Assembly (NCBI GenBank): GCA_014750165.1 | Contig: GCA_014750165.1_4319.1 | DNA from: a phage | Length of the DNA stretch: 45,917 nucleotides | Direction: 5' to 3' (one strand) | Shown here: piece after piece, positions 1 through 45,917 of the stretch | Position numbering within the stretch: the first letter of the stretch is position 1 | Layout: each line of letters opens with the position of its first letter | Position numbers and translations under genes: made by a program | Notes under the pieces: generated by a model | Seen by the model: the letters and a program-made list of their open reading frames with translations, nothing else | What the model was told of the DNA's origin: nothing | Databases searched by the model: none

Positions 1-44
1 AAAAAAACAGGGCGCTTCGGCGTCCTTTATTGTATGGAGCTAAT

Positions 45-446
45 ATGAATGATGCAATTTTGGCGTTTATGCGCTCGCTTGTTCCTGCGCTCAAGGCGGT
101 GGATGACGAATCAATTAATGTATGGATTGATTTGGCACGCCTATACGTATGCGAAAGCAAATTTGGTGCAGACAAAGACAAGGCTGTCGGGCTTTATGTG
201 CTACACCTGATGCTTGCTGATGGCGCATTTAAGGGTGAGAATGAAGGCCTGGAAACATACAGCCGTAGAATGGCAAGTTATGCACTGAGCGGTGAATTCT
301 CTATCACTTATGATAACCAATCAGCAATCCAGGGTGACTTATCATCTTCCTCATGGGGCCGCATGTACAAGGCACTTCTCCGCAAGAAAGGTGGCGGCTT
401 TGGATTGATTACTTCCGCTACTGGCGGTGGGTGCGGTTGCCGATGA
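45..446 (+). CDS. putative head-tail connector/adaptor protein
   Basis: ORF-track frame 30..446; internal ATG at 45 preceded by GGAG; first of a run of overlapping small structural genes upstream of the major tail gene; function assigned by position only. Confidence 0.35.
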   Translation: MNDAILAFMRSLVPALKAVDDESINVWIDLARLYVCESKFGADKDKAVGLYVLHLMLADGAFKGENEGLETYSRRMASYALSGEFSITYDNQSAIQGDLSSSSWGRMYKALLRKKGGGFGLITSATGGGCGCR

Positions 447-814
447 ACTACAGCGAAATCGAATCAATCACTCGCGCTGGTATTAACTTCTTTAGTGATG
501 CAAATTGTGTTTACGAAATGAGCACCGGAGCCGGTTATGTTGAAATCGTTAACGGCGTTGAGGTAGATGTTCCTTCGCAGACATCCCAGCTAAAAGGATT
601 GGTGAGAGAAATCAAGACGCGCGATATTGATGGCGAGTTTATCCAGTTTGGCGATAAGCGCGGAATCTTCACGGCACAGGTGGAAATTAAGCAGGGTTAT
701 CAGATTAAGGTTGATGGTGAGACTTTTGTTGTTGTTGACCCACGCCCTGTTAAACCAACTGGCACAGTTGTTGGTTATAGACCGATTCTTCGTAGGGTGG
801 CTACTTATGGCTAG
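443..814 (+). CDS. putative head-tail joining protein
   Basis: In-frame part of track ORF 353..814 starting at ATG 443 (MNYSEIES...), ATGA overlap with upstream stop; position in neck module. Confidence 0.35.
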   Translation: MNYSEIESITRAGINFFSDANCVYEMSTGAGYVEIVNGVEVDVPSQTSQLKGLVREIKTRDIDGEFIQFGDKRGIFTAQVEIKQGYQIKVDGETFVVVDPRPVKPTGTVVGYRPILRRVATYG

Positions 815-1244
815 AAATATTGGAAGCGTGGCTATTTTTGAGAAATCTATTGCTGACTGGATTGATAGAGCAGACAGGGGCTTTGAGATTGTAGTAGCAA
901 ACACGGTAACTAAGGCAGCTAACGCAATTGTTGACCTTTCTCCCGTAGACACTGGTAGGTTCAAGGCTAACTGGCAAATCACTGCAAACTCACCAGCCCA
1001 GCAATCACTAAATGAGTACGATCAAACTGGTGGGCAGACGAAAACATATCTCGCCAGACAGGCTATGGCAGTTGCCAATTCAAAGGCCACTAGTGTTATT
1101 TATATCACTAACAGACTTGATTACGCTGCGGGGCTTGAGTATGGCGCATCAAATCAGGCTCCGGCTGGCGTTCTTGGCGTGGTGCAAGCAAGGTTGGGCA
1201 GGTATTTCCAGGAAGCGGTAGAGGAGGCTCGTCGTGCAATATGA
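807..1244 (+). CDS. putative neck/tail completion protein (HK97 gp10-like)
   Basis: In-frame part of track ORF 627..1244 from Met61 (MARNIGSV...), overlapping upstream stop; RFKANW-type motif and position suggest gp10-like family. Confidence 0.4.
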   Translation: MARNIGSVAIFEKSIADWIDRADRGFEIVVANTVTKAANAIVDLSPVDTGRFKANWQITANSPAQQSLNEYDQTGGQTKTYLARQAMAVANSKATSVIYITNRLDYAAGLEYGASNQAPAGVLGVVQARLGRYFQEAVEEARRAI

Positions 1245-1635
1245 ATTATCATTGGCAGCAAGGGCATTCGTCGACGATTTGTTGGTAAATGAATTTCCGG
1301 TCAGATATACAGTCGCTTGGGAGAACTGTAAGTTTACTCCTCCTGCCGATGGATCAATCTGGCTTAAGTACGACTATACAGAGGTTGACACAGTAACCTA
1401 CGGATTAAGCAGGAAGTGCAAATACTACGTAGGCATGGTTCAAATTTCAGTATTCTTCAGTCCTGGTACTGGAATTGACAGGCCCAGACAAATCGCTAAT
1501 AAATTGGCAGAATCTATCGTTGATGGTACAATGCTTGACAGCGGGACCATTTATGAGTCTGGAGTTGTTAACCCCGTTATCAAATCCAAGTCTGGGTGGT
1601 TTATCCCGGTTCGTTTTTATGTTCGTCTAGACTAA
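1234..1635 (+). CDS. putative tail terminator/completion protein
   Basis: Track ORF; GTG start 6-7 nt after GAGGAGG; overlaps upstream stop; lies directly before major tail gene. Confidence 0.35.
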   Translation: MQYELSLAARAFVDDLLVNEFPVRYTVAWENCKFTPPADGSIWLKYDYTEVDTVTYGLSRKCKYYVGMVQISVFFSPGTGIDRPRQIANKLAESIVDGTMLDSGTIYESGVVNPVIKSKSGWFIPVRFYVRLD

Positions 1636-1650
1636 CAAAAGGAAAAATAC

Positions 1651-2307
1651 ATGGCTCACTTATCAAACGGCACCCAGGTGTTCGTAGAAGGCTCTCGCGG
1701 AGCTGCAATTGACGTAACTGCAATTTCTAACGCAGCTACCCCTGTTTTAACTGTATCTGACGCAGCTAGTTTGGTTGTTGGTGATTACCTGCTTTTCACA
1801 TCTTCAGCTTCCACTCTACTGGCCGACAAGCAAGTACGAATTACTGAAGTTTCTGGCACTTCGGTAACGGTTGAAGGTATTGATACCTCCAGCACCACCA
1901 AGTTCCCAGCTGGTTTAACTGGTGAAGTTGTCAAGATTACTTCCTGGTTCGAAGTTCCGTGTGTTCAGGACGTTTCCACTGACGGCGGCGAACAGCAGTT
2001 CGTTAACTTCCAGTGCTTGTCCGATGACCGCGAACAGCAGATTCCGACTTATAAATCTGCGGTAACGAACACCTTTACCTTCGCTCATGAGTACACTAAC
2101 CCGGTTTATCCGGTTCTGCGTAACTACGATGAGTCTGGCCAGGTTGTTGCGATTCGACTGTTCGTACCTCGCGCTAGCGAAATGCGTTTGCAGTCCGGCA
2201 CTATCGCTTTCAACGACACCCCTACAATTGGTGTTAACGAAATCGAAACTGTATCCATCGCAGTATCCATTCGTGGTCGACTGTCCTCCGTGGCAGCGGA
2301 AGTTTAA
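1651..2307 (+). CDS. major tail protein
   Basis: 218 aa ORF with strong RBS (AAGGAAAAATACATG), followed by a strong rho-independent terminator; canonical position before chaperone/tape-measure genes. Confidence 0.6.
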   Translation: MAHLSNGTQVFVEGSRGAAIDVTAISNAATPVLTVSDAASLVVGDYLLFTSSASTLLADKQVRITEVSGTSVTVEGIDTSSTTKFPAGLTGEVVKITSWFEVPCVQDVSTDGGEQQFVNFQCLSDDREQQIPTYKSAVTNTFTFAHEYTNPVYPVLRNYDESGQVVAIRLFVPRASEMRLQSGTIAFNDTPTIGVNEIETVSIAVSIRGRLSSVAAEV

Positions 2308-2312
2308 AACAC

Positions 2313-2336
2313 AAACCCTCTTCGGAGGGTTTTTTA
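2313..2336 (+). terminator. rho-independent terminator after major tail gene
   Basis: CCCTC-TTCG-GAGGG hairpin followed by T6 run. Confidence 0.6.
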
Positions 2337-2340
2337 TTGC

Positions 2341-2359
2341 ATAGCACTTTTTGCTAAAG
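2341..2359 (+). promoter_or_regulatory. gene-boundary palindrome cassette, variant copy (ATAGCACTTTTTGCTAAAG)
   Basis: TAGCA-N5-TGCTA palindrome, then GTTAA..TTAAC hairpin around TATAGT, then CATCGAAACGA and RBS before small ORF 2418. Confidence 0.5.
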
Positions 2360-2417
2360 CGTTAATCCAGTCTTCCTGTATAGTTAACTCATCGAAACGA
2401 AATGAGAGACTAAAGAA

Positions 2418-2543
2418 ATGAAAGCAATCATCACAATTATGGCAGTGGCAGCGGCAACAACCCTTTCAATTACTTATGTTAAGTTTTGCATGTCAGTAGC
2501 TGAGAGCTACTCAATCTGGCAATTTGCAACTCATTGGCACTAA
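2418..2543 (+). CDS. small hydrophobic peptide (41 aa), hypothetical
   Basis: ATG 7 nt after GAGAGA; MKAIITIMAVAAATTLSITYVKFCMSVAESYSIWQFATHWH; below track size cutoff; own cassette upstream; approx coords. Confidence 0.3.
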   Translation: MKAIITIMAVAAATTLSITYVKFCMSVAESYSIWQFATHWH

Positions 2544-2586
2544 GTGTTAGAATACTGATTCACAAACAATAAGAGGATTAACTAAG

Positions 2587-2901
2587 ATGGCAAAATTCAA
2601 ACTTTCACTAGCAGCGCTTCCTGACTTTAAGCTGCCTGTAAAATTCAAGCTGGCTAACGACCAGGATGTAGAGGTTATCTTTACAGTCAAGCACAAGAAA
2701 ACCTCAGAGCTTCAGGAGTTACTTAATAAAGAAGGCCTAAGCACCAAAGAACTCATTATGGCAATTGCATCTGATTGGGATTTGGAGGAGGAATACAACG
2801 AAGACAACGTTAATGAGTTCTCAGACCTGTTCCCGTCTTCAACCGTTGCTCTTACCACTGCTTACATGCAGGCGCTCGCTGGTCAGAGAGTAAAAAACTA
2901 A
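2587..2901 (+). CDS. tail assembly chaperone (lambda G-like)
   Basis: 104 aa ORF immediately upstream of tape measure gene; ends at slippery heptamer. Confidence 0.6.
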   Translation: MAKFKLSLAALPDFKLPVKFKLANDQDVEVIFTVKHKKTSELQELLNKEGLSTKELIMAIASDWDLEEEYNEDNVNEFSDLFPSSTVALTTAYMQALAGQRVKN

Positions 2902-3221
2902 AACGAGCGGTGTATCTACAGTACCAGTCAGAGCCAACAGATGCCGAACTGGAAGCTATTGGGATGCGCCGCTCCGATTACGAAGATGAAGAGCCTGAAG
3001 TTTTACACTTCGACGAAAACATGATGAAGGCGTGGGACATTTACTGTTCAATGGCTACGCAATGGCGAGTCGGAGCTAACGGAGCTACAGGCCTAGATTA
3101 CAACGTGCTAAATTTCCTCTTTAGAGTGTATAATGTTTCTGAAGAAGAATTGGTACTCAGCGATTTACGCATCCTTGAAGCTAAGGCTCTTGAGATGATG
3201 GATAACCTGAGAAAAAAATAA
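2587..3221 (+). CDS. tail assembly chaperone G-T fusion by programmed -1 frameshift
   Basis: Second ORF (track 2910..3221) is in -1 frame relative to 2587..2901 and has no independent ATG; slippery site A AAA AAC at 2892..2898 immediately before the frame-0 stop. Confidence 0.55.
2892..2898 (+). promoter_or_regulatory. -1 ribosomal frameshift slippery heptamer A AAA AAC
   Basis: X XXY YYZ heptamer in frame with upstream ORF, followed by TAA; -1 reading continues into 2910..3221 frame. Confidence 0.55.
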
Positions 3222-3256
3222 CCCGCTTCGGCGGGTTTTCTATTATGGAGGCTTAG

Positions 3257-6241
3257 ATGGCAACAAATGAATTAGCCGGAATCACACTAGCCGTAGACGT
3301 CTCGCAAGTAGACAGGGGCACGCAATCCCTACAGAAGTTCAGGCAAGCTAACCAGCAAGCCGCTTCCGGCATTAGTGAATTCGTCAATGCTGAGCAGGTT
3401 GCTAAAAACCAGGCAAGAGACACAGCTCGCGCACTGGCTGAACAGCAAGCATCTTTAGCTAAATTGCAAACAGCTATCGACCCAACGGCTGCAAAGTTCC
3501 GCAAGCTGCAAGAGGCCGCAGTGGGTCTTGATAAGGCATTCGCGGCTGGCGTAGTTCCTGATGAGGAATTTTTCCGATTAGGCGAGGCGATTGAAACGCA
3601 GAACGCAAAACTTGCTCGCTCACGTGCAGCGCTAACTGAAGAGGGAAGAGCGGCTGCTCAGGCTGCAAAGGATAAGGCAAAAGCGAAGGCTGAAGCTGAT
3701 AGATTCATTGCATCACTTGAGCGTCAGGCTCAAGCAGCGACATTGACGCGAGAGGAGTACCTAAAGTTACAAGCGGCCCAGCTTGGAGTTAGTTCCCAGG
3801 CTGCACCAATCATTGACAGAATCGCCGACGCATCACAGAAGGCAAATACCCAGTTAATTGCTCAGAGTAAGGCTTTTCAGAAATCAGGATTAAGCGCCGG
3901 GCAATACAAGAATGCCATATCTCAACTACCAGCGCAGATTACTGATATTGGCACGTCGCTTGCTGGCGGAATTCCGATTTGGCTTATTGCAATTCAGCAG
4001 GGCGGGCAAATTAAGGATGCTTTTGGTGGTATTGGCAACACCTTTAGATTCGCGCTTGCGGCCTTAAATCCATTCAATGTTGCTGTTGGTGTTTTGGGTG
4101 GGGCTCTTGTGGCTCTTGGTGTTGGTGCGGCTCAGGCTGAAAGTGAATTCAGGGCGTTAAACTCCGCAATTGCGTTCTCAAACAACTCTACAATCGCATC
4201 AATCTCTCAGGTTAGAGAGTTGGTTAGCTCTGTTTCTGATGCAACGGGTGCCACCAGAGGACTTGTGACTAGCATCGCAACAAGCCTTACTGAGCAAGGG
4301 AACCTTACGCTGACGCAGATTGACAAGATTACTAAATCGACCGCAAGATGGGCGCAGTTGACAGGTAAGGATGCGAAGGAGATTACTGGTTACTATAACC
4401 AGATTGCGAGCGACCCAATACAGGGTTTAGTTGATTTGGATAAGCGCTTTAACTTCCTCACGCAGGGGCAGTTGACGACAATCGAAAACCTGAGAAAGAC
4501 AAAGGGAAAGGTTGAGGCTGTTACCGCCGCAATTGACATTTTCAGCAAGTCGCAGGAAGCCAACCTTAACGACATAGCGGCGCAGTTAACTCCGCTTGAG
4601 CTAGCCTGGAATGATTTCAGAAAGTACATCTCTGATATCTGGGATGCAATTAGTCGTAGAACGGTTGGGGCGCTAAACCTTTTTGTTGATGTAATCGCCG
4701 GAACGATTGAACAGATTAGGGTGTTCATTAACCAGGGCGACGTGCTGATTGGTGAGTTTGTAATCAGTGCAACGCAAGCGCTGCAAAACATCCCTGGTCT
4801 TGGCGATGCTGGAAATAATGTAATATCTGAGCAGCAGAAGATTATCGATGCTGCCAAGAGGCAAAACCTTGAGCTGGAAAAGTCCATCAGGGAGAGAGAT
4901 GCCAGAATCAGAGAGGGAGAACTTGGTTACGTTACTCGCAGGGAAAATCAGAATACCAATGAGCAATCAGGGACCGATGAGGAATTCGCAAAAAGGAAGA
5001 AGGCACTTCAGGATGAGCTTGACGCGATCAAGAAGAATAGGAAAGAGAAAAAAGGGAGGGTTAAGGAGCAAAGGGATTTAACAATTGGTTACGAATCTGG
5101 CGTGTTGGCACTTCAGGCCCAACTCAAGGTGCTTCAGGAAAACAGGGATGTTGGCGCAGTAATAAGCAATGAGCGCAATCAGTACCTTCAGGAAGAGGCT
5201 AAATTCAGGATTCTTGAGCAGAGGCAGCTTGATGGCTCGATTACCAAAGAGCAAGCAAGACTTCTCATTGAGAAGGATAAAGTACTAGAATTGGCAAGGC
5301 AGAAGGCTGAACTTGGCGACCAGATTGTTTTGCAGGAGCGAGCCAATAAGTTAGCTGAAGATAACCGTAAAAAGATCCTTCAGATTAACAATGAAGCAAG
5401 TAATATCGACTTGGGTGCTGGCCTGTCTTCTCGGGAGCAGCAGAGACTTAAAGAGATACAGGCACTCAAATCAAATCAGGAAAACGCTGGTGGATCTGTC
5501 AATGACGTTGATTTCCAGCAATTACTGGAAGCAAGAAAGGAATATTACAAGCAGGAGGATAATCTTAGATCAGACTGGCAATCCGGTGTAACATCCACTC
5601 TCGCCGACTTGACAGAGAAGTACACTGACTACAACCAGATTGCTAAGGACTTAACCGTTGCGGCATTTGACGGGATAACAGAGCAAATTACAAACCTTGT
5701 AACCACTGGTGAGACGAACTTTAGGGAGTTCACCGCAAGCATCCTCAAAATGATTGCGAAGATTGCAACTCAATTGCTTTTGGTTAAGGCTATTGAATCT
5801 ACAATCAAGAGCTTTGGTGGTGACACTGGTGCAGGTAGCGCTTTCGAGTCAATAAAATCAGCAATTGGTTTTGCTGGCGGTGGCTACACTGGTGATGGTG
5901 GGAAATATCAGCCAGCAGGAACCGTACACCGCGGTGAGTTTGTATTCACAAAAGAAGCGACAAGCCGAATTGGTGTTAAAAACCTATACGCACTGATGAA
6001 AGGTTATGCAAACGGCGGAGCGGTTGGTGGTCAATCTGGTTATGCTAATGGCGGCTTGGTTTCTAGTGGCTCAGATGTTAATGTTAGCGGCATCACTGTT
6101 AACGTAAACTCGGGTGTAGGTAGCGATCCGGAACAAGCTAAAGCATTGCAGAGTGGCGTTAAGGCAATAGTAGCGGAAGAGATTGCTCAGTCTTTCCAGC
6201 AAGGCGGCCGTGCTTATGCTTACCTTCGCGGATTCAACTAA
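3257..6241 (+). CDS. tail tape measure protein
   Basis: 994 aa, Ala/Gln-rich coiled-coil N-terminal two thirds, hydrophobic segment (GGIPIWLIAIQQGG...), Gly-rich C-terminus; position after G/GT. Confidence 0.85.
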   Translation: MATNELAGITLAVDVSQVDRGTQSLQKFRQANQQAASGISEFVNAEQVAKNQARDTARALAEQQASLAKLQTAIDPTAAKFRKLQEAAVGLDKAFAAGVVPDEEFFRLGEAIETQNAKLARSRAALTEEGRAAAQAAKDKAKAKAEADRFIASLERQAQAATLTREEYLKLQAAQLGVSSQAAPIIDRIADASQKANTQLIAQSKAFQKSGLSAGQYKNAISQLPAQITDIGTSLAGGIPIWLIAIQQGGQIKDAFGGIGNTFRFALAALNPFNVAVGVLGGALVALGVGAAQAESEFRALNSAIAFSNNSTIASISQVRELVSSVSDATGATRGLVTSIATSLTEQGNLTLTQIDKITKSTARWAQLTGKDAKEITGYYNQIASDPIQGLVDLDKRFNFLTQGQLTTIENLRKTKGKVEAVTAAIDIFSKSQEANLNDIAAQLTPLELAWNDFRKYISDIWDAISRRTVGALNLFVDVIAGTIEQIRVFINQGDVLIGEFVISATQALQNIPGLGDAGNNVISEQQKIIDAAKRQNLELEKSIRERDARIREGELGYVTRRENQNTNEQSGTDEEFAKRKKALQDELDAIKKNRKEKKGRVKEQRDLTIGYESGVLALQAQLKVLQENRDVGAVISNERNQYLQEEAKFRILEQRQLDGSITKEQARLLIEKDKVLELARQKAELGDQIVLQERANKLAEDNRKKILQINNEASNIDLGAGLSSREQQRLKEIQALKSNQENAGGSVNDVDFQQLLEARKEYYKQEDNLRSDWQSGVTSTLADLTEKYTDYNQIAKDLTVAAFDGITEQITNLVTTGETNFREFTASILKMIAKIATQLLLVKAIESTIKSFGGDTGAGSAFESIKSAIGFAGGGYTGDGGKYQPAGTVHRGEFVFTKEATSRIGVKNLYALMKGYANGGAVGGQSGYANGGLVSSGSDVNVSGITVNVNSGVGSDPEQAKALQSGVKAIVAEEIAQSFQQGGRAYAYLRGFN

Positions 6242-6271
6242 TTAATGGGGCTCCGGCCCCTAAGGATTTTT

Positions 6272-6622
6272 ATGGCTATTGATACTTTTAAATGGTGCAC
6301 TCAGATACAAAATGGAGGAGCCGCATTTTCCAACACGAACAATGTGCGAATCGTTAGCTTTGGTAATGGTTACGAGGCTAGAGGCACGGGAGGCTATCGC
6401 AGCAACAAGCGCAGCTACCAGATGACATACACTAACAAGGACTGGCGAGATGTGATGGATTTCTGCTTCAACCACATCATTACCCCGTTCTTCTGGACAA
6501 CTCCGCAGGGTGATACATCAATGTTTGTGATTCAACAGGATAGTATTAGCGTGACACCAGTCAGTAAGGAAGTTCAGACTGTAAACATGCAATTCGTGGA
6601 AGTATTTAGCTCAATGCGTTAA
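6272..6622 (+). CDS. minor tail protein (lambda M-like), putative
   Basis: In-frame part of track ORF 6245..6622 from ATG 6272 (AGGA-N5-ATG); track N-extension would translate a GC hairpin; position after tape measure. Confidence 0.5.
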   Translation: MAIDTFKWCTQIQNGGAAFSNTNNVRIVSFGNGYEARGTGGYRSNKRSYQMTYTNKDWRDVMDFCFNHIITPFFWTTPQGDTSMFVIQQDSISVTPVSKEVQTVNMQFVEVFSSMR

Positions 6623-6624
6623 AC

Positions 6625-6648
6625 TAGGCCCCATTAGGGGCTTTTTTA
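6625..6648 (+). terminator. rho-independent terminator
   Basis: GCCCC-ATTA-GGGGC hairpin followed by T6 run; same terminator-RBS module recurs before portal gene. Confidence 0.5.
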
Positions 6649-6660
6649 TTGGAGAAAATC

Positions 6661-7416
6661 ATGTTAAGTCCAAAGTTTGAAAATCAGTTGCAAAGTCTTT
6701 TCCCAGGCGAGATTGTGACTCTAATCCAGGTTGACGGAACCTCCTTTGGCTCTCTCGTTTATTCGTTCCATAATGAGAACATTTCATACACGCCAGAAGA
6801 GATCATGCTTGCCCAAATGAATGGCGAGCCACTGCCAGAGAAAACGATTACATTCCGTGGTGAAGAGTACGGCCCAAGACCTTTCGGCATCTCTGGCATC
6901 AATATGACTTCTGATGGCAAGGCAAACAAAGTTACGCTAACTGTATCAAACGTAGACCAGAGGATTAGCGCCTTGATTCGAACATACAACGGACTTGTTA
7001 AAGCTAAGGTTACCATATGGATTACTACGCGAGATAACATCAATGAAGACGGGAGTATTGCTGATGGAGATTATCGCAAATTCGTTTACTTCATTGAGCG
7101 ACCTAAGCAGGTTGATTACAAAACTGCGTCATTTGAGCTTAGTAGCCCGATGGATATGGATGGCATTTACATACCCGCACGGCTTGTTCAGTCTGTTTGT
7201 TATTGGGCGTCAAGGGGTTGGTATCGTAGCGGTAATGGATGCGACTACGCTGGTAATCGTTATTTTGACAAAGACGACAACCCGGTCAGTGACCCTTCTC
7301 TAGATTTCTGTGCGGGCACTGTTAACAGTTGCAAGATTAGATTCGGCGAGAATAATCAGCTTTCATTTGGTGGATGCGCAGCAGCAAGCCTTCAAGCCAA
7401 AGCGAATCAATCATAG
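6661..7416 (+). CDS. minor tail protein (lambda L-like)
   Basis: ATG 6661 after GGAGAAAATC; C-terminal Cys cluster (CYWASRGW...CDYAG...CAGTVNSC...FGGC) typical of L-like tail tip proteins; track start 6649 is a TTG inside the RBS. Confidence 0.6.
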   Translation: MLSPKFENQLQSLFPGEIVTLIQVDGTSFGSLVYSFHNENISYTPEEIMLAQMNGEPLPEKTITFRGEEYGPRPFGISGINMTSDGKANKVTLTVSNVDQRISALIRTYNGLVKAKVTIWITTRDNINEDGSIADGDYRKFVYFIERPKQVDYKTASFELSSPMDMDGIYIPARLVQSVCYWASRGWYRSGNGCDYAGNRYFDKDDNPVSDPSLDFCAGTVNSCKIRFGENNQLSFGGCAAASLQAKANQS

Positions 7417-7430
7417 CACTTTTTGTTAAG
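7413..7430 (+). promoter_or_regulatory. gene-boundary palindrome cassette, variant copy
   Basis: ATAGCACTTTTTGTTAAG followed by GCGCA..TGCGC inverted repeat; precedes HNH gene. Confidence 0.4.
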
Positions 7431-7482
7431 AGGAAGGCGCAGGAATGCGCTATCCTCTAATCTCTTAAACTGGAGATTAAAA

Positions 7483-7968
7483 ATGAACTGGAATGAAATT
7501 TTCGAATACAGAGATGGCAAGATTTATTGGAAAGTTAGCCCTGGCAGGAGGGCTAAGGTTGGTTCGGAAGCTGGATCAAATCAAATAAAAGGGTATAGAT
7601 TTGTGAAATTTCACGGAGTTTTATATATGACACACAGGGTTATTTGGGAGATGCATAACTGTGAAATACCGCATGGAATGGAGGTTGACCATTTAAATCA
7701 CATTAGGGACGATAACAGGATAGAGAATTTAAGAGTTGTTACAAAGTCAATTAATCAGAGGAATGCATCTAAAAGAATTGATAATAAAAGCGGTTTTACA
7801 GGCGTTTCTTGGTATCCCAAATATTCAAAGTGGAATGCTTACGCGACAGTAAATTCCAAGAGGTTTAATCTTGGTTACTTTGAATCAAAGCAAGATGCCT
7901 ATGTGGCTGTTAAAAAATTTAGGTCCATAAATGATTTTCATAAAAACCATGGAGTTGATTTATGTTAA
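7483..7968 (+). CDS. HNH homing endonuclease
   Basis: MNWNEIFEYRDGKIYWK...; HNH core EVDHLNHIRDDNRIENLR; ATG 7483 after GGAGA; paralogous to 27993..28485 and 34044..34535. Confidence 0.8.
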   Translation: MNWNEIFEYRDGKIYWKVSPGRRAKVGSEAGSNQIKGYRFVKFHGVLYMTHRVIWEMHNCEIPHGMEVDHLNHIRDDNRIENLRVVTKSINQRNASKRIDNKSGFTGVSWYPKYSKWNAYATVNSKRFNLGYFESKQDAYVAVKKFRSINDFHKNHGVDLC

Positions 7969-8720
7969 CAAAAAGATGCAAATTAGAAATCTTTCGCCAC
8001 GCCAACGAGGTTTACCCGCATGAGTGCTGTGGAGTCGTCACACAGAAGGGTCGCGCTCAGAAATACCATAGAATCAAAAACGCCAGTAAAGACCCGGAAA
8101 ATGAGTTTATCCTTGATTCAAATGAGTATGCAGATGTTCTCTTTGAGTTAGCTCACAATGAGTCAATTGTTTACGTAGTTCACTCCCACACGGGTGATGG
8201 AGCCACAACAAGACCCAGCCCAGCGGATATCTGTAGCTGCAATGAATGCGAGATTCCTTATGTTATTGTAAGCATCCCAGAGGGAGACATGCGGATTCTT
8301 GAGCCATCAAATATGCCACTGATTGGTCGACCGTGGGGTCTTGGTAGCTTCGATTGCTGGGAGTTGGTTATGGCATTTCACAAGAAATACGGCGTAAAGC
8401 TGAACGACTATCGCGTTAATTACCCATGGTGGGAGAAGAAGTACAGCGAAAATATCTATGACGACAATTGGGCTAAAGAAGGTTTTGAGCTAGTAAAAAA
8501 CTCAGATATTCCCATTGGATCAATGATTATGATGCAGGTGCAGAGTGAGGTGACAAACCACGCCGGAATCTATATTGGCAACAACAGATTCATCCACCAT
8601 CTCTATGGTAAAATGAGTTCTGTAGATATCTACTCCGATTACTGGCGCGAGCGCACGGTGCGAATCGTTCGCCATAAGGATTTACCAGAGGATGTAATTT
8701 ATGACCCAGAAACTGATTGA
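7962..8720 (+). CDS. tail assembly protein (lambda K-like; JAB/MPN + NlpC/P60)
   Basis: HSHT...SPAD JAMM-like motif followed by Cys/His peptidase-like region; position between L and I homologs. Confidence 0.65.
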   Translation: MLTKRCKLEIFRHANEVYPHECCGVVTQKGRAQKYHRIKNASKDPENEFILDSNEYADVLFELAHNESIVYVVHSHTGDGATTRPSPADICSCNECEIPYVIVSIPEGDMRILEPSNMPLIGRPWGLGSFDCWELVMAFHKKYGVKLNDYRVNYPWWEKKYSENIYDDNWAKEGFELVKNSDIPIGSMIMMQVQSEVTNHAGIYIGNNRFIHHLYGKMSSVDIYSDYWRERTVRIVRHKDLPEDVIYDPETD

Positions 8721-9273
8721 TATTAAGTTAGGCCTGTCGCTAGGCCGTAAGTTTGGCAAGATTCACCAAATGGCAGTGAGTAGCGTGCCAGAGGCAATGC
8801 GAGCGCTTTGCTCTCAGATTCCCGCCCTCAAGGAGTTCATGAACAGTCATGTTGGTCAAAACACAAGGTACGCCGTGTTCGTTGATGGCAAAAATGTGAA
8901 CGAGCATCGAATCTCTGATTTTAGCGCCGTTCATGAGATACGCATCTTACCAATCCCTCAAGGCCGCAAGTCAGGTGGGTTATTTCAGACAATCCTAGGT
9001 GCTGCGCTTATCACGGTTGGTATCTTTACTGGTCAGATTTATCTTGTTGGTGCTGGTGTGTCTTTGGCAGCGGGTGGTATTGCTCAGCTACTTTCACCAC
9101 AAGCAACTGGATTAAAGACCCAGAACAACCAAGCGAGCAACCGCGCATCTTACGCATTTGGCTCAGCTGTAAACACGGTAGCCGCTGGTTATCCAGTCTG
9201 CCTACCATATGGCTACAGAACGGTTGGTGGCTCGGTATTTAGTGCCGGCAGCTACGCCGAAGACAATGCTTAA
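8701..9273 (+). CDS. tail assembly protein (lambda I-like)
   Basis: 190 aa with C-terminal hydrophobic/Gly-rich segment; position immediately upstream of J-like gene. Confidence 0.5.
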   Translation: MTQKLIDIKLGLSLGRKFGKIHQMAVSSVPEAMRALCSQIPALKEFMNSHVGQNTRYAVFVDGKNVNEHRISDFSAVHEIRILPIPQGRKSGGLFQTILGAALITVGIFTGQIYLVGAGVSLAAGGIAQLLSPQATGLKTQNNQASNRASYAFGSAVNTVAAGYPVCLPYGYRTVGGSVFSAGSYAEDNA

Positions 9274-9280
9274 ATATCAT

Positions 9281-9303
9281 ACCCGCCTAGTGCGGGTTTT
9301 TTA
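9281..9303 (+). terminator. rho-independent terminator
   Basis: CCCGC-CTAGT-GCGGG hairpin plus T-run. Confidence 0.5.
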
Positions 9304-9314
9304 TTTAGTGTAGA

Positions 9315-12300
9315 ATGGCACAAATGATCAAAACAAACATGGGGCTTTTTGATATGGCTGAAGAGATTAAGATTTATGGTGCTAAGGGTGGTAGCCAGAA
9401 GCAGCACCAACCAGTGGAGCAAGAAGATAACCTAATTTCACTTAACAAGGTTAAGGTACTGCTTGCGGTTGCTGATGGTGAGGTTGACCCTAATTTCTCA
9501 ATGAAGGATTTATACCTTGCTGACGTTCCGGTGCAAAACCAGGATGGTAGCTACAACTATGAAGGTGTTCGTGCTGAGTTCCGCGCTGGCACGCAGTATC
9601 AGGATTATATCGCTGGCCTTGATGGTGCTAACTCAGAGATTCAGGCTTCCAGAGAAATTACGAACGATACCCCGTACATCATTGCGGTTAACAACACTCA
9701 GCTATCAGCAATTCGAGTTAAGCTATTTTGGCCTCGACTTGTCAAGCAGGAAAGTAACGGTGACCTGAACGGTACAACATGCGAGTATGCAATTGACCTA
9801 TCTGTTAATGGTGGTGCTTACCAGGAATACACTCGCGGAGTTGCTAACGGGAAGACAACTACAGGTTACGACCGCAGCATTCGTATAAACCTTCCGGCTG
9901 AATTTGATAGCGCTTTGGTTCGTATCCGCAAGATTACAGCAGATTCAACAAGTAGCACACTGGTAAACGGGATGCAGATTACAACCTATCAGGAAGTAAT
10001 TGACGCTAAATTCCGCTATCCGCTTACCGCCCTGGTTTATGTTGAGTTTGGTTCTGACTTGTTCCCTAACGGAATCCCGACAATCTCAATCAAGAAGCGC
10101 TGGAAGTTAATTCAGGTTCCTACAAACTACGACCCGGAGACAAGAACTTACAGCGGGACATGGAATGGCCTTTTCAAAATGGCGTGGTCAAATAACCCGG
10201 CATGGGTTTTATATGACTTAGTAACAAACCGACGTTACGGACTTGACCAAAGAGAATTGGGTGTAGAGATTGATAAGTGGGGTCTTTACGAAGCTGCGCA
10301 ATTTTGTGACCAGATGGTTCCTGATGGTAAGGGTGGAATGGAGCCGCGCTACCTGTGCGATATGGTTGTGCAGAACAAGGTTGAGGCTTACACGCTAATT
10401 CGTGATATCTGCTCAATCTTCCGTGGCCTGACTTTCTATGACGGCGAAAAGATTGGTATCGTGGTTGATAAGCCTCGCAATCCATCTTACATTTTCACAA
10501 ATGATAACGTTGTAAACGGATTATTCAGCCGCACCTTTGCCAGTGACAAGAGTCTTTACACTACCGCAAACGTCCAGTTTGATGATGTAGAGAACAACTA
10601 TCAACAAGATGTAGAGCCGGTATTTGAATTAGAGGCAACTCGTCGTTTTGGATTTAACCCTGTAGATTTAACTGCGATTGGCTGTACTCGCAGAAGTGAA
10701 GCAAACAGACGTGGCAGATGGCTCCTAAAAACCAACCTGAGAAGCGAAACTATCAGCTTCACTACCGGGTTGGAGGGTATGATTCCGATGATTGGCGAGG
10801 TGATTGCGGTTAATGACGCGGCATGGTCTAGCAACTATCAGTTAAACCTTTCAGGTCGTATTGAATCAGTTCAGGGATTGCAGGCTTTTACCCCGTTCAA
10901 AGTTGACGCAGCGCCGGGTGACAGAATTCTTCTGAACAAGCCAGACGGCAGCCCAGAGGCAAGAACTATTGCCAGCGTTTCGGAGGATGGTAGAACAATC
11001 AACCTTAACACTGCTTTCAGCTTTGTAGCTCAGCCTGATACTGTATTCGCAATCGATAAGGATAATCTGGCGCTTCAGCAGTATGTTGTGACCGGGATTC
11101 AAAAAGCAGATACTGACGGCTCAGATTCATTCCAGTATACGATTACCGCGGTGGAGTATGACCCTAACAAGTATGACGAGATTGACTACGGCGTTAACAT
11201 CGTTGATCGTCCGACTTCAATCGTAGAGCCTGACAGATTGTCGCCGCCTGAGAATTTAACAGTGTCAAGCTACAGTAAGGTTGTTCAGGGCTTGTCAGTC
11301 GAGACGATGGTAATTGGCTGGGACAAGGCTCCATACGCTAAAACATACAATATTCAGTGGAGGAAAGAAAATGGTAACTGGATTAACGTACCCAGAACAG
11401 CAAGTACAGAAGTTGATATTGAGGGCATTTACGCAGGAATCTATGACGTTAGGGTTCGCAGCGTATCAGATACTGAAAACGTGTCTGCCTGGTCTAGCGT
11501 TGTAACGGTATCGCTAACTGGCAAGATTGGTCGACCTTCGGCGCCTACGGTTATCACGGCTTCAACTGATGAGGTATTTGGCATCCGTGTTAAGTGGGGT
11601 TTCCCTGAGGGTTCTGGTGACACTGCTTACACCGAACTTCAGCAGGTTCCAGATAATGGTGATGGTACTTACAATGCTGATAACGCGAGCTTACTTACGC
11701 TGCTTCCGTATCCGGCGTATGAATACTGGCACACGCCAATTCAGCCAGGCAAGGTGATTTGGTATCGCGCAAGATTGATTGACAGAATCGGTAACACATC
11801 TGATTGGTCTAATTTCGCAAGAGGCATGAGTACTGACGATGCCAACATTATCAATGATTACATCAAGGTTGATATTGAAGGTTCTGAAGGATTCAAATAT
11901 CTCGAGCAGAATGCGATTCAAAAGAATCAGGACATTCAGAATCAGGCAGAATCAATTCTCGAGAACGCATTAGCTAATGATACTGATGTTCGCCGCATGA
12001 CAAGGGAGAACGGCAAACGCAAGGCTGAATATGTTCAGGCAGTGAATCTAATAGCTGATGAAACTCAGGCGCGAGTAGAGGCTCTCACAGCTCTTAAGGC
12101 GCAGATAGATGATGAAGTTGTAGCATCGATTACAGAAGTTCAGACAGCTCTAGCAACTGAGACGGAAGCAAGAACTACTGCAGACACGGCTCTATCAGCA
12201 AGATTGGGTGATAACGAGGCGGCCATAAACCAGAAGTTAGACGCATTCTCCAATGCGACATCTACTGGCGTGCAATACGGAATCAGTTTAGGTCTTAAAT

Positions 12301-12740
12301 ATAACGGCCAGACTTATTCATCCGGCATGAGCATGGAGCTAGTTGGCACTGGTGGAAACGTTCGCAGTCAGTTCATTTTTGACGCAAACAGATTCGCAAT
12401 CAGTAACGGCATTGGTTCTGGTTCCGGTCAGTGGCAGCTCCCCTTCGTTGTAGAGAACGGAAACGTAATCATCCAGAGCGCAGTAATTGGTGATGGCTCA
12501 ATCAGTAACGCGAAGATTGGTAACTTTATTCAGTCTAATAACTACGTACCAGGAACTACAGGTTGGAGGATTGATAAGTCAGGAAGTGCAGAACTAAGTA
12601 ACGCAACTGTAAGGGGGAATCTGTACGCAAATAACGGTAACTTCGCATTCAATGGAACAAACAATACTGTTCAGATTAACAACAATGGAATTACAGTAAA
12701 CTTACCGAATGGAGGCAGGGTTGTAGTTGGAGTGTGGTAA
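9315..12740 (+). CDS. central tail fibre / host specificity protein (lambda J-like)
   Basis: 1141 aa; position after K/I homologs; C-terminal coiled-coil and receptor-binding region; exact start (9315 vs downstream Met codons) uncertain. Confidence 0.8.
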   Translation: MAQMIKTNMGLFDMAEEIKIYGAKGGSQKQHQPVEQEDNLISLNKVKVLLAVADGEVDPNFSMKDLYLADVPVQNQDGSYNYEGVRAEFRAGTQYQDYIAGLDGANSEIQASREITNDTPYIIAVNNTQLSAIRVKLFWPRLVKQESNGDLNGTTCEYAIDLSVNGGAYQEYTRGVANGKTTTGYDRSIRINLPAEFDSALVRIRKITADSTSSTLVNGMQITTYQEVIDAKFRYPLTALVYVEFGSDLFPNGIPTISIKKRWKLIQVPTNYDPETRTYSGTWNGLFKMAWSNNPAWVLYDLVTNRRYGLDQRELGVEIDKWGLYEAAQFCDQMVPDGKGGMEPRYLCDMVVQNKVEAYTLIRDICSIFRGLTFYDGEKIGIVVDKPRNPSYIFTNDNVVNGLFSRTFASDKSLYTTANVQFDDVENNYQQDVEPVFELEATRRFGFNPVDLTAIGCTRRSEANRRGRWLLKTNLRSETISFTTGLEGMIPMIGEVIAVNDAAWSSNYQLNLSGRIESVQGLQAFTPFKVDAAPGDRILLNKPDGSPEARTIASVSEDGRTINLNTAFSFVAQPDTVFAIDKDNLALQQYVVTGIQKADTDGSDSFQYTITAVEYDPNKYDEIDYGVNIVDRPTSIVEPDRLSPPENLTVSSYSKVVQGLSVETMVIGWDKAPYAKTYNIQWRKENGNWINVPRTASTEVDIEGIYAGIYDVRVRSVSDTENVSAWSSVVTVSLTGKIGRPSAPTVITASTDEVFGIRVKWGFPEGSGDTAYTELQQVPDNGDGTYNADNASLLTLLPYPAYEYWHTPIQPGKVIWYRARLIDRIGNTSDWSNFARGMSTDDANIINDYIKVDIEGSEGFKYLEQNAIQKNQDIQNQAESILENALANDTDVRRMTRENGKRKAEYVQAVNLIADETQARVEALTALKAQIDDEVVASITEVQTALATETEARTTADTALSARLGDNEAAINQKLDAFSNATSTGVQYGISLGLKYNGQTYSSGMSMELVGTGGNVRSQFIFDANRFAISNGIGSGSGQWQLPFVVENGNVIIQSAVIGDGSISNAKIGNFIQSNNYVPGTTGWRIDKSGSAELSNATVRGNLYANNGNFAFNGTNNTVQINNNGITVNLPNGGRVVVGVW

Positions 12741-12746
12741 ATGACT

Positions 12747-12772
12747 AGGCCCCTGAAGGGGCCTTTTCTTTT
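12747..12772. terminator. bidirectional terminator between convergent genes
   Basis: GGCCCC-TGAA-GGGGCC hairpin flanked by T-runs, between the J-like gene (+) and the 12771..13742 gene (-). Confidence 0.5.
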
Positions 12773-13742
12773 AGTAGAAGTTTGGAATAAATGGAAGTGC
12801 CATTGATATATTTGTGTCAAAAGGAAACTGAGCGCCTGTCTGAGTTGAGTAGTTACCTATTACAGATCCAGGAACAGCCCTAACGGAGCCACCAGACATA
12901 CAAACTCCCTTGTATCGTAAGTTGTTATACCCTCCGGTAACTCTAGTCGTAGCGCCGCACCTAAGTAGCGGGAAGAAACCACCATTTATTGACTGATATC
13001 CATTGCTTATTTGTATAAATCCACCAAGAACGAATGGTCGTCTAACGCTTGAAAAAACAATCTGACCAGAACTATTTGACATTGTGAGCCCTGGTCCTGC
13101 TGGTGGCGGTTCATTCCTGAATATCACTAACTGAACGTAAGTGCTTGCCGCCACGTCATCTATGCCACCATAGTTTACATCACGGCACCATATTGTACTA
13201 CCATCACTCTCCAGCGACACATTTGGGTTATCCCACTTACCAAATGGTATTCCGCTAACCGGTAGCGATGCTGCCCCGTTAACCTGTATTCCTCCAACCC
13301 ATGCTGCTGACATTAGTCTCGAGTTGCTTGATATGGCAAGGAAATCAGTTGAGTTCTCAACGAGTATGCCTGGACTTGATGAAGATGAAGCCGGTAGTAT
13401 CTCAAAGCAATTACCAGCAAAGTCAATTATTCTACCATTAGCACCATTGAAGTTGCTGAGCGTTATCCTGCCAGTTCCGTCATTTACCTTTTGAAACCCG
13501 TTCATGTAATAAACTTCGGGTATAACATCGTAAGCGTCAACGTGGACTGCCTTCGTTGGTAGGCAGAAAGCCGTAGAACCAGGTGACATTGTCAATCCAA
13601 AATCCCACGATATTGCTGGTGTTGAAAGTCCATTGGTATTTATTGATCCAGTCACAGCAGGTGCCCTTAATCCTGCCGTGATTTCCATCGCTGGTCTTCC
13701 GTCATTGAGGTCAATCAATATACCCTGCGGCATTATTTCCAC
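12771..13742 (-). CDS. putative tail fibre / receptor-binding protein
   Basis: 323 aa Gly/Ser/Asn-rich protein convergent with J; composition and position only. Confidence 0.35.
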
Positions 13743-13978
13743 TCCTTACTGCCGTGATCTGCAACAGAACCGCCGTAACCTCCGCCAGCTTTACTTTCAA
13801 TGCCAGCGTATCGAATATCAACCTCACCAGCAGGAACAACTACACCGCCTTTCCACTTAGCTACGCACACGCCGTTTGCTTGCGTTGCACACCAACCGTC
13901 CGGTCGAGGACCAGAAGAACAACCAACTGCCATGATTACTGCCGCTGCGATGATTGCTGATTTGATTAAGTTAGTCAT
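13733..13978 (-). CDS. small lipoprotein, Cor-like superinfection exclusion candidate
   Basis: Signal peptide with lipobox (IMAVGC); 81 aa; located next to tail fibre genes as cor is in T1/phi80-type phages; own upstream cassette. Confidence 0.45.
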
Positions 13979-14044
13979 TTTGTATTCCTTATTAAGTGCG
14001 TTTCGTTTCGATGGAGTAATAGTATCGCATCCTTGCGATCAGTG

Positions 14045-14065
14045 TTTAGCAATTAGTGCTATTCG
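14045..14065 (-). promoter_or_regulatory. gene-boundary palindrome cassette (minus orientation), upstream of cor-like gene
   Basis: Reverse complement reads GAATAGCACTAATTGCTAAA then CGCAAGG..TGCG hairpin, TACTAT, CATCGAAACGA; also supplies stop of the MTase-like gene. Confidence 0.5.
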
Positions 14066-14735
14066 CCAAAAATACAGCTCTTGCAAATCCACGAGGTGTA
14101 AGACTGCGAATTACCTTTGTTTTCTTGCTCTTCCCGCCTAGCTTCTTGTGCTGGTCTGAGTATCCATCATTAACGTCAACTGGTGAGGCATGAGGCCATT
14201 TAAACCCATTGCCAGACCAAATGCACGTCTTCTTAGGATATGCGTCTCTTGGCTTTATTAGGTCGCTAAAAAACGGGTGTAAATCATCTTCCGGCAAATA
14301 GCCTCCGTATTCGTAAGGGTGAAACGTGTTATCAGGTTTACGCCAGAGCGATGACAGCACGCTGACTGGGTTCTCAATCATGTATGGAACTCCGTATTTT
14401 TCAGCCAGTTTAAAAGCAACCTTGCAAGTCTCTGCCGCCTCAATTTGGAAGTTTTGGTTGGCTAGGCGCTTACGCTCAAAGTGTGCTGCCCCGCTCACGG
14501 CTAAATCCGTACAGGGCGGGAATGCCATGATAAAATCAGGCTTCACATCAAAATCAAAACTGGAATCTATCCAGGCGTTAACGTATGTAATGTTCTCATG
14601 TTCAACTCTTGCGTTTAAGTAGCTATAGCTCCCGTGGTCAGACTCATCAAAGTTGAAGCAGTAGCAAGTGTGACCAGCTTCAGCCCAATCCTTCACAGCT
14701 AGACCAGAACCATCAAATAAAGACCAGATAACTAT
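14046..14735 (-). CDS. DNA C5-cytosine methyltransferase-like protein (divergent)
   Basis: Motif IV-like FPPCT and motif VI-like IENP in track ORF 14046..14696; motif I-like SLFDGSG is encoded in the same frame just upstream (to stop at 14754-14756), where no ATG/GTG/TTG exists; 14735 is a candidate ATA start 7 nt after GAGGA. Confidence 0.5.
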   Translation of the reverse strand: MVIWSLFDGSGLAVKDWAEAGHTCYCFNFDESDHGSYSYLNARVEHENITYVNAWIDSSFDFDVKPDFIMAFPPCTDLAVSGAAHFERKRLANQNFQIEAAETCKVAFKLAEKYGVPYMIENPVSVLSSLWRKPDNTFHPYEYGGYLPEDDLHPFFSDLIKPRDAYPKKTCIWSGNGFKWPHASPVDVNDGYSDQHKKLGGKSKKTKVIRSLTPRGFARAVFLANSTNC

Positions 14736-14791
14736 TTTTAAATCCTCGTTAGTTTAAGTGCGGCGATTATACCGCACAGAATTTATTGTTC

Positions 14792-14810
14792 TTTAGCAAT
14801 TCGTGCTATT
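14792..14810 (-). promoter_or_regulatory. gene-boundary palindrome cassette (minus orientation), upstream of MTase-like gene
   Basis: Reverse complement AAATAGCACGAATTGCTAAAG; downstream TGCGG-TATAAT-CGCCGCA inverted repeat; overlaps Rha gene stop. Confidence 0.5.
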
Positions 14811-15453
14811 TCTTTTCCAGCAGCAGCTTGATGTCAATGCCGAGATTATTCTCAATCAATCCGGTCAGCGCATCATTCTTTTCTTTAAGGGCGAAGCATT
14901 GGGCTTCATATTTAAATCTCTCCTCCATCTCATCCGATCGACTAACCCAACATTGTCTAGCCTCACAAGCCAGCATATCGAGCTTTTCATCGGTATTCTT
15001 ATCCATGAGTAAAATCTCATTTATTCTTTGCTCTGCAACAATTCGCTGGCTCAGGTGTGCATTTTGCGCATTAGCCACACCAAGCATCATTCGAGCCTCT
15101 TTTAACTCATCAATGCTTACCATCTGGCTGATTACTTCTGCTTGCTTTTTAACTAATGCCTCCAGCTCATGAAGTCGACGGATTACTTTGTGTCGAAGCA
15201 CGACACTGTAGCCAGTGATTAGCGTTTCAGTGAGTTCCTTGTTGAGTAAAATCTCAGATGTATAGCCTCGATTGTCTGTAAGTAGTTGATAATCATCATG
15301 CCCCAAATCTGGGGCATCGTTATAATGTAACAATTCATTGATCATTTCCTTTGTGTCGCGAACGACGTGATCATGACGTTTGCCGGTTAACTCTGCGATT
15401 TCCTTTGTGCTCATCATGGTTTTTGGTTGTTCTTTGTACGCTTTAATGTTCAT
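14806..15453 (-). CDS. Rha-family phage regulatory protein
   Basis: STKEIAELTGKRHDHVVRDTKEM matches Rha-domain signature; start set at internal ATG 15453 (MNIKAYKEQ...) rather than track start 15534. Confidence 0.55.
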   Translation of the reverse strand: MNIKAYKEQPKTMMSTKEIAELTGKRHDHVVRDTKEMINELLHYNDAPDLGHDDYQLLTDNRGYTSEILLNKELTETLITGYSVVLRHKVIRRLHELEALVKKQAEVISQMVSIDELKEARMMLGVANAQNAHLSQRIVAEQRINEILLMDKNTDEKLDMLACEARQCWVSRSDEMEERFKYEAQCFALKEKNDALTGLIENNLGIDIKLLLEKK

Positions 15454-15548
15454 TTTAATCTCTCTATATGTTTTGACTTCGAAAATTTCGTATTCAAGCA
15501 GCACCATTGCCGCCATGAGCCTAAATATACCCAAAGATACCCAGTTGT

Positions 15549-15570
15549 CTTTAGCAAATCGTGCTATTTA
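15549..15570 (-). promoter_or_regulatory. gene-boundary palindrome cassette, variant (minus orientation)
   Basis: Reverse complement AAATAGCACGATTTGCTAAAG, 22 nt upstream of TATATT; upstream of Rha gene. Confidence 0.4.
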
Positions 15571-15664
15571 TAGCCAATTTCACCATAAATCACGGTTACA
15601 CGTAACCGATGTAACTCGATGTATACAATCTCATCCGCGGAAAATGATATACGCGCTGTTACGC

Positions 15665-15935
15665 CAATTTACGCAACAGTTACATTAAAATATCTATATA
15701 TATCAACCTTTTACTCTTATTATTATTATTATATATATTACTGTGTATATCATGTAACTACTTCTATAGAGTGTTCCGGTTATAATTTTAATATCATGTG
15801 ATTTTATACAGTATTGCACGGCAGCTATACCAATGCACCATCAGCAATAAATGATATACACGATATACACGCCGGTTACATTGAGCTATAGCTGGGCTTA
15901 GATGCCAAAAAACGTAACTAATGGCAATACCTACA
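15665..15935. repeat. AT-rich intergenic repeat copy A with (TTA)n tract
   Basis: Left arm ~95 bp and right arm ~50 bp closely similar by eye to 35041..35295; contains TTATTATTATTATTATATATATTACTGTGTATATCATGTAAC; strand-switch region. Confidence 0.6.
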
Positions 15936-16252
15936 CGGAATTACAAGGATTCACGCGTAAACTTAAATCAACGATTGGCAAAACCAATTGGACTGGCTAC
16001 GGTGACGAATATATAGTTAACCCATCGAAAGCAAGCAACCAGAGAGATATAGAAATGGTAAAGAAGATAGATTTGTACTCAGCTCACACCGTAATACTGC
16101 CTAGCTATGCTCCGGTTTTTATTGGTGTAACTTACGAAATAGCTCTTAAATTATGCGAGTCATCATATGGTAAAGACTGGAAAAATAAATCAATTAGAAT
16201 AGAAAAGACAACTAAAGAGCATATCGAAATCATCGTGGGGTTGCAAAAATGA
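15902..16252 (+). CDS. hypothetical early protein
   Basis: First gene after repeat A; 116 aa; no recognisable motif. Confidence 0.4.
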   Translation: MPKNVTNGNTYTELQGFTRKLKSTIGKTNWTGYGDEYIVNPSKASNQRDIEMVKKIDLYSAHTVILPSYAPVFIGVTYEIALKLCESSYGKDWKNKSIRIEKTTKEHIEIIVGLQK

Positions 16253-16443
16253 CATACTACATTATCAAAGAGAAAAACAACGCACTGTTCGGCGACTGCT
16301 ACTTTGGTGGTCCGGCTGGGTACACAACAGATAAGAGCGAGGCTGACAGATTCGAGACGAAAGAAGAAGCCCGTGATGTACTGACCGGTTACTTCACTGA
16401 AGAAGATTTGAAGTCTGTTAAAGTGGTTAAGATCAAGGGGTGA
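16249..16443 (+). CDS. hypothetical early protein (acidic, 64 aa)
   Basis: ATGA-coupled to upstream gene. Confidence 0.4.
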   Translation: MTYYIIKEKNNALFGDCYFGGPAGYTTDKSEADRFETKEEARDVLTGYFTEEDLKSVKVVKIKG

Positions 16444-16446
16444 GTT

Positions 16447-17412
16447 ATGAGATTTAAGGTTTTTACTCGAGAGGAACTAAGCAACGAGGCTTACCACTCA
16501 GAGACTGAACACATCTCCGGCAGCTCACTTGTTGAGATTATCCAGGGCTCACCAGCTAAGTGGAAATTCAAACAACGTAACAATGATAGCAAGGCTCTTA
16601 AGTTTGGCACACTAAGCCACACGATGATTCTCGAGCAAGATGTATTCGACAAGGAGTATCTTCGAGCTACAGATCTTGATGCGATTGAAGGATTAATTAC
16701 AAGTCAGACCGGATTGGCCTCAGCACTTAAAAAAGTTGGTGTAGCTGGCACGTCCGGTAAGGGGTATAGCGAGCTAGTAGAGATGATGCATCGCTCTGGT
16801 GAGGATTGGCCTGTTAAGTGGCTAATTGAGCAGCAGGAGAGCGCTCAGGCGCTCGTGGAGGGTAAAGAGCTAGTTAGTGCAGCGGACTATGACAAAGTGG
16901 TAGCGATGCGTGAGGTTCTTTGCAACATTCCAGCATATGATGCAATCGTGAACAGCGAGACGGCGCAGAAAGAGCTATCAATCTTCGGTGAGATTCTAGG
17001 TGTTGGCGTTAAGATTCGAATCGACCATGTTGATGTTGTTGATGGAGTCGTTCGGATCACAGATTATAAAACTACCGCAGACGCTAGCCCGGAAGGATTT
17101 GGTAAGTCGGCTTTTAATCACGGATACCTTGCAAAAATGGCGCTTCAGCGCGACCTGTTTGTGAAGGCATTCAACGAGAAGAGAAAGGTTATTGTAGGAT
17201 TGCTGGCGCAGGAGAAGGTAGAGCCATATTTACCAATGCTGTACACCTTGACGGACGAACAGCTACGAATTGGTCGTCTCCAGTATCTTGAGGCGCTCGC
17301 CACTTACAAGAAGTGCAAGGAGCTAGATATCTGGCCTGGATATTCGAACGGCATTACAGAGCAAGAATTGATGATTCCTGAGTGGGCGTTAAAACAATAT
17401 AAAGAAATCTAA
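16447..17412 (+). CDS. recombination exonuclease, PD-(D/E)xK family
   Basis: IRIDHVD...ITDYKT matches D...(D/E)xK nuclease core; located upstream of ERF and SSB genes. Confidence 0.55.
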   Translation: MRFKVFTREELSNEAYHSETEHISGSSLVEIIQGSPAKWKFKQRNNDSKALKFGTLSHTMILEQDVFDKEYLRATDLDAIEGLITSQTGLASALKKVGVAGTSGKGYSELVEMMHRSGEDWPVKWLIEQQESAQALVEGKELVSAADYDKVVAMREVLCNIPAYDAIVNSETAQKELSIFGEILGVGVKIRIDHVDVVDGVVRITDYKTTADASPEGFGKSAFNHGYLAKMALQRDLFVKAFNEKRKVIVGLLAQEKVEPYLPMLYTLTDEQLRIGRLQYLEALATYKKCKELDIWPGYSNGITEQELMIPEWALKQYKEI

Positions 17413-17430
17413 ATAGCACGAATTGCCAAA
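17411..17430 (+). promoter_or_regulatory. gene-boundary palindrome cassette
   Basis: AAATAGCACGAATTGCCAAA, GGGAT..ATCCC hairpin around TATAGT; precedes ERF gene. Confidence 0.5.
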
Positions 17431-17485
17431 ACAAAGCGGGATGACTTAGGTATAGTTATCCCATCAACAACGAACGAGGTTAAAG

Positions 17486-18136
17486 ATGCAAATTTCAGAA
17501 TCATGCAAATCAATTTTAAACGCGCTTCACACCGCTAAATCGCTATTTGCTAAGGCTGAGAAGTCTAAGCAGAACTCACACTTAAAGAACAAGTACGCCA
17601 CCTTAGAAGACGTGCTAGCGGCCGTTGAGCCAGGCTTAGATGAGTGTGGCTTGGTTATGTTCCAGAGCGTGCTTGATGATGAACAAACCAACCGTATGAA
17701 GGTTGAGACAAAACTGTTTCATGCTGAATCTGGAGAGTGGGTTAGCTTCTTGATGATAGTCCCAATCAGTAAGAATGATGCTCAAGGTTACGGATCTGCG
17801 CTTACATACGCTCGTCGCTACGGAATCACAGCAGCCTTAGGCCTTAGCCAGGCAGATGATGATGGCAATCTGGCAGCCAAGGGTGTTAAAGACTTTAAGC
17901 GAGAACTTGAGAAGTGTAATACGCTCGATGAGCTTCGTAACGTTTGGAAGGATGCTAAGCAATCACTTGATGCGGCAGGATGGAAGGTTTTCGAGCCTCA
18001 TATTATCGAGCGAAAAGCAGAGATTGAAGCAAACGCAGCAACTGGCTTCAACCCAGCAACACCAAAGAGAGTCGCAGAAAAAAGTAGTCCTGAAGAAAAG
18101 ATTGAAGTAGAATCACAACAAATCGACACATTCTAA
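17486..18136 (+). CDS. ERF-family single-strand annealing protein
   Basis: NKYATLEDVLAAVEP and TYARRYGITAALGL motifs resemble P22 Erf; between exonuclease and SSB. Confidence 0.8.
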   Translation: MQISESCKSILNALHTAKSLFAKAEKSKQNSHLKNKYATLEDVLAAVEPGLDECGLVMFQSVLDDEQTNRMKVETKLFHAESGEWVSFLMIVPISKNDAQGYGSALTYARRYGITAALGLSQADDDGNLAAKGVKDFKRELEKCNTLDELRNVWKDAKQSLDAAGWKVFEPHIIERKAEIEANAATGFNPATPKRVAEKSSPEEKIEVESQQIDTF

Positions 18137-18176
18137 TTTAAGAGGGGCTTCGGCCCAAACAATAGAGAGATAAAAC

Positions 18177-18608
18177 ATGCACGTAATTACTGGTCAGATT
18201 CGCCGCGCTCCGTTCACCAAAGAAGGTCAAAACGCTAATGGTACATGGAAAATGTTTGCGGTTGATTTGAGTGAGCGATACAAGGATAAAGATGGGCAGA
18301 CTCAGTATAGTAACTATCGCGCCGTCTTCTTCGCCAAAGAGTCCATGTTAGATTGGTATAATGAAGCATTTCAAGAGGGTAAGGTTATTAGCGTTAGTGC
18401 TGAAACATTGGCTGTAGATGTTAGGGATAAAGATGGTAAGACTTACGTTACTGTCAATATGAACAATCCTCGACTTGAATTTAGTCAGCGTGGTGATTCA
18501 GCAACACAACAGACACAGCAAAATCAACATCAGCCAAAACAGCAGCAACAGCAGAATCAACGACAACCACAGCAGCAAAGTCAATTCAACGATGACATCC
18601 CATTCTGA
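18177..18608 (+). CDS. single-stranded DNA-binding protein
   Basis: Gln-rich linker and C-terminal acidic tip ...FNDDIPF characteristic of bacterial/phage SSB. Confidence 0.85.
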   Translation: MHVITGQIRRAPFTKEGQNANGTWKMFAVDLSERYKDKDGQTQYSNYRAVFFAKESMLDWYNEAFQEGKVISVSAETLAVDVRDKDGKTYVTVNMNNPRLEFSQRGDSATQQTQQNQHQPKQQQQQNQRQPQQQSQFNDDIPF

Positions 18609-18616
18609 TAAAAGAT

Positions 18617-18640
18617 AAAGCCCCTTTCGGGGCTTTTTTG
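18617..18640. terminator. rho-independent terminator between convergent genes
   Basis: AGCCCC-TTTC-GGGGCT hairpin plus T6; abuts tailspike stop. Confidence 0.6.
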
Positions 18641-21238
18641 TTATGGCCTCATGAATCTAATTGCAGCCTGACCAGACACGCTAACTTCAGATGTATTGTG
18701 ATTAACTAAGAATACGTTAACACTACCAGTCCCGCCACCAGCCCTGGATGCAAATATATCAATACCACTAAGCCCAGAACTAACATCCACGTTTATGAAA
18801 TCACCATACTTAACTCCAGGGACGCTAACTGTTCCTAGAAATGACATTCCACCATTAGCTGCAAGTGTAACAGTGTAGTCAATATATGAAGGCTGTGAGA
18901 ATCCATTAATGAAAACAGATCCATTAACAAGCCCGCCAACATCACAGTTACTTGTGTAATCTATTCTGCTATCAGCGGATGCAGAGAGAGGGTAAGAGTA
19001 CTGCGATCCAGAGACTACAGGTAGGTTGCTTGCGCTAACCCTTACATTTGAACCTGAATTTGCAAGCACTACATAAGAGTTTGCTCCATCACTAATAACA
19101 TCAGAACTTCCACCAGAAACAAAACCAGATAAGTTGACTCCTGAAATATCAACGTCTGAGTTTGTGAATCTAAAAAGATAAGCCTCCTGTCCTTTCGGGT
19201 TTTGGTTTCTCCATGACGGTATCGAAAACCCTGAAATCTTTGCTGAATTGCAGTCAATAAGAACAAAGTCTGATCCGCCATTAATATTAACCTTTGATGA
19301 TTCATGCTGCATTCCAGTTATCGTCAACCCAGGGCACTGAGTTGCAATAAACGGCGTTAAGTTTCCAAAATTAGAGCTGCCATCGTACGCGCAGTTCACC
19401 AAAGTAGCTACGTGACAGTACTTTAGCGCCCATGACGCATAGCAATCAAGCGAGTAGCATGATGAGTACTTAACGGTTGTCCCGTAGTCTTTCCTAAAGC
19501 CCTGAATGCAATCCCACGCCCAGCAATTAACATACTCCATCAAATAAGCTGACGTCACATCGTAGAATCCATAGTAGGCACCTCTTACTATTACATTCTC
19601 AACCTTAAAGTTTGTAACTCCACCTGCGAGAGGGTCAATTGAAGAATCTCTGGTTCCAAAATCAATGCCACGACTAAAACCACTGTCTGTCGTTGGCTTA
19701 CCAGACTGATAGTTAATCCAAAAGTTAGCTATTGACCCACCTGGTTGATATCCGGTAGGGAAGTGCTCGAATCCAGAATGATCACCAGAGCATTGTATAA
19801 TTGTTCCGTATTTTGAATTTGGGTAGGTTGATGCCCCTCTTATGTTTTGAGTTCCGAAAAGTATTGGCCCACTAGTCAAAATTACACCTGGAGGAAAAGT
19901 CACATCCTGAAGCGTCGATGTTGCTCTGTTTGCTGCCGCGGTGTCATCACTTACACCGTCAGCTTTCACTCCAAACCATCTAGCATCAACTGGACCAGTG
20001 TAGCTTCTCTTCCATCTTCTATCCAATGCGTCAACAAGAATAGTACCATCATTGTCCTCGCTAGATGTGTCTGAATCATCTCTCTGGAATATACCAAAAG
20101 CATTATCTGCGATCGTCTCTCTTCCGTAACAACTAATGGAATAATCAGAACCCGAATAACCCCTTATGTCGCTATAGTTTGCCGAACCTATTTTTGAGAG
20201 TGAAGACACTCCTCCAAGATCTGCTTTTGAGTAAACGTCAAGATTAATTCTCGCAGCTTCTTTATTTGGGATGTCGCTAAGGTTGGAAGACCTTAGAAAG
20301 GTTTCACCCTTCGAGTAAACATCAAGCAACCCCCTAACCCTCAAGGCGCTAGAACCACCAGTAGCACCATCTCCACCAGGAACGCTTAGAAGTTCCCTTA
20401 CATAAAAATTCCTAGAACCAGTAGCTCCAGTAAAGGTAATTTCCGCAACCCTAAAAACTGCGTTTGAGGTTGTAGAAGGAGAAATTCTTACTACGTTACT
20501 TCCATTAATACCACGCGTTGCAAGAACATCAATACAAATAGTGGTGTTTGTCGCCGGGAACATTGAACTTAAGTCTGCCGGAATGTTAACCATGTTGTCA
20601 ATTTTGCACTGGTAACTACCACCTGAATAAAATTGCATTGTCTGCCAATCAAGAGATGTTAAAAGTGGAGTTGTTGTGCTTCCTATACCGTGTTCTGCAA
20701 AGTAAGCCACTGCGGCGGTATTCCCGGCTGCATTTATTGCGGCAACGGTTCTGTTGTATGAGTTCTGTGCATTATTGCTAGCACCAACGGCAGTTGATGC
20801 GCTTTCTGCGGCAGCAACCTGACTAGCAAGCGCCTCCGCAGCTCCAGTGGTGGATTGATTTGCAAGTTGCTCGAATCGAGGCCAGTCGAAAGTGTCTTGA
20901 CCAATAAATTGCAGCAATCCTTCGATGGATGTCTCCTTAGACTGGTAGTAACGCAAAGTCTCTGCTACATCCTGAGCTAAACCCTGAACGGTAATCCCAT
21001 CGTGAGCAAGGATCGCATAACCAGTTCCTGCAGGAACAGTTTCAGAATTAGGGTTATAAACATTAATCTGCGTATCGCTGATGATTTCTGAGATGGTGTA
21101 AATCTTCAGGGGGCTTGTTTTAAAAATAATGGTTGCACCTACACGAATCAGTGTAAGCGGTGCTTTCCATGTTGTTCCGACCCCAGTCACCTCGCCATTT
21201 GCGGCTAGCGACGCTGTTCCTAAGTCATAAATTGCCAT
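18641..21238 (-). CDS. tailspike / tail fibre with pectate-lyase-like beta-helix (putative depolymerase)
   Basis: 865 aa from internal ATG 21238 (MAIYDLG...); central RWFGVKADGVSDDTAAANRA resembles the start of pectate-lyase-superfamily beta-helix domains; track N-extension would read through the palindrome element. Confidence 0.75.
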   Translation of the reverse strand: MAIYDLGTASLAANGEVTGVGTTWKAPLTLIRVGATIIFKTSPLKIYTISEIISDTQINVYNPNSETVPAGTGYAILAHDGITVQGLAQDVAETLRYYQSKETSIEGLLQFIGQDTFDWPRFEQLANQSTTGAAEALASQVAAAESASTAVGASNNAQNSYNRTVAAINAAGNTAAVAYFAEHGIGSTTTPLLTSLDWQTMQFYSGGSYQCKIDNMVNIPADLSSMFPATNTTICIDVLATRGINGSNVVRISPSTTSNAVFRVAEITFTGATGSRNFYVRELLSVPGGDGATGGSSALRVRGLLDVYSKGETFLRSSNLSDIPNKEAARINLDVYSKADLGGVSSLSKIGSANYSDIRGYSGSDYSISCYGRETIADNAFGIFQRDDSDTSSEDNDGTILVDALDRRWKRSYTGPVDARWFGVKADGVSDDTAAANRATSTLQDVTFPPGVILTSGPILFGTQNIRGASTYPNSKYGTIIQCSGDHSGFEHFPTGYQPGGSIANFWINYQSGKPTTDSGFSRGIDFGTRDSSIDPLAGGVTNFKVENVIVRGAYYGFYDVTSAYLMEYVNCWAWDCIQGFRKDYGTTVKYSSCYSLDCYASWALKYCHVATLVNCAYDGSSNFGNLTPFIATQCPGLTITGMQHESSKVNINGGSDFVLIDCNSAKISGFSIPSWRNQNPKGQEAYLFRFTNSDVDISGVNLSGFVSGGSSDVISDGANSYVVLANSGSNVRVSASNLPVVSGSQYSYPLSASADSRIDYTSNCDVGGLVNGSVFINGFSQPSYIDYTVTLAANGGMSFLGTVSVPGVKYGDFINVDVSSGLSGIDIFASRAGGGTGSVNVFLVNHNTSEVSVSGQAAIRFMRP

Positions 21239-21259
21239 TGCGTAAAGTCTCCATTTGTA

Positions 21260-21279
21260 AAATAGCACGAATTGCTAAG
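21260..21279 (+). promoter_or_regulatory. gene-boundary palindrome element in inverted orientation relative to downstream minus-strand gene
   Basis: AAATAGCACGAATTGCTAAG on + strand between primase-like gene end and tailspike start. Confidence 0.4.
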
Positions 21280-21325
21280 TTGGATTGTAGCATCTTTCAG
21301 GTATAAAAAAACCTCCCGAAGGAGG

Positions 21326-22249
21326 TTAGTCTAGTAATTCACTTGCTTTGTATATTCGTTTTCTTATTCCTGACTTAAAAAAATTATCATCATTTGGCAT
21401 TACCACATCAAGATCGCGATCGTCAGCAACGGCGAGTAAATCAAAAGCGTGGCGAGTACAAGCGACGCGTAACTTGTAGTTTCTAAGCGCGTAAGCAACC
21501 ATTTCCATGTTGTAACTGGAGTGGCAAACAAGCACACAGCGGTTCCCTGTAGCAATGTGAACGCGATAGCCGTCAATGAAATTATCGACCAGATAAGCGT
21601 ACTCATCATCTTTAAAGGAACCAATAACAGCAATAGACTGGCGAGTATAATCTTTTGCAGCATAACTAACATCTCCCTCTTCATTGATAAACATTACATT
21701 GCACATTTCTTCTGATATACCATCACTATAGGCCATAAAACAAGGCACTGCGTGTATTAGTTCGCCTGATTTTGCCCTGCCAACATCAAAACCAAACTCA
21801 CTATAGATACCCTCGTATGTACTGAGCGGAGTTGATTCTACTCTTTCCGTCCTTTCCATTATCTCTAAGCATCTTTCGTGATCAATCTTGGCTCCCATTT
21901 TGTAGATCTGGGTTCTTGATGCTTGCTTGTTTGCCTTGTTGACAACCTCAACCGGGATAAGGTTTAGCCACTCACCGAGAACGTCGATACACTCACTGAA
22001 TGACTCGCCTCGAAGCTTCTGGACCCAGAGAATTCCATCCCCTGAGCCGCATTGGTTGCAGATAATGCCGCCATCACCCTCCTCGCTAACCTTGTTAGTC
22101 CATCTTGCCCTATCGTTGCCGCCACAATAAATGCACGGCTGATGCTTCTTAGTCTGGAAAAACTTAGGATCTGCGCCGCATATATTGACAAGAGCCTTAT
22201 CCCACAGGCCTCTCATTCTTGGTAGAACCTCTTTCTTATCGTAGTGCAT
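21326..22249 (-). CDS. putative DNA primase (Zn-ribbon plus Toprim-like region)
   Basis: CIYCGG...CNQCGSGDG zinc-binding motif near N-terminus; acidic Toprim-like segment (LLAVADDRDLD); assignment tentative. Confidence 0.45.
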   Translation of the reverse strand: MHYDKKEVLPRMRGLWDKALVNICGADPKFFQTKKHQPCIYCGGNDRARWTNKVSEEGDGGIICNQCGSGDGILWVQKLRGESFSECIDVLGEWLNLIPVEVVNKANKQASRTQIYKMGAKIDHERCLEIMERTERVESTPLSTYEGIYSEFGFDVGRAKSGELIHAVPCFMAYSDGISEEMCNVMFINEEGDVSYAAKDYTRQSIAVIGSFKDDEYAYLVDNFIDGYRVHIATGNRCVLVCHSSYNMEMVAYALRNYKLRVACTRHAFDLLAVADDRDLDVVMPNDDNFFKSGIRKRIYKASELLD

Positions 22250-22307
22250 ATCAATCTATCTCTTAACAAATAAAAAAGGATGTACCGATTATGGCACATC
22301 CAATTAT

Positions 22308-22781
22308 TTACCCTTTAGCTTTTCGTGCTGCCTCGTTAGCGGCCTTAATCTTGCGCCATGATCGACACTCTGGCTTGGTGGCTAACTCAGCCTCAGTAAC
22401 CACGCGTAGCATGTGACGCTTTTTGCACCGGAGTGTCAGTGGCTTGCCGTTACCGTCAAATTGCAGGTCTGGTCGGCAGAATGTAGCACGAAAACCCTCT
22501 CCGTTTCGTTTGTAGTAGTTGTGCGACAGTTGAGCACCGCGCGCAGAAATCATACCACGCTTAAACCATTCTTCTACAGCCTGCGGAGTTACCTTTAACT
22601 TCTTTGCAATATTCGCCTTTGTGACGAAGAAATCAAGGAGCATCTCAAGCCGCGCGCGTAGCCCGGCTCTTACTTCATCTTTTAAAACGTAGTAGCCTGA
22701 AGGTCGTTTACGTTGTTTTTTGTCTTCAGTGCGGATAGTTCCGTTATTACCGTTAGTGGTTCGCTTGTCAACTGCATTCAT
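22308..22781 (-). CDS. HTH DNA-binding protein (putative transcriptional regulator)
   Basis: Basic N-terminus and helix-turn-helix-like segment KKLKVTPQAVEEWFKRGMIS; divergent from helicase gene. Confidence 0.5.
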   Translation of the reverse strand: MNAVDKRTTNGNNGTIRTEDKKQRKRPSGYYVLKDEVRAGLRARLEMLLDFFVTKANIAKKLKVTPQAVEEWFKRGMISARGAQLSHNYYKRNGEGFRATFCRPDLQFDGNGKPLTLRCKKRHMLRVVTEAELATKPECRSWRKIKAANEAARKAKG

Positions 22782-22792
22782 TTCATCACCTC

Positions 22793-22813
22793 AATAGCAT
22801 TTTTTGTTAAAAG
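22793..22813 (+). promoter_or_regulatory. gene-boundary palindrome cassette, variant
   Basis: AATAGCATTTTTTGTTAAAAG in divergent region upstream of helicase. Confidence 0.35.
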
Positions 22814-22882
22814 TCATTCAGATTTGATGGTAGTATTGTACTCAATTAAACGCTACAAGACAATTTTTATAGGAATTTAGAT

Positions 22883-24877
22883 ATGTTGCCTATCGAGAAG
22901 CTGGTTGCAAACTTCGATAAAGAAAGAATCAAGCAGATTCAGAAAGATTATCAGTTTGGCGAGATAACCCCTTACGAGTTCCAGTGCGTAACATTCGATG
23001 CAATCGGAAAGGCTATTGGAAAGTACGAGGCCCCATTTATCGCTGACCTTTCCGTGTCTGCGGGTAAGACAATTATTCTCGCTATGATTGGAAAGCGTAT
23101 GGAGCAGCTTGGTCTTCCTTATATGGTCCTCTCTCGCCAGTCAGAGATAATCAGCCAGAACTCAGAAGAGCTTCGCAACTTCGGCATCCGTAACAGCGTC
23201 TATTGCGCTGGCCTTAACGTTAAATCAGTTTACTACCCAACCATAGTCGCTAGTGAAGGTACCGCGGCTAACGGCTTGTTTAAGGGGCTTGGTGACTATG
23301 TTCCGGCAGTTATCGCAATCGATGAGTGTCACATGCTTGATGCTATGGATATCGTTGAAGCCGAGGAGAACGAAGAAACATTTGAGCAAATGAGCACAAA
23401 GAAAGGTGAGATGGTATTTAAGGATGGTGTTAATACCGGGTTGCTTGGCACTGGCCGCGCGCAGTACACGCTAATCATTACCGAGATGAAACGTCGTTGT
23501 CGTGAGAAGTACGGTCGCGAGCTTAGGATTTTTGGCCTTACTGGTAGCCCATATCGTAACAACGATCACATTGTCGTTAGTAACCAAAATGTCCGTGGAT
23601 TCTGGCGCAAAACGGTAATACAAGTACCAACAAATTACCTTGTTGATTTGGGATTCGTTGTTCCAACCGTTTACGGAGAGGTTGGTGATTTGGGTTACGA
23701 CCTTGCAGAGTTTGCGCCAGACGGAAGCGATGGCGTTAAAGACTTTAGCAAGAAAGAAATGGAAGCAATGGCTGCAAAGATTCACGACAACCAATCCATG
23801 ACTCAAAGGATAATGGGTTTTGTTGTAAAAATACTTGAGACTCGAAACGCCGCATTGGTCACCTGTGCTGGCAAACTCCATTGTGATGAGGCTGCTGCGG
23901 CACTCCCAGACGGATACCCCTACGCCATCATCACAGACTCCACTGGAGAGAGGAAGCGCAGAGAGATTCTAGCTGATTGCCAGACTGGAAAGTACAAAAT
24001 AATATTCCAGATTGGCTGTCTAACTACGGGCGTAAACCAGCCATTGTGGGATACCAGCGTTATACTGCGCAAGATTGGCAGTTTGACTTTGATGATTCAG
24101 CTTCTTGGTCGTGGCATGCGAAAACTAAAAAAGGCGCACATAGATGCGGGGTTCAAGAAGGAGGATCACTTGGTATTAGACTTTGCCGGAGCGCTGGATG
24201 ATATGGCCGAGCTTTACTTTGACCCAATAATTGAAGAAATTCAGGCTGAGAAGTTCAAGTCCTCAAGGAAAGGTGGTGATGAGGCCCGTCAGTGCCCGCA
24301 ATGTGGATATGAGAACTCACCATTTGCTCGACGCTGTGGCAATAAGATTGATGGTGTTAGATGCGATCACTTCTTTCAGTTCACAACTTGCGAAGACATT
24401 ACGGACCCACAAACTAAATCGGTAATTAAAAAGGGATGTGGCGCTCGTAACGACATAGCGGCAAAGGTTTGCCGAGAGTGCGGTGAGATGCTTAAAGACC
24501 CGAATGCTAATCTGACCGGTAAGATGTATCGTCGAGGAGATTACTTGCGCGTTTATGATTTCCAGATTGGATTGAGTAAAAATCAAACAGGAATAGTAGT
24601 TAAATACAACATCATGGCACATAACGGAGAGAGGTTTAACGCGTGGGAATTCTTTAACCCTGAGTCTGACCATCGAGTTTGCAGTGTTCTATGGAAAAAC
24701 TTCTGCCTAGCTCATATTGAGAATCGAACAGAAGCAGCACGAATTGGAAGATTAAAGAATGCTAGAATGATCATGACCAACGTAGATAAGTTCCGTGCGC
24801 CAGTGCAAGTAACACACAGAAAAAACGGCAAAGGAAAGGACGTGATCGCGTTTAAGAATTTTGGAGAATTGAAGTGA
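22883..24877 (+). CDS. SF2 DNA helicase with C-terminal zinc ribbons
   Basis: Motif I SAGKT, motif II DECH, motif VI QLLGRGMR; C-terminal CPQCG...CDHF...CRECG cysteine pairs. Confidence 0.75.
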   Translation: MLPIEKLVANFDKERIKQIQKDYQFGEITPYEFQCVTFDAIGKAIGKYEAPFIADLSVSAGKTIILAMIGKRMEQLGLPYMVLSRQSEIISQNSEELRNFGIRNSVYCAGLNVKSVYYPTIVASEGTAANGLFKGLGDYVPAVIAIDECHMLDAMDIVEAEENEETFEQMSTKKGEMVFKDGVNTGLLGTGRAQYTLIITEMKRRCREKYGRELRIFGLTGSPYRNNDHIVVSNQNVRGFWRKTVIQVPTNYLVDLGFVVPTVYGEVGDLGYDLAEFAPDGSDGVKDFSKKEMEAMAAKIHDNQSMTQRIMGFVVKILETRNAALVTCAGKLHCDEAAAALPDGYPYAIITDSTGERKRREILADCQTGKYKIIFQIGCLTTGVNQPLWDTSVILRKIGSLTLMIQLLGRGMRKLKKAHIDAGFKKEDHLVLDFAGALDDMAELYFDPIIEEIQAEKFKSSRKGGDEARQCPQCGYENSPFARRCGNKIDGVRCDHFFQFTTCEDITDPQTKSVIKKGCGARNDIAAKVCRECGEMLKDPNANLTGKMYRRGDYLRVYDFQIGLSKNQTGIVVKYNIMAHNGERFNAWEFFNPESDHRVCSVLWKNFCLAHIENRTEAARIGRLKNARMIMTNVDKFRAPVQVTHRKNGKGKDVIAFKNFGELK

Positions 24878-25293
24878 ACATAACAGATAAAGAATATTAC
24901 ATTGAGTTTTACCCAGGTTCAGTTAAGTCATGCCCGAAAGAGGATGACGAACAAATCTTTTGCTCTGATTGGGTTAAGTATAACTATCCAGAGATGGTAT
25001 TTTTCCACTGTGTGAATGAGGGTAAGAAAACCATTGGTCAAGCAAGAAAAGACCAGGCAAAGGGTTTGCTCAAGGGCGTATCAGACTGCATGTTTTTGAT
25101 ACCTGAATCCGTGCGAGGAAGGTATCCATTTGGCGCAATAGAGCTAAAGAGAGCTGGAAAAACACAGGCTAGCCCAGTCAGTAACGAGCAGAAGTCATTC
25201 CTGAAAAGTGTAAGGGAATCAGGAGGTTTCTCCGCTGTGGCTTACGGTCGCGAGGGTTTTCTGGCAGCATTCAAAGAAATGATTTCTAAATAG
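24874..25293 (+). CDS. VRR-NUC domain nuclease
   Basis: 139 aa; D...ELK core (FLIPESVRG...AIELKRAGK) of the PD-(D/E)xK VRR-NUC type; GTG start overlapping helicase stop. Confidence 0.6.
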   Translation: MNITDKEYYIEFYPGSVKSCPKEDDEQIFCSDWVKYNYPEMVFFHCVNEGKKTIGQARKDQAKGLLKGVSDCMFLIPESVRGRYPFGAIELKRAGKTQASPVSNEQKSFLKSVRESGGFSAVAYGREGFLAAFKEMISK

Positions 25294-25308
25294 CACGAAT
25301 TGCTAAAC
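25288..25308 (+). promoter_or_regulatory. gene-boundary palindrome cassette
   Basis: AAATAGCACGAATTGCTAAAC then TATAGT and CATAGAAACGA; precedes 25371. Confidence 0.5.
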
Positions 25309-25370
25309 TCGATTTTAAAAGATGTTGTATAGTTACTTCATAGAAACGAAACACATAGAGAGATAAAGAA

Positions 25371-25577
25371 ATGAAATTAATGAAATTGAAACCTATCGAT
25401 ATCCGAGTTGGTGATTATATATATAGTGGATATACAGGAAAAAAGAAATGGCGAAGAGTATCTGAAATAATTGTTCAATCAGCATATAGGTATACATTAA
25501 TTATGAATTCGTGGAACTTATCAGCTGGTAGTTGTTGTGAATTTTTAGTAAAGGGTGTTCGTAACAATACTTTTTAA
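25371..25577 (+). CDS. hypothetical protein
   Basis: 68 aa, cassette-driven. Confidence 0.4.
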   Translation: MKLMKLKPIDIRVGDYIYSGYTGKKKWRRVSEIIVQSAYRYTLIMNSWNLSAGSCCEFLVKGVRNNTF

Positions 25578-25580
25578 TTA

Positions 25581-25599
25581 ATAGCACGAATTGCTAAAG
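25581..25599 (+). promoter_or_regulatory. gene-boundary palindrome cassette
   Basis: ATAGCACGAATTGCTAAAG then hairpin around TATTAT and CATCGAAACGA. Confidence 0.5.
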
Positions 25600-25660
25600 A
25601 CTAATCGGTGAGGTGGTGTATTATCACCACATCGAAACGAAACGCAGAGAGATAAACAAA

Positions 25661-25855
25661 ATGGCTACTATCTACACTGGTAAATTCTACGAATCACGCA
25701 AAACCGGTTACGAATATGAATTAGTAATCACCCCTGATGGTTATGTTCTTGACGATGGAGATGGTTACGCATTTGATGTTAGCCCAACTTACAAAGATGA
25801 TTTAGAAACTGTTAAAAACGCATTTGGCGAAAAATTTGACGAGGTATCAGAATAA
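25661..25855 (+). CDS. hypothetical protein
   Basis: Internal start MATIYTGKFY after GAGAGA; track start 25613 overlaps cassette. Confidence 0.4.
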   Translation: MATIYTGKFYESRKTGYEYELVITPDGYVLDDGDGYAFDVSPTYKDDLETVKNAFGEKFDEVSE

Positions 25856-26076
25856 TGGCAATTTTTAAATTTGAGCACCAATTGGAAGTGTTTAAGTTAA
25901 TGGCAGTTGAGGAGCTAAAGAAATCTGGATATAACAAAAACCCGTGGGACTTAGCATTTTGCCTGGATATGAGCTTTGAAGAAGACTACATGAACACTGA
26001 TATCGAGACATGGCGTGACCGTATGGTTGCTGACATTGCGGAAATGAAAAAAGATTGCCCAGAGGATTTTGAATAA
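25855..26076 (+). CDS. hypothetical protein
   Basis: TAATG overlap with upstream gene. Confidence 0.4.
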   Translation: MAIFKFEHQLEVFKLMAVEELKKSGYNKNPWDLAFCLDMSFEEDYMNTDIETWRDRMVADIAEMKKDCPEDFE

Positions 26077-26201
26077 TGAAAATTGTAGACAAAGAGATGT
26101 TTAGGGTTGCCCAGAATTTTGCTGAATTTGCAGTTGAGTTTCAATCAGAAGAGCATTGGATGTGCGCTAGAGAATATCTAAAACTGGCTTACGGACTATG
26201 A
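26076..26201 (+). CDS. hypothetical small protein (41 aa)
   Basis: ATGA-coupled ORF below track cutoff; approx coords. Confidence 0.3.
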   Translation: MKIVDKEMFRVAQNFAEFAVEFQSEEHWMCAREYLKLAYGL

Positions 26202-26446
26202 TAGTTGAAACCGGACGCGCCGCCGTATGGGCGCACTGTGGAGAGGCGGGGTTGCAGAATGACATTAAGCAGATATCCCGCTTCTTTGACATAAAAGATA
26301 TCAGTGTTGTTTTTAATGGTAAATTCTCTTACATGGATGAGCGACCAAGAAAATACGTAAGAGTTAAGCCAGGCGTCAGGATTGATGTTAATGAGTTCCT
26401 TAAATCTGAGGGATTCAAGTTTAAGATAACCAAGCCTAAGGATTGA
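26198..26446 (+). CDS. hypothetical protein
   Basis: ATGA-coupled. Confidence 0.4.
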   Translation: MIVETGRAAVWAHCGEAGLQNDIKQISRFFDIKDISVVFNGKFSYMDERPRKYVRVKPGVRIDVNEFLKSEGFKFKITKPKD

Positions 26447-26448
26447 GT

Positions 26449-26700
26449 ATGTTGGGTTTAGATTTTCAGCCAGAGCATTACGATTTAGCATATGGTAAAA
26501 GTGGTGCAAAGTTTAGAGCGATCCCTATTGCTGACTGGTTCCCTCCTGATTATGTGGATGTGAACGCAAAAACTAAAGACGGCAATTGGGTGCAGATTTA
26601 TTACTCGCCAGCATGTGGAAACCTTTGTATGACTGACCTTGATCAGAAATTAGCAATTAGTGCGGAAGTTATCGACTACTGGTTGAAAGAAGTTGAATGA
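26449..26700 (+). CDS. hypothetical protein
   Basis: ATG 26449 after AAGGA; track start is a TTG 6 nt upstream. Confidence 0.4.
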   Translation: MLGLDFQPEHYDLAYGKSGAKFRAIPIADWFPPDYVDVNAKTKDGNWVQIYYSPACGNLCMTDLDQKLAISAEVIDYWLKEVE

Positions 26701-26783
26701 AGAGCCTGATACTAGTAGCATTAGTCCCACTGTTTAGCTTTACTATCTTATACTTTATCGTAATGAATTAAGGAACTTATATA

Positions 26784-27920
26784 ATGGCAACTGCAAAAAT
26801 CACTAACGAAGAGCTGCGTGAAGAGCTTGCTAATGGCATGACAAACAAGGCAATCGCAGAGAAATACGGAATGAACATTCGCAACGTTGAATTGCGTCGT
26901 AGTAAATTGGCAAAGAGTGGAGAATTGCACGGAAACCCAGGTATCAAGAAGTTAGTTCCTGACGGTTATATGGTTAAGGGAACCTCCACGATGATTGATG
27001 CGGATGGTAACGAGAAGCTGCGCTGGGTTAAAACCTCTGTAGACAATGAGCGACTTGAGGTTTTAATGGAGCAAGCTCGAGAAGCATTTTGCTCTGATTT
27101 GCCAAAGGCTATTCCATCTGAATCACCGAATGTTAACTTTGATGATAACACGCTTGCGATGTATCCAGTTTTTGATTTACACATTGGGGCGATGGCTCAC
27201 AAACATGAGTGTGGCGAAAACTATGATACAGCAACAGCAGAGAAAGTAATGAATGGGTTCTTTGACTACGCTGTTGATAAGGCTCCAAACTCTAAGAATG
27301 CTGTATTGGTATTGGGTGGTGATTTCCTGCATTACGACTCTCTGGAGGCTAAAACCCCGGCATCAGGTCATATCTTAGATTCTGACAGTCGTTACGCCAA
27401 GATTGTTTATGTTGCAATCCGGTCAGTGCGTCGTGCCATTTCTCGAATGATGGAAAAGCACCAAGTTATTGAAATTAAAGTAATAAGTGGCAATCACGAC
27501 GAGGCAGGAATGGTTTGGCTCCGCGCTGCACTTGCTGCATTTTATGAAGATGAGCCTCGCGTAAATGTTGATGTTAGCCCAGCCGCAATGATGATGACCA
27601 GCTTTGGAACGACGCTTATTGGATACACTCACGGGCACCAAATGCGGAAAGCCGATACTCGACTAACTGTTATGGCAACTGATTTTCGTAAGTTATTTGG
27701 CCAAAGTGAGTATGTTTACACACATAGTGGCCACTGGCATTCGCAGAAGATTACAGAAACAAACTTGGGAATTGATGAGGTTCATGGGCAGCTTGGAAGC
27801 CCTGACGCGTACTCCGCAAATGGCGGTTGGCGTTCTCAACGTCAAGCGGCAGTCATTGTCTACCATAAAGAATTCGGTGAAGTTGGCCGATTCATTTGTC
27901 GCCCTAAAATGTTTGGCTAA
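26784..27920 (+). CDS. HTH-fused calcineurin-like metallophosphoesterase
   Basis: N-terminal HTH-like TNKAIAEKYGMNIRNVELRRSKL; MPP motifs D-x-H (FDLHIG), GDxxD (GGDFLHYD), GNHDE, THGH, GHWH. Confidence 0.65.
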   Translation: MATAKITNEELREELANGMTNKAIAEKYGMNIRNVELRRSKLAKSGELHGNPGIKKLVPDGYMVKGTSTMIDADGNEKLRWVKTSVDNERLEVLMEQAREAFCSDLPKAIPSESPNVNFDDNTLAMYPVFDLHIGAMAHKHECGENYDTATAEKVMNGFFDYAVDKAPNSKNAVLVLGGDFLHYDSLEAKTPASGHILDSDSRYAKIVYVAIRSVRRAISRMMEKHQVIEIKVISGNHDEAGMVWLRAALAAFYEDEPRVNVDVSPAAMMMTSFGTTLIGYTHGHQMRKADTRLTVMATDFRKLFGQSEYVYTHSGHWHSQKITETNLGIDEVHGQLGSPDAYSANGGWRSQRQAAVIVYHKEFGEVGRFICRPKMFG

Positions 27921-27940
27921 TAGCGCTTTTTGTTAAAACG
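27919..27940 (+). promoter_or_regulatory. gene-boundary palindrome cassette, variant
   Basis: AATAGCGCTTTTTGTTAAAACG then ATACCCGC..GCGGGTAT hairpin, ATCGAAACGG. Confidence 0.4.
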
Positions 27941-27992
27941 ATACCCGCGAAAGCGGGTATTATTGTTTTATCGAAACGGCAGGGGGATTGAA

Positions 27993-28485
27993 ATGAATTG
28001 GCATGATTTTTTTATACTATAAGGATGGAAAGGTTTTCTGGAGAGATCCGCACTGCACGAGATTGAAGCCAGGTGATGAGGCTGGTAGTAGGCACCATAG
28101 GGGTTATTGGTATATTCGTAGATATGACAAAACAATGTCAAGGCACCGAATCGTATGGGAGATGCACAACGGAACAATACCAGACGGTATGGAGATAGAT
28201 CATATAAATCACGTGCCTGGTGATGACAGAATTGAAAACCTAAGAATGGTCACAAGAAGGCAAAACAATCAAAACAAAAAATTAAATGAAAGAAATACAA
28301 GCGGACACGTCGGGGTTAGCTGGAACAAGAAGACAAACAAATGGAGAGCAATGATAGGCATAAGGGGAGAGGACGGAAAGAGGAAAACTTTATACGTTTA
28401 TTATGGTGATTCTTTCGATGATGCGGTATCAGCAAGAAAGAAAGCAGAGGCTGAGCACTCGTTTCATGAAAATCACGGTAAATAG
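27993..28485 (+). CDS. HNH homing endonuclease, interrupted by frameshift at T7 tract
   Basis: ATG 27993 with strong RBS (AGGGGGA) encodes MNWHDFF then stops; HNH body (track 28003..28485) is in +1 frame; an 8th T would restore MNWHDFFLYYKDGKVFW, matching the paralog N-terminus MNWNEIFEYRDGKIYWK. Confidence 0.7.
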
Positions 28486-28501
28486 CACTTTTTGCCTAAC
28501 T
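28481..28501 (+). promoter_or_regulatory. gene-boundary palindrome cassette, variant
   Basis: AAATAGCACTTTTTGCCTAAC then ATGCCG..CGGCAT hairpin and ATCGAAACGA. Confidence 0.4.
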
Positions 28502-28555
28502 CATGCCGTAGAAATGCGGCATAATCACCAAATCGAAACGAGATGAGGAATTGTA

Positions 28556-29029
28556 ATGATTTATGTATTTGATATCGATGGAACTATAGCTAATAATGAG
28601 CATAGAAGCCACCTCTTGCCATCCAGTGACCTTCACTTGACTTCAAGTTGGAAGGATTACAATAAAGCCTGTTCCGGAGACTCACCAATAATTCCAATGA
28701 TAAAAATGATGAATTCTTTAGCTGAGTCATCTCAAGTTTACATAATGACCTCAAGAAGTGATGAAGTTGAATGGAGAACGCTTCAGTGGCTTCATGATAA
28801 TGATGTTGAGTATGATTCGATATACATGAGAAGTCGACATGACAACCGAAAAGATTACAAAATAAAAGAGGAATGGCTTACTGAAATCAGTGGTGGCGAT
28901 AAAAGCAATGTGGTTATTTTTGAAGATAACCCGCAAGTAATCAAGCACTTAAGGAGCTTCGGATATACTGTAATGTCAGTTTGCGAATATGAAGACCTAC
29001 CTAAAGACTGCGAATCTCACGGAGAATGA
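28556..29029 (+). CDS. HAD-superfamily phosphatase
   Basis: N-terminal DIDGT motif (HAD motif I, DxDGT); 157 aa; ATGA-coupled to downstream kinase. Confidence 0.6.
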   Translation: MIYVFDIDGTIANNEHRSHLLPSSDLHLTSSWKDYNKACSGDSPIIPMIKMMNSLAESSQVYIMTSRSDEVEWRTLQWLHDNDVEYDSIYMRSRHDNRKDYKIKEEWLTEISGGDKSNVVIFEDNPQVIKHLRSFGYTVMSVCEYEDLPKDCESHGE

Positions 29030-29031
29030 AA

Positions 29032-29586
29032 ATGACTAAATTATTTATCCTTAATGGCCCAGCTGGAGTTGGCAAGGACACTATAGCCGATATCATGGTT
29101 GAGACTGGTGTCGCCAAAGAAAAGGTATCATTCAAGTCACCAATGTTTAACGTTGTAAAAGGAATGCTATCAAGCGATGAATTTGATGGATTCATCAAGA
29201 ATTACGACAATAGAGACTATAAGGAATCACCTCATGGATTTCTTAGCGGTATGACAGTTCGTGAATTTATGATTTGGATTAGCGAGTCTGTAATGAAGCC
29301 AGTCTTTGGTGATGATGTTTTCGGTAAAAGGCTAGCACAGTCACTTGGTGATGGTTGCTACATTTGCGCTGACGGTGGGTTTGCTAGCGAGATTAAGCCA
29401 CTGATCGACACTGGTGTTGAGGTAACGTTAATCAGGTTGCATAGGGAAGGGTACACATTTTATGGCGATAGTCGCTCATACATTCACGGTGTGTGTGCAA
29501 GAGAGATTGATGTTCATGTTGTTGATGGTGATATTAATGGAACATCAGCATTGGTAAGGCACGTAATAAATAGCACGAATTGCTAA
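29032..29586 (+). CDS. P-loop nucleotide kinase (dNMP kinase-like)
   Basis: N-terminal LFILNGPAGVGKDT Walker A resembling phage deoxynucleotide monophosphate kinases; start set at second ATG by RBS spacing. Confidence 0.6.
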   Translation: MTKLFILNGPAGVGKDTIADIMVETGVAKEKVSFKSPMFNVVKGMLSSDEFDGFIKNYDNRDYKESPHGFLSGMTVREFMIWISESVMKPVFGDDVFGKRLAQSLGDGCYICADGGFASEIKPLIDTGVEVTLIRLHREGYTFYGDSRSYIHGVCAREIDVHVVDGDINGTSALVRHVINSTNC

Positions 29587-29588
29587 AG
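29568..29588 (+). promoter_or_regulatory. gene-boundary palindrome cassette
   Basis: AAATAGCACGAATTGCTAAAG, TATCAT, CATCGAAACGA; supplies NSTNC-stop tail of kinase. Confidence 0.5.
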
Positions 29589-29654
29589 ATAATATTAAAA
29601 ACTGGGTTATCATTAACACATCGAAACGAGATGAACCAAACGAGGAAAAACAAA

Positions 29655-29831
29655 ATGACTAAAATGATTTACTGCACCAAGAACAACTCCAAGACGCTTC
29701 CATTTACAGTTAACCAGCCGTATAGCGCAGAGTACCAGGGCGATGGATACTACAAGATTTATGGCGACGATATGACGCACATCTTAGCGCCGATTGATGG
29801 TTCGTTAGTTGAATTTATTGTCGCTGACTAG
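29655..29831 (+). CDS. hypothetical protein
   Basis: Internal start MTKMIYCTK after RBS; track N-extension overlaps cassette. Confidence 0.4.
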   Translation: MTKMIYCTKNNSKTLPFTVNQPYSAEYQGDGYYKIYGDDMTHILAPIDGSLVEFIVAD

Positions 29832-29865
29832 CGCATAAAAAACATAGCGTTACGAACGGGGAGCC

Positions 29866-29893
29866 TTTTGGCTCCCTTTTTTTATGCTTCTTT
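29866..29893 (+). terminator. rho-independent terminator
   Basis: GGGGAGCC-TTTT-GGCTCCC hairpin plus T7 run. Confidence 0.55.
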
Positions 29894-29950
29894 TCCGAGC
29901 GGTGATAATGTATCATTCTTTTACTAACTTAAACATTGACAAATACATAA

Positions 29951-30178
29951 ATGGAGGATCACATGAGGGAAGTAATCAACGCTGCTACTGCGTCAACTGG
30001 CGGTGCTGCGGTAACTGGCGCAGCAACTGGTCAAATGACTATAGCAATAATCAGCCTCATCGCTCTTATTATTTTTGGTGTCTGGGGCGCTTACTGGAAG
30101 TTCAAAGATAGCCAGGCGATTCGTCGAGCACTTGAATCTGGCGACCTAAAAACAGCAATAAAGATAAGGAGTAAGTAA
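29951..30178 (+). CDS. holin (putative)
   Basis: 75 aa with one strongly hydrophobic segment (MTIAIISLIALIIFGVWGAYW) and charged C-terminus; immediately upstream of endolysin; start may be ATG 29963. Confidence 0.55.
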   Translation: MEDHMREVINAATASTGGAAVTGAATGQMTIAIISLIALIIFGVWGAYWKFKDSQAIRRALESGDLKTAIKIRSK

Positions 30179-30664
30179 ATGAAGCAGAAGCTGCTACTTA
30201 GCGCAGTTACGGCTGCGGCAATATACATCGCAGCGCCGCTTATTGAACTCGTTGAGGGTGTGGAGAACAAGCCTTACATGGACATTGCCGGAATACCTAC
30301 AGTCTGCGCGGGTATCACTGGTCCTGACGTAGTTTGGGGTAAAACATACAGCAACAGGGAGTGCCGTAACCTGCTGGAGAAACACATTCAGATTCATGGG
30401 GAGCATGTTCAGGATGCGGTTACCTACCCAATTGCACCGCAGACAAGGGCGGCGTTAATCAGCTTTAGCTACAATGTTGGCGGTTCAGCGATGAGGAAGT
30501 CTACGGCTGTTAAGTTGATTAACCAGGGTAATATTGAGCAGGGTTGCAATGCCCTCGGTATGTGGAATAAAGCTACCATTAATGGTAAGAAGGTTGTCGT
30601 TAAGGGGTTAGTGAATCGCCGGAATGAGGAGATTAAGTTATGCTTAAGTGGATTGCAGCGTTAG
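30179..30664 (+). CDS. SAR endolysin (lysozyme-like)
   Basis: N-terminal signal-anchor-release-like hydrophobic segment followed by catalytic region ELVEGVENKPYMDIAGIPTVCAGITG typical of phage lysozymes. Confidence 0.8.
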   Translation: MKQKLLLSAVTAAAIYIAAPLIELVEGVENKPYMDIAGIPTVCAGITGPDVVWGKTYSNRECRNLLEKHIQIHGEHVQDAVTYPIAPQTRAALISFSYNVGGSAMRKSTAVKLINQGNIEQGCNALGMWNKATINGKKVVVKGLVNRRNEEIKLCLSGLQR

Positions 30665-31029
30665 TGTTGTGTGTAGCTTTAACTGGATGCTCGGCAACAT
30701 CTGCGCTGACTGGTTTAATTGGCAGTAAGCCAGAGATTAGCGCTCAAGCTGGTGCAGAGAACAATAAGGTTGGTGTCGGGTTAACGAACAAGGTTGACTC
30801 CAGTAACTCCAGCGATGCTTCCGTTAAGGATTCTAGCGTAGGCTCTCTGGATAGCTCGAGCGGAAAAAAGACTGCTGACAATTCGATTAAGGCCTCAACA
30901 ATCACTGCCGAAAAGATTGAAATTACCAATAACGAATCATCAGCGCTTCCGTGGGTTGGAACAGGGGCTATGGGGTTGCTTGTTCTGATTCTCCTGGCCT
31001 TAATCTTAAGACGTAAAAAAGCCTCCTAA
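30640..31029 (+). CDS. unimolecular spanin (lipoprotein with C-terminal TMD)
   Basis: Lipobox ALTGC at N-terminus, Ser-rich periplasmic region, C-terminal transmembrane helix plus RRKKAS; overlaps endolysin end. Confidence 0.7.
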   Translation: MLKWIAALVLCVALTGCSATSALTGLIGSKPEISAQAGAENNKVGVGLTNKVDSSNSSDASVKDSSVGSLDSSSGKKTADNSIKASTITAEKIEITNNESSALPWVGTGAMGLLVLILLALILRRKKAS

Positions 31030-31046
31030 TGGAGGCTATATTTTTA
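31018..31046. terminator. bidirectional terminator hairpin
   Basis: GCCTCC-TAAT-GGAGGC hairpin with T-run; between convergent genes. Confidence 0.5.
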
Positions 31047-31379
31047 GCTAAATAACTCGTCGTCAGTCATTGTTCCTATATTCATCATCTCTTTTATGTA
31101 ATTGCTCTGATACCCGCCAAGCGCCTCGAAGTTGAAATCAAATGGCCTTTTCAAACTCCCCTTGCTAACAAACTCACCACACTTACCATCAATGTATCCA
31201 GCAGTTAACATCTTTGCGCAAAACTCCTTTGAAGCCGCGCTGCAAAACTCTCTATGAGATAACCCCGCCGCCTTGCTGAATCTCTGGGAGTCCTTATGTT
31301 GGTAGATGAATCGCGCCAAATGCTGACGCGTGAAAAAGCTATAAGATTCGCAAAAACGATACAAATCCAAAATGAACAC
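31044..31379 (-). CDS. hypothetical protein
   Basis: 111 aa; ATGA-type coupling to upstream ATPase gene. Confidence 0.4.
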   Translation of the reverse strand: MFILDLYRFCESYSFFTRQHLARFIYQHKDSQRFSKAAGLSHREFCSAASKEFCAKMLTAGYIDGKCGEFVSKGSLKRPFDFNFEALGGYQSNYIKEMMNIGTMTDDELFS

Positions 31380-31382
31380 TTA

Positions 31383-32966
31383 TCACCCCAGCAGTCGTGG
31401 ATTAATGTAAACTTTATCACCAATCAGGCAAGTATAGTTTTTCTCATCAAGCATTGGCAGTAAGTGATCTTTAATCTTCGTCATTACTCCAGCCTGAGCC
31501 TCGAATGGCTTAACCTTGCGAGCAGCTTCATACAATGAACGAATACCAACTACGCCCTTCCCGTTTTTCCCTTGCTTGATCAGGATATCAATCAGCTTAT
31601 TCATCTCGGCATTGTCGCCAGCGTGACCAGCTGCGCTGGCAGATGACAGGTAAGTCTTGCTTAGTTCCTGGAACATGATTACAGCTTCTTGCATGGTATC
31701 AAGTTCAATCTCTCTGGATTTCTGCGGACTCCCACCGTTAGGGTTGAACCAGTTACGAACAGCATGAAGAACGGCTGCAATCCTGATGGCCTGTTTATCG
31801 AACTTGCCCAGGGCACCACGTAACATTGTGTGTGAATACTTCCCGCCATCAGCAAGGTGAGGTTCCATTTCTTGGCGCGCTCGGTTGAGGTACTTCATCG
31901 CTGAGTTGCTTACTGTCAGCTTAACATCTTGCTCATTCATTATCTCATGAACTAAGCGGAAGTAATCAGCCTTTAGTCCACCATCAATTGGCTCGTAAGT
32001 TGAGTCTCCATTCTCATCAACAAATACACGCTCGCCCAGGAATGATTTTTCACGTACAAGCAGAAAACGCTCAGATACACCGATACCACGCGCACCGGCA
32101 TTCATGATTGCATTGATTGTTTCGTCTTGCGCAATTACAGAGATGCAACCCAAAGCAACGAAGCTCATGTTGTTCTCTGCGTTAGCACGCGCAATAGATA
32201 CGTTACCCGCATCCCATGCTTTAAGCACTAGTTCGCTGTTCGTTTTCTTTGAGCCATCACCATAGGTCATGCCAAGCAGTGAGTTCACGCTCGTTGCTTC
32301 ATCCGAGATTACAGCAAAGTTACCCTGACGGTTGTTTATTCGCGCAAGACCTTCCGGCGTGGTATCGGACACGGGGAAAACGATATCGCATAGCTTCTCG
32401 AGCTTCTCCTCTAACTCCTCTTTCTCCTCAAAAAGTGAGGCCATCTCTGATGGTGACTTTTCCTGTTTCATCTCTTTTGATAATGCAGACAGCTTTGCCA
32501 TAATCTTTTTACGCTCACGCTTTCGCACTTCATTCAGCCGCTCAGTCTCAGCAATCATTGGAGCAATTGAAAGTGAGTTAATTGCTGATTTACCTGTCGA
32601 TGGCGGCTGGCTTGTCACGACATAAAGCGAAGTTGGCTGCTGAGTTCCGTGATACTCAACAGTGAATCGACCAAGCATTGCAGCGGAAATACACCCCAGG
32701 AAGTGCATATATGCGGACGACTCAGGAAACTGAACAGAACGAGCAATATTGGCTGACAGCTTACCAACAACATCAATATCATTGCCTAGTGAGATTACAG
32801 GGTACTTGTCATTAGCCGCATCAATCTCTACAGGTGCCTTCCAGAATGATTGAGACTGGCGATAGCCATTGGCATTAATAGCCACGCGCAGGGGTGGGAG
32901 GTTGTCTGCGGCTGCAATTGCCATAACCTGTTCAACAGATAGCTTATCTTCGTTGAAATCAAACAT
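31383..32966 (-). CDS. putative replication ATPase (primase C-terminal DUF3987-like P-loop domain)
   Basis: Deviant Walker A TSQPPSTGKSA and Walker B FAVISDEAT; 527 aa; family assignment from motif recall only. Confidence 0.45.
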   Translation of the reverse strand: MFDFNEDKLSVEQVMAIAAADNLPPLRVAINANGYRQSQSFWKAPVEIDAANDKYPVISLGNDIDVVGKLSANIARSVQFPESSAYMHFLGCISAAMLGRFTVEYHGTQQPTSLYVVTSQPPSTGKSAINSLSIAPMIAETERLNEVRKRERKKIMAKLSALSKEMKQEKSPSEMASLFEEKEELEEKLEKLCDIVFPVSDTTPEGLARINNRQGNFAVISDEATSVNSLLGMTYGDGSKKTNSELVLKAWDAGNVSIARANAENNMSFVALGCISVIAQDETINAIMNAGARGIGVSERFLLVREKSFLGERVFVDENGDSTYEPIDGGLKADYFRLVHEIMNEQDVKLTVSNSAMKYLNRARQEMEPHLADGGKYSHTMLRGALGKFDKQAIRIAAVLHAVRNWFNPNGGSPQKSREIELDTMQEAVIMFQELSKTYLSSASAAGHAGDNAEMNKLIDILIKQGKNGKGVVGIRSLYEAARKVKPFEAQAGVMTKIKDHLLPMLDEKNYTCLIGDKVYINPRLLG

Positions 32967-33026
32967 TACTTCTCTCCGTATTGTTTCTGAGCGGCCATTA
33001 TATCAACGACCGCTTATAATTCATTA

Positions 33027-33044
33027 TCAATTTGTGCTATTTAC
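33027..33044 (-). promoter_or_regulatory. gene-boundary palindrome element, degenerate variant
   Basis: Reverse complement GTAAATAGCACAAATTGA upstream of ATPase gene. Confidence 0.3.
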
Positions 33045-33424
33045 AGGTATTGCGCCTCAAAAAAGTAAGTCTGGCAAAGCGTGTAAAAACCAACGTCCTC
33101 ACTGCGGTAAAGCTGCCAGGCGTTTCCATCCTCGTCATAAATGTATCCGGCATTTTGTCCAAGCCCAGCATGCATAGATACCTGGTAACGCTTTCCTTCT
33201 TTAAAGTCTTTTTTAACTCCTGACTTGTGGTTAACATTTGTGCAATAGAGAGTCTTTGTCTTAATGTATCTACCTAGCTCAGTAAGGTTCTGCCACTTGC
33301 CATTAACCTTGATTTGCTTTACACCATCCTTATCTCTAGCTTTATACAATACGTTATTGTTGCTAATCCAGTTCTTTGTGGTTTTGTTCCATCCGGCAGT
33401 TATCTTGCACTGATTGATAGTCAT
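33041..33424 (-). CDS. hypothetical protein
   Basis: Start at internal Met (MTINQCK...) coupled to upstream small ORF. Confidence 0.4.
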   Translation of the reverse strand: MTINQCKITAGWNKTTKNWISNNNVLYKARDKDGVKQIKVNGKWQNLTELGRYIKTKTLYCTNVNHKSGVKKDFKEGKRYQVSMHAGLGQNAGYIYDEDGNAWQLYRSEDVGFYTLCQTYFFEAQYL

Positions 33425-33585
33425 TTTTTTACTCTCTTCGTTGTCCACATAAATTTGTTTTGTACTGATTTGCGCACTATTCGCACAGCAATCTTATCTG
33501 TCTTTTGTACAAGTCCGTAAATCTTGCCGTCAAGCGACGCGCGGTACACCGCCTCTTCCATCGCGTCGTAAAAGTTGTCGAACAT
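33421..33585 (-). CDS. hypothetical small protein (54 aa)
   Basis: MFDNFYDAMEEAVYRASLDGKIYGL...; cassette immediately upstream; approx coords. Confidence 0.3.
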   Translation of the reverse strand: MFDNFYDAMEEAVYRASLDGKIYGLVQKTDKIAVRIVRKSVQNKFMWTTKRVKK

Positions 33586-33637
33586 TTCTCATCTCCCGTT
33601 TCGATGGAAAGATAATACCGCATCCTTGCGATTTCGT

Positions 33638-33654
33638 TTTAGCAATTCGTGCTG
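33638..33654 (-). promoter_or_regulatory. gene-boundary palindrome cassette (minus orientation)
   Basis: Reverse complement CAGCACGAATTGCTAAA then CGCAAGG..GCG hairpin, TATTAT, CATCGAAACGG. Confidence 0.5.
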
Positions 33655-33799
33655 TTGCGCGCCCTTTCTATCGCCTTGAGCATAATTTCGTGACTTTCCA
33701 GTAAATCCTCTCGGAACCAATCCCCGCAAGGCCAACCATTTCCGCTGTAAGCTGCGATGGTGCAAAGATCGTAATAGTTAATATCTGATGGTAGTAGCA

Positions 33800-34039
33800 T
33801 CATTTCACCTCATCAAAAGTTGCAATCCCAGGGATGAACATCCCAACCTTCCAACCTGCAATGGCAATCCATCCAGAATCGTGCTTGTGCGTTCTCTCAG
33901 CGCCATTAATCAACCATTCGTTCGGGATTGTCTTGCCGTTAATGATTAGCGGCTCAGCGTCGTATACAGAGCCTTTAACGAATGGCGTTAATACTTTCTT
34001 GTCGGTACTGGTGATGCAATTAGTGCAGATTATCTTCAT
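33800..34039 (-). CDS. hypothetical protein
   Basis: 79 aa track ORF. Confidence 0.4.
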   Translation of the reverse strand: MKIICTNCITSTDKKVLTPFVKGSVYDAEPLIINGKTIPNEWLINGAERTHKHDSGWIAIAGWKVGMFIPGIATFDEVK

Positions 34040-34043
34040 TATA

Positions 34044-34535
34044 CTACCTCATTCCGCTGTTCTTGTGGTATTTCGCATTAACCTCAGCAACAATCCTCGC
34101 CTCGCAAGCACAGATAAAGTCTATGAATGTTCCTAAACATACAATTTTCCCATCTATGCTAATTCTTGCCGACCACTTACCTCTAACATCCATGTTCACA
34201 CCAGTTACCCCTGGCTTTCTTCTTACATACCTTTTGAGATTCTTATGATTTTCCATGTGGCTAACTAGCCTTAAGTTTTCAATCCTATTATCAGACCTAT
34301 CTCCATTAATGTGGTCGATCTGCATTCCTTTTGGTATATCTCCGTTGTGAATAATCCAGACCGCTCGATGGCAATAAATTAGCTTATTCTTAACCCTAAA
34401 TGCCTTGTATCCATGGCTATGCATGCAGCCAGCCTCGTCACCAACTTTTACTTGGGATGAGTTATACTTTCTGTAAAGTTTCCCATCCTTATACTCTACG
34501 GCGTTTACAATATCCTCAACTAGAATGGCACACAT
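34044..34535 (-). CDS. HNH homing endonuclease
   Basis: HNH core QIDHINGDRSDNRIENLR; paralog of 7483 and 27993 genes. Confidence 0.8.
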   Translation of the reverse strand: MCAILVEDIVNAVEYKDGKLYRKYNSSQVKVGDEAGCMHSHGYKAFRVKNKLIYCHRAVWIIHNGDIPKGMQIDHINGDRSDNRIENLRLVSHMENHKNLKRYVRRKPGVTGVNMDVRGKWSARISIDGKIVCLGTFIDFICACEARIVAEVNAKYHKNSGMR

Positions 34536-34696
34536 GATTCACACCCCCAATCCCCACAACAGAAATCTTCATCCTCTGACTGGAATTGCTTAGCCAAATC
34601 AATATCCAACTTTCCGCGGACAACAATTTCGGTGTAATCTTCGTTAAGTCCGATCAGCGCGCATTCGTGGCGTAACTCGTCTTTATCAATCTTCAT
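34520..34696 (-). CDS. hypothetical small Cys-rich protein (58 aa)
   Basis: MKIDKDELRHECALIG...FCCGDWGCESCVPF; ends 16 nt inside HNH start; cassette upstream; approx coords. Confidence 0.3.
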   Translation of the reverse strand: MKIDKDELRHECALIGLNEDYTEIVVRGKLDIDLAKQFQSEDEDFCCGDWGCESCVPF

Positions 34697-34748
34697 ATCT
34701 ATCTCCTCGTTTTGATGAGTTAACTATATCCTCCATGACCCCCAATGT

Positions 34749-34770
34749 CTTTGGCAAAAAGTGCTATTCG
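34749..34770 (-). promoter_or_regulatory. gene-boundary palindrome cassette, variant (minus orientation)
   Basis: Reverse complement CGAATAGCACTTTTTGCCAAAG then TATAGT and CATCAAAACGA. Confidence 0.4.
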
Positions 34771-35040
34771 TTAGATTTATTGATTGTTGCATATATTGCA
34801 ATGATTATCATGACTATTGCACATATGGCAATATTGCTTCAGATGCAATGATGTTTTTGATTGTTGCGAAAAGTGAAATGAAGTGGTGAGTGAGTGAATG
34901 AAAGATGGATGGACTACCATACAAGTTGATTTTTATTCTTGCTGAGCCATTTTCACGCATACGCGTTATAAAAGTTATGCCTTGTGGATGATGCCACCCT
35001 CCGCAGTAATCGTGCACGCCTATAACGCTGAATTACGCAA

Positions 35041-35295
35041 TGGTTACACTATAATATCTATATATAACAACCATTTAGTATAATTATTATTATTATATAT
35101 ATTACTATGTATATCATGTAACCACGCATCCGGCGGGGGTCGATAGTTTTTCTATGAAAATGACATTTTCTATATATATAAGGATAGGCATATACCCTCC
35201 CCGATTTCCGCGGAAATCCATACACAGGCAAATTACATACGCTATAGCTGGGCTGAGGTAGCAAAAAGCGTAACCGGGGCCAATATAAACACGAA
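35041..35295. repeat. AT-rich intergenic repeat copy B with (TTA)n tract and relic gene start
   Basis: Arms match 15665..15935; right arm retains an ATG-less in-frame relic (GTAGCAAAAAGCGTAACCGGGGCCAATATAAAC) of the 15902 gene start. Confidence 0.6.
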
Positions 35296-35372
35296 ATAAC
35301 ACTTGATAACGTGTATATGTGTGTTATTATGGATTCATCTTAACGAAGGGCAACCAATCAGGAGTAATGAAT

Positions 35373-35891
35373 ATGTCAGAACATAAAGAAGCAGTAAGTC
35401 TCGGTGAGGTGGTTCGTTACATGGCTGGCCAGGCTTTGGCTAGCGATAATAAATCATTTGCGGTTCCATTGCGCATGATCGTACAGCAAGTGTATGGACT
35501 TGATAAAGTGGATATGATGAGGGTGTACGAAGAGGACCTTACGCCTGGTGGTAAGTATCATCTCAAGAAGCTGAAGGCATCATACGTTTCAAACACAGTA
35601 AGCCGCATGCCTGAAATCAAAGCTGCTAACGTCCGGTCCATGTTCTCACTGAAGGACATGGAGTTTAATGAGGAGGAAGTTCGATGTGCGGTAATCTCAC
35701 TTGTGCCAGGCGCTATCAATACCGGGTCGCGTAACAAAGCAGAAGCAGAGAAGGAGGCGGCTATCATTGAAAAATTCAAGAAGCGACTCTTATCCGTTAC
35801 GCCAAGCGTCATTCACTTGAAAGGTGAGGAGCTTCAGGGTGCAATGTTCGCACTGTCCGCATACCAGGAACTTATTAAGGAGACAAAGTAA
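35373..35891 (+). CDS. hypothetical early protein
   Basis: Start at MSEHKEAV after AGGAG; first gene after repeat B. Confidence 0.45.
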   Translation: MSEHKEAVSLGEVVRYMAGQALASDNKSFAVPLRMIVQQVYGLDKVDMMRVYEEDLTPGGKYHLKKLKASYVSNTVSRMPEIKAANVRSMFSLKDMEFNEEEVRCAVISLVPGAINTGSRNKAEAEKEAAIIEKFKKRLLSVTPSVIHLKGEELQGAMFALSAYQELIKETK

Positions 35892-35987
35892 CAGACTACC
35901 ATACCACTTGCGGTACAGCGAAGAAGATGTGGAGAGGGCGATTGAGTTCTACCGGAAAGCTAAATCACTACTGAATGGTGAATATTA

Positions 35988-36215
35988 ATGCTTATAAAAT
36001 GCGTGTATGCAAGGCAAGCCAATCACCACAACCTTTCAGTTGTAAATGGTGGGATATACTCGGCAAAGCCAATCACTCGCTTTAATGGCTCATACTACAT
36101 CAAGGTTGATGGCAATGAGTACATGGTGAAGACGATAGGTGAAGCTCTTATGATAAAAAGCCTTGGCGTCATAATGGCTAAATTCGAAATCTTTCACAAT
36201 AGCACTAATTGCTAA
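35988..36215 (+). CDS. hypothetical protein
   Basis: 75 aa; C-terminal NSTNC-stop supplied by palindrome element. Confidence 0.35.
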   Translation: MLIKCVYARQANHHNLSVVNGGIYSAKPITRFNGSYYIKVDGNEYMVKTIGEALMIKSLGVIMAKFEIFHNSTNC

Positions 36216-44528: not shown

Positions 44529-44639
44529 TAATTAAGATATATAAAGCCTCCTTCGGGAGGTTTTTTTATACCATTGCGTGGGCTAAAAACTCGTGTATAA
44601 TGAATCCGTAGACACCTAACTGAAAAGGAACAATAAAGA

Positions 44640-45581
44640 ATGGCCATTAAATTTGATGCAGAACAAGCAAAAATCACCGCTCATCTCGAGCAAATGGGCG
44701 TAGATAAGGCTGATGCCGCTGGTATCTGGACTGTTAGCCAGCTGACCGCCGCTCTTAATCGCGCTTATGAAAAAGAATATGCAGAAAACTCAGTTGTTAA
44801 TATCTTCCCTGTAACCAATGAAATCCCTGGTCATGCGAAGTATTTCGAATATCCAGAGTTTGATGGTGTTGGTATTGCTCAGATTATCGCTGATTACTCT
44901 GATGACCTGCCGCTGGTTGATGCTTTCATGACTGAGAAACAAGGTAAAGTGTTCCGTTTCGGTAACGCGTTCCTTATTTCTACCGATGAAATCAAAGCAG
45001 GCGCTGCAACTGGTCAGTCACTGTCAACTCGCAAGCAAGCCCTGGCTTTCGAAGCGCACGATAACCTGCTTGATAAACTGGTTTGGTCTGGCTCCACCCC
45101 GCACGGTATCCCTAGCGTATTCGACCACCCGAACATCAACAACGTTGTTGCTGGTACGTGGAACTCCGCAGCTGCCGCCATGACTGATATCACCGCACTT
45201 ATTGATGCGATCGAGACTTCGACCAATGGCACTCACACCGCAACCGATATCTTGCTGCCTGCTTCCGCTCGCCGCCTGATGCAAGAGCTGGTTCCTAACA
45301 CCTCTATCAGTTACGCGCAGTTGTTTGCTACCAACAACTCGGGCATCAATCTTCGTTATCTTCAGTTCCTGGATAACTACGACGGCGCAGGCGGCAAAGC
45401 AGCATTGGCATTTGAAAAAAATCCGCTTAACCTTTCGATTGAGATCCCGGAAGCCACTAACGTGCTGCCTGGGCAAGTGAAGGATTTACATATCAAGTAC
45501 CCTGTAACCTCTAAGACCACAGGATTGATTTTATATCGCCCTCTGACAGTGGCAGTAATGAAAGGTATCACCTTCGCGTGA
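44640..45581 (+). CDS. major capsid protein
   Basis: 313 aa ORF with strong RBS, followed by strong terminator; position after scaffold/decoration genes. Confidence 0.75.
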   Translation: MAIKFDAEQAKITAHLEQMGVDKADAAGIWTVSQLTAALNRAYEKEYAENSVVNIFPVTNEIPGHAKYFEYPEFDGVGIAQIIADYSDDLPLVDAFMTEKQGKVFRFGNAFLISTDEIKAGAATGQSLSTRKQALAFEAHDNLLDKLVWSGSTPHGIPSVFDHPNINNVVAGTWNSAAAAMTDITALIDAIETSTNGTHTATDILLPASARRLMQELVPNTSISYAQLFATNNSGINLRYLQFLDNYDGAGGKAALAFEKNPLNLSIEIPEATNVLPGQVKDLHIKYPVTSKTTGLILYRPLTVAVMKGITFA

Positions 45582-45586
45582 TAAAT

Positions 45587-45610
45587 CGCCCTCTTCGGAG
45601 GGCTTTTTTA
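45587..45610 (+). terminator. rho-independent terminator after capsid gene
   Basis: GCCCTC-TTCG-GAGGGC hairpin plus T6. Confidence 0.6.
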
Positions 45611-45673
45611 CGTCTGTACCAAATGGATTTGTTGGGTTATAATCACTCAATCAGATAAACAAAGGAGACAAAA

Positions 45674-45917
45674 ATGATTCGTTTAGAACACACTGGCGCT
45701 TGCCTTATCGTTTACAAAGGTGAGAAATATTTGCCTGGTGACACTTTCGAGGTTGATGTAATTTGCGACGGACTCAAGCGTTTAATCGCAGAGGGTAAAC
45801 TCACTATTGAAGGTGACGCTAAAGCAACCAAGCAGATTGCGCAAGAAATTGTTAGCAAGAAAAAGCGCAAAGAACCGAAAACCATCTCCGAAGCTGAGAC
45901 TGGTAACGAGTACAAAT
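45674..45917 (+). CDS. hypothetical protein, 3' end beyond window
   Basis: ATG after AAAGGAGA; ORF MIRLEHTGACLIVYKGEKYLPGD... runs off the window end. Confidence 0.4.
   Translation, partial: MIRLEHTGACLIVYKGEKYLPGDTFEVDVICDGLKRLIAEGKLTIEGDAKATKQIAQEIVSKKKRKEPKTISEAETGNEYK

Follow-up and report, generated by a model that had tools for sequence, protein, structure and literature searches.

The minus-strand gene at 18641..21238 of the window (the whole stretch of 45,917 nucleotides that was analysed) very probably encodes the lateral tail fibre or tailspike of a Braunvirinae phage, built from a tail-docking N-terminus and an exchanged beta-helix module that binds a glycan and most likely cleaves it. 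The window is from an E. coli siphophage of the Braunvirinae (Drexlerviridae, T1-like). Its first 25 kb are 87-88% identical, over 80-84% of their length, to phages CEB_EC3a, BEK3, JeanPiccard and SU57; identity to phage 2725-N35 is 88% at the nucleotide level and the two spikes are 41.7% identical. The gene is the usual side tail spike of such a T1-like phage, with the position and orientation found in its relatives. The original prediction described a tailspike with an adaptor-like N-terminus, a pectate-lyase-like beta-helix and a likely glycan-directed role in host range, acquired as a module and bounded by a terminator and an inverted cassette. Its reading of the protein appears to hold on sequence and predicted structure, and its reading of the genome is largely replaced here.

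Locus, gene boundaries and terminators

The features of the locus are as follows.

18177..18608, plus strand: ssb, single-stranded DNA binding protein, convergent neighbour (open reading frame; SSB orthologue annotated in JeanPiccard and SU57)
18617-18636, both strands: bidirectional intrinsic terminator of ssb (plus) and tailspike (minus) (hairpin, U-runs, conservation, SU57 annotation)
18641..21238, minus strand: tailspike or lateral tail fibre coding sequence, 865 aa, ATG at 21238, stop at 18641-18643 (list of open reading frames, annotated orthologues, phrog_24092)
21239..21299, minus strand: tailspike leader, 62 nt, conserved in relatives, with a possible extended -10 element TGCTACAAT at 21284-21292 and GGAG at 21249-21252
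21300..21327, minus strand: intrinsic terminator of the primase gene, hairpin 21310-21327 and U-tract 21303-21309, overlapping the primase stop codon
21326..22249, minus strand: DNA primase (zinc-ribbon), upstream co-directional neighbour (PF08273, E 2.3e-9; annotated primase in JeanPiccard, BEK6 and SU57)
22278..22781, minus strand: Cro-like regulator (22308..22781) with its own terminator (22278-22301), first gene of its block (open reading frame, Pfam, terminator scan)

The longest minus-strand open reading frame, 18641..21268, has 875 codons if begun at GTG. We take as genuine the 865-residue gene that begins at ATG 21238, where a GGAG Shine-Dalgarno sequence lies 10 nt upstream and where the equivalent ATG is annotated as the start in JeanPiccard, BEK6, FP, 2725-N35 and SU57. 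A protein of the same length, 97% identical, is present in a public assembly, and phrog_24092, 'tail fiber protein', matches residues 1-337 (E 1.8e-126). The predicted protein length was thus correct; the end coordinate given with it, 21279, overshoots by about 40 nt into the untranslated leader because the start codon is the ATG at 21238.

By the Pfam matches of its neighbours, the gene is convergent with ssb and is flanked by exoVIII-erf-ssb on one side and by the primase/helicase genes on the other. It had been described as encoded opposite to its neighbours, which is true of ssb, erf and exoVIII on the left, all on the plus strand, but not of the primase and regulator, which share its strand; these three genes form a minus-strand block of which the tailspike is the last member. 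The same gene order is seen in JeanPiccard, BEK6, FP, 2725-N35, 26174I and SU57 and in the metagenomic contig SRR7716743. This layout was described for 13 BASEL Drexlerviridae, with a lateral tail fibre locus whose 5' end is conserved and whose remainder is variable (PMC8594841, main text and S1C Fig legend), and a description of the locus was also published in PMC11990801. Position, orientation and flanking terminators are alike in the BASEL locus (JeanPiccard/Bas02 bas02_0034; SU57_00050, 'tail spike protein').

Hairpins that are rich in G+C and followed by a U-run occur 3' of each gene of the block, at 18617-18636 on both strands and at 21327-21310 and 22301-22278 on the minus strand. The first, AAAGCCCC-TTTC-GGGGCTTT, sits between the stop codons of ssb (18608) and the tailspike (18641); it has U-runs on both strands and a folding energy of -14 kcal/mol (z -3.4 to -4.3), and five relatives keep it, BEK6 with a compensatory change in the stem. 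The terminator predicted at the 3' end of the gene is thereby confirmed, and the SU57 annotation (ARNold) places terminators at both sites flanking the tailspike gene. Each gene of the block would thus close with its own intrinsic terminator, and the last of these, being bidirectional, would also end ssb.

The 5' palindrome, AACCTCC-CGAA-GGAGGTT at 21310-21327, had been taken to run against the gene, in contrast to other copies of the element, and the gene, on that view, was a recently acquired inverted cassette with the 3' terminator and this opposed palindrome as its boundaries. The convergence with ssb would suit such a cassette, as would the plus-strand reading of the element, which is the reverse complement of its sole close copy (44547-44572, plus strand, 26/26 identical). 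However, on the minus strand the element reads AACCTCC-TTCG-GGAGGTT and then TTTTTATACC, a hairpin and U-tract in the direction of the gene (-12.3 kcal/mol, z -3.15), and acts as terminator for the primase gene upstream; five relatives have the same hairpin and T-run, save for one loop base in FP. The copy at 44547-44572 precedes a plus-strand capsid gene and is related to it as 21310-21327 is to the tailspike, so that gene and element are inverted as one, and the element keeps its orientation with respect to the gene. Moreover, the orientation is shared with the Braunvirinae relatives, as is the position, and despite unrelated C-termini these relatives retain 86-93% nucleotide identity across the leader, the two terminators and the opening 100-340 codons; the same layout is annotated in SU57 and described for the 13 BASEL phages. 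We therefore give the inverted cassette next to no credence.

The position of TGCTACAAT in the leader hints at a possible promoter. A sigma-70 promoter scan of 21239-21299 listed none, and the pattern TGNTAYAAT occurs five times in the window against 4.0 expected, which is chance frequency.

Conserved anchor and exchanged module

Within the protein, the following regions were distinguished, all on the minus strand.

21008..21238, minus strand: N-terminal anchor beta-domain, aa 1-77, conserved across Drexlerviridae (invariant columns, phmmer, AF2 strands at 4-77)
20693..20989, minus strand: long alpha-helical segment, aa 84-182 (AF2 helices 84-113, 119-170 and 174-182)
20384..20671, minus strand: intermediate beta-domain, aa ~190-285, in only some relatives (AF2 strands 208-283, pLDDT 80-94)
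20204..20383, minus strand: low-confidence linker, aa 286-345, with the innermost recombination breakpoints (pLDDT 39-56)
19994..20203, minus strand: neck or connector domain with the DTSSEDNDGTILVDALDRRWKR motif, aa 346-415 (near-invariant residues in a 24-sequence alignment)
18899..19993, minus strand: right-handed parallel beta-helix, aa ~416-780 (first rung RWFGVKADGVSDDTAAANRA at 19922-19981)
18644..18898, minus strand: C-terminal beta-sandwich domain, aa ~781-865 (AF2 strands, fragment residues 455-534; within the module common with KM02 to the last residue)
18644..20223, minus strand: horizontally exchanged module, about aa 339-865 (without nucleotide match in phages or E. coli; protein homologues with other anchors)

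The adaptor-like character of the N-terminus was borne out. All 29 columns invariant among 106 homologues lie inside residues 1-99, and the anchor is common to 931 phage records, in which it is fused elsewhere to PF13884, PF25670, PF21882, PF12708, or PF18668 with PF03372 or PF03009. The first ~100-170 residues belong to the anchor family of Drexlerviridae and KP36-like depolymerases: phmmer aligns residues 1-168 with about 165 residues at the N-terminus of the Depo32 and DpK2 chains (7VYV/7LZJ, E 1.7e-34), a region named a conserved KP36-like anchor plus helical bundle in the Depo32 paper. Residues 84-182 are modeled as helices and presumed to form a trimeric helical bundle. A Foldseek search of the N-terminal AF2 model (pLDDT 75.6, pTM 0.41) against the PDB returned insignificant matches only, such as Uba1 and ATPase barrels, which agrees with the Depo32 paper, in whose map the anchor cannot be seen. 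Many proteins with the same anchor carry PF13884 (Peptidase_S74, a C-terminal intramolecular chaperone); the tailspike has no Pfam match to it.

Similarity to the Klebsiella Webervirus ('KP36-like') enzymes Depo32 (7VYV/7VZ3) and DpK2 (7LZJ) is confined to the anchor. Past residue ~170 no similarity remains between the sequences, structural alignments of the beta-helices give 11-18% identity, the catalytic Glu/Asp of Depo32 are without an alignable counterpart in the tailspike, and the host genus differs. The lateral tail fibres of other Drexlerviridae are 74-93% identical over the first 138-340 residues, whereas their ~525 C-terminal residues are another allele, with at most about 29% local identity to the beta-helices of 2725-N35 and SU57.

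Nucleotide homology to the relatives breaks at 20940, at 20781-20786, at 20313-20316 (JeanPiccard and FP) or at 20224 (BEK6), and restarts at 18642-18643. The breakpoints are thus nested, at about residues 100, 152, 308 and 339, and the exchanged stretch runs to the stop codon. The intermediate beta-domain is common to BEK6, FP and JeanPiccard and has diverged too far for megablast to detect in 2725-N35, 26174I and SU57; homologue P0003, 125 aa shorter and matching phrog_24092 over residues 1-181 only, apparently does without it. These breakpoints are practical junctions for swaps of receptor-binding domains in Drexlerviridae.

Because relatives with unrelated C-termini keep the terminators, the orientation and the opening 100-340 codons, the exchanged unit is only about 18644-20223. 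The acquisition as a module that was originally proposed therefore stands for about residues 339-865 and fails for the gene as a whole, whose orientation, leader, terminators and 5' codons are backbone; the comparison of related phages that had been suggested gave the expected N-terminal conservation and C-terminal swapping. On the sequence comparisons, only the C-terminal ~525 codons seem to have been exchanged horizontally, with breakpoints within the gene.

The C-terminal 1.6 kb had no megablast match among 50,697 phage records, and blastn matched the module to none of 5,426 complete E. coli genomes, so the latter give no clue to a prophage donor or an O-serotype. At the protein level, a word-prefiltered search of 5.8 billion proteins yielded a family of 24 clusters, and the 50,697 phage records contain one close relative, the 58% identical spike of KM02 (Kayfunavirus, Autographiviridae; XFA12284.1). 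The KM02 homology starts at residue 334 and extends from the neck to the last residue (57.5% identity, aa 334-865); the N-terminus of this podovirus spike is a T7 tail-fibre adaptor (PF03906) with Tail_spike_N (PF18668) and not the Drexlerviridae anchor. Other proteins with 40-56% identity also have other anchors. Among them are P22-type prophage tailspikes (including Citrobacter freundii P0010 and P0012), which align over 96-98% of the module and have a PF09008 head-binding N-terminus, a domain that the present tailspike lacks. The same C-terminus is thus found behind the T7-fibre N-terminus with PF18668, behind the P22 head-binding domain in Citrobacter-named proteins, and behind at least two other anchors.

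Predicted fold and possible catalysis

The pectate-lyase-like beta-helix of the original prediction was recovered by fold prediction, in which the AF2 model (pLDDT 87.8) is a right-handed parallel beta-helix of the pectin-lyase-like type (IPR011050) whose first rung, RWFGVKADGVSDDTAAANRA, corresponds to residues 420-439. The neck preceding it matches the tailspike of Acinetobacter phage AM24 (5W5P; E 4e-8 with the single sequence, 2.7e-22 with a profile). PF12708 matches the first rungs only (aa 420-478) and below threshold (19.9 bits, cut-off 27); homologue P0005 is just above the cut-off (27.9 bits), and P0001, the 97% identical protein, has a precomputed match to PF27114, 'Phage_tail_beta', that is marked weak.

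Could the beta-helix be a binding-only spike, which recognises a glycan or another surface structure without cleavage? We consider this quite improbable. Most of the top structural matches are enzymes, and these include many tailspikes or depolymerases of phages; CBA120 TSP2 gave the longest alignment, at 406 residues. In addition, 16 homologues, with identities as low as 40%, all keep four acidic residues and a histidine (E547, D560, D619 and H645-E646). The gaps of 59 residues between D560 and D619 and 27 residues between D619 and E646 would place D560, D619 and E646 one or two rung-lengths apart.

The chemistry of a cleaving module is a separate matter. CBA120 TSP2 (5W6P/6W4Q) and the A-module of the mannuronan C-5 epimerase AlgE4 (2PYG) are 14-17% identical to the tailspike, a fold-level kinship, and hydrolase, lyase or epimerase chemistry is not transferable from them. 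A profile of the full module reaches AlgE4/AlgE6 and a phage pectin lyase in the PDB at only E 1e-6 to 5e-5, and a profile limited to the helix core (aa 440-800, first rung left out) found no relative of solved structure there. The invariant acidic residues are without alignment to a known active site because the helix core has no sequence-detectable solved relative. An apparent similarity between YYGFYD (aa 555-560) and the AlgE motif YG(F/I)DPH was given no weight.

Glycan target and host range

The tailspike is probably a homotrimer. By homology, residues 1 to about 180, which comprise the N-terminal beta-domain and the helical bundle, would dock it on the tail, and the neck, beta-helix and beta-sandwich (aa ~340-865) would bind a host surface polysaccharide as the primary receptor and, given the predicted fold, most likely cleave it. 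Binding would place the tail tip at a receptor that is an outer-membrane protein; recognition of this receptor, according to the literature, falls to a separate protein encoded downstream of gpJ. The value of these assignments is mainly annotation; the BASEL papers had already described the locus, as well as the general design in which the beta-helix behind a conserved anchor can be exchanged.

Capsule or O-antigen is a plausible target. That the module instead targets a glycan of rough strains (LPS core, enterobacterial common antigen or colanic acid) is unlikely, though not far-fetched. E. coli K-12 is rough. KM02 was isolated on E. coli K-12 JCM20135, and its spike is the sole close isolate homologue of the module (58%, aa 334-865) and the only fibre or spike in the annotated stretch, from internal virion proteins to terminase. 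A tblastn search with the module is also consistent with a rough-strain glycan: none of its 33 matching records was a phage named as O16-dependent in PMC11990801, in a collection that may lack those genomes. Kinship with the BASEL O16-specific tailspike group was rejected on the same search, within the same limits of the collection. Against a rough-strain glycan, specificity can differ at 58% identity, and the 40-56% homologues, two of them named Citrobacter freundii, carry P22-type head-binding domains. Tailspikes of that architecture classically target O-antigen. The LPS phenotype of the JCM20135 stock is unreported in the KM02 paper.

Capsule or O-antigen is plausible as the target, and the tailspike gene is the probable primary-receptor determinant of the phage; the C-terminal allele would therefore help to predict or engineer host range. 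Since the podovirus KM02, whose spike is the one close relative, was grown on K-12, a glycan other than O-antigen is a possible target, and there is a slim chance that this small, uncharacterised beta-helix family recognises or degrades a conserved enterobacterial glycan of that kind (LPS core, enterobacterial common antigen, colanic acid or similar). If so, a T1-like phage would have a serotype-independent primary receptor.

Tailspike locus and gene start

In a nucleotide search, the window's first 25 kb showed 87–88% identity across 80–84% of its length to Escherichia phages (vB_EcoS_CEB_EC3a, BEK2/3/6, JeanPiccard (Bas02), SU57, Msk and 2725-N35), and about 88% was the highest identity that any phage record of the collection reached. 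The relatives' records that were examined are classified as Drexlerviridae, subfamily Braunvirinae. Two records with other host labels, MG065688.1 (Campylobacter phage A110b) and PP134917.1 (Pseudomonas phage PsgS01F), are 87–95% identical to this backbone; the labels look doubtful, possibly through contamination or carry-over.

Genes surrounding the tailspike gene (from the ORF list and Pfam hits)
16447..17412, plus, DUF3799/PDDEXK exonuclease, left neighbour
17486..18136, plus, ERF recombinase, left neighbour
18177..18608, plus, SSB, left neighbour, convergent with the tailspike gene
21326..22249, minus, zinc-ribbon primase, right neighbour
22308..22781, minus, Cro-like regulator, right neighbour
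22883..24877, plus, helicase, right side

On the minus strand, the regulator, primase and tailspike genes form a block of three, which ends with the tailspike gene. The original prediction that this gene lies opposite to its neighbours thus holds on the convergent ssb side but not for the primase and regulator, which are co-directional with it. Gene order and orientation are kept in the records of all six relatives examined and in a 44.6-kb contig assembled from SRR7716743, whose tailspike region is 96% identical to that of the window, and the arrangement was described for 13 Drexlerviridae in the BASEL paper (PMC8594841). Both the kind of gene and its locus are already well described, and the feature is a new allele.

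The single long ORF of the region, 18641..21268 on the minus strand, comprises 875 aa counted from a GTG. Translation starts instead at the ATG at 21238, with GGAG 10 nt upstream; the same MAIYD... start is annotated for the orthologues in JeanPiccard, BEK6, FP, 2725-N35 and SU57, and the SRR7716743 contig encodes a protein of exactly 865 aa that is 97% identical. The predicted length of 865 aa is confirmed by this start, and the upper coordinate proposed with it, 21279, consequently takes in about 40 nt of untranslated leader.

Terminators and leader

Hairpin elements and the gene downstream of the terminator copy
18617-18636, both strands, hairpin AAAGCCCC-TTTC-GGGGCTTT between the convergent ssb and tailspike stop codons, with a U-run on each strand
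21310-21327, minus, primase terminator, reading AACCTCC-TTCG-GGAGGTT and then TTTTTATACC
22278-22301, minus, the regulator's own terminator
44640..45581, plus, major capsid gene (phrog_264), downstream of the terminator copy at 44547-44572

A terminator had been expected at the 3' side of the tailspike gene, and the hairpin found there (−13.7 and −14.4 kcal/mol, z −3.4 and −4.3 on the two strands) bears this out: it is kept in five relatives, in BEK6 with a compensatory stem variant (GGAGCC/GGCTCC), and is annotated as a terminator in the SU57 record, as is the 5' element (as primase terminator). The 5' palindrome (−12.3 kcal/mol, z −3.15) overlaps the primase stop codon with its stem, has no downstream U-run on the plus strand, and is the same with its T-run in five relatives, except for one loop base in FP. 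It is a canonical intrinsic terminator of the primase gene, directed along the tailspike gene. Its only close copy in the window (44547-44572, plus strand, 26/26 bases) stands to the capsid gene as the 5' element stands to the tailspike gene, and all G+C-rich tetraloop hairpins with U-runs in the window lie 3' of the terminated gene or between convergent genes. The proposal of a palindrome that, unlike other copies, opposes the gene in orientation is therefore wrong; the palindrome and the gene are inverted jointly.

The 26-nt identity between 44547-44572 (plus) and 21300-21325 (minus) covers terminator plus tail, CCTCCTTCGGGAGGTTTTTTTATACC, and the capsid-side copy is followed by TTGCGT-N16-TATAAT ahead of the capsid gene. 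Since both downstream genes are structural, this could be a terminator-promoter arrangement shared by late genes, or mere sequence homogenisation. Each cistron of the block has its own terminator (22278-22301, 21310-21327 and 18617-18636), so expression of the downstream genes would require read-through, antitermination or internal promoters. The 62-nt tailspike leader holds TGCTACAAT (21284-21292), similar to an extended −10 element and on positional grounds a candidate promoter element; a sigma-70 scan listed no promoter in the leader, and TGNTAYAAT occurs in the window at chance frequency (5 observed vs 4.0 expected). Of the five copies, three are found 25–45 nt upstream of gene starts (21284-21292, minus; 32997-33005, minus; 39014-39022, plus), two of them directly after terminators.

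Conserved anchor and exchanged module

Residues 1–168 match the first 165 residues of Depo32 (7VYV/7VZ3) and 7LZJ (E about 1e-34), as expected for the predicted adaptor-like N-terminus. 7LZJ is DpK2 of phage RAD2 and, like Depo32, a Klebsiella siphophage depolymerase. In the Depo32 paper this region comprises a helical bundle and an anchor conserved among KP36-like phages, neither visible in the map, which accounts for the lack of a significant Foldseek match to our N-terminal model. The AF2 model of aa 1–345 (pLDDT 75.6) has four parts: a small beta-domain (aa 4–77), long helices (aa 84–182), a second beta-domain (aa about 190–285) and a low-confidence linker (aa 286–345). The anchor is common to 931 phage records, chiefly of Klebsiella and Escherichia phages, and in metagenomic proteins it is joined to PF13884 chaperone-type fibres, PF25670, PF21882, PF12708, PF27114, or PF18668 with a PF03372 or PF03009 domain.

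Nucleotide homology with the relatives continues past the primase gene into the tailspike gene and ends at differing points.

End of homology within the tailspike gene
20940 (approx. aa 100), SU57
20781-20786 (approx. aa 152), 2725-N35 and 26174I
20313-20316 (approx. aa 308), JeanPiccard and FP
20224 (approx. aa 339), BEK6

In four of these relatives it resumes at the tailspike stop codon (18642-18643). By this comparison the exchanged unit is internal to the gene, about 18644-20223; 2725-N35 (MN840485.1), 88% identical to the window, has a tailspike of 41.7% aa identity. The anticipated N-terminal conservation and C-terminal swapping are seen, but the terminators, leader and 5' codons belong to the backbone rather than to an acquired module.

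At the nucleotide level the C-terminal unit had no match in 50,697 phage records or 5,426 E. coli genomes. At the protein level, only one isolate has a close relative of it, the Kayfunavirus KM02 tailspike (57.5% identity over aa 334–865). A word-prefiltered search of 5.8 billion proteins gave 24 relatives: Drexlerviridae-type proteins (69–98% identity), tailspikes that carry a P22 head-binding domain (40–56%; two bear the name Citrobacter freundii) and others, whose anchors are of at least two more types. One homologue (P0003), 87% identical in the C-terminal module, is 125 aa shorter, and its match to the anchor family is confined to the first ~181 residues; the intermediate domain is therefore probably itself optional.

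Beta-helix, activity and target glycan

The AF2 model of aa 330–865 is confident (pLDDT 87.8, pTM 0.82) and has a small neck domain, the RWFGVKADG strand (motif aa 420–439) followed by a capping helix, then a long parallel beta-helix and, at the end, a beta-sandwich. Its Foldseek matches in the PDB are chiefly tailspikes and depolymerases (Klebsiella K2-2 TSP, Kp7 gp52, CBA120 TSP2, Sf6, HK620, AM24 and K1 lyase; E 1e-9 to 1e-5, 11–16% identity), which argues for the predicted depolymerase-like beta-helix and against a non-enzymatic fibre fold. Since PF12708 scored below threshold in the tailspike, no relative of solved structure was detectable by sequence for the beta-helix core, and the residues invariant in beta-helix homologues (E547, D560, D619, H645-E646) align onto no known active site, enzymatic activity, whether of a hydrolase or of a lyase, is an inference.

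The KM02 tailspike (5371-7584 of PQ179042.1) fuses a T7 tail-fibre N-terminus and PF18668 to a module homologous to the C-terminal unit. In the annotated part of the genome from internal virion proteins to terminase, no other fibre or spike gene is seen. The isolation host of KM02 is E. coli K-12 JCM20135. We presume this strain to be rough, and a beta-helix tailspike as sole fibre or spike gene would be unusual for a phage of such a host. By analogy with this phage, the glycan range of the module family may extend beyond O-antigen and capsule, although 58% identity leaves room for differing specificity and the homologues with P22 head-binding domains point the opposite way.

By analogy with Depo32/DpK2 and the BASEL model, the tailspike trimer would be attached to the tail via aa 1 to about 180, and its beta-helix would bind a surface polysaccharide as facultative primary receptor, probably cutting it. 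The tail tip would next engage an outer-membrane protein via the receptor-binding protein encoded after gpJ (PMC8594841). Three minus-strand ORFs (12771-15534) lie immediately downstream of a gpJ-like gene (9315..12740), at the position where the BASEL papers put the genes for the terminal receptor-binding protein and for superinfection exclusion (PMC8594841, PMC11990801); the first of them matches phrog_1265 'membrane protein'.

Follow-up and report, generated by a model that had tools for sequence, protein, structure and literature searches.

Separate genes for a DUF3987 helicase and a primase-like protein in an Rtp-like phage: a standard layout and a non-canonical Toprim-like site

Genome setting and gene layout

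The analysed stretch of 45,917 nucleotides (contig GCA_014750165.1_4319.1; hereafter the window) represents an Rtp-like phage of the Drexlerviridae, i.e. an Rtp/T1-like coliphage. It shares 82-88% DNA identity with ACG-M12, Rtp, SU57 and related phages, in which the same genes are annotated as primase and helicase. The primase-like gene (21326..22249, minus strand, ATG start) encodes a protein of 307 amino acid residues composed of a zinc ribbon and an RNA-polymerase-domain (RPD) fold of the DnaG/T7 type. The second gene (31383..32966, minus strand, ATG start) encodes a DUF3987 MCM-like AAA+ helicase of 527 residues. A preliminary description had placed both reading frames on the same strand about 9 kb apart; its coordinates are exact, and the gap measures 9,133 bp. 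The two genes are orthologs of T1 gp24 and gp09 and of Rtp51 and Rtp67, respectively, with matching order, strand and spacing and no structural difference.

An HTH regulator gene (22308..22781, minus strand; phrog_2856, 2e-81; annotated as Rtp52) lies directly 5' of the primase-like gene. A terminator-like hairpin is located between the two (22278..22301, minus strand), and another directly 3' of the primase-like gene (21310..21327, minus strand), at the place of an annotated terminator in SU57. Divergent from this operon is the gene of a RadD/YejH-like SF2 helicase (22883..24877, plus strand), the third conserved member of the module. This T1 gp22-like protein was assigned by Pfam Helicase_C, phrog_16 and synteny, and its match to the NCBIfam model RadD (1.1e-50) is under the curated cut-off. 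The plus-strand block between the primase-like and DUF3987 genes comprises genes for the SF2 helicase, a VRR-NUC protein, an exonuclease, kinases and lysis. Directly 3' of the DUF3987 gene, and co-directional with it, lies a conserved T1 gp10-like reading frame of 111 aa (31044..31379, minus strand; phrog_2794, 1.2e-56; also annotated in relatives). A bidirectional terminator-like hairpin (31020..31037), also annotated in SU57, closes the helicase transcription unit. The primase-like and DUF3987 genes belong to separate transcription units, each ending in a terminator-like hairpin. Genes for a RecE-like exonuclease, an Erf annealing protein and SSB (16447..18608, plus strand; PHROGs; annotated as Rtp47-49) are part of the same replication/recombination module. 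Neither a DNA polymerase nor a second primase was found in the window or in Rtp, and the literature makes the same statement for T1 and TLS (PMC11447400). A search for iteron-like repeats near the primase-like or DUF3987 gene gave nothing convincing.

The window follows the synteny of the Drexlerviridae: the DUF3987 helicase, the lysis and SF2 block, and then regulator, primase-like protein, tail fibre, SSB, Erf and exonuclease. Of 80 Drexlerviridae loci, 69 carry the DUF3987 gene upstream of the primase-like gene, in the same orientation and at a distance of 7.4-9.6 kb; the upstream flank of the remaining 11 is shorter than about 9.7 kb. All related genomes with sufficient flank thus share this spacing, and the window shows the standard layout of the family, for which annotation exists (Rtp51/Rtp67, T1 gp24/gp09).

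Domains and folds of the two proteins

The 307-aa protein matches Pfam Zn_Ribbon_Prim with residues 34-73 (22031..22150, minus strand; E=2.3e-09, 37.8 bits, cut-off 23), and the four cysteines C39, C42, C64 and C67 are invariant across 34 divergent family members. PHROGs assigns it to phrog_510 'DNA primase' (3.5e-96), and public annotation of T1-type homologs always reads 'DNA primase'; a literature search found no published assay of such a protein. Pfam Toprim models do not match it, and NCBIfam has no model for either protein. Because PDB searches by sequence, whether with one of the two proteins or with the family profile, were uninformative (chance matches and one weak match to a DnaG zinc domain), fold comparison was needed. 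It identified the RPD fold of the T7/DnaG primase type, with N-subdomain and Toprim, the Toprim-like subdomain spanning residues 211-290 (21380..21619, minus strand). The protein also has a conserved C-terminal tail, F-K-x-G...D-L-L. The proteins of the window share 73-93% identity with those of the Rtp group; identity to the T1 proteins is about 42% for the primase-like protein and 57-60% for the helicase. Clusters of 226-aa 'primases' lacking the zinc ribbon are contig-end truncations and were rejected as real splits.

The 527-aa protein matches DUF3987 over residues 81-431 (E=8.8e-42, 144 bits, cut-off 27; Pfam) and belongs to phrog_2373 'DNA helicase' (1.7e-258). The Walker A motif QPPSTGKS (residues 120-127; 32586..32609, minus strand; alignment A2), Walker B (S221-D-E223), R300 within 'SERF' and R383 do not vary among 21 sequences with identities as low as 36%. 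In the structure model the protein adopts an AAA+ fold of the MCM type and carries a winged helix at its C-terminus (about residues 450-527; 31386..31619, minus strand). The AAA+ MCM-type core, the 'S-x-R-F' arginine-finger-like motif and the winged helix are shared with MCM/SF6 helicases and with staphylococcal Cch (DUF927). The phage protein differs from these in the absence of the MCM N-terminal OB/zinc domain, in a helical hairpin of ~65 aa after Walker A and in an identity of 11-18%. MCM helicases translocate 3'-5', as opposed to the 5'-3' direction of the tested DUF3987 protein. The latter, AgaPH, is the one DUF3987 protein that has been assayed, and it binds its primase partner (PMC11724360). 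DUF3987 proteins have been predicted to be SF6 replicative helicases that are often fused or adjacent to DnaG or AEP primases (PMC4889955). Judging from the model and these motifs, the 527-aa protein is probably a replicative helicase.

The preliminary description had tentatively recognised a Zn-ribbon/Toprim-like protein and a DUF3987 P-loop ATPase. The Pfam and PHROGs profiles agree with both assignments and point to no unrelated family, and the structure check adds a DnaG/T7 primase fold for the shorter protein and an MCM-like AAA+ fold for the longer one. Its reading of DUF3987 as a part of the primase did not hold, the domain being a helicase module of MCM-like AAA+ type (PMC4889955; PMC11724360).

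The Toprim-like site in the T1-type family

Primases of the P4 alpha and IncI-IncP plasmid ('EGYATA'), T7 gp4 and DnaG types need three elements for activity: a catalytic Glu, a DxD and a third acidic motif. None of the three is conserved in the T1-type family. At the end of Toprim strand 1, where the E-G motif is expected, the window protein carries D222-N223 and the canonical Glu is missing; other family members have L-N (T1), V, S, T, I and further residues. At the DxD columns after strand 3 it carries R266-H267-A268, with no acid in residues 264-269, and these columns vary even between proteins more than 80% identical (RHA, RHD, RHS, RHY). Rtp proper, by contrast with the window protein, has D-N...D-C-D, a near-canonical set, and its subgroup D-C/S-D. 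The third acidic motif after strand 4 is not conserved; the family has also lost the GxK lysine and, in the N-subdomain, the HPYL motif.

The canonical relatives behave differently. All 52 of comparable divergence retain E-G...D-x-D; alignment A5 shows no variation at E241, D287 and D289 and at least 90% conservation at D326 and D329. At a mean identity of 32% the T1-type family has no invariant carboxylate, versus 100% E, D and D in the canonical relatives at 27%. None of about 136 T1-type proteins has the full canonical set, nor does any primase-like gene linked to this helicase type keep it. The canonical invariant catalytic set is not conserved in the whole T1/Jersey-type family, a new point that the preliminary description had missed.

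A wholly dead Toprim site was considered and rejected, given the semi-conserved, positionally variable acids and the DxD of the Rtp subgroup. Acids are enriched but never invariant: ~60% of the members have D at 222 or 223, ~70% have D226, and ~85% have an acidic residue at position 268 or 270. The mean pairwise identity of the RPD/Toprim region relative to the zinc ribbon is 0.21-0.28 in the T1-type family versus 0.26-0.30 in canonical primases. These levels are similar, which indicates that selection acts on the region and that it may still have a catalytic role. Domain-wise conservation did not separate a relic from a functional domain. The protein may be a non-catalytic or non-canonical partner of the helicase.

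Gene neighbourhoods, fusions and possible roles

Outside the Drexlerviridae, about 45 loci have the DUF3987 and primase-like genes directly next to each other or overlapping, mostly in the order helicase then primase-like gene and with a RadD-like SF2 helicase gene as neighbour. In Jersey-like phages (e.g. Vi II-E1) the two genes converge, with 200-800 bp between them. Among uncultured relatives, DUF3987, primase-like and SF2 genes follow one another co-directionally with gaps of -25 to +300 bp; one locus shows an overlap of the primase-like gene with the DUF3987 start. Given the adjacency in both groups, the two proteins are very probably functional partners. From the neighbourhoods, together with the fusions described below, we infer that they may also interact physically.

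Single polypeptides with Zn_Ribbon_Prim, Toprim_3 and DUF3987 do exist elsewhere, as the preliminary description had held: P0270 (911 aa), P0271 (869 aa) and P0326 (824 aa). They were found only by exhaustive profile search; word-indexed searches returned Drexlerviridae-type proteins of constant length alone. Over their first 260-290 residues they are homologous to the window protein, and this primase module also occurs fused to D5/P4-alpha-type, DUF927, DUF3631 or VapE ATPases. The fused proteins carry the canonical E-G-Y-A-T-G and DxD, whereas the window has separate genes and neither motif, and their DUF3987 domains match that of the window weakly (hhalign probability 17%, E=0.0014). The fused proteins form part of a separate branch with canonical Toprim. 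Among 160 related loci, no fusion of the two genes was found.

These data bear on several explanations of the locus. That a fused Zn-ribbon-Toprim-DUF3987 gene was recently split and its halves dispersed in this genome is very improbable, even though proteins with that domain order exist. The two-gene state is common to all Drexlerviridae (down to 41% primase identity) and to the Jersey-like and uncultured relatives, the adjacent forms mostly have the reverse of the fusion order, and the fused proteins differ in their canonical Toprim motifs and only remotely similar DUF3987 domains. The separation of 7.4-9.6 kb is a family-wide rearrangement and hence not a gene fission. Of the preliminary interpretation, the domain identities and the existence of fusions elsewhere stand, whereas the notion of a split primase is replaced by a two-gene condition conserved in the whole clade. 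A second explanation takes the two proteins not to be partners: the primase-like protein would work with the adjacent RadD-like SF2 helicase, and the DUF3987 ATPase would have a separate early function (origin binding, initiation alone or host takeover). The primase-like gene indeed adjoins the SF2 helicase gene in every arrangement class, the DUF3987 gene of the Drexlerviridae lies in a different, early-looking transcription unit, and loci L083 and L123-125 contain a DUF3987 gene but no primase-like gene within 10 kb. The T1/TLS literature also names the primase-like and SF2 pair as replication initiators (PMC11447400). This explanation is nonetheless improbable in view of the about 45 adjacent or overlapping pairs, the fusions of the same two module types, and the recurrent DUF3987-primase association with one published physical interaction (PMC4889955; PMC11724360). 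The SF2 protein, moreover, resembles the repair helicase RadD more than a fork helicase. RadD-type helicases, E. coli RadD among them, act in repair or recombination and not at the fork.

In a conventional two-subunit primosome, the 307-aa protein would have full DnaG-type primase activity with a shifted, non-canonical set of carboxylates (D222, D226, D270 and D276/D277) and would make primers for host Pol III on DUF3987-unwound DNA. This explanation is consistent with the primase fold and invariant zinc ribbon, with purifying selection on the RPD like that in canonical primases, with the enriched acids and the DxD of the Rtp subgroup, and with the ubiquitous 'DNA primase' label. A phage with its own non-DnaB helicase would also be expected to need its own primase. 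Set against this are the lack of any family-wide carboxylate at an identity above that of the canonical relatives, R-H-A at columns that vary freely in close relatives, L-N in T1 itself, the loss of the GxK lysine and HPYL motif, and the failure of Pfam Toprim models to match. Given that the family does not conserve the Glu, the DxD, the third acidic motif or the GxK lysine, the likelier reading is a subunit that is non-catalytic or strongly altered, and we consider the conventional primosome rather unlikely.

We therefore lean, with modest confidence, towards a three-gene replication-initiation module whose Drexlerviridae versions would comprise the DUF3987 helicase (31383-32966), the Zn-ribbon/DnaG-fold protein (21326-22249) as a non-catalytic or altered subunit and the RadD-like SF2 helicase (22883-24877). 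The DUF3987 protein would form a hexameric replicative or origin-opening helicase. The primase-like protein would dock on it, perhaps via its conserved tail, read ssDNA with the zinc ribbon and act as an adaptor, loader or template-recognition module. RNA priming would come from host DnaG, and the phage, without a DNA polymerase of its own, would have to use host Pol III. T1 DNA synthesis is said, in work by Bourque and Christensen from 1980, to need host elongation genes, dnaG included; a literature search found no report confirming a need of T1 for host dnaG or dnaB. Against priming by host DnaG, a foreign helicase would not obviously recruit it. More tentatively, T1-like and Jersey-like siphophages in general, this one included, might carry a conserved pseudo-primase, a protein with zinc ribbon and DnaG fold that would have abandoned the invariant two-metal catalytic site. 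It would serve as DNA-reading subunit and as adaptor or loader of an MCM-like DUF3987 helicase, with priming and polymerisation left to host DnaG and Pol III.

Separate primase and helicase genes are usual, and annotated, in this classical phage family and as such matter little; that DUF3987 helicases associate with primases of the DnaG type has also been published before. The comparative evidence points to the neglected DUF3987 gene as coding for the probable replicative helicase and partner of the primase-like protein, whereas the T1/TLS literature highlights the adjacent SF2 helicase. The label 'DNA primase' is applied in hundreds of T1-like and Jersey-like genomes, including many phage-therapy and BASEL phages, despite the missing invariant catalytic residues. 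If the protein were inactive, annotation pipelines would mislabel it, and in these phages without a polymerase the host would have to provide priming too. This would alter the interpretation of their replication and host range as well as of their sensitivity to defence systems that sense replication.

Known primase-helicase systems offer partial parallels. Bifunctional enzymes (T7 gp4, P4 alpha, ZnR-Toprim-DUF3987) are single polypeptides, unlike the two reading frames in different transcription units of the window. The integrated element encoding AgaPP and AgaPH resembles the window in its separate primase and DUF3987 helicase genes; AgaPP and AgaPH bind each other, and the helicase activity of AgaPH depends on Walker A and Walker B (PMC11724360). 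It differs in that AgaPP is an AEP PrimPol rather than a DnaG-type protein, that a PriCT domain lies N-terminal to the helicase and that the genes are adjacent (PMC11724360). The metazoan helicase Twinkle resembles T7 gp4 and has a primase-like domain that is inactive; it is a fusion that has lost the zinc finger and uses a RecA-type SF4 motor, whereas the window encodes a separate protein with an invariant zinc ribbon and an MCM-like AAA+ motor.

Phage affiliation and layout of the gene pair

The 45.9-kb window holds essentially the whole genome of a siphophage of the Rtp type (Drexlerviridae, Braunvirinae). A 12-kb stretch around the gene pair shares 82-88% DNA identity with phages ACG-M12, SCS31, UALMA_PCEc3, vB_EcoS_FP, Msk, SU57 and Rtp. 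The preliminary description had placed two minus-strand ORFs about 9 kb apart and assigned their domains tentatively; both points were confirmed. The primase-like protein (307 aa, 21326-22249(-)) and the DUF3987 protein (527 aa, 31383-32966(-)) are encoded 9,133 bp apart, and Pfam recovered Zn_Ribbon_Prim in the former (aa 34-73, E=2.3e-09) and DUF3987 in the latter (aa 81-431, E=8.8e-42). PHROGs lists them as 'DNA primase' (3.5e-96) and 'DNA helicase' (1.7e-258), the labels also found in the records of relatives (Rtp51, 'similar to gp24 of phage T1'; Rtp67, 'similar to gp09 of phage T1'). The gene pair and the way it is annotated are already known, as is the general association of DUF3987 with primases.

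The two genes enclose a plus-strand block encoding a RadD-like SF2 helicase (22883-24877(+)), a VRR-NUC protein, small ORFs, a metallophosphatase-type exonuclease, polynucleotide and dNMP kinases, and holin, endolysin and spanin genes. Each minus-strand unit ends in a terminator-like hairpin. A strong hairpin of this type, with a 9-bp stem and a T run behind it (22278-22301(-)), separates an HTH regulator gene from the beginning of the primase-like gene; to be expressed, the latter would require its own promoter or read-through. The SF2 helicase is similar to RadD, a repair helicase (NCBIfam NF053632, 1.1e-50, under the curated cut-off), which makes it a poorer candidate for a fork helicase. 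In the T1/TLS literature this neighbouring protein is called 'the helicase' (PMC11447400).

Within the small-ORF block after VRR-NUC, two intergenic spaces carry an 82-nt direct repeat of 72% identity (25289-25370 and 25580-25661), probably a promoter or regulatory element that is repeated; the SU57 record has promoters annotated at matching places. A lateral tail-fibre gene (18641-21268(-)) sits within the replication/recombination module, between the SSB and primase-like genes; its product is conserved in the N-terminal ~350 aa only and has a pectate-lyase-like C-terminus. An HNH endonuclease ORF (34044-34535(-), Pfam HNH_3, 1.5e-20) belongs to the minus-strand early operon and lies upstream of the DUF3987 gene. 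HNH genes vary in position among relatives (Rtp20, Rtp40); in Vi II-E1-like phages one is inserted between the primase and SF2 helicase genes. Three records carry host labels that look doubtful: over the stretch compared, PP134917.1 (Pseudomonas phage PsgS01F), MG065688.1 (Campylobacter phage A110b) and OR544125.1 (Acinetobacter phage vB_AbaM_AB4P2) share 87-91% identity with DNA of coliphages or Salmonella phages.

Gene neighbourhood and origin of the separate genes

Eighty IMG/VR loci around primase-like genes of the T1 type, the family of the window protein, were compared. The same strand carried the DUF3987 gene 7.4-9.6 kb upstream in 69 of them, and in all 11 exceptions the upstream flank was shorter than ~9.7 kb. 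The SF2 helicase gene always adjoined the primase-like gene divergently. Spacing of the 9-kb type is constant throughout the family, down to 41% primase identity, and is ordinary in Drexlerviridae.

A second set of loci was collected around more distant helicase relatives (35-47% identity to the window DUF3987 protein). In about 30 Jersey-like genomes, including Salmonella phage Vi II-E1 (locus L109), a plus-strand DUF3987 gene is followed after 200-800 bp by a convergent primase-like gene and then by the SF2 helicase gene. About 14 uncultured loci contain the three genes co-directionally in the order DUF3987, primase-like and SF2, spaced by -25 to +300 bp. In one further locus (L093) the primase-like gene overlaps the start of the DUF3987 gene. 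These neighbourhoods support a functional module of the three genes, and the separation of the DUF3987 and primase-like genes in Drexlerviridae looks like an old rearrangement. The comparative tie of the primase-like protein to the DUF3987 helicase, and not to the SF2 helicase alone, appears to be undescribed before. Four loci had no primase-like gene within 10 kb of the DUF3987 gene. In one of the four (L083, 10001-13483 of a 78-kb contig) the DUF3987 gene is directly followed by the SF2 helicase gene. The module therefore either gets by without a primase-like gene in such a case or holds it elsewhere.

An exhaustive profile search with the primase-like protein retrieved 2,974 relatives in two groups. 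The top-scoring relatives are stand-alone proteins of ~300 aa like the window protein, and the lower-scoring full-length relatives are stand-alone Zn-ribbon/Toprim_3 proteins or long fusions. In three proteins (P0270, P0271 and P0326) Zn_Ribbon_Prim and Toprim_3 are fused to DUF3987; other fusion partners are D5_N/DUF5906/Pox_D5 (P4-alpha-like), DUF3631, DUF927 and VapE. One-polypeptide versions, which the preliminary description had presumed, therefore exist. Its reading of a 'split' primase was not supported: the two genes are unlikely to have arisen when a fused gene broke in two, because their order is mostly opposite to the domain order of the fusions, the fusion proteins belong to the canonical branch, and the DUF3987 domains of the fusions are only remote relatives of that in the window. 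The 226-aa 'primases' lacking a zinc ribbon (P0061-P0064) were rejected as genuine split forms and are truncation artefacts, since the gene (locus L169, 53-733) begins 53 nt from the contig end.

Catalytic site of the primase-like protein

T1-type and canonical proteins were aligned by MAFFT, hmmalign and profile-profile comparison (E=6.6e-54, 265 columns), with the same outcome each time. The Toprim Glu-Gly and DxD were present in 52 of 52 canonical proteins, and in an alignment of canonical proteins with a mean identity of 27%, E241, D287 and D289 were invariant and G242, T245, D326 and D329 at least 90% conserved. In contrast, none of the canonical Toprim residues is conserved among the ~136 T1-type proteins aligned. 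The Glu-Gly and DxD columns are occupied by D222-N223 and R266-H267-A268 in the window protein, by L-N and P-S-D in phage T1, by V-D and A-N-D in TLS, and by D-N and D-C-D in Rtp. Even where identity to the window protein exceeds 80%, the last DxD column varies freely (A, D, S or Y). The 'GxK' lysine is replaced as well, and so is the N-subdomain motif 'HPYL'. In a 34-member T1-type alignment (mean identity 32%), invariance is confined to G44 and the four cysteines that bind zinc. The C-terminal tail of the primase-like protein (aa 286-307) is conserved. The canonical motif set is also absent from every primase-like gene linked to the distant DUF3987 relatives. That T1/Jersey-type 'primases' have uniformly lost the otherwise invariant catalytic signature of Toprim appears to be previously undescribed.

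Two caveats apply. Acidic residues are enriched near the canonical positions in T1-type proteins, without being fixed there. Relative to the zinc ribbon, moreover, the RNA-polymerase domain (RPD)/Toprim region of T1-type proteins is conserved nearly as well as that of canonical primases. Such conservation argues for a functional domain, a function that need not be catalysis. Judged from these alignments, the balance tips just towards a primase-like protein that is non-catalytic or strongly altered. Activity through a shifted site is less likely. The protein is classed as a variant form of DnaG/T7-type primases and not as a verified member of that kind, because a defining feature, the catalytic Glu and DxD, was looked for and is absent.

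In one uncultured locus (L086, 2146-2916), the primase-like gene adjoining DUF3987 encodes Pfam Zn_ribbon_DnaG instead of Zn_Ribbon_Prim, and its Toprim keeps the Glu (E-D). This gene may represent an intermediate or a domain swap.

DUF3987 protein and proposed mechanism

The Walker A (QPPSTGKS), Walker B (S-D-E223), MCM-like 'S-E-R300-F' and R383 of the DUF3987 protein are invariant in 21 homologs down to 36% identity. Kazlauskas et al. 2016 (PMC4889955) placed DUF3987 in SF6, predicted a replicative-helicase function for it and noted that it is often fused to, or encoded next to, primases of the DnaG or AEP type. In the only biochemical study, a PriCT-DUF3987 protein was a Walker-dependent 5'-3' helicase which binds a primase partner (PMC11724360). 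The motifs of the window protein agree with both reports. Its structural model displays a K/E-rich helical hairpin of ~65 residues directly after the Walker A helix (aa 126-191; 32394-32591), an insertion that MCM cores lack and which could serve as an oligomerisation or partner-binding arm.

No polymerase and no second primase were found in the window or in Rtp, in agreement with PMC11447400. A mechanism is proposed in which folds, motifs and gene linkage are shown, and in which complex formation, helicase polarity and primer source are inferred. The DUF3987 protein would act as a hexameric origin-opening or fork helicase, to which the Zn-ribbon protein would bind while reading the single-stranded template. 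Priming would be performed by host DnaG, slightly more likely, or by the Zn-ribbon protein through a non-canonical site. The RadD-like helicase, VRR-NUC, a RecE-like exonuclease, Erf and SSB would serve in recombination-dependent replication and concatemer formation. Host elongation dna genes are reportedly needed for T1 DNA synthesis, a result ascribed to work of Bourque and Christensen from 1980, and this need would fit host priming.

The point at which the minus-strand early operon diverges from the plus-strand genes holds clustered short direct repeats and a palindrome made up only of A and T (34777-34881 and 35088-35186), and is a candidate promoter or origin region.

Follow-up and report, generated by a model that had tools for sequence, protein, structure and literature searches.

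A protein of the metallophosphoesterase (MPP) fold that serves in the destruction of host DNA is known from phage T5. T5 A1, a predicted metallophosphatase with the DNA-binding protein A2 as its binding partner, is both necessary and sufficient to degrade host DNA and is toxic on its own; it is essential and is also required for the second step of DNA transfer. In cluster-A mycobacteriophages, the early protein MPE Gp48 (A10ZJ24), which has phosphodiesterase activity and is toxic, damages the genomic DNA of the host and serves in counter-defence. Among T1-like phages, Bas12 is restricted by PUA-Cal-HAD, reported to be a sensor of m6-dAMP from phage-induced chromosome degradation. A 2026 preprint (bioRxiv 10.64898/2026.02.16.706125) found that Bas01_0050 of Escherichia phage AugustePiccard (Bas1), when expressed, is toxic to E. 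coli and that phages escaping the defence system DRT7/UG10 carry missense or frameshift mutations in this gene. According to the same preprint, the frameshift mutants still form plaques, so that the gene is dispensable, and in lambda, escape from DRT7 maps to gam, which belongs to DNA-end/RecBCD biology. Here, we show that an ortholog of Bas01_0050 in a T1-like coliphage joins an N-terminal helix-turn-helix (HTH) to a catalytically complete metallophosphoesterase whose nearest structural neighbors are nucleases.

The stretch of DNA analyzed (the window; 45,917 nucleotides, contig GCA_014750165.1_4319.1) is a complete Drexlerviridae genome of the Rtp/ACG-M12-like type. The coding sequence of the 378-amino-acid HTH-metallophosphoesterase (26784-27920, plus strand, as are all features below) begins with ATG, and a Shine-Dalgarno sequence, AAGGA (26770-26774), can be read 9 nt 5' of it. 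The helicase/VRR-NUC operon ends with this gene, which lies directly upstream of the lysis cassette and is flanked by promoter-like elements of the same type as those preceding the structural genes. Genes for an HNH protein, a PNKP-type phosphatase, and a kinase lie 3' of it. Rtp61, the homolog of T1 gp16, is 98.4% identical over the full length, and Bas01_0050, which has the same synteny, is 72% identical, likewise from end to end. Both share the arrangement of HTH, hairpin, and MPP core as well as the place after helicase, VRR-NUC, and small open reading frames (ORFs). The downstream genes differ: Rtp lacks all three, and in Bas01 the place is taken by a homing endonuclease, with neither phosphatase nor kinase. 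Relative to Bas01_0050, residues 1-110 are 95% identical and the catalytic core about 62%, which marks the gene as a mosaic. Within the family, experimental data were found in the literature for Bas01_0050 alone; for T1 gp16, Rtp61, and the Drexlerviridae phosphoesterase, the literature searched offered nothing beyond genome-announcement tables.

The protein matches phrog_704 ("DNA repair exonuclease") almost end to end (E=8.7e-156, residues 4-377 on profile positions 2-389 of 390). This family is widespread among phages and has been annotated there before. It occurs in more than 2,000 phage genomes and about 4,700 clusters at 50% identity, with hosts that include Escherichia, Klebsiella, Salmonella, Vibrio, and Campylobacter, under database names that conflict: "DNA repair exonuclease," "phosphoesterase," "DNA binding protein," "DNA polymerase II small subunit," "oxidoreductase," and "hypothetical protein." T5 A1 has 556 amino acids and belongs to phrog_1745 only, whereas our protein and its distant homologs fall into phrog_704 and phrog_284; as a candidate specific relative, A1 was rejected after hhalign gave a probability of 10% over 19 columns around motif III. 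MPP fold and DNA-binding function form a heterodimer in T5 A1/A2 but are fused in our phage, and A1 is essential, in contrast to Bas01_0050. A dNMP phosphatase, Dmp, is encoded near A1, much as a HAD phosphatase is encoded near the gene studied here. Motif I of Gp48 begins at residue 10, leaving this protein of a phage of actinobacteria without an N-terminal HTH or hairpin module.

The calcineurin-like catalytic core (aa 120-372, 27141-27899) was assessed in an alignment of 148 relatives with about 30-40% identity. D131 and H133 of motif I (D131-L-H133, 27174-27182) are invariant, as are G179 and D180 of motif II (G179-D180-F-L-H183-Y-D185, 27318-27338), N237 and H238 of motif III (G236-N237-H238-D239-E240, 27489-27503), H283 of motif IV (T282-H283-G284-H285, 27627-27638), and G316 and H319 of motif V (G316-H317-W318-H319, 27729-27740); H183 and G284 are conserved in 98%, H317 in 95%, and D185 in 91%. 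The ligand set of the superfamily and the catalytic histidine are thus complete (D131, H133, D180, N237, H238, H283, H317, and H319), each residue being invariant or at least 95% conserved. The earlier note, made from the sequence alone, had recognized all five phosphoesterase motifs, and all five indeed fall on invariant or near-invariant columns; judged by sequence, this agreement is far beyond chance. Its reading of motif II as GDxxD needs correction, since the actual form is GDFLH-x-D, the Mre11-type GDxxH(x)D and not the classical GDxxD. Between motifs II and III lies a family-specific insert, T191-x4-H196-x-L198-D199-x-D201-x-R203 (27354-27392), in which T191 is conserved in 99-100% and L198, D199, D201, and R203 in at least 91%; we recognize nothing equivalent to it in the classical MPP motif set. 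The Pfam model PF00149 (Metallophos) scored 18.7 bits, below its gathering cut-off of 21.5, and 33 of 119 relatives matched it at E <=0.01, which indicates a divergent MPP subfamily.

The fusion to an N-terminal HTH, also noted earlier, is real at the level of the predicted fold. AlphaFold places helices at residues 8-16, 21-27, and 32-45 (pLDDT 94-96), giving a three-helix HTH (aa 8-45, 26805-26918), followed by a flexible linker (aa 46-60, 26919-26963; pLDDT 64-76) and a family-specific beta-hairpin and helix (aa 61-104, 26964-27095) with near-invariant G75 and W81. The linker motif K-A-A-x-x-G-Y-S-P-E-H-D-M-T-H, kept in most of the relatives whose N-terminal fragments were compared (n = 147), has diverged here. 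With this sequence as query, HTH matches were sub-threshold (GerE in Pfam, E=0.05; the C-terminal HTH of TtrR/FixJ in NCBIfam, about 1e-3), and the family profile reached the GerE structure 1fse at E=0.027. Among 119 family members, the same region was matched by HTH_1 (23 members), HTH_8 (19), Sigma70_r4_2 (13; best E=1.5e-9), and GerE (7; best E=2.4e-8). Both the three-helix bundle and the profile matches among relatives identify a tri-helical HTH of the broad class that includes the LuxR/GerE and sigma70 region 4 types. An N-terminal segment of at least 30 amino acids is present in 147 of the 151 top sequences; alignments to most of the distant homologs start at about aa 55-64. The N-terminal module varies in type from member to member, from LysR-, Fis-, sigma70 r4-, and LuxR-type HTHs to an I-HmuI NUMOD-like module. 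Since the module is nearly always present while its type is variable, the conserved trait appears to be a predicted DNA tether.

The AlphaFold model is confident (pLDDT 94) and has the MPP fold, a beta-sandwich core with flanking helices. Its nearest structures are nucleases, namely, the PolD DP1 exonuclease and Mre11/SbcD; for ApaH, one of the families proposed earlier for comparison, no model appeared among the NCBIfam or Pfam results. The extra histidine of motif II is shared with Mre11, and HMMER aligns GDFLH to GDLLH of Thermotoga maritima Mre11. However, the protein ends about 60 amino acids past motif V and lacks the C-terminal capping domain and the Rad50-binding helices of Mre11/SbcD, carrying the N-terminal HTH and hairpin instead. 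A Rad50/SbcC partner was likewise absent: no ORF for a long coiled-coil ATPase exists in the whole genome, and the annotation of ACG-M12, a genome with 90% identity, includes none either. DP1 shows 13% identity and is a replisome subunit, the archaeal 3'-5' proofreading exonuclease, as opposed to a phage accessory gene product; its OB-fold domain is missing here, where the N terminus consists of HTH, beta-hairpin, and helix, and the genome has no large polymerase ORF for a DP2 partner. At the sequence level, the family profile reached Mre11 in the PDB only marginally (E about 0.06), no curated SbcD or Mre11 model appeared in the Pfam and NCBIfam results, and the NCBIfam hits were confined to sub-threshold HTH and PdeM fragments. 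Two other assignments were discarded. The ligase-associated nuclease PdeM/MPE scored 13.3 bits against a cut-off of 150 (TIGR04123), and PdeM of bacterial Lhr-MPE-ligase operons is a far smaller, structurally distant protein without an HTH. ArnD was the only match in a single-protein PDB sequence search, and a chance one (E=0.11).

Taken together, sequence and model make a DNA-directed nuclease, in whatever role, the probable identity of the protein. It would be a stand-alone phosphodiesterase of the Mre11/SbcD/PolD-DP1 structural type with a binuclear metal center, probably Mn2+. The N-terminal HTH would hold the catalytic domain on duplex DNA, where the active site formed by D131, H133, D180, N237, H283, H317, and H319 would cut phosphodiester bonds, with H238 as the putative transition-state histidine; cleavage may take place at DNA ends, nicks, or single-stranded stretches. 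What we infer from the available evidence is that DNA is the substrate and the host chromosome the target, as well as which metal is used and the cleavage polarity. For a nuclease of this kind, we consider host DNA more likely to be the target than phage DNA in need of repair. The target could be the host chromosome or host DNA ends, and the protein might serve as an accessory function in host takeover and nucleotide salvage, analogous to T5 A1/A2 and MPE Gp48. DRT7/UG10 might then detect T1-like phages through the resulting DNA damage or perturbed DNA-end metabolism. We propose this host-directed role tentatively, at rather less than even chances. It is supported by the complete metal-ligand set conserved in the 148 relatives, by the Mre11-like alignment of motif II, and by the near-universal N-terminal module that is swapped among DNA-binding types. 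The toxicity of the ortholog and its mutation in DRT7 escapers, both taken from the literature on Bas01_0050, agree with it, as does the restriction of Bas12 by a sensor of chromosome degradation. T5 A1 and Gp48 may be counted as precedents; as A1 is not a specific relative, that parallel is one of analogy only. Against it, the sequence link to Mre11 is weak, the toxicity could equally arise from hydrolysis of an essential nucleotide, and the sparing of phage DNA is unaccounted for.

The gene neighborhoods bear on whether host or phage DNA would be cut. Our survey covered 194 loci of 32 lineages, which were compared by BLAST clustering and local jackhmmer searches with 13 seed proteins; the neighboring ORFs came from simple ORF calling, which yields spurious ORFs in GC-rich loci. 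The location of the gene differs widely among phage groups, and no conserved partner gene emerged across these loci, no neighbor family being found in more than 5 of the 32 lineages. This points to autonomous action of the protein and favors a host-directed nuclease. Recurrent neighbors encode SSB (adjoining in 5 of the 32 lineages), ligase, RusA, endonuclease VII, a 5'-3' exonuclease, helicase and VRR-NUC, as well as a PNKP-type HAD phosphatase and a dNMP-kinase-like protein (the HAD and kinase genes in 3-4 of 32). Such DNA-metabolism genes are in line with a nuclease acting on host DNA, but the ligase, RusA, and SSB contexts fit repair or recombination of phage DNA equally well. The gene of Guernseyvirinae belongs to an island on the opposite strand within the tail module; it adjoins a superinfection-immunity gene and lies away from the replication genes, a setting typical of accessory or takeover genes that again favors a host-directed role.

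The same DNA-tethered, Mre11/SbcD-like nuclease might instead trim ends, flaps, hairpins, or blocked termini of phage DNA and act in recombination-dependent replication, in the formation of concatemers, or in repair. It would do so alongside RecE/Erf/SSB, the helicase, and VRR-NUC, plus a ligase in those phages that encode it. We regard this role as possible, if somewhat unlikely. The gene closes the helicase/VRR-NUC operon here, in Rtp, and in Bas01; in Campylobacter phages it lies directly 3' of the DNA ligase gene with RusA nearby, and in the podovirus phiEa1H between the 5'-3' exonuclease/endonuclease VII and the PNKP-like/ligase genes. These placements, the SSB neighbor, the name "DNA repair exonuclease" in PHROG and RefSeq, and the lambda DRT7 escapers in gam all suit an enzyme acting on phage DNA. 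Yet repair and recombination neighbors are conserved in few lineages only, and the gene stands apart from replication genes in Guernseyvirinae. The phage provides neither a Rad50/SbcC partner nor a capping domain, ortholog frameshift mutants still plaque, and strong toxicity of the lone protein would be less expected of an end-trimming enzyme.

Returning to the host-directed nuclease, it is tempting to speculate that this HTH-tethered, Mre11/DP1-like enzyme, as a nuclease that has long escaped identification, serves T1-like phages and many other siphoviruses and podoviruses in attacking the host chromosome or in disturbing RecBCD and DNA-end metabolism. DRT7/UG10 would then read the enzymatic activity and not the protein, and the interchangeable module would pick the DNA to be cut, sparing the phage genome. 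All of this is, on balance, unlikely to hold jointly.

The earlier note had named degradation of host signaling nucleotides as a candidate function, which found no specific support here and is weaker than the reading as a DNA nuclease. As a small-molecule nucleotide phosphodiesterase or pyrophosphatase, the protein would destroy CBASS, Pycsar, Thoeris, or type III CRISPR messengers or remodel nucleotide pools, with the HTH for regulation or localization. The toxicity of Bas01_0050 would allow for such an activity, but a near-universal DNA-binding module exchanged among types, nucleases as the nearest structures, and the Mre11-like motif II all speak against it and make it quite unlikely. HAD and kinase neighbors occur in too few lineages (3-4 of 32) to help, and the PADLOC defence and anti-defence models returned no family at E <=1. 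The known anti-signal enzymes Acb1 and Apyc1 are small, have no DNA-binding domain, and are not known to be toxic.

Still less probable is an end-healing phosphoesterase, a 2',3'-cyclic phosphodiesterase or 3'-phosphatase on broken RNA or DNA, that would reverse damage by host nucleases together with the adjacent PNKP-type phosphatase, P-loop kinase, and ligase. There is some synteny behind this idea: the trio of MPP, HAD_PNKP (PF25109, E=4e-17), and P-loop kinase recurs at 37-40% identity in phiEa1H, a podovirus as opposed to the siphovirus studied here, with a DNA ligase gene following it there, and Campylobacter phages have the ligase-MPP pair. Clostridium thermocellum Pnkp uses an MPP domain for end-healing chemistry.

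A DP1-like 3'-5' proofreading exonuclease, assisting host Pol III or a phage primase-polymerase in phages without a DNA polymerase of their own, is highly improbable: the DP2-like partner and the OB domain are both missing, the HTH has no counterpart in DP1, the ortholog is dispensable, and the gene is likewise carried by phages like phiEa1H of the Autographiviridae, a family whose members normally encode their own DNA polymerase. We give equally little credence to a lambda-PP-like protein phosphatase or a transcription regulator with the MPP domain as sensor. In favor of these, Ser/Thr phosphatases of the MPP fold are known from some phages, the HTH is similar to sigma70 region 4 and to regulators of the LuxR type, and the genome holds about 20 copies of an operator-like dyad (TAGCA-N5-TGCTA). 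The combination of GDxxDRG, GNHE, and close structural similarity that marks lambda-type/PPP Ser/Thr phosphatases, another family put up for comparison earlier, was not found.

The family is among the larger phage protein families and is inconsistently annotated. If its members are DNA-tethered nucleases that damage host DNA, this would explain host takeover by T1-like phages, which are widely used as therapeutic and model phages, would provide a molecular trigger for DRT7/UG10, and would set apart, within the Mre11/DP1 nuclease type, a branch that works without a partner. If they are repair enzymes or nucleotide phosphodiesterases instead, present database names are misleading. Either way, judging by the ortholog data, the gene determines how sensitive a phage is to a defence system, a point of relevance to the choice and engineering of phages.

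Some regulatory features of the locus deserve mention. A link between the TAGCA-N5-TGCTA dyad and the HTH of the protein was considered and rejected, as the dyad occurs in Braunvirinae loci only and is absent from the other 201 family-carrying loci. A search of positions 25000-30000 against Rfam found no RNA families. At 20 nt past the stop codon lies a terminator-like stable hairpin followed by a U-rich run (27940-27961; RNA fold -26.2 kcal/mol, z=-4.0), which sits within a degenerate copy (27917-27980) of the repeated promoter-like element of this phage.

The metallophosphoesterase (MPP) gene occupies 26784-27920 on the plus strand and encodes 378 amino acids from an ATG start codon, exactly as the earlier note had placed it. 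A ribosome-binding site (AAGGA) precedes the ATG by 9 nt, and a stable hairpin with a U-rich tail (27940-27961; -26.2 kcal/mol, z=-4.0) follows 20 nt past the stop codon. Minus-strand ORFs within the gene are all 72 amino acids or shorter, and an Rfam scan of 25000-30000 gave no family matches. In its entirety, the window is one T1-like siphovirus genome (Drexlerviridae, Braunvirinae), complete and circularly permuted. It is close to Rtp, and over the 3-kb stretch compared (26000-29000) it shares about 90% nucleotide identity with ACG-M12 and ECH1. The Rtp ortholog Rtp61 (YP_399005), whose record carries the remark "highly similar to gp16 of phage T1", is 98.4% identical to the MPP protein. 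RefSeq names this protein "DNA repair exonuclease", which is a guess from the fold; homologs elsewhere are labelled phosphoesterase, metallophosphoesterase, DNA binding protein, putative phosphatase, oxidoreductase, or hypothetical protein. Two 44-kb genomes with about 88% nucleotide identity to the E. coli phage of the window, MG065688.1 ("Campylobacter phage A110b") and PP134917.1 ("Pseudomonas phage PsgS01F"), encode MPP proteins 96-97% identical to that of Bas03; their stated hosts look doubtful, and contamination or mislabelling may be involved.

The protein belongs to PHROG 704, which it matches over its full length (E=8.7e-156), with a weaker match to phrog_284 "exonuclease" (4e-17). 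By tblastn, the family was found in 2050 GenBank phage records, with hosts including Escherichia, Klebsiella, Salmonella, Vibrio, Campylobacter, Flavobacterium, and Rhodobacter. When 1.84 billion cluster representatives were searched exhaustively with HMMER, 4735 matched at E<=1e-3 and 1018 at E<=1e-30, mostly with lengths of 370-420 amino acids. In an alignment of 148 sequences with about 30-40% identity to the MPP protein, D131, H133, G179, D180, N237, H238, H283, G316, and H319 are invariant. Conservation reaches at least 90% at H183, D185, T191, L198, D199, D201, R203, G236, D239, R259, G275, G284, G306, H317, D341, G348, and G365, as well as at two N-terminal residues, G75 and W81. Since the binuclear-metal ligands and catalytic histidine of the calcineurin-like superfamily are thus present as a complete set, the enzyme should be active, as judged from its residues. 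Motif II had been described as GDxxD; it reads GDFLHYD, i.e., the GDxxH of Mre11 type, and HMMER aligned it to GDLLH of Thermotoga maritima Mre11. The segment that follows, T191-x4-H196-x-L198-D199-x-D201-x-R203, is particular to this family.

An AlphaFold2 model built on the 148-sequence alignment (mean pLDDT 94.4, pTM 0.82) comprises three helices (residues 8-45), a low-confidence linker (46-60), a beta-hairpin (62-86) with a helix (88-104), and the MPP core (120-372). Its highest-scoring structural neighbours were the PolD DP1 proofreading exonuclease (16.0, with 212 residues aligned), T. maritima Mre11 (14.8), and Staphylococcus aureus SbcD (14.6), followed by MJ0936 (13.9), the remaining Mre11 and SbcD structures (12.8-13.4), LpxH (13.3), Rv0805 (12.2), 5'-nucleotidases (about 9.7), Pseudomonas putida MPE (9.2), and PP5 (9.0). 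Foldseek ranked Mre11 at the top (5e-8) and DP1 next. Many phage homologs bear the automatic BFVD name "DNA polymerase II small subunit", and a GenBank curator's HHpred record for the Kagunavirus homolog gives 99.6% to Pyrococcus abyssi DP1. The ranking therefore makes nucleic-acid nucleases the closest solved structures, with a modest lead over other MPPs and just 13-18% identity.

Fold and motifs place the protein in the MPP superfamily, yet it scores under the Pfam gathering threshold. It should be classed neither as Mre11/SbcD, since a capping domain is missing, no Rad50/SbcC is encoded in the phage genome, and no curated model matched, nor as DP1, since both the OB domain and a DP2 partner are missing. 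Membership tests for lambda-type phosphatases, ApaH, PdeM, and T5 A1 each failed. Databases already contain this gene and family, and the ortholog was noted in a preprint; not described before is the family's standing as a partner-independent branch of Mre11/DP1-like type, whose hallmarks are a DNA-binding module that is interchangeable, a hairpin with conserved G75 and W81, and the conserved T191-R203 insert.

Against helix-turn-helix (HTH) models, the MPP sequence alone stayed below threshold (GerE 0.05, Sigma70_r4_2 0.24, TtrR/FixJ C-terminal HTH about 1e-3), and GerE (1fse) matched the family profile at E=0.027. When 119 relatives were scanned singly, HTH_1 was found in 23, HTH_8 in 19, Sigma70_r4_2 in 13 (best 1.5e-9), HTH_23 in 12, GerE in 7 (best 2.4e-8), and an I-HmuI NUMOD-like domain in 3. 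At least 30 residues precede the hairpin in 147 of 151 sequences (the query plus the 150 top representatives; median, 68); a few fall well short of this or have none, and two HTH copies occur in some. The Campylobacter phage homologs (317 amino acids) are without the module. Judging from these matches, the DNA-binding module varies in type and is kept in nearly all relatives, as would be expected if DNA were substrate or platform. Duplication affects the hairpin or the HTH in some family members. Most members also share a strongly conserved HTH-hairpin linker peptide, K-(K/R)-A-A-x-x-G-Y-S-P-E-H-D-M-T-H, which might mediate protein interaction or autoinhibition; in the clade of the window phage it has diverged to KLAKSGELHGNPGIKK (amino acids 41-56).

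Upstream of the MPP gene lie genes for an SF2 helicase (22883-24877) and a VRR-NUC protein (24874-25293), followed by five small ORFs of 41-85 amino acids (25371-26700; phrog_12951, 6031, 2676, 2817, and 4596) that Rtp, ACG-M12, and Bas01 share. Transcripts starting at promoter-like elements at 25291 and 25582 probably cover both these ORFs and the MPP gene. Beyond the gene and its hairpin come an HNH homing endonuclease (28003-28485), a PNKP-type HAD phosphatase (28556-29029; PF25109, 4e-17), and a P-loop kinase (29026-29586; phrog_139 "dNMP kinase"), with lysis genes next. The HNH gene is inserted between the MPP and phosphatase genes and has a paralog in the tail region (7423-7968), the two sharing a 100-nt repeat of 71% identity (7645-7744 and 28156-28255). 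This position holds no HNH gene in Rtp and a different one in Bas01 and DTL; neither Rtp nor Bas01 has the phosphatase and kinase genes.

Erwinia phage phiEa1H, a podovirus, has the order 5'-3' exonuclease, endonuclease VII, MPP, PNKP-like phosphatase, kinase, and DNA ligase, its phosphatase and kinase being 37% and 40% identical to those of the window. The trio of MPP, phosphatase, and kinase genes is syntenic between 26784-29586 and 3998-7200 of the collected locus of this Autographiviridae member. Elsewhere the MPP gene follows a DNA ligase gene, with RusA close by (Campylobacter phage CP30A), SSB and one small gene (a Vibrio phage), lysis genes (Rhodobacter phage RcKeef), or tail genes (marine contigs). 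In the Guernseyvirinae Kagunavirus fPoEco01 (locus positions 3633-5548) and Jerseyvirus S528 (3759-6240), a small island of opposite-strand genes, the MPP homolog among them, breaks up the tail gene cluster; the first gene of the island, adjoining the homolog, is one for superinfection immunity, and a DNA-binding or HNH-like gene lies close to its far end. We surveyed 194 loci from IMG/VR and GenBank, representing 32 lineages at 65% identity, by clustering flanking ORFs from a crude caller with BLAST and jackhmmer. No neighbour family occurred in more than 5 of the 32 lineages (SSB and endolysin, 5 each; kinase and HNH, 4 each; HAD_PNKP, 3; ligase, helicase, and VRR-NUC, 2 each), and the MPP-phosphatase-kinase association in just 3-4, so no partner is obligate for the MPP gene. 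DNA-metabolism genes are frequent, not invariable, neighbours.

Our literature search found no study of the family's biochemistry. Genetic evidence comes from Bas01_0050 of Escherichia phage AugustePiccard (Bas1), which we verified to be the ortholog (MZ501051, 38005-39135; 72% identity over 376 residues, shared synteny). According to one preprint (bioRxiv 10.64898/2026.02.16.706125), spontaneous Bas1 mutants that escape DRT7/UG10, a reverse-transcriptase defence, have missense or frameshift changes in this gene. [quoted passage not shown] Bas01_0050 is therefore dispensable for plaques, harmful alone, and needed for DRT7 action. Identity between the two proteins is uneven, 95% over residues 1-110 (HTH and hairpin) and 62% in the catalytic core, with nucleotide identity falling from about 0.9 to about 0.6 past roughly 300 nt (26784-27920 against 3001-4131 of the Bas01 locus), making the gene a mosaic and suggesting recombination at the domain boundary.

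The most economical reading, and on balance a probable one, is a stand-alone, DNA-tethered binuclear-metal nuclease, whose substrate, target, metal, and cutting polarity we infer. Its architecture and active site, its structural neighbours, the lack of a partner gene, and the orthology to Bas01_0050 are what the analysis established directly. We tentatively favour host DNA as its target, where it would serve takeover and nucleotide salvage, because of the toxicity and dispensability of Bas01_0050, the accessory-island location in Guernseyvirinae, the nucleotide-handling genes nearby in two lineages, and precedents in T5 and mycobacteriophages. T5 A1, a predicted metallophosphatase, is toxic; degradation of the host chromosome requires A1, and A1 suffices for it. 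Its heterodimer partner is the DNA-binding protein A2, and the gene for the dNMP phosphatase Dmp lies close by. Gp48, an MPE of cluster-A mycobacteriophages, is a toxic phosphodiesterase that disrupts host DNA. The likeness to A1 is one of analogy because A1 (phrog_1745; hhalign probability, 10%) is no specific relative of the family. According to a preprint, PUA-Cal-HAD senses m6-dAMP from phage-induced chromosome degradation and restricts the T1-like phage Bas12, an indirect hint that T1-like phages break down methylated DNA.

Second to a host-DNA role, and a possibility we rate as rather doubtful, is that the protein works on phage DNA itself during recombination or repair; gene contexts with ligase, RusA, SSB, and helicase point to this, as does the lambda gam parallel. 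Hydrolysis of signalling or pool nucleotides by the MPP protein is unlikely, and end healing with PNKP-like enzymes and ligase, as the phiEa1H gene order might suggest, is more improbable still. DP1-like proofreading and a role as protein phosphatase or regulator are both very improbable.

The window also contains an intergenic element of about 60 nt, present on both strands at about 20 sites (e.g., 2342, 14047, 14794, 15552, 21263, 25291, 25582, 29571, 36200, 36833, 37968, and 41141), with a degenerate copy at 27917-27980. It consists of a dyad TAGCA-N5-TGCTA (consensus AATAGCACGAATTGCTAAA), a 17-20-nt spacer that in many copies holds a copy-specific hairpin, a TATAGT-like hexamer, and CATCGAAACGA. 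Allowing at most one mismatch, 20 matches were observed against 1.9 expected by chance. The element resembles a sigma70-type promoter belonging to the phage itself, in which an operator-like dyad overlaps the -35 hexamer (TTGCTA), and is confined to Braunvirinae loci (Rtp, ACG-M12, Bas01, and the window; 0 of 201 other loci). Two pairs of direct repeats, 15656-15761/35020-35125 (106 nt, 85% identity) and 15885-15945/35241-35301 (61 nt, 75% identity), are both spaced about 19.4 kb apart.

Follow-up and report, generated by a model that had tools for sequence, protein, structure and literature searches.

The HNH endonuclease I-HmuI of Bacillus phage SPO1 (PDB 1u3e) is encoded within a group I intron and carries DNA-binding modules at its C-terminus. 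HNH_3/AP2 proteins are also encoded by Drexlerviridae, as ACG-M12 gp17 (YP_006987880) and AHP42 gp46 (YP_009056562), and the AP2/ERF domains of AtERF1 (1gcc/2gcc), TEM1 (7et4) and WRI1 (7wq5) belong to transcription factors. The gene examined here lies in a stretch of phage DNA of 45,917 nucleotides that was analysed over its full length (the window). It is a putative homing endonuclease gene, free-standing and intergenic, whose product would combine an I-HmuI-like HNH nuclease domain with an AP2-type DNA-binding domain in the place of the C-terminal modules of I-HmuI. The two proteins have no phmmer sequence match (a phmmer search against the PDB sequences gave nothing significant), their relation being at the level of the fold only, and the copy in the window carries a frameshift at codon 6/7. 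Unlike the domains of the plant factors, the AP2-like domain in the window is fused to a nuclease and scores below the Pfam threshold. The ACG-M12 and AHP42 genes are orthologues at the same locus, between the exonuclease and the next gene, with approximately 80–90% DNA identity and a common hairpin, Shine-Dalgarno (SD) sequence and start codon, but they are intact (163–164 aa) with the run TTTTCTT, whereas the window has seven uninterrupted T (T7) and an ORF of nine codons.

A/T runs at the junction of two reading frames, as in the window, are known from IS elements (A9/T9), Shigella mxiE, Thermus dnaX and Citrobacter tssM, and in the window, as in those slippage systems, the loss of a single U from the RNA would join the frames. 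In these systems the runs are 8–11 nt long and conserved among homologues (PMC1088944, PMC4256274), whereas the run in the window is 7 nt long, is found in one genome and appears to come from an in-frame run of six T (T6). Slippage of Escherichia coli RNA polymerase (RNAP) was undetectable below T7, and rescue of GFP through U insertion amounted to ~5% at T7 and 10% at T8; for rescue through U deletion, which is what this gene would need, a figure (~10%) is given for T8 only, and ~0.75% of transcripts had an insertion at a T7 run (PMC6260861). The runs that bacteria use for expression are typically of 9 nt and sometimes of 8 (PMC1088944).

With the frame repaired in silico to T6, the protein matched Pfam HNH_3 (PF13392) over residues 51–93 with 73.3 bits (cut-off 24.8), and AP2 with 21.4 bits, which is below the gathering threshold of 33.3. 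Residues D69, H70 and N94 were invariant and N82 was at least 90% conserved in 58 homologues, and the ORF in the window keeps all of them (EIDH...ENLR...QNNQN). In an AlphaFold model of an intact orthologue (pLDDT 92; mean of 96 for residues 1–10) a short turn is followed by a beta-hairpin at 7–16, and N-terminal residues 1–10 are predicted to be ordered. The modelled fold resembles that of a solved HNH homing endonuclease, and the AP2-like part, a three-stranded sheet and a helix, superposes on solved AP2/ERF domains.

The window represents the whole genome, assembled as a circle of 45,917 bp, of a T1/Rtp-like siphophage (Drexlerviridae); its nearest GenBank genomes share only ~86–87% identity over ~70% of a 25-kb segment. 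The genome came from a run whose NCBI assembly bears the label E. coli, where a virulent T1-like phage in the library of an isolate would reflect contamination or a carrier state. A tRNA-Arg(tct) gene at 38659–38736 is also found in Veterinaerplatzvirus 12210I. Phage 12210I has a 242-aa ‘head morphogenesis’ gene between portal and protease; it has no tblastn match in the window, in which an unmatched 143-aa ORF (41172–41603) is located between the large terminase and the portal, and portal and protease overlap directly (42906–42913). Three HNH_3 paralogues, 38–43% identical to one another, are present in this 46-kb genome, two of them elsewhere than at the locus under study:

7483–7968, plus strand: paralogue HNH-1, intact, 161 aa, beginning MNWNEIFEYRDGKIYWK, 43% identical to the repaired HNH protein
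34044–34535, minus strand: paralogue HNH-3, intact, 163 aa, 43% identical to the repaired HNH protein

The tail genes on either side of HNH-1 are direct neighbours in phage 12210I. Each of the three paralogues is found where genes of 12210I adjoin, suggesting three independent insertions of homing endonuclease genes.

The features at the start of the interrupted HNH gene are as follows:

27981–27987, plus strand: Shine-Dalgarno sequence AGGGGGA, duplex dG of −9.4 kcal/mol with the 16S 3' end
27993–28022, plus strand: ancestral start and truncated nine-codon ORF (MNWHDFFIL, then stop); 54 of 58 homologues start at this Met column
28007–28013, plus strand: T7 homopolymer, by comparison with relatives a putative derived insertion of one T in an ancestral T6 (codons 6–7, GAT TTT TTA)
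28003–28485, plus strand: body of the HNH_3 and AP2-like ORF, open and undamaged, annotated by NCBI as HAN9010003.1 (160 aa)

A count of the letters in the window confirmed exactly seven T at 28007–28013, as a first, sequence-only reading of the locus had it, and the strong ribosome-binding site which that reading placed ahead of ATG 27993 is also there, with a spacing of 5 nt. The frame from ATG 27993 was said to stop after MNWHDFF; the truncation is real, but it comes after nine codons rather than seven, at TAA 28020–28022, and no intact frame runs from the conserved start. The HNH body does lie in the +1 frame, which is open from 27997 (its upstream stop being a TGA that overlaps the start codon ATG 27993) to TAG 28483–28485 and contains an in-frame ATG at 28003, giving 160 codons. 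Both frames are open over 27997–28019, and the T7 run is inside this overlap. ATG 28003 lies 15 nt from AGGGGGA, the sole SD there, and has no SD-like pairing 3–10 nt upstream (dG no better than −3.6).

When the gene was rebuilt in silico with 5 to 9 T, only T6 and T9 were in frame. T6 gives an open protein of 163 aa, MNWHDFLYYKDGKVFW (its start also given as MNWHDFLYYKDGKVFWRDPH), T8 gives MNWHDFFYTIRMER and so on with many stops, and T9 gives MNWHDFFLYYKDG and so on, in frame and one residue too long. Relative to an open frame the window thus has a surplus of one T or a deficit of two, not a deficit of one. It had been proposed that an eighth T restores the conserved N-terminus and that the resulting peptide is colinear with the paralogue MNWNEIFEYRDGKIYWK; the paralogue is indeed present at 7483–7968, but the peptide given was that of T9, which needs a one-residue insertion, whereas the T6 protein aligns without a gap both to this paralogue and to the relatives of the gene. 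T6 also reproduces the N-terminal spacing of the family exactly. Deletion of A28014 restores the frame equally well (MNWHDFFYYKDG); as the ancestral difference it was rejected as less parsimonious, the nearest relatives reading T6 followed by ATAC.

Comparison with related phages gives the direction of the change. The closest GenBank relatives at the locus are the Guelphvirus phages ACG-M12, SCS31 and ECH1 (~90% nucleotide identity) and AHP42 (78%), all four with an annotated intact HNH endonuclease of 163–164 aa from the same ATG. A protein search recovered a still closer orthologue (P0001), which has 163 aa and is 96% identical to the T6-repaired protein; its contig, Logan SRR20950931_50370, shares 98% nucleotide identity with the window over ~580 nt, and the sole length difference within the gene is GATTTTTTATAC (T6) in that contig vs GATTTTTTTATAC in the window. 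Contig SRR17221335_195449 also has T6, and five other relatives have interrupted runs (TTTCTT, TTTTCTT or TTTTCTC), all in frame; the run was read in the DNA of P0001, P0003, P0005 and the GenBank phages. The 160-aa product of the window falls in a 90%-identity cluster of 78 members, and among the 15 members listed 12 have 163 aa, begin with MNWNDFL and represent at least 30 contigs, the other three being the product of the window (the sole one of 160 aa), a protein of 107 aa and one of 165 aa that begins with MMNWNDFL. Another T7 allele could exist among the members beyond these 15 of 78. The same Met column is the start in 54 of the 58 aligned homologues, in which W3 (44/58, otherwise mostly L or F), Y9 (56/58) and G12 (58/58) are conserved. 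Since T6 is found in the nearest relative, all other orthologues retrieved keep the frame and the Met is shared by 54 of 58 homologues, we infer that T7 is a derived insertion of one T into T6, so far unique to this genome. The indel had previously been given the reverse direction. The view that the frameshift severed an ancestral start, served by the ribosome-binding site, from the HNH body is borne out by the intact orthologue, and chance does not account for the likeness between the short ORF and the family N-terminus, because the DNA here has 98% identity with that orthologue and this T is the only length difference in the gene.

The window and its nearest relative differ at nine synonymous and six non-synonymous positions, and the rest of the ORF is free of stops; the absence of decay in the remaining ORF, together with the retained catalytic residues, suggests that the frameshift is recent. 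Exact-context DNA scans that allowed a variable T-run gave no match in IMG/VR (later one, unrelated), none in the JGI metagenomes and four chance matches in unrelated taxa among the GTDB genomes; no further close relative came from any of them. A megablast search with the locus found nothing in complete E. coli genomes or plasmids, and an exact look-up of the 160-aa product returned no record in the contig index. Copies of the family with a frameshift were seen at two of 44 IMG/VR loci with distant homologues (L042 and L044). At L042 there is an apparent loss of one base at ~1692, where homologues encode IP-DGMEIDH and where there is no long homopolymer, and L044 is frameshifted at ~1806–1823. 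Such copies are what ordinary decay of homing endonuclease genes may produce.

The gene is part of a cassette located between the exonuclease and PNK/phosphatase genes, with the following parts:

27919–27932, plus strand: left 14-nt direct repeat AATAGCGCTTTTTG, overlapping the exonuclease stop (TAA 27918–20) and forming the left cassette junction
27933–28494, plus strand: free-standing HNH cassette of 562 bp (hairpin, SD, ORF and right repeat), found in some related phages and lacking in others
27940–27971, plus strand: terminator-like hairpin GATACCCGCGAAAGCGGGTATT followed by ATTGTTTTAT, just 5' of the HNH ribosome-binding site
28481–28494, plus strand: right 14-nt direct repeat AATAGCACTTTTTG, overlapping the HNH stop (TAG 28483–85)

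ACG-M12, SCS31, ECH1, AHP42 and SRR20950931 carry the cassette, and Rtp, PCEc3, 12210I and SRR33937406_84437 are without it at the same junction; in the phages that lack the HNH gene the exonuclease stop is followed by a single AATAGCACTTTTTG and then by the leader of the next gene. This distribution points to a mobile cassette, and the direct repeat AATAGCRCTTTTTG may mark a homing target or a recombination junction. Because several relatives lack the cassette, the HNH gene is clearly dispensable. The hairpin is conserved in AHP42, whose annotation lists it as a rho-independent terminator, as well as in phages of the ACG-M12 type and the SRR20950931 contig; with the hairpin directly upstream of the HNH ribosome-binding site, expression of the gene would need read-through or an unrecognized promoter.

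Taken together, we regard it as probable that a genuine and recent T6-to-T7 insertion has turned this HNH-AP2 homing endonuclease gene, which the phage does not need, into a hypomorph or a null. Replication slippage would have added one T to the T6 of codons 6–7 very recently. Ribosomes drawn by the sole SD would start at ATG 27993 and halt after nine codons, and the output of nuclease would drop sharply, which would mark the onset of the decay that homing endonuclease genes usually undergo. ATG 28003, which lacks an SD, might still yield some protein of 160 aa without MNWxD, either because ribosomes initiate there directly, though weakly, or because they re-initiate there after terminating 17 nt downstream of this ATG. 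Slippage of the host RNAP would correct a few percent of the transcripts to U6 at most, such correction being possible but low because T7 is the shortest run with detectable slippage of the E. coli enzyme, and, as a third route, ribosomes could slip by +1 on the U-run, which the rare codon AUA follows. The sequence-only reading had offered sequencing error, recent inactivation and slippage as three options; the list was right, but they do not stand level, as a second assembly also has T7 and no relative has the frameshift.

Homopolymer indels are a classic sequencing error, the T7 allele is known from a single sample and the remaining ORF is undamaged, as would be expected of a sound gene, so the phage might truly be T6 and a systematic homopolymer miscall might have been inherited by both assemblers. 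We consider such a read-level error quite unlikely. The NCBI record is a TPA assembly (product HAN9010003.1, ‘HNH endonuclease [Escherichia coli]’, on a contig of 45,917 bp), and exact look-up of two flanking proteins led to a Logan contig, SRR4953928_212, of 45,947 bp whose two ends repeat the same 30 bases (circular at k=31), so that 45,947 − 30 = 45,917. The ends of this contig are 100% identical to the window over 7,246 nt, T7 included. Both assemblies probably derive from one sequencing run, but two independent pipelines agree on T7, without a contig break or a bubble at this point, which makes an assembler artefact unlikely. A chemistry prone to indels should have left several breaks, whereas the 55 of 65 annotated 12210I proteins that match the window (45 over the whole protein, ten partially or diverged) each do so in a single frame, and no gene is broken at the other nine A7/T7 runs or at the 33 six-nt A/T runs of the window. 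The assembly is not indel-prone. We take the run, SRR4953928, to be Illumina, as TPA pathogen assemblies at NCBI usually are, and seven nucleotides is a short run for a consensus-level miscall on that platform; a literature search for the run accession found no paper. The gene might also still work as annotated, in a reading that overlaps with the preferred one, if ATG 28003, which was overlooked at first and which the insertion brings into frame, served as the start of a 160-aa protein (MIFLYYKDG...) with the first six residues replaced by MIF. This is exactly the NCBI product HAN9010003.1; it is only three residues shorter and keeps the hydrophobic F6/L7 as well as Y9 and G12, and re-initiation is conceivable with TAA 28020–22 just 17 nt away. 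If useful, active protein were made in this way the mutation would be nearly neutral and not inactivating. We hold this to be unlikely, as the only SD is placed optimally for ATG 27993 and none lies 3–10 nt from ATG 28003, of 58 aligned homologues not one uses this column as its start, the lost residues include W3 (44/58) and D5, both conserved and in a part predicted to be ordered, and the site would be occluded by ribosomes elongating from ATG 27993.

Expression that depends on slippage, with T7 as a throttle that is passed when RNAP leaves out one U or when the ribosome slips by +1 on UUU UUU ahead of AUA, seems very improbable to us. T7 is the minimum run at which slippage of the E. coli RNAP was detected (PMC6260861), and rescue of indels by slippage has been documented elsewhere (PMC1088944). 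A slippery homopolymer, of a length at the lower limit of detection for RNAP, is present where both frames are open (27997–28019), and the frame-0 codon that follows is AUA, the least used Ile codon of the phage (8.9 per 1000); just upstream of the run there is no SD-like sequence. The reported efficiency at T7 is low, however (~5% or less), expression in bacteria typically uses at least 8–9 nt, and RNA folding around T7 revealed no significant structure (z = −1.65; 14 of 200 shuffles fold as well). A −1 slip on U UUU UUU leads to the wrong frame, the HNH frame being reached by +1 or −2 only, and was discarded. Evolved recoding sites are conserved, but every orthologue retrieved is in frame, the 98%-identical relative with T6 included, and programmed recoding is unsupported since no relative has the frameshift. 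It would be a similarly remote prospect that the T7 allele is a selected or exploited throttle, in which the ribosome-binding site feeds a nine-codon decoy, rare slippage or re-initiation at ATG 28003 yields the nuclease and T6/T7 acts as an on/off switch; if this were true, a potentially toxic homing endonuclease would be held at trace level, with T6/T7 flips within phage populations.

Few spontaneous mutations are as common as the gain or loss of one base in a short homopolymer, and a free-standing homing endonuclease gene that has ceased to be useful can be expected to degenerate. This kind of feature is already known, and the biological weight of a one-base homopolymer indel in a homing endonuclease gene expected to decay is small. 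The public annotation of 160 aa from ATG 28003, a start that the insertion itself put in frame, probably does not give the ancestral start of the gene, and a frameshift flag would suit the locus better, with the frame restored by removing a T and not by adding one. T6 and T7 form a natural pair with distinct diagnostic N-terminal peptides, which are predicted to be MNWHDFLYYK for a U deletion by RNAP or an early +1 slip on the first UUU, MNWHDFFYYK for a +1 slip at AUA, MNWHDFFLYYK for a −2 slip and MIFLYYK for a start at ATG 28003, and the pair could be used to follow background slippage and re-initiation in phage.

Follow-up and report, generated by a model that had tools for sequence, protein, structure and literature searches.

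The window analysed here, a 45,917-nucleotide stretch of phage DNA, is a Drexlerviridae genome of a T1-like coliphage, approximately 89% identical to phage ACG-M12. Two neighbouring open reading frames at 28556–29586 encode a HAD phosphatase with the motif FDIDGT (DxDGT at residues 6–10) and a P-loop kinase with the Walker A sequence LNGPAGVGKDT (K17 in 186-aa numbering), referred to below as HAD and DNK (dNMP kinase; Table 1). The preliminary description had picked out these frames by their DxDGT and GPAGVGKDT motifs, and both are genuine genes: database homologs at E < 1e-90 for each, together with strong family matches, show that they are not chance reading frames.

Table 1. Coordinates of the HAD–DNK locus and its surroundings in the window
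Feature	Position	Strand	Remarks
Putative HTH + calcineurin-type metallophosphoesterase (MPE), 'DNA repair exonuclease', T1 gp16 / Rao1 gp56 family	26784..27920	+	phrog_704, 9e-156
Repeated intergenic element, copy 1, exo / HNH junction	27917..28002	+	terminator-like hairpin 27940-27961
HNH homing endonuclease, between MPE and HAD genes	28003..28485	+	PF13392, 1e-20; phrog_99
Repeated intergenic element, copy 2, HNH / HAD junction	28479..28555	+	bears HAD ribosome-binding site
HAD phosphatase gene (predicted)	28556-29029	+	157 aa; starts MIYVFDIDGTIANNEHR
dNMP kinase (DNK) gene (predicted)	29032..29586	+	184 aa from likely start; ORF 29026-29586, 186 aa
Repeated intergenic element, copy 3, DNK / DUF7244 junction	29567..29654	+	5′ part codes DNK C-terminus ...NSTNC
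DUF7244 small gene, T1 gp14 / rtp62 family	29655..29831	+	PF23896, 9e-29
Intrinsic-terminator-like hairpin then T-run, before holin gene	29858..29877	+	

The HAD start codon is preceded by GAGG 7 nt upstream. The two genes had been described as overlapping by ATGA, and this tetranucleotide is indeed present, in frame, at 29026–29029; DNK translation, however, probably begins at the second ATG (29032), because close kinase homologs are 184 aa long, because this ATG is the start of the annotated coding sequences in ACG-M12 and OzMSK and of the characterized enzyme R1DNK, and because GGAG at 29020–29023 is well spaced from it. The true layout is thus probably the HAD stop codon, 2 nt and the DNK start, with the DNK ribosome-binding site inside the HAD gene; the junction would be tight, yet a real 4-nt overlap is unlikely.

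The intergenic element repeated around these genes consists of an ATAGCxC..TTG box, a hairpin, a TATAAT-like hexamer and a ATCGAAACG leader. The HNH gene between two of its copies is missing at the same site in OzMSK, SU57, FP and PCEc3, all of which keep the HAD–DNK pair; it is a mobile insertion and does not belong functionally to the module. The DUF7244 gene, annotated as a 58-aa coding sequence in ACG-M12, OzMSK and Rtp, is found with or without the pair and is probably the last gene of the HAD–DNK transcription unit. Base composition was uninformative, the cassette being mildly GC-poor (0.38–0.42 versus 0.42–0.49); an Rfam scan returned tRNA only, and a PADLOC scan of MPE, HAD and DNK gave no matches.

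The kinase shares 76% identity with Rao1 gp58 (R1DNK), which upholds the earlier proposal of a dNMP kinase that reshapes the nucleotide pool. It matched phrog_139 (2e-41, residues 1–174), and its GPAGVGKDT P-loop (residues 11–19) fits the GxxGxGKDT signature of the phage DNK family. The top fold match of its predicted model was T4 dNMP kinase (T4 gp1, PDB 1dek), not T4 Pnk, which fell outside the top 60 although its structure (1ltq) was in the library; nor did the kinase give a Pfam or PHROG match to Pnk kinase domains. With T4 gp1 it has the GxGKDT P-loop signature and the fold in common, but only 17% identity, the link is undetectable by HMM against PDB sequences, and its 184 aa compare with the 240 residues of the 1dek chain. 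The substrates of T4 gp1 are dGMP, dTMP and hm-dCMP. R1DNK also accepts dAMP and dCMP. Biochemical analysis established that it phosphorylates dAMP, dGMP, dCMP and dTMP; the K15A substitution abolishes its function, and M45T, R61Q, L136P and E158G permit escape from the Kongming defence (bioRxiv 10.1101/2024.12.20.629578). The window protein keeps all five of these positions, R1DNK K15, M45, R61, L136 and E158 aligning with its K17, M47, R63, L138 and E160. By orthology to R1DNK, the window P-loop protein is predicted to be a broad-specificity dNMP kinase, an enzyme already known in kind through a characterized close ortholog. This orthology and the best fold match to T4 dNMP kinase run against the leading idea of the preliminary description, a split T4-type polynucleotide kinase/phosphatase (Pnkp), since they place the kinase half in the dNMP kinase family and not with Pnk.

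The phosphatase half does resemble Pnkp. HAD matched PF25109 (HAD_PNKP) at 63.1 bits over profile positions 4–139 of 143, against a gathering cut-off of 27.6 bits, and phrog_415 at 2e-53; in the other direction, a profile of Drexlerviridae-type HADs scored T4-like Pnk at 76 bits, with an hhalign probability of 99%. The nearest solved relatives of HAD are polynucleotide 3′-phosphatases (T4 Pnkp, 1ltq and 5uj0; Capnocytophaga Pnkp1, 4xrp), and its modelled fold agreed with the T4 Pnkp-type phosphatase domain. In the alignment to 1ltq, T4 residues D165, D167, R176 and D187 correspond to HAD D6, D8, R17 and D42, S211, R213, D254 and K258 to T65, R67, D100 and K104, and D277 and D278 to E123 and D124. 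T4 Pnkp reportedly tolerates Glu at D277 and Thr at S211. The catalytic and architectural residues of T4 Pnkp and Pnkp1 are all conserved in this sense, and HAD is, as judged from alignment and model, a stand-alone phosphomonoesterase of the T4 Pnkp / Pnkp1 3′-phosphatase clade that is predicted to be catalytically intact.

Several features nevertheless set HAD apart from T4 Pnkp. T4 Pnkp has a Pnk-type kinase domain, whereas HAD has none and its partner kinase is of a different family; the order in the window is phosphatase then kinase, unlike that in T4 Pnkp; and its C-terminus (...SHGE) is unlike the dimer-interface residues of T4 Pnkp. A T4-type end-healing system also includes a companion ligase that seals the healed ends; no such partner was seen among the approximately 25 window ORFs scanned, and none is annotated in the collinear genomes of Rao1 and DTL, although the host could supply a ligase instead. 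For Arg246 and Arg279 of T4 Pnkp, a joint role in gripping the penultimate phosphodiester of the polynucleotide substrate has been proposed. The first is retained in HAD as R92, and the second is lost, N125 standing in its place; stand-alone HADs and T5 Dmp have N, S, L or H there, and T4-like Pnk has R. HAD further carries a 14-residue insertion after motif I that is common to T5 Dmp and missing in T4 Pnkp and Pnkp1. The R279-to-Asn change and this insertion are hints that the HAD substrate may be small. T5 Dmp itself belongs to phrog_415 (4e-57) and shows no more than weak, distant similarity to HAD (BLASTP 2e-4 over 56 aa; HMM 18 bits, 21% identity; hhalign 94.5%); it has a central insertion and a C-terminal extension that the window HAD lacks, and neither Dmp (T5, VPG01) has a Pfam match. 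As T5 Dmp is a 5′-dNMPase, its presence in the same PHROG means that the fold does not fix specificity.

The MPE gene, placed 1 kb upstream in the preliminary description, recurs beside the pair in other phage families. Its Pfam Metallophos match is weak; it nonetheless keeps 5/5 metallophosphoesterase motifs, the residues of which (D131/H133, G179-D180, G236-N-H-D239, H283/H285 and G316-H-x-H319) do not vary across 14 homologs. Its N-terminal part looks like a LuxR-type HTH and was the only region matched in a profile search of the PDB; no significant sequence match to solved MPEs was obtained. In 27 of the 70 HAD+DNK loci, the gene immediately upstream belongs to phrog_704. Relatives with 39% and 41% identity adjoin HAD/DNK in Nifs112 (ORF32) and a fusion gene in L095 (7340–8500), respectively, and in LAh3 and PPWS1 an MPE of another family, phrog_221, is found upstream of HAD. 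Among binuclear MPE nucleases, an enzyme of the superfamily from P. putida cleaves single-stranded DNA leaving 3′-PO4 ends (PMC7826289), and mycobacteriophage A10ZJ24 gp48 destroys host DNA (PMC12287305). The window MPE has the same motifs as these two and Mre11/SbcD and, unlike them, carries the N-terminal LuxR-like HTH; it is presumed to be the nuclease of the module.

By tblastn, HAD occurs in about 1,500 phage records and the kinase in about 1,450. Many of the HAD genes among the matches listed are labelled "polynucleotide kinase", even though no kinase domain occurs in those Drexlerviridae-type proteins that were examined; the kinase itself is often labelled "hypothetical", "ATPase" or "ATP-binding". 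Of 82 kinase loci, 70, from several phage groups, have HAD upstream of DNK in the same orientation, and the two also adjoin in the Autographiviridae phages Nifs112 and LAh3. Two natural fusion proteins (P0299 and P0308) join HAD_PNKP and then DNK in one chain. Conserved order, abutting genes and fusions thus bear out the earlier view of a coupled pair, and comparative genomics indicates that HAD and DNK act together; the fusions, and an order maintained in unrelated phage groups, point to a common pathway. No conserved third partner lies between the two in Tunavirus/Webervirus-type loci, where what lies between is limited to HNH genes and small, unrelated ORFs. The partnership is frequent, not obligatory: 12 of the 82 kinase loci, including that of phage DTL, have no HAD nearby, P7, ECD7 and Drulisvirus have the HAD but no DNK, and the cassette can be present or absent among near-identical phages. 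Elsewhere, the HAD family gene overlaps nrdB (ECD7), adjoins a dNTP pyrophosphohydrolase gene (PPWS1), or lies near endonuclease VII (Drulisvirus) or near RusA and DNA ligase (Xanthomonas phage Elanor). In Elanor, the protein that contains the HAD is longer and is encoded beside the ligase, a setting consistent with an end-repair role in at least part of the family. Two candidates were rejected: PPWS1 gp30 is a dATP/dGTP pyrophosphohydrolase rather than a DNK, and the gene upstream of the IME267 DNK is sigma-factor-like rather than a HAD. Two lines of literature proved to have no bearing on the pair: the enzyme in a study of aRES and phage phosphatases has a Macro domain, and PNK figures in a retron Eco2 study solely as a reagent.

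Rao1, of the same family, has the same locus order of exo, HAD (gp57), DNK (gp58), small ORF (gp59) and holin, but no HNH insertion, and its 49-nt HAD–DNK spacer, said to hold a promoter, contrasts with the essentially spacer-free window. The HADs of the two phages are only 43% identical, as against 76% for the kinases, so the two genes have different histories (mosaic). R1DNK is the trigger of Kongming, as are the DNKs of the Drexlerviridae phages VAC2 and KarlJaspers (bioRxiv 10.1101/2024.12.20.629578), and this may explain the patchy presence of the cassette among close relatives. T5 Dmp and VPG01 Dmp are anti-Kongming by experiment, and Dmp homologues often co-exist with DNKs according to the Kongming study. 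T5 Dnk and Dmp belong to the same two PHROG families as the window pair (phrog_139-type kinase, phrog_415 HAD), and both pairs would act on the dNMP pool from host DNA breakdown. T5 dmp, reported to act before replication of the phage DNA starts, is a gene separate from dnk, whereas the window genes abut.

We lean towards the view that the two genes serve the deoxynucleotide pool of a virulent T1-like phage as a module for the salvage of host DNA into dNDPs. MPE would degrade DNA, most likely that of the host; HAD would then strip 3′-phosphates from mononucleotide-sized products (3′-dNMP or pdNp) or, less probably, trim 5′-dNMPs as T5 Dmp does; and DNK would phosphorylate the resulting 5′-dNMPs (dAMP, dGMP, dCMP and dTMP). 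The dNDPs so formed would be converted to dNTPs by the Ndk of the host. As a side effect, the module would set the free dNMP level that is read by host defences such as Kongming. Salvage is not essential, since loss of dnk had no laboratory fitness cost in Rao1 (bioRxiv 10.1101/2024.12.20.629578). The chemistry envisaged is conventional. Non-canonical nucleotide metabolism, raised in the preliminary description, finds no support in the R1DNK substrates, which are the four canonical dNMPs, or among the approximately 25 window ORFs scanned, in which no base-modification enzyme was found save an ordinary DNA methyltransferase; the methyltransferase gene that had been linked to the pair lies at 14046–14696, on the other strand and 14 kb away.

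The specificity of HAD is the point on which other readings turn. HAD could instead be a Dmp-like 5′-deoxynucleotidase serving mainly in counter-defence, draining dAMP and other dNMPs so that DNK does not feed the dNMP-sensing systems Kongming (dITP) or PUA-Cal-HAD (m6-dAMP). Its shared PHROG with the two anti-Kongming enzymes, the hhalign score and post-motif-I insertion that link it to T5 Dmp, the frequent company of Dmp homologues and DNKs, the gain or loss of the cassette among near-identical phages and the fact that host systems sense dNMPs freed by DNA degradation are all consistent with this, but Rao1 carries the orthologous gp57 beside its DNK and is yet fully Kongming-sensitive, T5 Dmp in trans providing rescue. 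A phage with a functional Dmp need not be resistant, as with Bas26, and the Rao1 test is thus weak either way; we regard a mainly defensive role as rather unlikely.

It is improbable, in our assessment, that HAD acts alone as a 3′-end phosphatase on DNA (or RNA), healing 3′-phosphate termini for host polymerases or ligase in phage replication or repair independently of DNK, with adjacency merely reflecting a common early 'DNA metabolism' cluster. The solved 3′-phosphatase relatives, the retained R92, the recombination and repair genes near the family in Drulisvirus and Elanor and the repair-exonuclease annotation of MPE would suit such an enzyme; the lost R279 contact and cap-like insertion, the fusions and conserved order, and the nucleotide-metabolism contexts of other family members (nrdB, dNTP pyrophosphohydrolase, DNK) count against it. 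A split, reverse-order Pnkp that heals 5′-OH and 3′-P ends, such as those left by an anticodon nuclease or another defence nuclease, is highly improbable. HAD belongs to the Pnkp phosphatase family, the combination of P-loop kinase, phosphatase and metallophosphoesterase domains recalls bacterial Pnkp, and a DNA ligase lies just downstream in Nifs112, but the demonstrated dNMP kinase activity of the ortholog R1DNK, the fold match to T4 gp1 with 1ltq outside the top 60, the missing Pnk-domain matches and the absence of an annotated ligase from collinear Rao1 and DTL all speak against this.

Extending the preferred salvage module, we tentatively raise a possibility that we consider doubtful as a whole: HTH-MPE, Pnkp-type HAD and DNK may constitute an undescribed three-enzyme pipeline from host DNA to dNDPs, mobile between phage families and sometimes fused, in which the 3′-phosphatase would be required since the phage nuclease leaves 3′-phosphorylated products, and in which control of dNMPs would decide detection by Kongming or PUA-Cal-HAD. 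Because the chemistry is conventional, current thinking is not overturned. The label of PHROG 415 conceals the membership of T5 Dmp, a nucleotidase. The carriage of DNK predicts Kongming sensitivity, and the gain and loss of the cassette even between nearly identical phages is relevant to the choice of therapeutic or laboratory phages. The stand-alone Pnkp-type phosphatase is very common, and its fusions with DNK and its MPE neighbourhood yield a concrete, testable functional hypothesis.

The two open reading frames that the preliminary description had read as a HAD phosphatase and a P-loop kinase were recovered in place, with both motifs. They lie in a 26.7–30.7 kb region of the window with ~89% DNA identity to Escherichia phage vB_EcoS_ACG-M12 (Drexlerviridae, Braunvirinae, Guelphvirus), collinear with phages Rtp, DTL, OzMSK and SU57. 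The ATGA said to join the two genes exists (29026–29029). However, homologue length (close kinase homologues have 184 aa), annotated starts (the second ATG, 29032, begins the coding sequences in ACG-M12 and OzMSK as well as R1DNK, the gp58 kinase of Escherichia phage Rao1) and a GGAG at 29020–29023, properly spaced for 29032, favour the later start. The genes are therefore most likely 2 nt apart, with the kinase ribosome-binding site within the HAD gene; the coupling is tight, yet a true overlap is improbable.

Features of the HAD–kinase locus, the repeated element and the fusion loci
Feature	Coordinates	Strand	Remark
HTH-metallophosphoesterase (MPE)	26784–27920	+	annotated "DNA repair exonuclease"
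HNH endonuclease	28003–28485	+	HNH_3 and AP2-like, homing; between MPE and HAD genes
HAD phosphatase	28556–29029	+	
P-loop kinase (DNK)	ends 29586	+	
DUF7244 small gene	29655–29831	+	
Terminator-like hairpin	29858–29877	+	
Holin, endolysin, spanin	3′ of terminator-like hairpin	+	
tRNA-Arg, anticodon TCT	38659–38736	+	Rfam and ARAGORN; directly upstream of terminase genes
Repeated element, examples	27917–28002, 28479–28555, 29567–29654, 2341–2405, 41140–41204		
Fusion locus L095	6001–8500		metagenomic phage contig
Fusion locus L096	498–1883		metagenomic phage contig

In Pfam and NCBIfam, the P-loop was the sole feature seen in the kinase. PHROGs assigned it to phrog_139, "deoxynucleoside monophosphate kinase" (2e-41), and its 76% identity to R1DNK was decisive. 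R1DNK, whose sequence and properties come from the Kongming study, uses dAMP, dGMP and dCMP efficiently and dTMP as well, is dead as a K15A mutant and, with KomA and host Ndk, leads to dITP that triggers the Kongming defence; the DNKs of Drexlerviridae phages VAC2 and KarlJaspers (Bas06), of the same family, are triggers too (bioRxiv 10.1101/2024.12.20.629578). In our alignment, the window kinase keeps the P-loop lysine and all residues hit by Rao1 escape mutations (M45, R61, L136 and E158). Rao1 also belongs to the Drexlerviridae, and its locus is built like that of the window: gp56 (exo), the HAD gp57 (labelled "polynucleotide kinase"), gp58 (DNK), gp59 and holin. Given this orthology, residue conservation and shared locus structure, the kinase is, by sequence, a further member of an already characterized enzyme family. 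The dNMP-kinase alternative of the preliminary description thus holds, and its split Pnkp in reverse order fails on the kinase.

The HAD passes Pfam HAD_PNKP (63 bits against a cut-off of 27.6) and also matches phrog_415. HMM alignment to the T4 Pnkp structure (1ltq) pairs D6/D8 with D165/D167, R17 with R176, D42 with D187, T65 with S211, R67 with R213, R92 with R246, D100 with D254, K104 with K258 and E123-D124 with D277-D278; since these residues are conserved, the enzyme should be active. A profile of Drexlerviridae-type HADs scored 76 bits (hhalign 99%) with T4-like Pnk and 18 bits (94.5%) with the 5′-deoxyribonucleotidase Dmp of T5, and the HAD is assigned to the Pnkp-phosphatase clade. 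T4 Pnkp R279 is N125 in the window HAD, and both T4 Pnkp and its Capnocytophaga relative Pnkp1 lack the 14-residue insertion that follows motif I. Features close to the active site are suggestive of a small substrate, with 3′ versus 5′ specificity not readable from sequence. Stand-alone HADs also share a C-terminal tail, ...[SN]HG[EVH], that T4 Pnkp lacks (CESHGE in the window, at residues 150–157, modelled with low confidence; KSHGVE in Rao1, VSHGED in PPWS1, ANHGHD in ECD7).

To place the pair, 82 kinase-bearing loci (80 IMG/VR contigs and two GenBank phages) were surveyed. In 70 of them a HAD gene lay 0–2.2 kb upstream of the kinase, in the same orientation, and the reversed order, kinase then HAD, occurred in none of the 82. 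Where the two are not adjacent, what lies between them is HNH endonuclease genes or small, unrelated ORFs. The pair extends to loci with kinases ~50% identical to that of the window, comparable to the Kagunavirus and K1ind1 matches, and is adjacent, with stop/start overlap, in two members of the Autographiviridae, Nifs112 (a Pantoea phage) and LAh3 (an Aeromonas phage). An exhaustive profile search for the kinase family yielded 5,031 clusters; among the best 150 were two natural fusions, P0299 (403 aa, three contigs) and P0308 (461 aa), both with HAD_PNKP N-terminal and DNK C-terminal. Their identities to the window proteins are 40% and 42–46%, and to each other 37%, linker counted.

The metallophosphoesterase remarked on near the pair is likewise a recurrent neighbour: the phrog_704 HTH-MPE lies directly 5′ of the HAD gene in 27 of the 70 HAD+DNK loci, and is found in Nifs112 (39% identity, full length) and immediately 3′ of the L095 fusion gene (hhalign 100%, 41% identity). 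In LAh3 and PPWS1, another MPE family, phrog_221, takes the position that phrog_704 holds elsewhere. Downstream of the L095 fusion gene, the phrog_704 gene is accompanied by a PAPS-reductase-like gene and a Dam-type methyltransferase. Together, order, spread across groups, fusions and the MPE neighbour make a meaningful, well-supported pairing, of which only the fusions and the MPE association go beyond existing descriptions.

The partnership is not obligatory. DTL carries a DNK at another genome site, in the early region and 5′ of the terminase genes (L088 10075–10722; 48% identity, with tblastn giving a single unbroken alignment over 10102–10647). RefSeq has two short hypothetical proteins there, and no HAD was found anywhere in the DTL genome. 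HADs without DNK stand by nrdB (ECD7), a dNTP pyrophosphohydrolase (PPWS1) or endonuclease VII (Drulisvirus), and as pap in P7. In ECD7 (Krischvirus, L085 2844–4477) nrdB ends within the start of the HAD gene, stop and start overlapping; in PPWS1 (phiKMV-like podovirus, L087 2816–4998) the HAD gene sits between the phrog_221 MPE and a dATP/dGTP pyrophosphohydrolase.

We suggest that the MPE would act as a nuclease on host DNA, and that the HAD, itself of a known family, would in this module strip 3′-phosphates off the products to give 5′-dNMPs open to DNK, whose conversion of dNMPs to dNDPs is the established step. There are precedents for 3′-PO4 ends left by an MPE-superfamily enzyme (PMC7826289) and for host DNA destruction by an MPE of a mycobacteriophage (PMC12287305). 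In the chief competing view, the HAD would be a Dmp-like 5′-dNMPase that holds down the dNMP "danger signal". The post-motif-I insertion is common to the window HAD and T5 Dmp, and phrog_415 holds T5 and VPG01 Dmp, experimentally verified 5′-dNMPases with anti-Kongming activity (bioRxiv 10.1101/2024.12.20.629578). A point against the Dmp-like reading is that Rao1, which carries an orthologous HAD, is Kongming-sensitive and rescued by T5 Dmp in trans; this is a weak test, because Bas26, with a functional Dmp, is nevertheless sensitive (bioRxiv 10.1101/2024.12.20.629578). As for the non-canonical nucleotide metabolism and methyltransferase link also proposed, evidence for non-canonical DNA was not found among the roughly 25 window ORFs scanned, and the only methyltransferase there (phrog_757, 14046–14696, minus strand) is unlinked to the pair. 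Phrog_415 itself is labelled "polynucleotide kinase", yet contains these Dmps and stand-alone HADs without a kinase domain, and the label carries misleading annotation into phage genomes.

A repeated intergenic element marks the cassette borders. Its 14-mer, ATAGCAC[GT][AT][AT]TTGC, has 19 copies window-wide at ≤1 mismatch (1.3 expected), stranded with the genes. A GC hairpin comes next, then a TATAAT-like hexamer and, right before the ATG, the leader CATCGAAACGAGAGGAGA, a 15-mer that occurs 4 times in the window (0.11 expected). One copy sits at each cassette junction in the window, flanking the HNH and HAD–DNK cassettes, and Rtp has a lone copy at the empty site. The element may serve either as a promoter/terminator unit or in cassette exchange, as a recombination site. 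Its 5′ part (29567–29586) encodes the ...NSTNC C-terminus of the DNK, a tail also present in homologues P0060, P0062 and others; because this part is translated in several unrelated proteins and ORFs too, the tails are by-products of the DNA element.

Among close relatives, ACG-M12 has HNH, HAD and DNK; OzMSK, SU57 and FP have HAD and DNK, with HNH missing between the MPE and HAD genes; Rtp and IME253 have neither cassette; and DTL has at the HNH junction an unannotated related HNH ORF alone (L088 about 1790–2300). Between the modules of the window (28556–29586) and Rao1 (L084 37904–39056), the kinase is 76% identical to gp58 but the HAD 43% identical to gp57, about the level seen against the HADs of PPWS1 (Autographiviridae, 45%) and ECD7 (Straboviridae, 46%). 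The disparity with Rao1 shows that the module has recombined internally and implies that an allele within the pair was replaced. Loss of dnk from Rao1 has no measurable fitness cost (bioRxiv 10.1101/2024.12.20.629578), in keeping with an accessory cassette open to exchange, in which a benefit in salvage would be traded against the liability of triggering host defence.

Follow-up and report, generated by a model that had tools for sequence, protein, structure and literature searches.

A conserved field of dyad-symmetric and directional repeats in the intergenic gap of a T1-like phage, a candidate packaging-initiation region

A field of repeated, putatively protein-binding motifs occupies the large non-coding gap between the divergent gene blocks of a T1-like phage and, tentatively, giving it slightly less than an even chance, we read this field as the conserved core of the region in which packaging is initiated (pac). 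The core idea of the original prediction, a field of such motifs in non-coding DNA, is upheld, and the field is conserved over three subfamilies; for this array a packaging or regulatory platform is a more likely role than the replication origin also proposed there. Its parts, namely the four dyads, the strand-biased GATT repeats and the purine tract, are precise, conserved and mutable candidate cis-elements, and they sit where the genomes of three relatives are made to begin, so that pac recognition in this family is directly testable. T1 is a classical coliphage, yet its pac site and origin are undefined at the sequence level. Already published are the location of pac somewhere in this gap, the gp3-like nature of the small terminase TerS and the existence of 21-nt repeats, whereas the papers searched make no mention of the four-dyad array, of a family-wide directional GATT field or of the identity of the 21-nt repeats as marboxes. 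The TLS paper of 2024 found no iteron-like repeats in TLS and listed the 21-nt repeats as an open question (PMC11447400).

The window, by which we mean the whole stretch of 45,917 nucleotides analysed, is of complete-genome size and comes from an Rtp/T1-like siphophage of the Drexlerviridae (Braunvirinae-like), with phage vB_Ec-G8 as the nearest DNA match (∼91%) and ∼130 related records. The repeat field lies within a 677-bp non-coding gap (34697-35373). The block to its left, transcribed leftward, ends with gene 34520-34696 (minus strand) and contains an HNH endonuclease and, in an operon with replication genes, a DUF3987 helicase (31383-32966); a DUF7174 gene at 35373 opens the rightward block, which continues to terS (39047) and terL (39572). 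Fold comparison of DUF7174 gave no informative match. A large gap between the same flanking genes is also found in Braunvirinae, Rogunavirinae, Nouzillyvirus, T1 and TLS.

Dyad sites, direct repeats and their conservation

The field contains four 15-bp dyad sites of the form TTGC-N7-GCAA with centre spacings of 30, 17 and 30 bp. Three are perfect, u1 at 34787-34801 (TTGCATATATTGCAA), u2 at 34817-34831 (TTGCACATATGGCAA) and u3 at 34834-34848 (TTGCTTCAGATGCAA), the last keeping its half-sites around a spacer that is variable among relatives; u4 at 34864-34878 (TTGCGAAAAGTGAAA) is a one-mismatch copy, degenerate in the source phage (GAAA). Three perfect dyads in 62 bp compare with 0.027 expected for the whole of 34741-35020, and none of 2000 dinucleotide-preserving shuffles of this region reached three. 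The whole window holds only five perfect copies (1.56 expected), and in an unbiased scan of all palindromes with arms of 4-6 nt and spacers of 2-10 nt the array was the sole cluster in 45.9 kb; the same scan recovered a homologous palindrome cluster in phage JulesPiccard. The repeat motifs quoted in the original prediction are all present, at coordinates slightly off its approximate ones: TTGATTGTTGC at 34780-34790 and 34858-34868, TGCAATGAT at 34797-34805 and 34844-34852, and GAGTGAGTGAATGAAAGATGGATGG inside a 46-nt C-free run (34868-34913). Its repeated-word measures proved only modestly above chance, since 53, 42 and 32 of the 2000 shuffles reach the values observed for the longest repeat (11 nt), the 8-mers and the 9-mers, respectively. 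Repeated motifs in non-coding DNA do extend over 34741-35020, which had been taken as one field, but the leftmost ∼30 bp are a promoter element that recurs genome-wide.

Sites for the host factors Fur, FNR, CRP, DnaA, IHF, Fis, NtrC and the LacI family were compared with the units informally, by eye, and none fits. One of the two perfect TTGC-N7-GCAA sites outside the array occurs at 39117-39131 (TTGCCATGGTGGCAA), in the 5′ part of terS, the part of the gene in which P22 has its pac site. This site may have arisen by chance, since 1.56 are expected genome-wide.

The dyads are interspersed with one-strand direct repeats, (A)TGATT(G/T). On the plus strand, TGATTG is found at 34781-34786 and 34858-34863, and TGATTA, within TGCAATGAT and 21 bp from the first TGATTG, at 34802-34807. 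Both TTGATTGTTGC and TGCAATGAT contain the GATT motif, and the full unit is therefore GATTG-TTGC-N7-GCAA-TGATT, a dyad core with direct GATT flanks. GATT outnumbers AATC by 5:0 in the source-phage field; summed over eight lineages, including the dyad-less TLS and Samwise, the 220 bp that adjoin the leftward marbox-like element (described below) on its right side contain 54 copies on the plus strand versus 5 on the minus strand. ATGATT is the sole 6-mer common to all eight lineages compared. The density of (T)GATT peaks genome-wide at this region in T1, TLS and JulesPiccard, and in the source phage the region is in the top 0.4-1.3%, not at the genome maximum. Abutting the array is a purine-rich tract of 46 nt without C (34868-34913, plus strand; GTGAGTGAGTGAATGAAAGATGGATGG), and only two C-free runs of such length exist genome-wide. 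The TLS counterpart of this tract, GAGTAGTGAGTGAGTAG, comes after a run of GATT repeats.

When 18 distinct relatives are aligned, no other non-coding block of the gap is as well conserved as 34746-34880, which has zero indels, and in distant relatives the DNA match is confined to it; conservation of the array spans three subfamilies. Identity over the 18 relatives is 97% in the half-sites, 84% in the 7-nt spacers, 87% in inter-unit DNA and 70-79% in the flanks, the spacers of u3 and u4 varying freely. Eight of the 18 sequences have u4 in its intact form (GCAA). In AHS24 perfect symmetry has gone from all four units, one half-site being lost in each, and the array is absent from TLS and Samwise. 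TLS (NC_009540) carries a tandem palindrome, TAGACC-N4-GGTCTA at 49791-49806 and again at 49805-49820, which is the only palindrome cluster of its 49.9-kb genome and lies just upstream of the last leftward marbox, ∼85-110 bp before the mapped pac and record start; its relative position is the same as that of the TTGC-N7-GCAA array. A genome-wide search of Samwise for clustered palindromes found none.

Relation to the packaging start of T1-like phages

By alignment, the field is homologous to the places where the genomes of three relatives are made to begin, the record starts of T1, TLS and SU57 all falling within ∼150 bp of it. The T1 RefSeq record, with a 2800-bp terminal repeat annotated from position 1, starts inside the motif homologous to 34781-34786 (GTGATT/GTTGC, where the slash marks the record start; position 1 reads GTGATT/GTTGCATGGTGTGCAAC), and the T1 copies of TTGC-N7-GCAA lie at positions 2 and 32, with a spacing of 30 bp, and at 165. 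For TLS, restriction mapping put the first packaging cut at the record start (AGATTTTGTGATTG...), and the exact pac base was picked by its likeness to the P22 pac site, the P22 sequence being GAAGATTTATCTGAAGTCGTTA and the TLS assignment resting on 'AGATTT' (PMC11447400). The record start of SU57, a close relative, aligns to ∼34936, at TTGATTTTTAT (34927-34937, plus strand). Its authors set that start where read coverage changes abruptly, and they state that the pac of T1-like phages is situated in this untranslated region (PMC7718038). The GenBank records of Rtp, OzMSK and Rogue1 are linearised within or adjoining u2 (34817-34831).

At 34773-34780 on the plus strand, the source phage has AGATTTAT, identical to the 8-nt P22 pac core and the motif by which the TLS authors assigned pac; GATTTA within this stretch is kept in 17 of 18 relatives. 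Its TerS matches the Pfam family GP3_package at 49.6 bits (cut-off 29.4) and so belongs to the P22 gp3 family. The directional recognition motifs to be expected of a pac region are thus found here, in the GATT bias (5:0 in this phage, 54:5 over eight lineages) and in AGATTTAT, together with a TerS of the GP3_package type. A packaging start is the only reading with positional evidence tied to experiment, indirect and coarse as that evidence is, and it also explains the family-wide directional repeats. It is weakened, however, by several observations. Among the three relatives' starts only that of TLS is experimentally mapped, to restriction-fragment resolution, and the three are scattered over ∼150 bp. 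Dyad symmetry is commoner for dimeric HTH regulators than for ring-shaped small terminases, the likeness to P22 amounts to 8 nt only, and GATT density here, though high, is below the genome maximum. Moreover, TLS and Samwise have pac placed here yet are without TTGC-N7-GCAA, so that the dyads are not required family-wide, and AHS24 has perfect symmetry in none of its four units. Contig break points in 43 near-identical assemblies (MK9072xx) were left out of the evidence as confounded: six of these points fall near the region, but there are clusters of them in other places too, and genomes of the same sequence are apt to break at the same positions.

If the field does initiate packaging, the small terminase (39047-39553, P22 gp3 family) would recognise the directional GATT-type repeats on concatemeric DNA, and the dyad cores would either form part of small-terminase recognition or be bound by a second dimeric phage protein. 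The DNA would be wrapped or bent, the large terminase would make its first cut within roughly 34786-34940, and headful packaging would proceed rightward, toward terS and the structural genes. Both the identity of the binding protein and the actual cut position in the source phage are what we infer here. Known terminase recognition regions are arrays of several sites, as in lambda cosB, SPP1 pacL/pacR and P1 pac. Like lambda cosB R1-R3, the SPP1 pacL/pacR boxes and the P1 pac hexamers, the field would be a non-coding cluster of directional repeats beside the first cut; with P22 pac it has AGATTTAT in common, and the source phage has a TerS of the P22 gp3 family. Unlike the lambda, SPP1, P1 and P22 sites, it lies 4.2 kb upstream of terS and not inside or beside it, and it contains four 15-bp dyad cores, which none of those sites has in this form.

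Operator, origin and coding alternatives

On the evidence weighed for each reading, we place a packaging start ahead of operators, operators ahead of an origin and an origin ahead of a gene or RNA; the remaining probability goes to host-factor binding or structural DNA. That the four TTGC-N7-GCAA sites are operators for a dimeric phage HTH protein is possible, if doubtful. The most obvious ligand would be a Cro-like core protein of 157 aa (22308-22781, minus strand) encoded between the primase and helicase genes, which by occupying the sites would tune the neighbouring leftward promoter or stop transcription from crossing the gap, in an early-to-late switch. Such a role accounts for the dyad symmetry: dyad sites of 14-18 bp in at least two copies are expected of Cro/CI-type operators, and here a 15-bp site recurs four times between divergent gene blocks, its half-sites 97% conserved against the freely varying spacers of u3 and u4. 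Multiple dyad sites between divergent transcription units are likewise a feature of the lambdoid Cro/CI operators (OR1-3) and of controller-protein C-boxes, and the source phage, too, encodes a Cro-fold protein. TLS, which has another unique tandem palindrome (TAGACC-N4-GGTCTA twice) at the same place, has K in the presumed recognition helix of the regulator, where T1 and the source phage have Q. Between the source phage and AHS24 the regulator is 83% identical and TerS 63%, and by this comparison the regulator would seem to follow the conserved array somewhat better than TerS does; the two proteins are about equally diverged among subfamilies, each being ∼50% identical among the source phage, T1 and TLS.

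The operator reading finds less support, however, in promoter overlap and co-occurrence. The sites are clear of any conserved core promoter, since the conserved leftward promoter is located outside the array and the sole sigma-70-like match within it (34831-34804, minus strand), good as it is, is specific to the source phage, its -10 not being conserved in relatives. When the array was compared with the Cro-like regulator and with TerS for signs of joint variation, the Q/K difference in the recognition helix of the regulator seemed promising, but it broke down in Samwise, whose regulator is of the Q type and whose genome holds no clustered palindrome. AHS24 retains the regulator despite its degenerate dyads, and Cro-fold proteins also occur in TLS, Samwise and AHS24, none of which has intact sites, so that co-occurrence would speak against the reading. 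The regulator belongs to the core genes of these phages whether or not they carry the array, so something else must be its main target. Unlike OR1-3 and the C-boxes, the array sites are off conserved -35/-10 hexamers and belong to a virulent phage, with the regulator gene 12 kb distant and found also in relatives that lack the sites. A clustered operator region had been one of the two original suggestions; its dyad-symmetric sites and a Cro-like HTH protein are there, the overlap with a conserved core promoter is not. Possible, though unlikely, is a lineage-specific pad on which a dimeric phage protein would license or mark the packaging start, the array then not being the terminase site, coupled to a leftward class II marbox promoter like ∼20 others.

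The other original suggestion, iterons with an unwinding element, would make the field a lambda-type replication origin with four initiator-binding sites, a strand-asymmetric tract and AT-rich DNA, which we consider improbable. The layout of dyads, C-free tract and AT-rich DNA recalls lambda ori, which has four dyad-symmetric sites of 15-19 bp, an adjacent strand-asymmetric tract and AT-rich DNA nearby. In the source phage the four TTGC-N7-GCAA sites provide the at least three repeated putative initiator-binding sites of an iteron array and are followed by the 46-nt C-free tract and then by TATA-rich DNA from ∼35050; the leftward operon carries replication genes, including the DUF3987 helicase (31383-32966), and T1-like phages have no established origin. 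Unlike lambda ori, the field is not in or beside an initiator gene, no protein of the O/Rep/RepA type being found among the neighbouring or replication genes scanned, and the 30/17/30 spacing is irregular. Over 140 bp separate the AT-rich block from the field, and the block recurs at 15656-15761 with no array beside it; the dyads are missing in TLS and Samwise, whereas an origin should be universal, and GC skew only tracks the direction of transcription. The case for an origin would thus be one of architectural resemblance only: the likeness noted in the original prediction stands, with no initiator in the scanned genes and with the supposed unwinding element, repeat B, ∼140 bp distant and duplicated.

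Repeat B itself (35020-35125) is 85% identical to 15656-15761 over 106 nt, and a second duplicated segment pairs 35241-35301 with 15885-15945 (61 nt, 75%). The second copies lie in another divergent intergenic region, beside a Rha-like gene (14806-15534, minus strand). In T1, TLS and Samwise, too, TATA-rich runs are found on the right of the GATT field, at a distance of 200-300 bp, and these runs and repeat B may serve as early promoters or as unwinding elements.

That a small gene or a small RNA spans the array is very improbable. The ORF at 34735-34851 (plus strand) is open in the source phage and has homologues annotated in EC3a and AHS24, beyond codon 4 most relatives keep its frame free of stops, and some GenBank records annotate a 'membrane protein' of 38-40 aa over the array (L003 1675-1791; NC_024784 41973-42092). 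However, only 3 of 18 relatives possess the ATG, four have in-frame stops near the start, and substitutions show no third-position excess matching the frame. The frame is open only because the DNA is conserved, the start codon not being conserved, and the annotation is probably spurious. The other three candidate frames are interrupted by stops in many relatives; none of the four ORFs, translated in 18 relatives, combines a conserved start with a frame that stays open in every one, which agrees with the absence of convincing coding potential claimed from the start. The search for a structured RNA gave nothing in Rfam at E<=1, and on both strands the folding energy was no better than that of shuffled controls (z-scores -1.05 and +0.46).

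The leftward promoter and the marbox-like repeats

Five nucleotides before the field begins lies a marbox-like 19-mer, ATAGCACTTTTTGCCAAAG (34749-34767, minus strand), which matches AYNGCACNNWNNRYYAAAY with one mismatch. This is a separate promoter element, one of ∼20 genome-wide copies of a 21-nt repeat, and not part of the array: scored with a PWM built from the other 19 copies it reaches 25.7 bits, rank 15 of ∼92,000 positions, and 34746-34775 is 94% conserved in 18 relatives. The array units, tried as marboxes, scored at best 5.4 bits versus 21.8-31.6 for 20 family members, and they and the marbox have only GCA-N5-TGC in common. The leftward promoter of gene 34520-34696 (minus strand) has its -10 hexamer, TATAGT in minus-strand sequence, at 34723-34728; this begins 39 nt after marbox position 1, and a conserved leader, RBS and ATG then follow. 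In 13 of 17 sister promoters the same distance comes to 38 nt, as it does in E. coli micF, a standard class II promoter of the MarA/SoxS/Rob regulon in which we measured the offset on NC_000913.3. The other copies of the repeat have their first bases at 2341, 7413, 17413, 21262, 22794, 25290, 25581, 27920, 28482, 29570, 36199, 36832, 37967 and 41140 and at 14062, 14809, 15567, 33040 and 33655 on the minus strand, where the copy described here starts at 34767.

The 21-nt repeats have been described for TLS, T1, Rtp and Rogue1, with their function declared unknown (PMC11447400). The binding consensus of MarA/SoxS/Rob is AYnGCACnnWnnRYYAAAY (PMC3709825), and the ChIP-derived one is GCAHWWWWTGYYAAA (PMC6900184); the repeats fit both. 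At no more than one mismatch the consensus has 17 matches genome-wide versus 1.01 expected, a number that none of 100 shuffles reached, and T1, TLS, Samwise, AHS24 and JulesPiccard have 9-21 exact matches each to the 18-nt consensus (final Y omitted). Judged by its sequence, its forward orientation with -35 overlap and its spacing, 34749-34767 would qualify as a class II marbox. It is like the MarA/SoxS/Rob class II promoters such as micF in having a forward consensus marbox 38-39 nt before the -10, and unlike chromosomal marboxes in being carried by a virulent phage, in ∼20 copies and far nearer the consensus than most. An alternative is that a phage protein, instead of MarA/SoxS/Rob, binds the partial dyad TAGCA-N5-TGCTA in the 21-nt repeats.

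The literature searched contains no paper that connects marboxes with T1-like phages. If the repeats are marboxes, most transcription of T1-like phages would run via the host stress regulators MarA/SoxS/Rob, and the question of the purpose of the 21-nt repeats, published in 2024, would be answered. The match predicts a dependence of phage transcription on host factors, which could bear on phage resistance, on laboratory contamination by T1-like phages and on phage engineering.

At most of the ∼20 marbox promoters a conserved leader, CATCGAAACGA(A/G), lies after the -10 and before the RBS (for example 25335-25350, 36877-36892 and 41185-41200), and it could be a start-site or leader signal. A strong sigma-70-like promoter without a marbox is found at 35303-35330 (plus strand; TTGATA-16-TATTAT with TG extension, 10 of 12 matches), directly upstream of the DUF7174 gene, and is likely a rightward early promoter. 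Elsewhere in the window, GGTATAAAAAAACCTCCCGAAGGAGG at 21300-21325 and its reverse complement at 44547-44572 form a perfect 26-nt inverted repeat pair, 23 kb apart, which looks like one terminator-type hairpin reused in opposite orientation.
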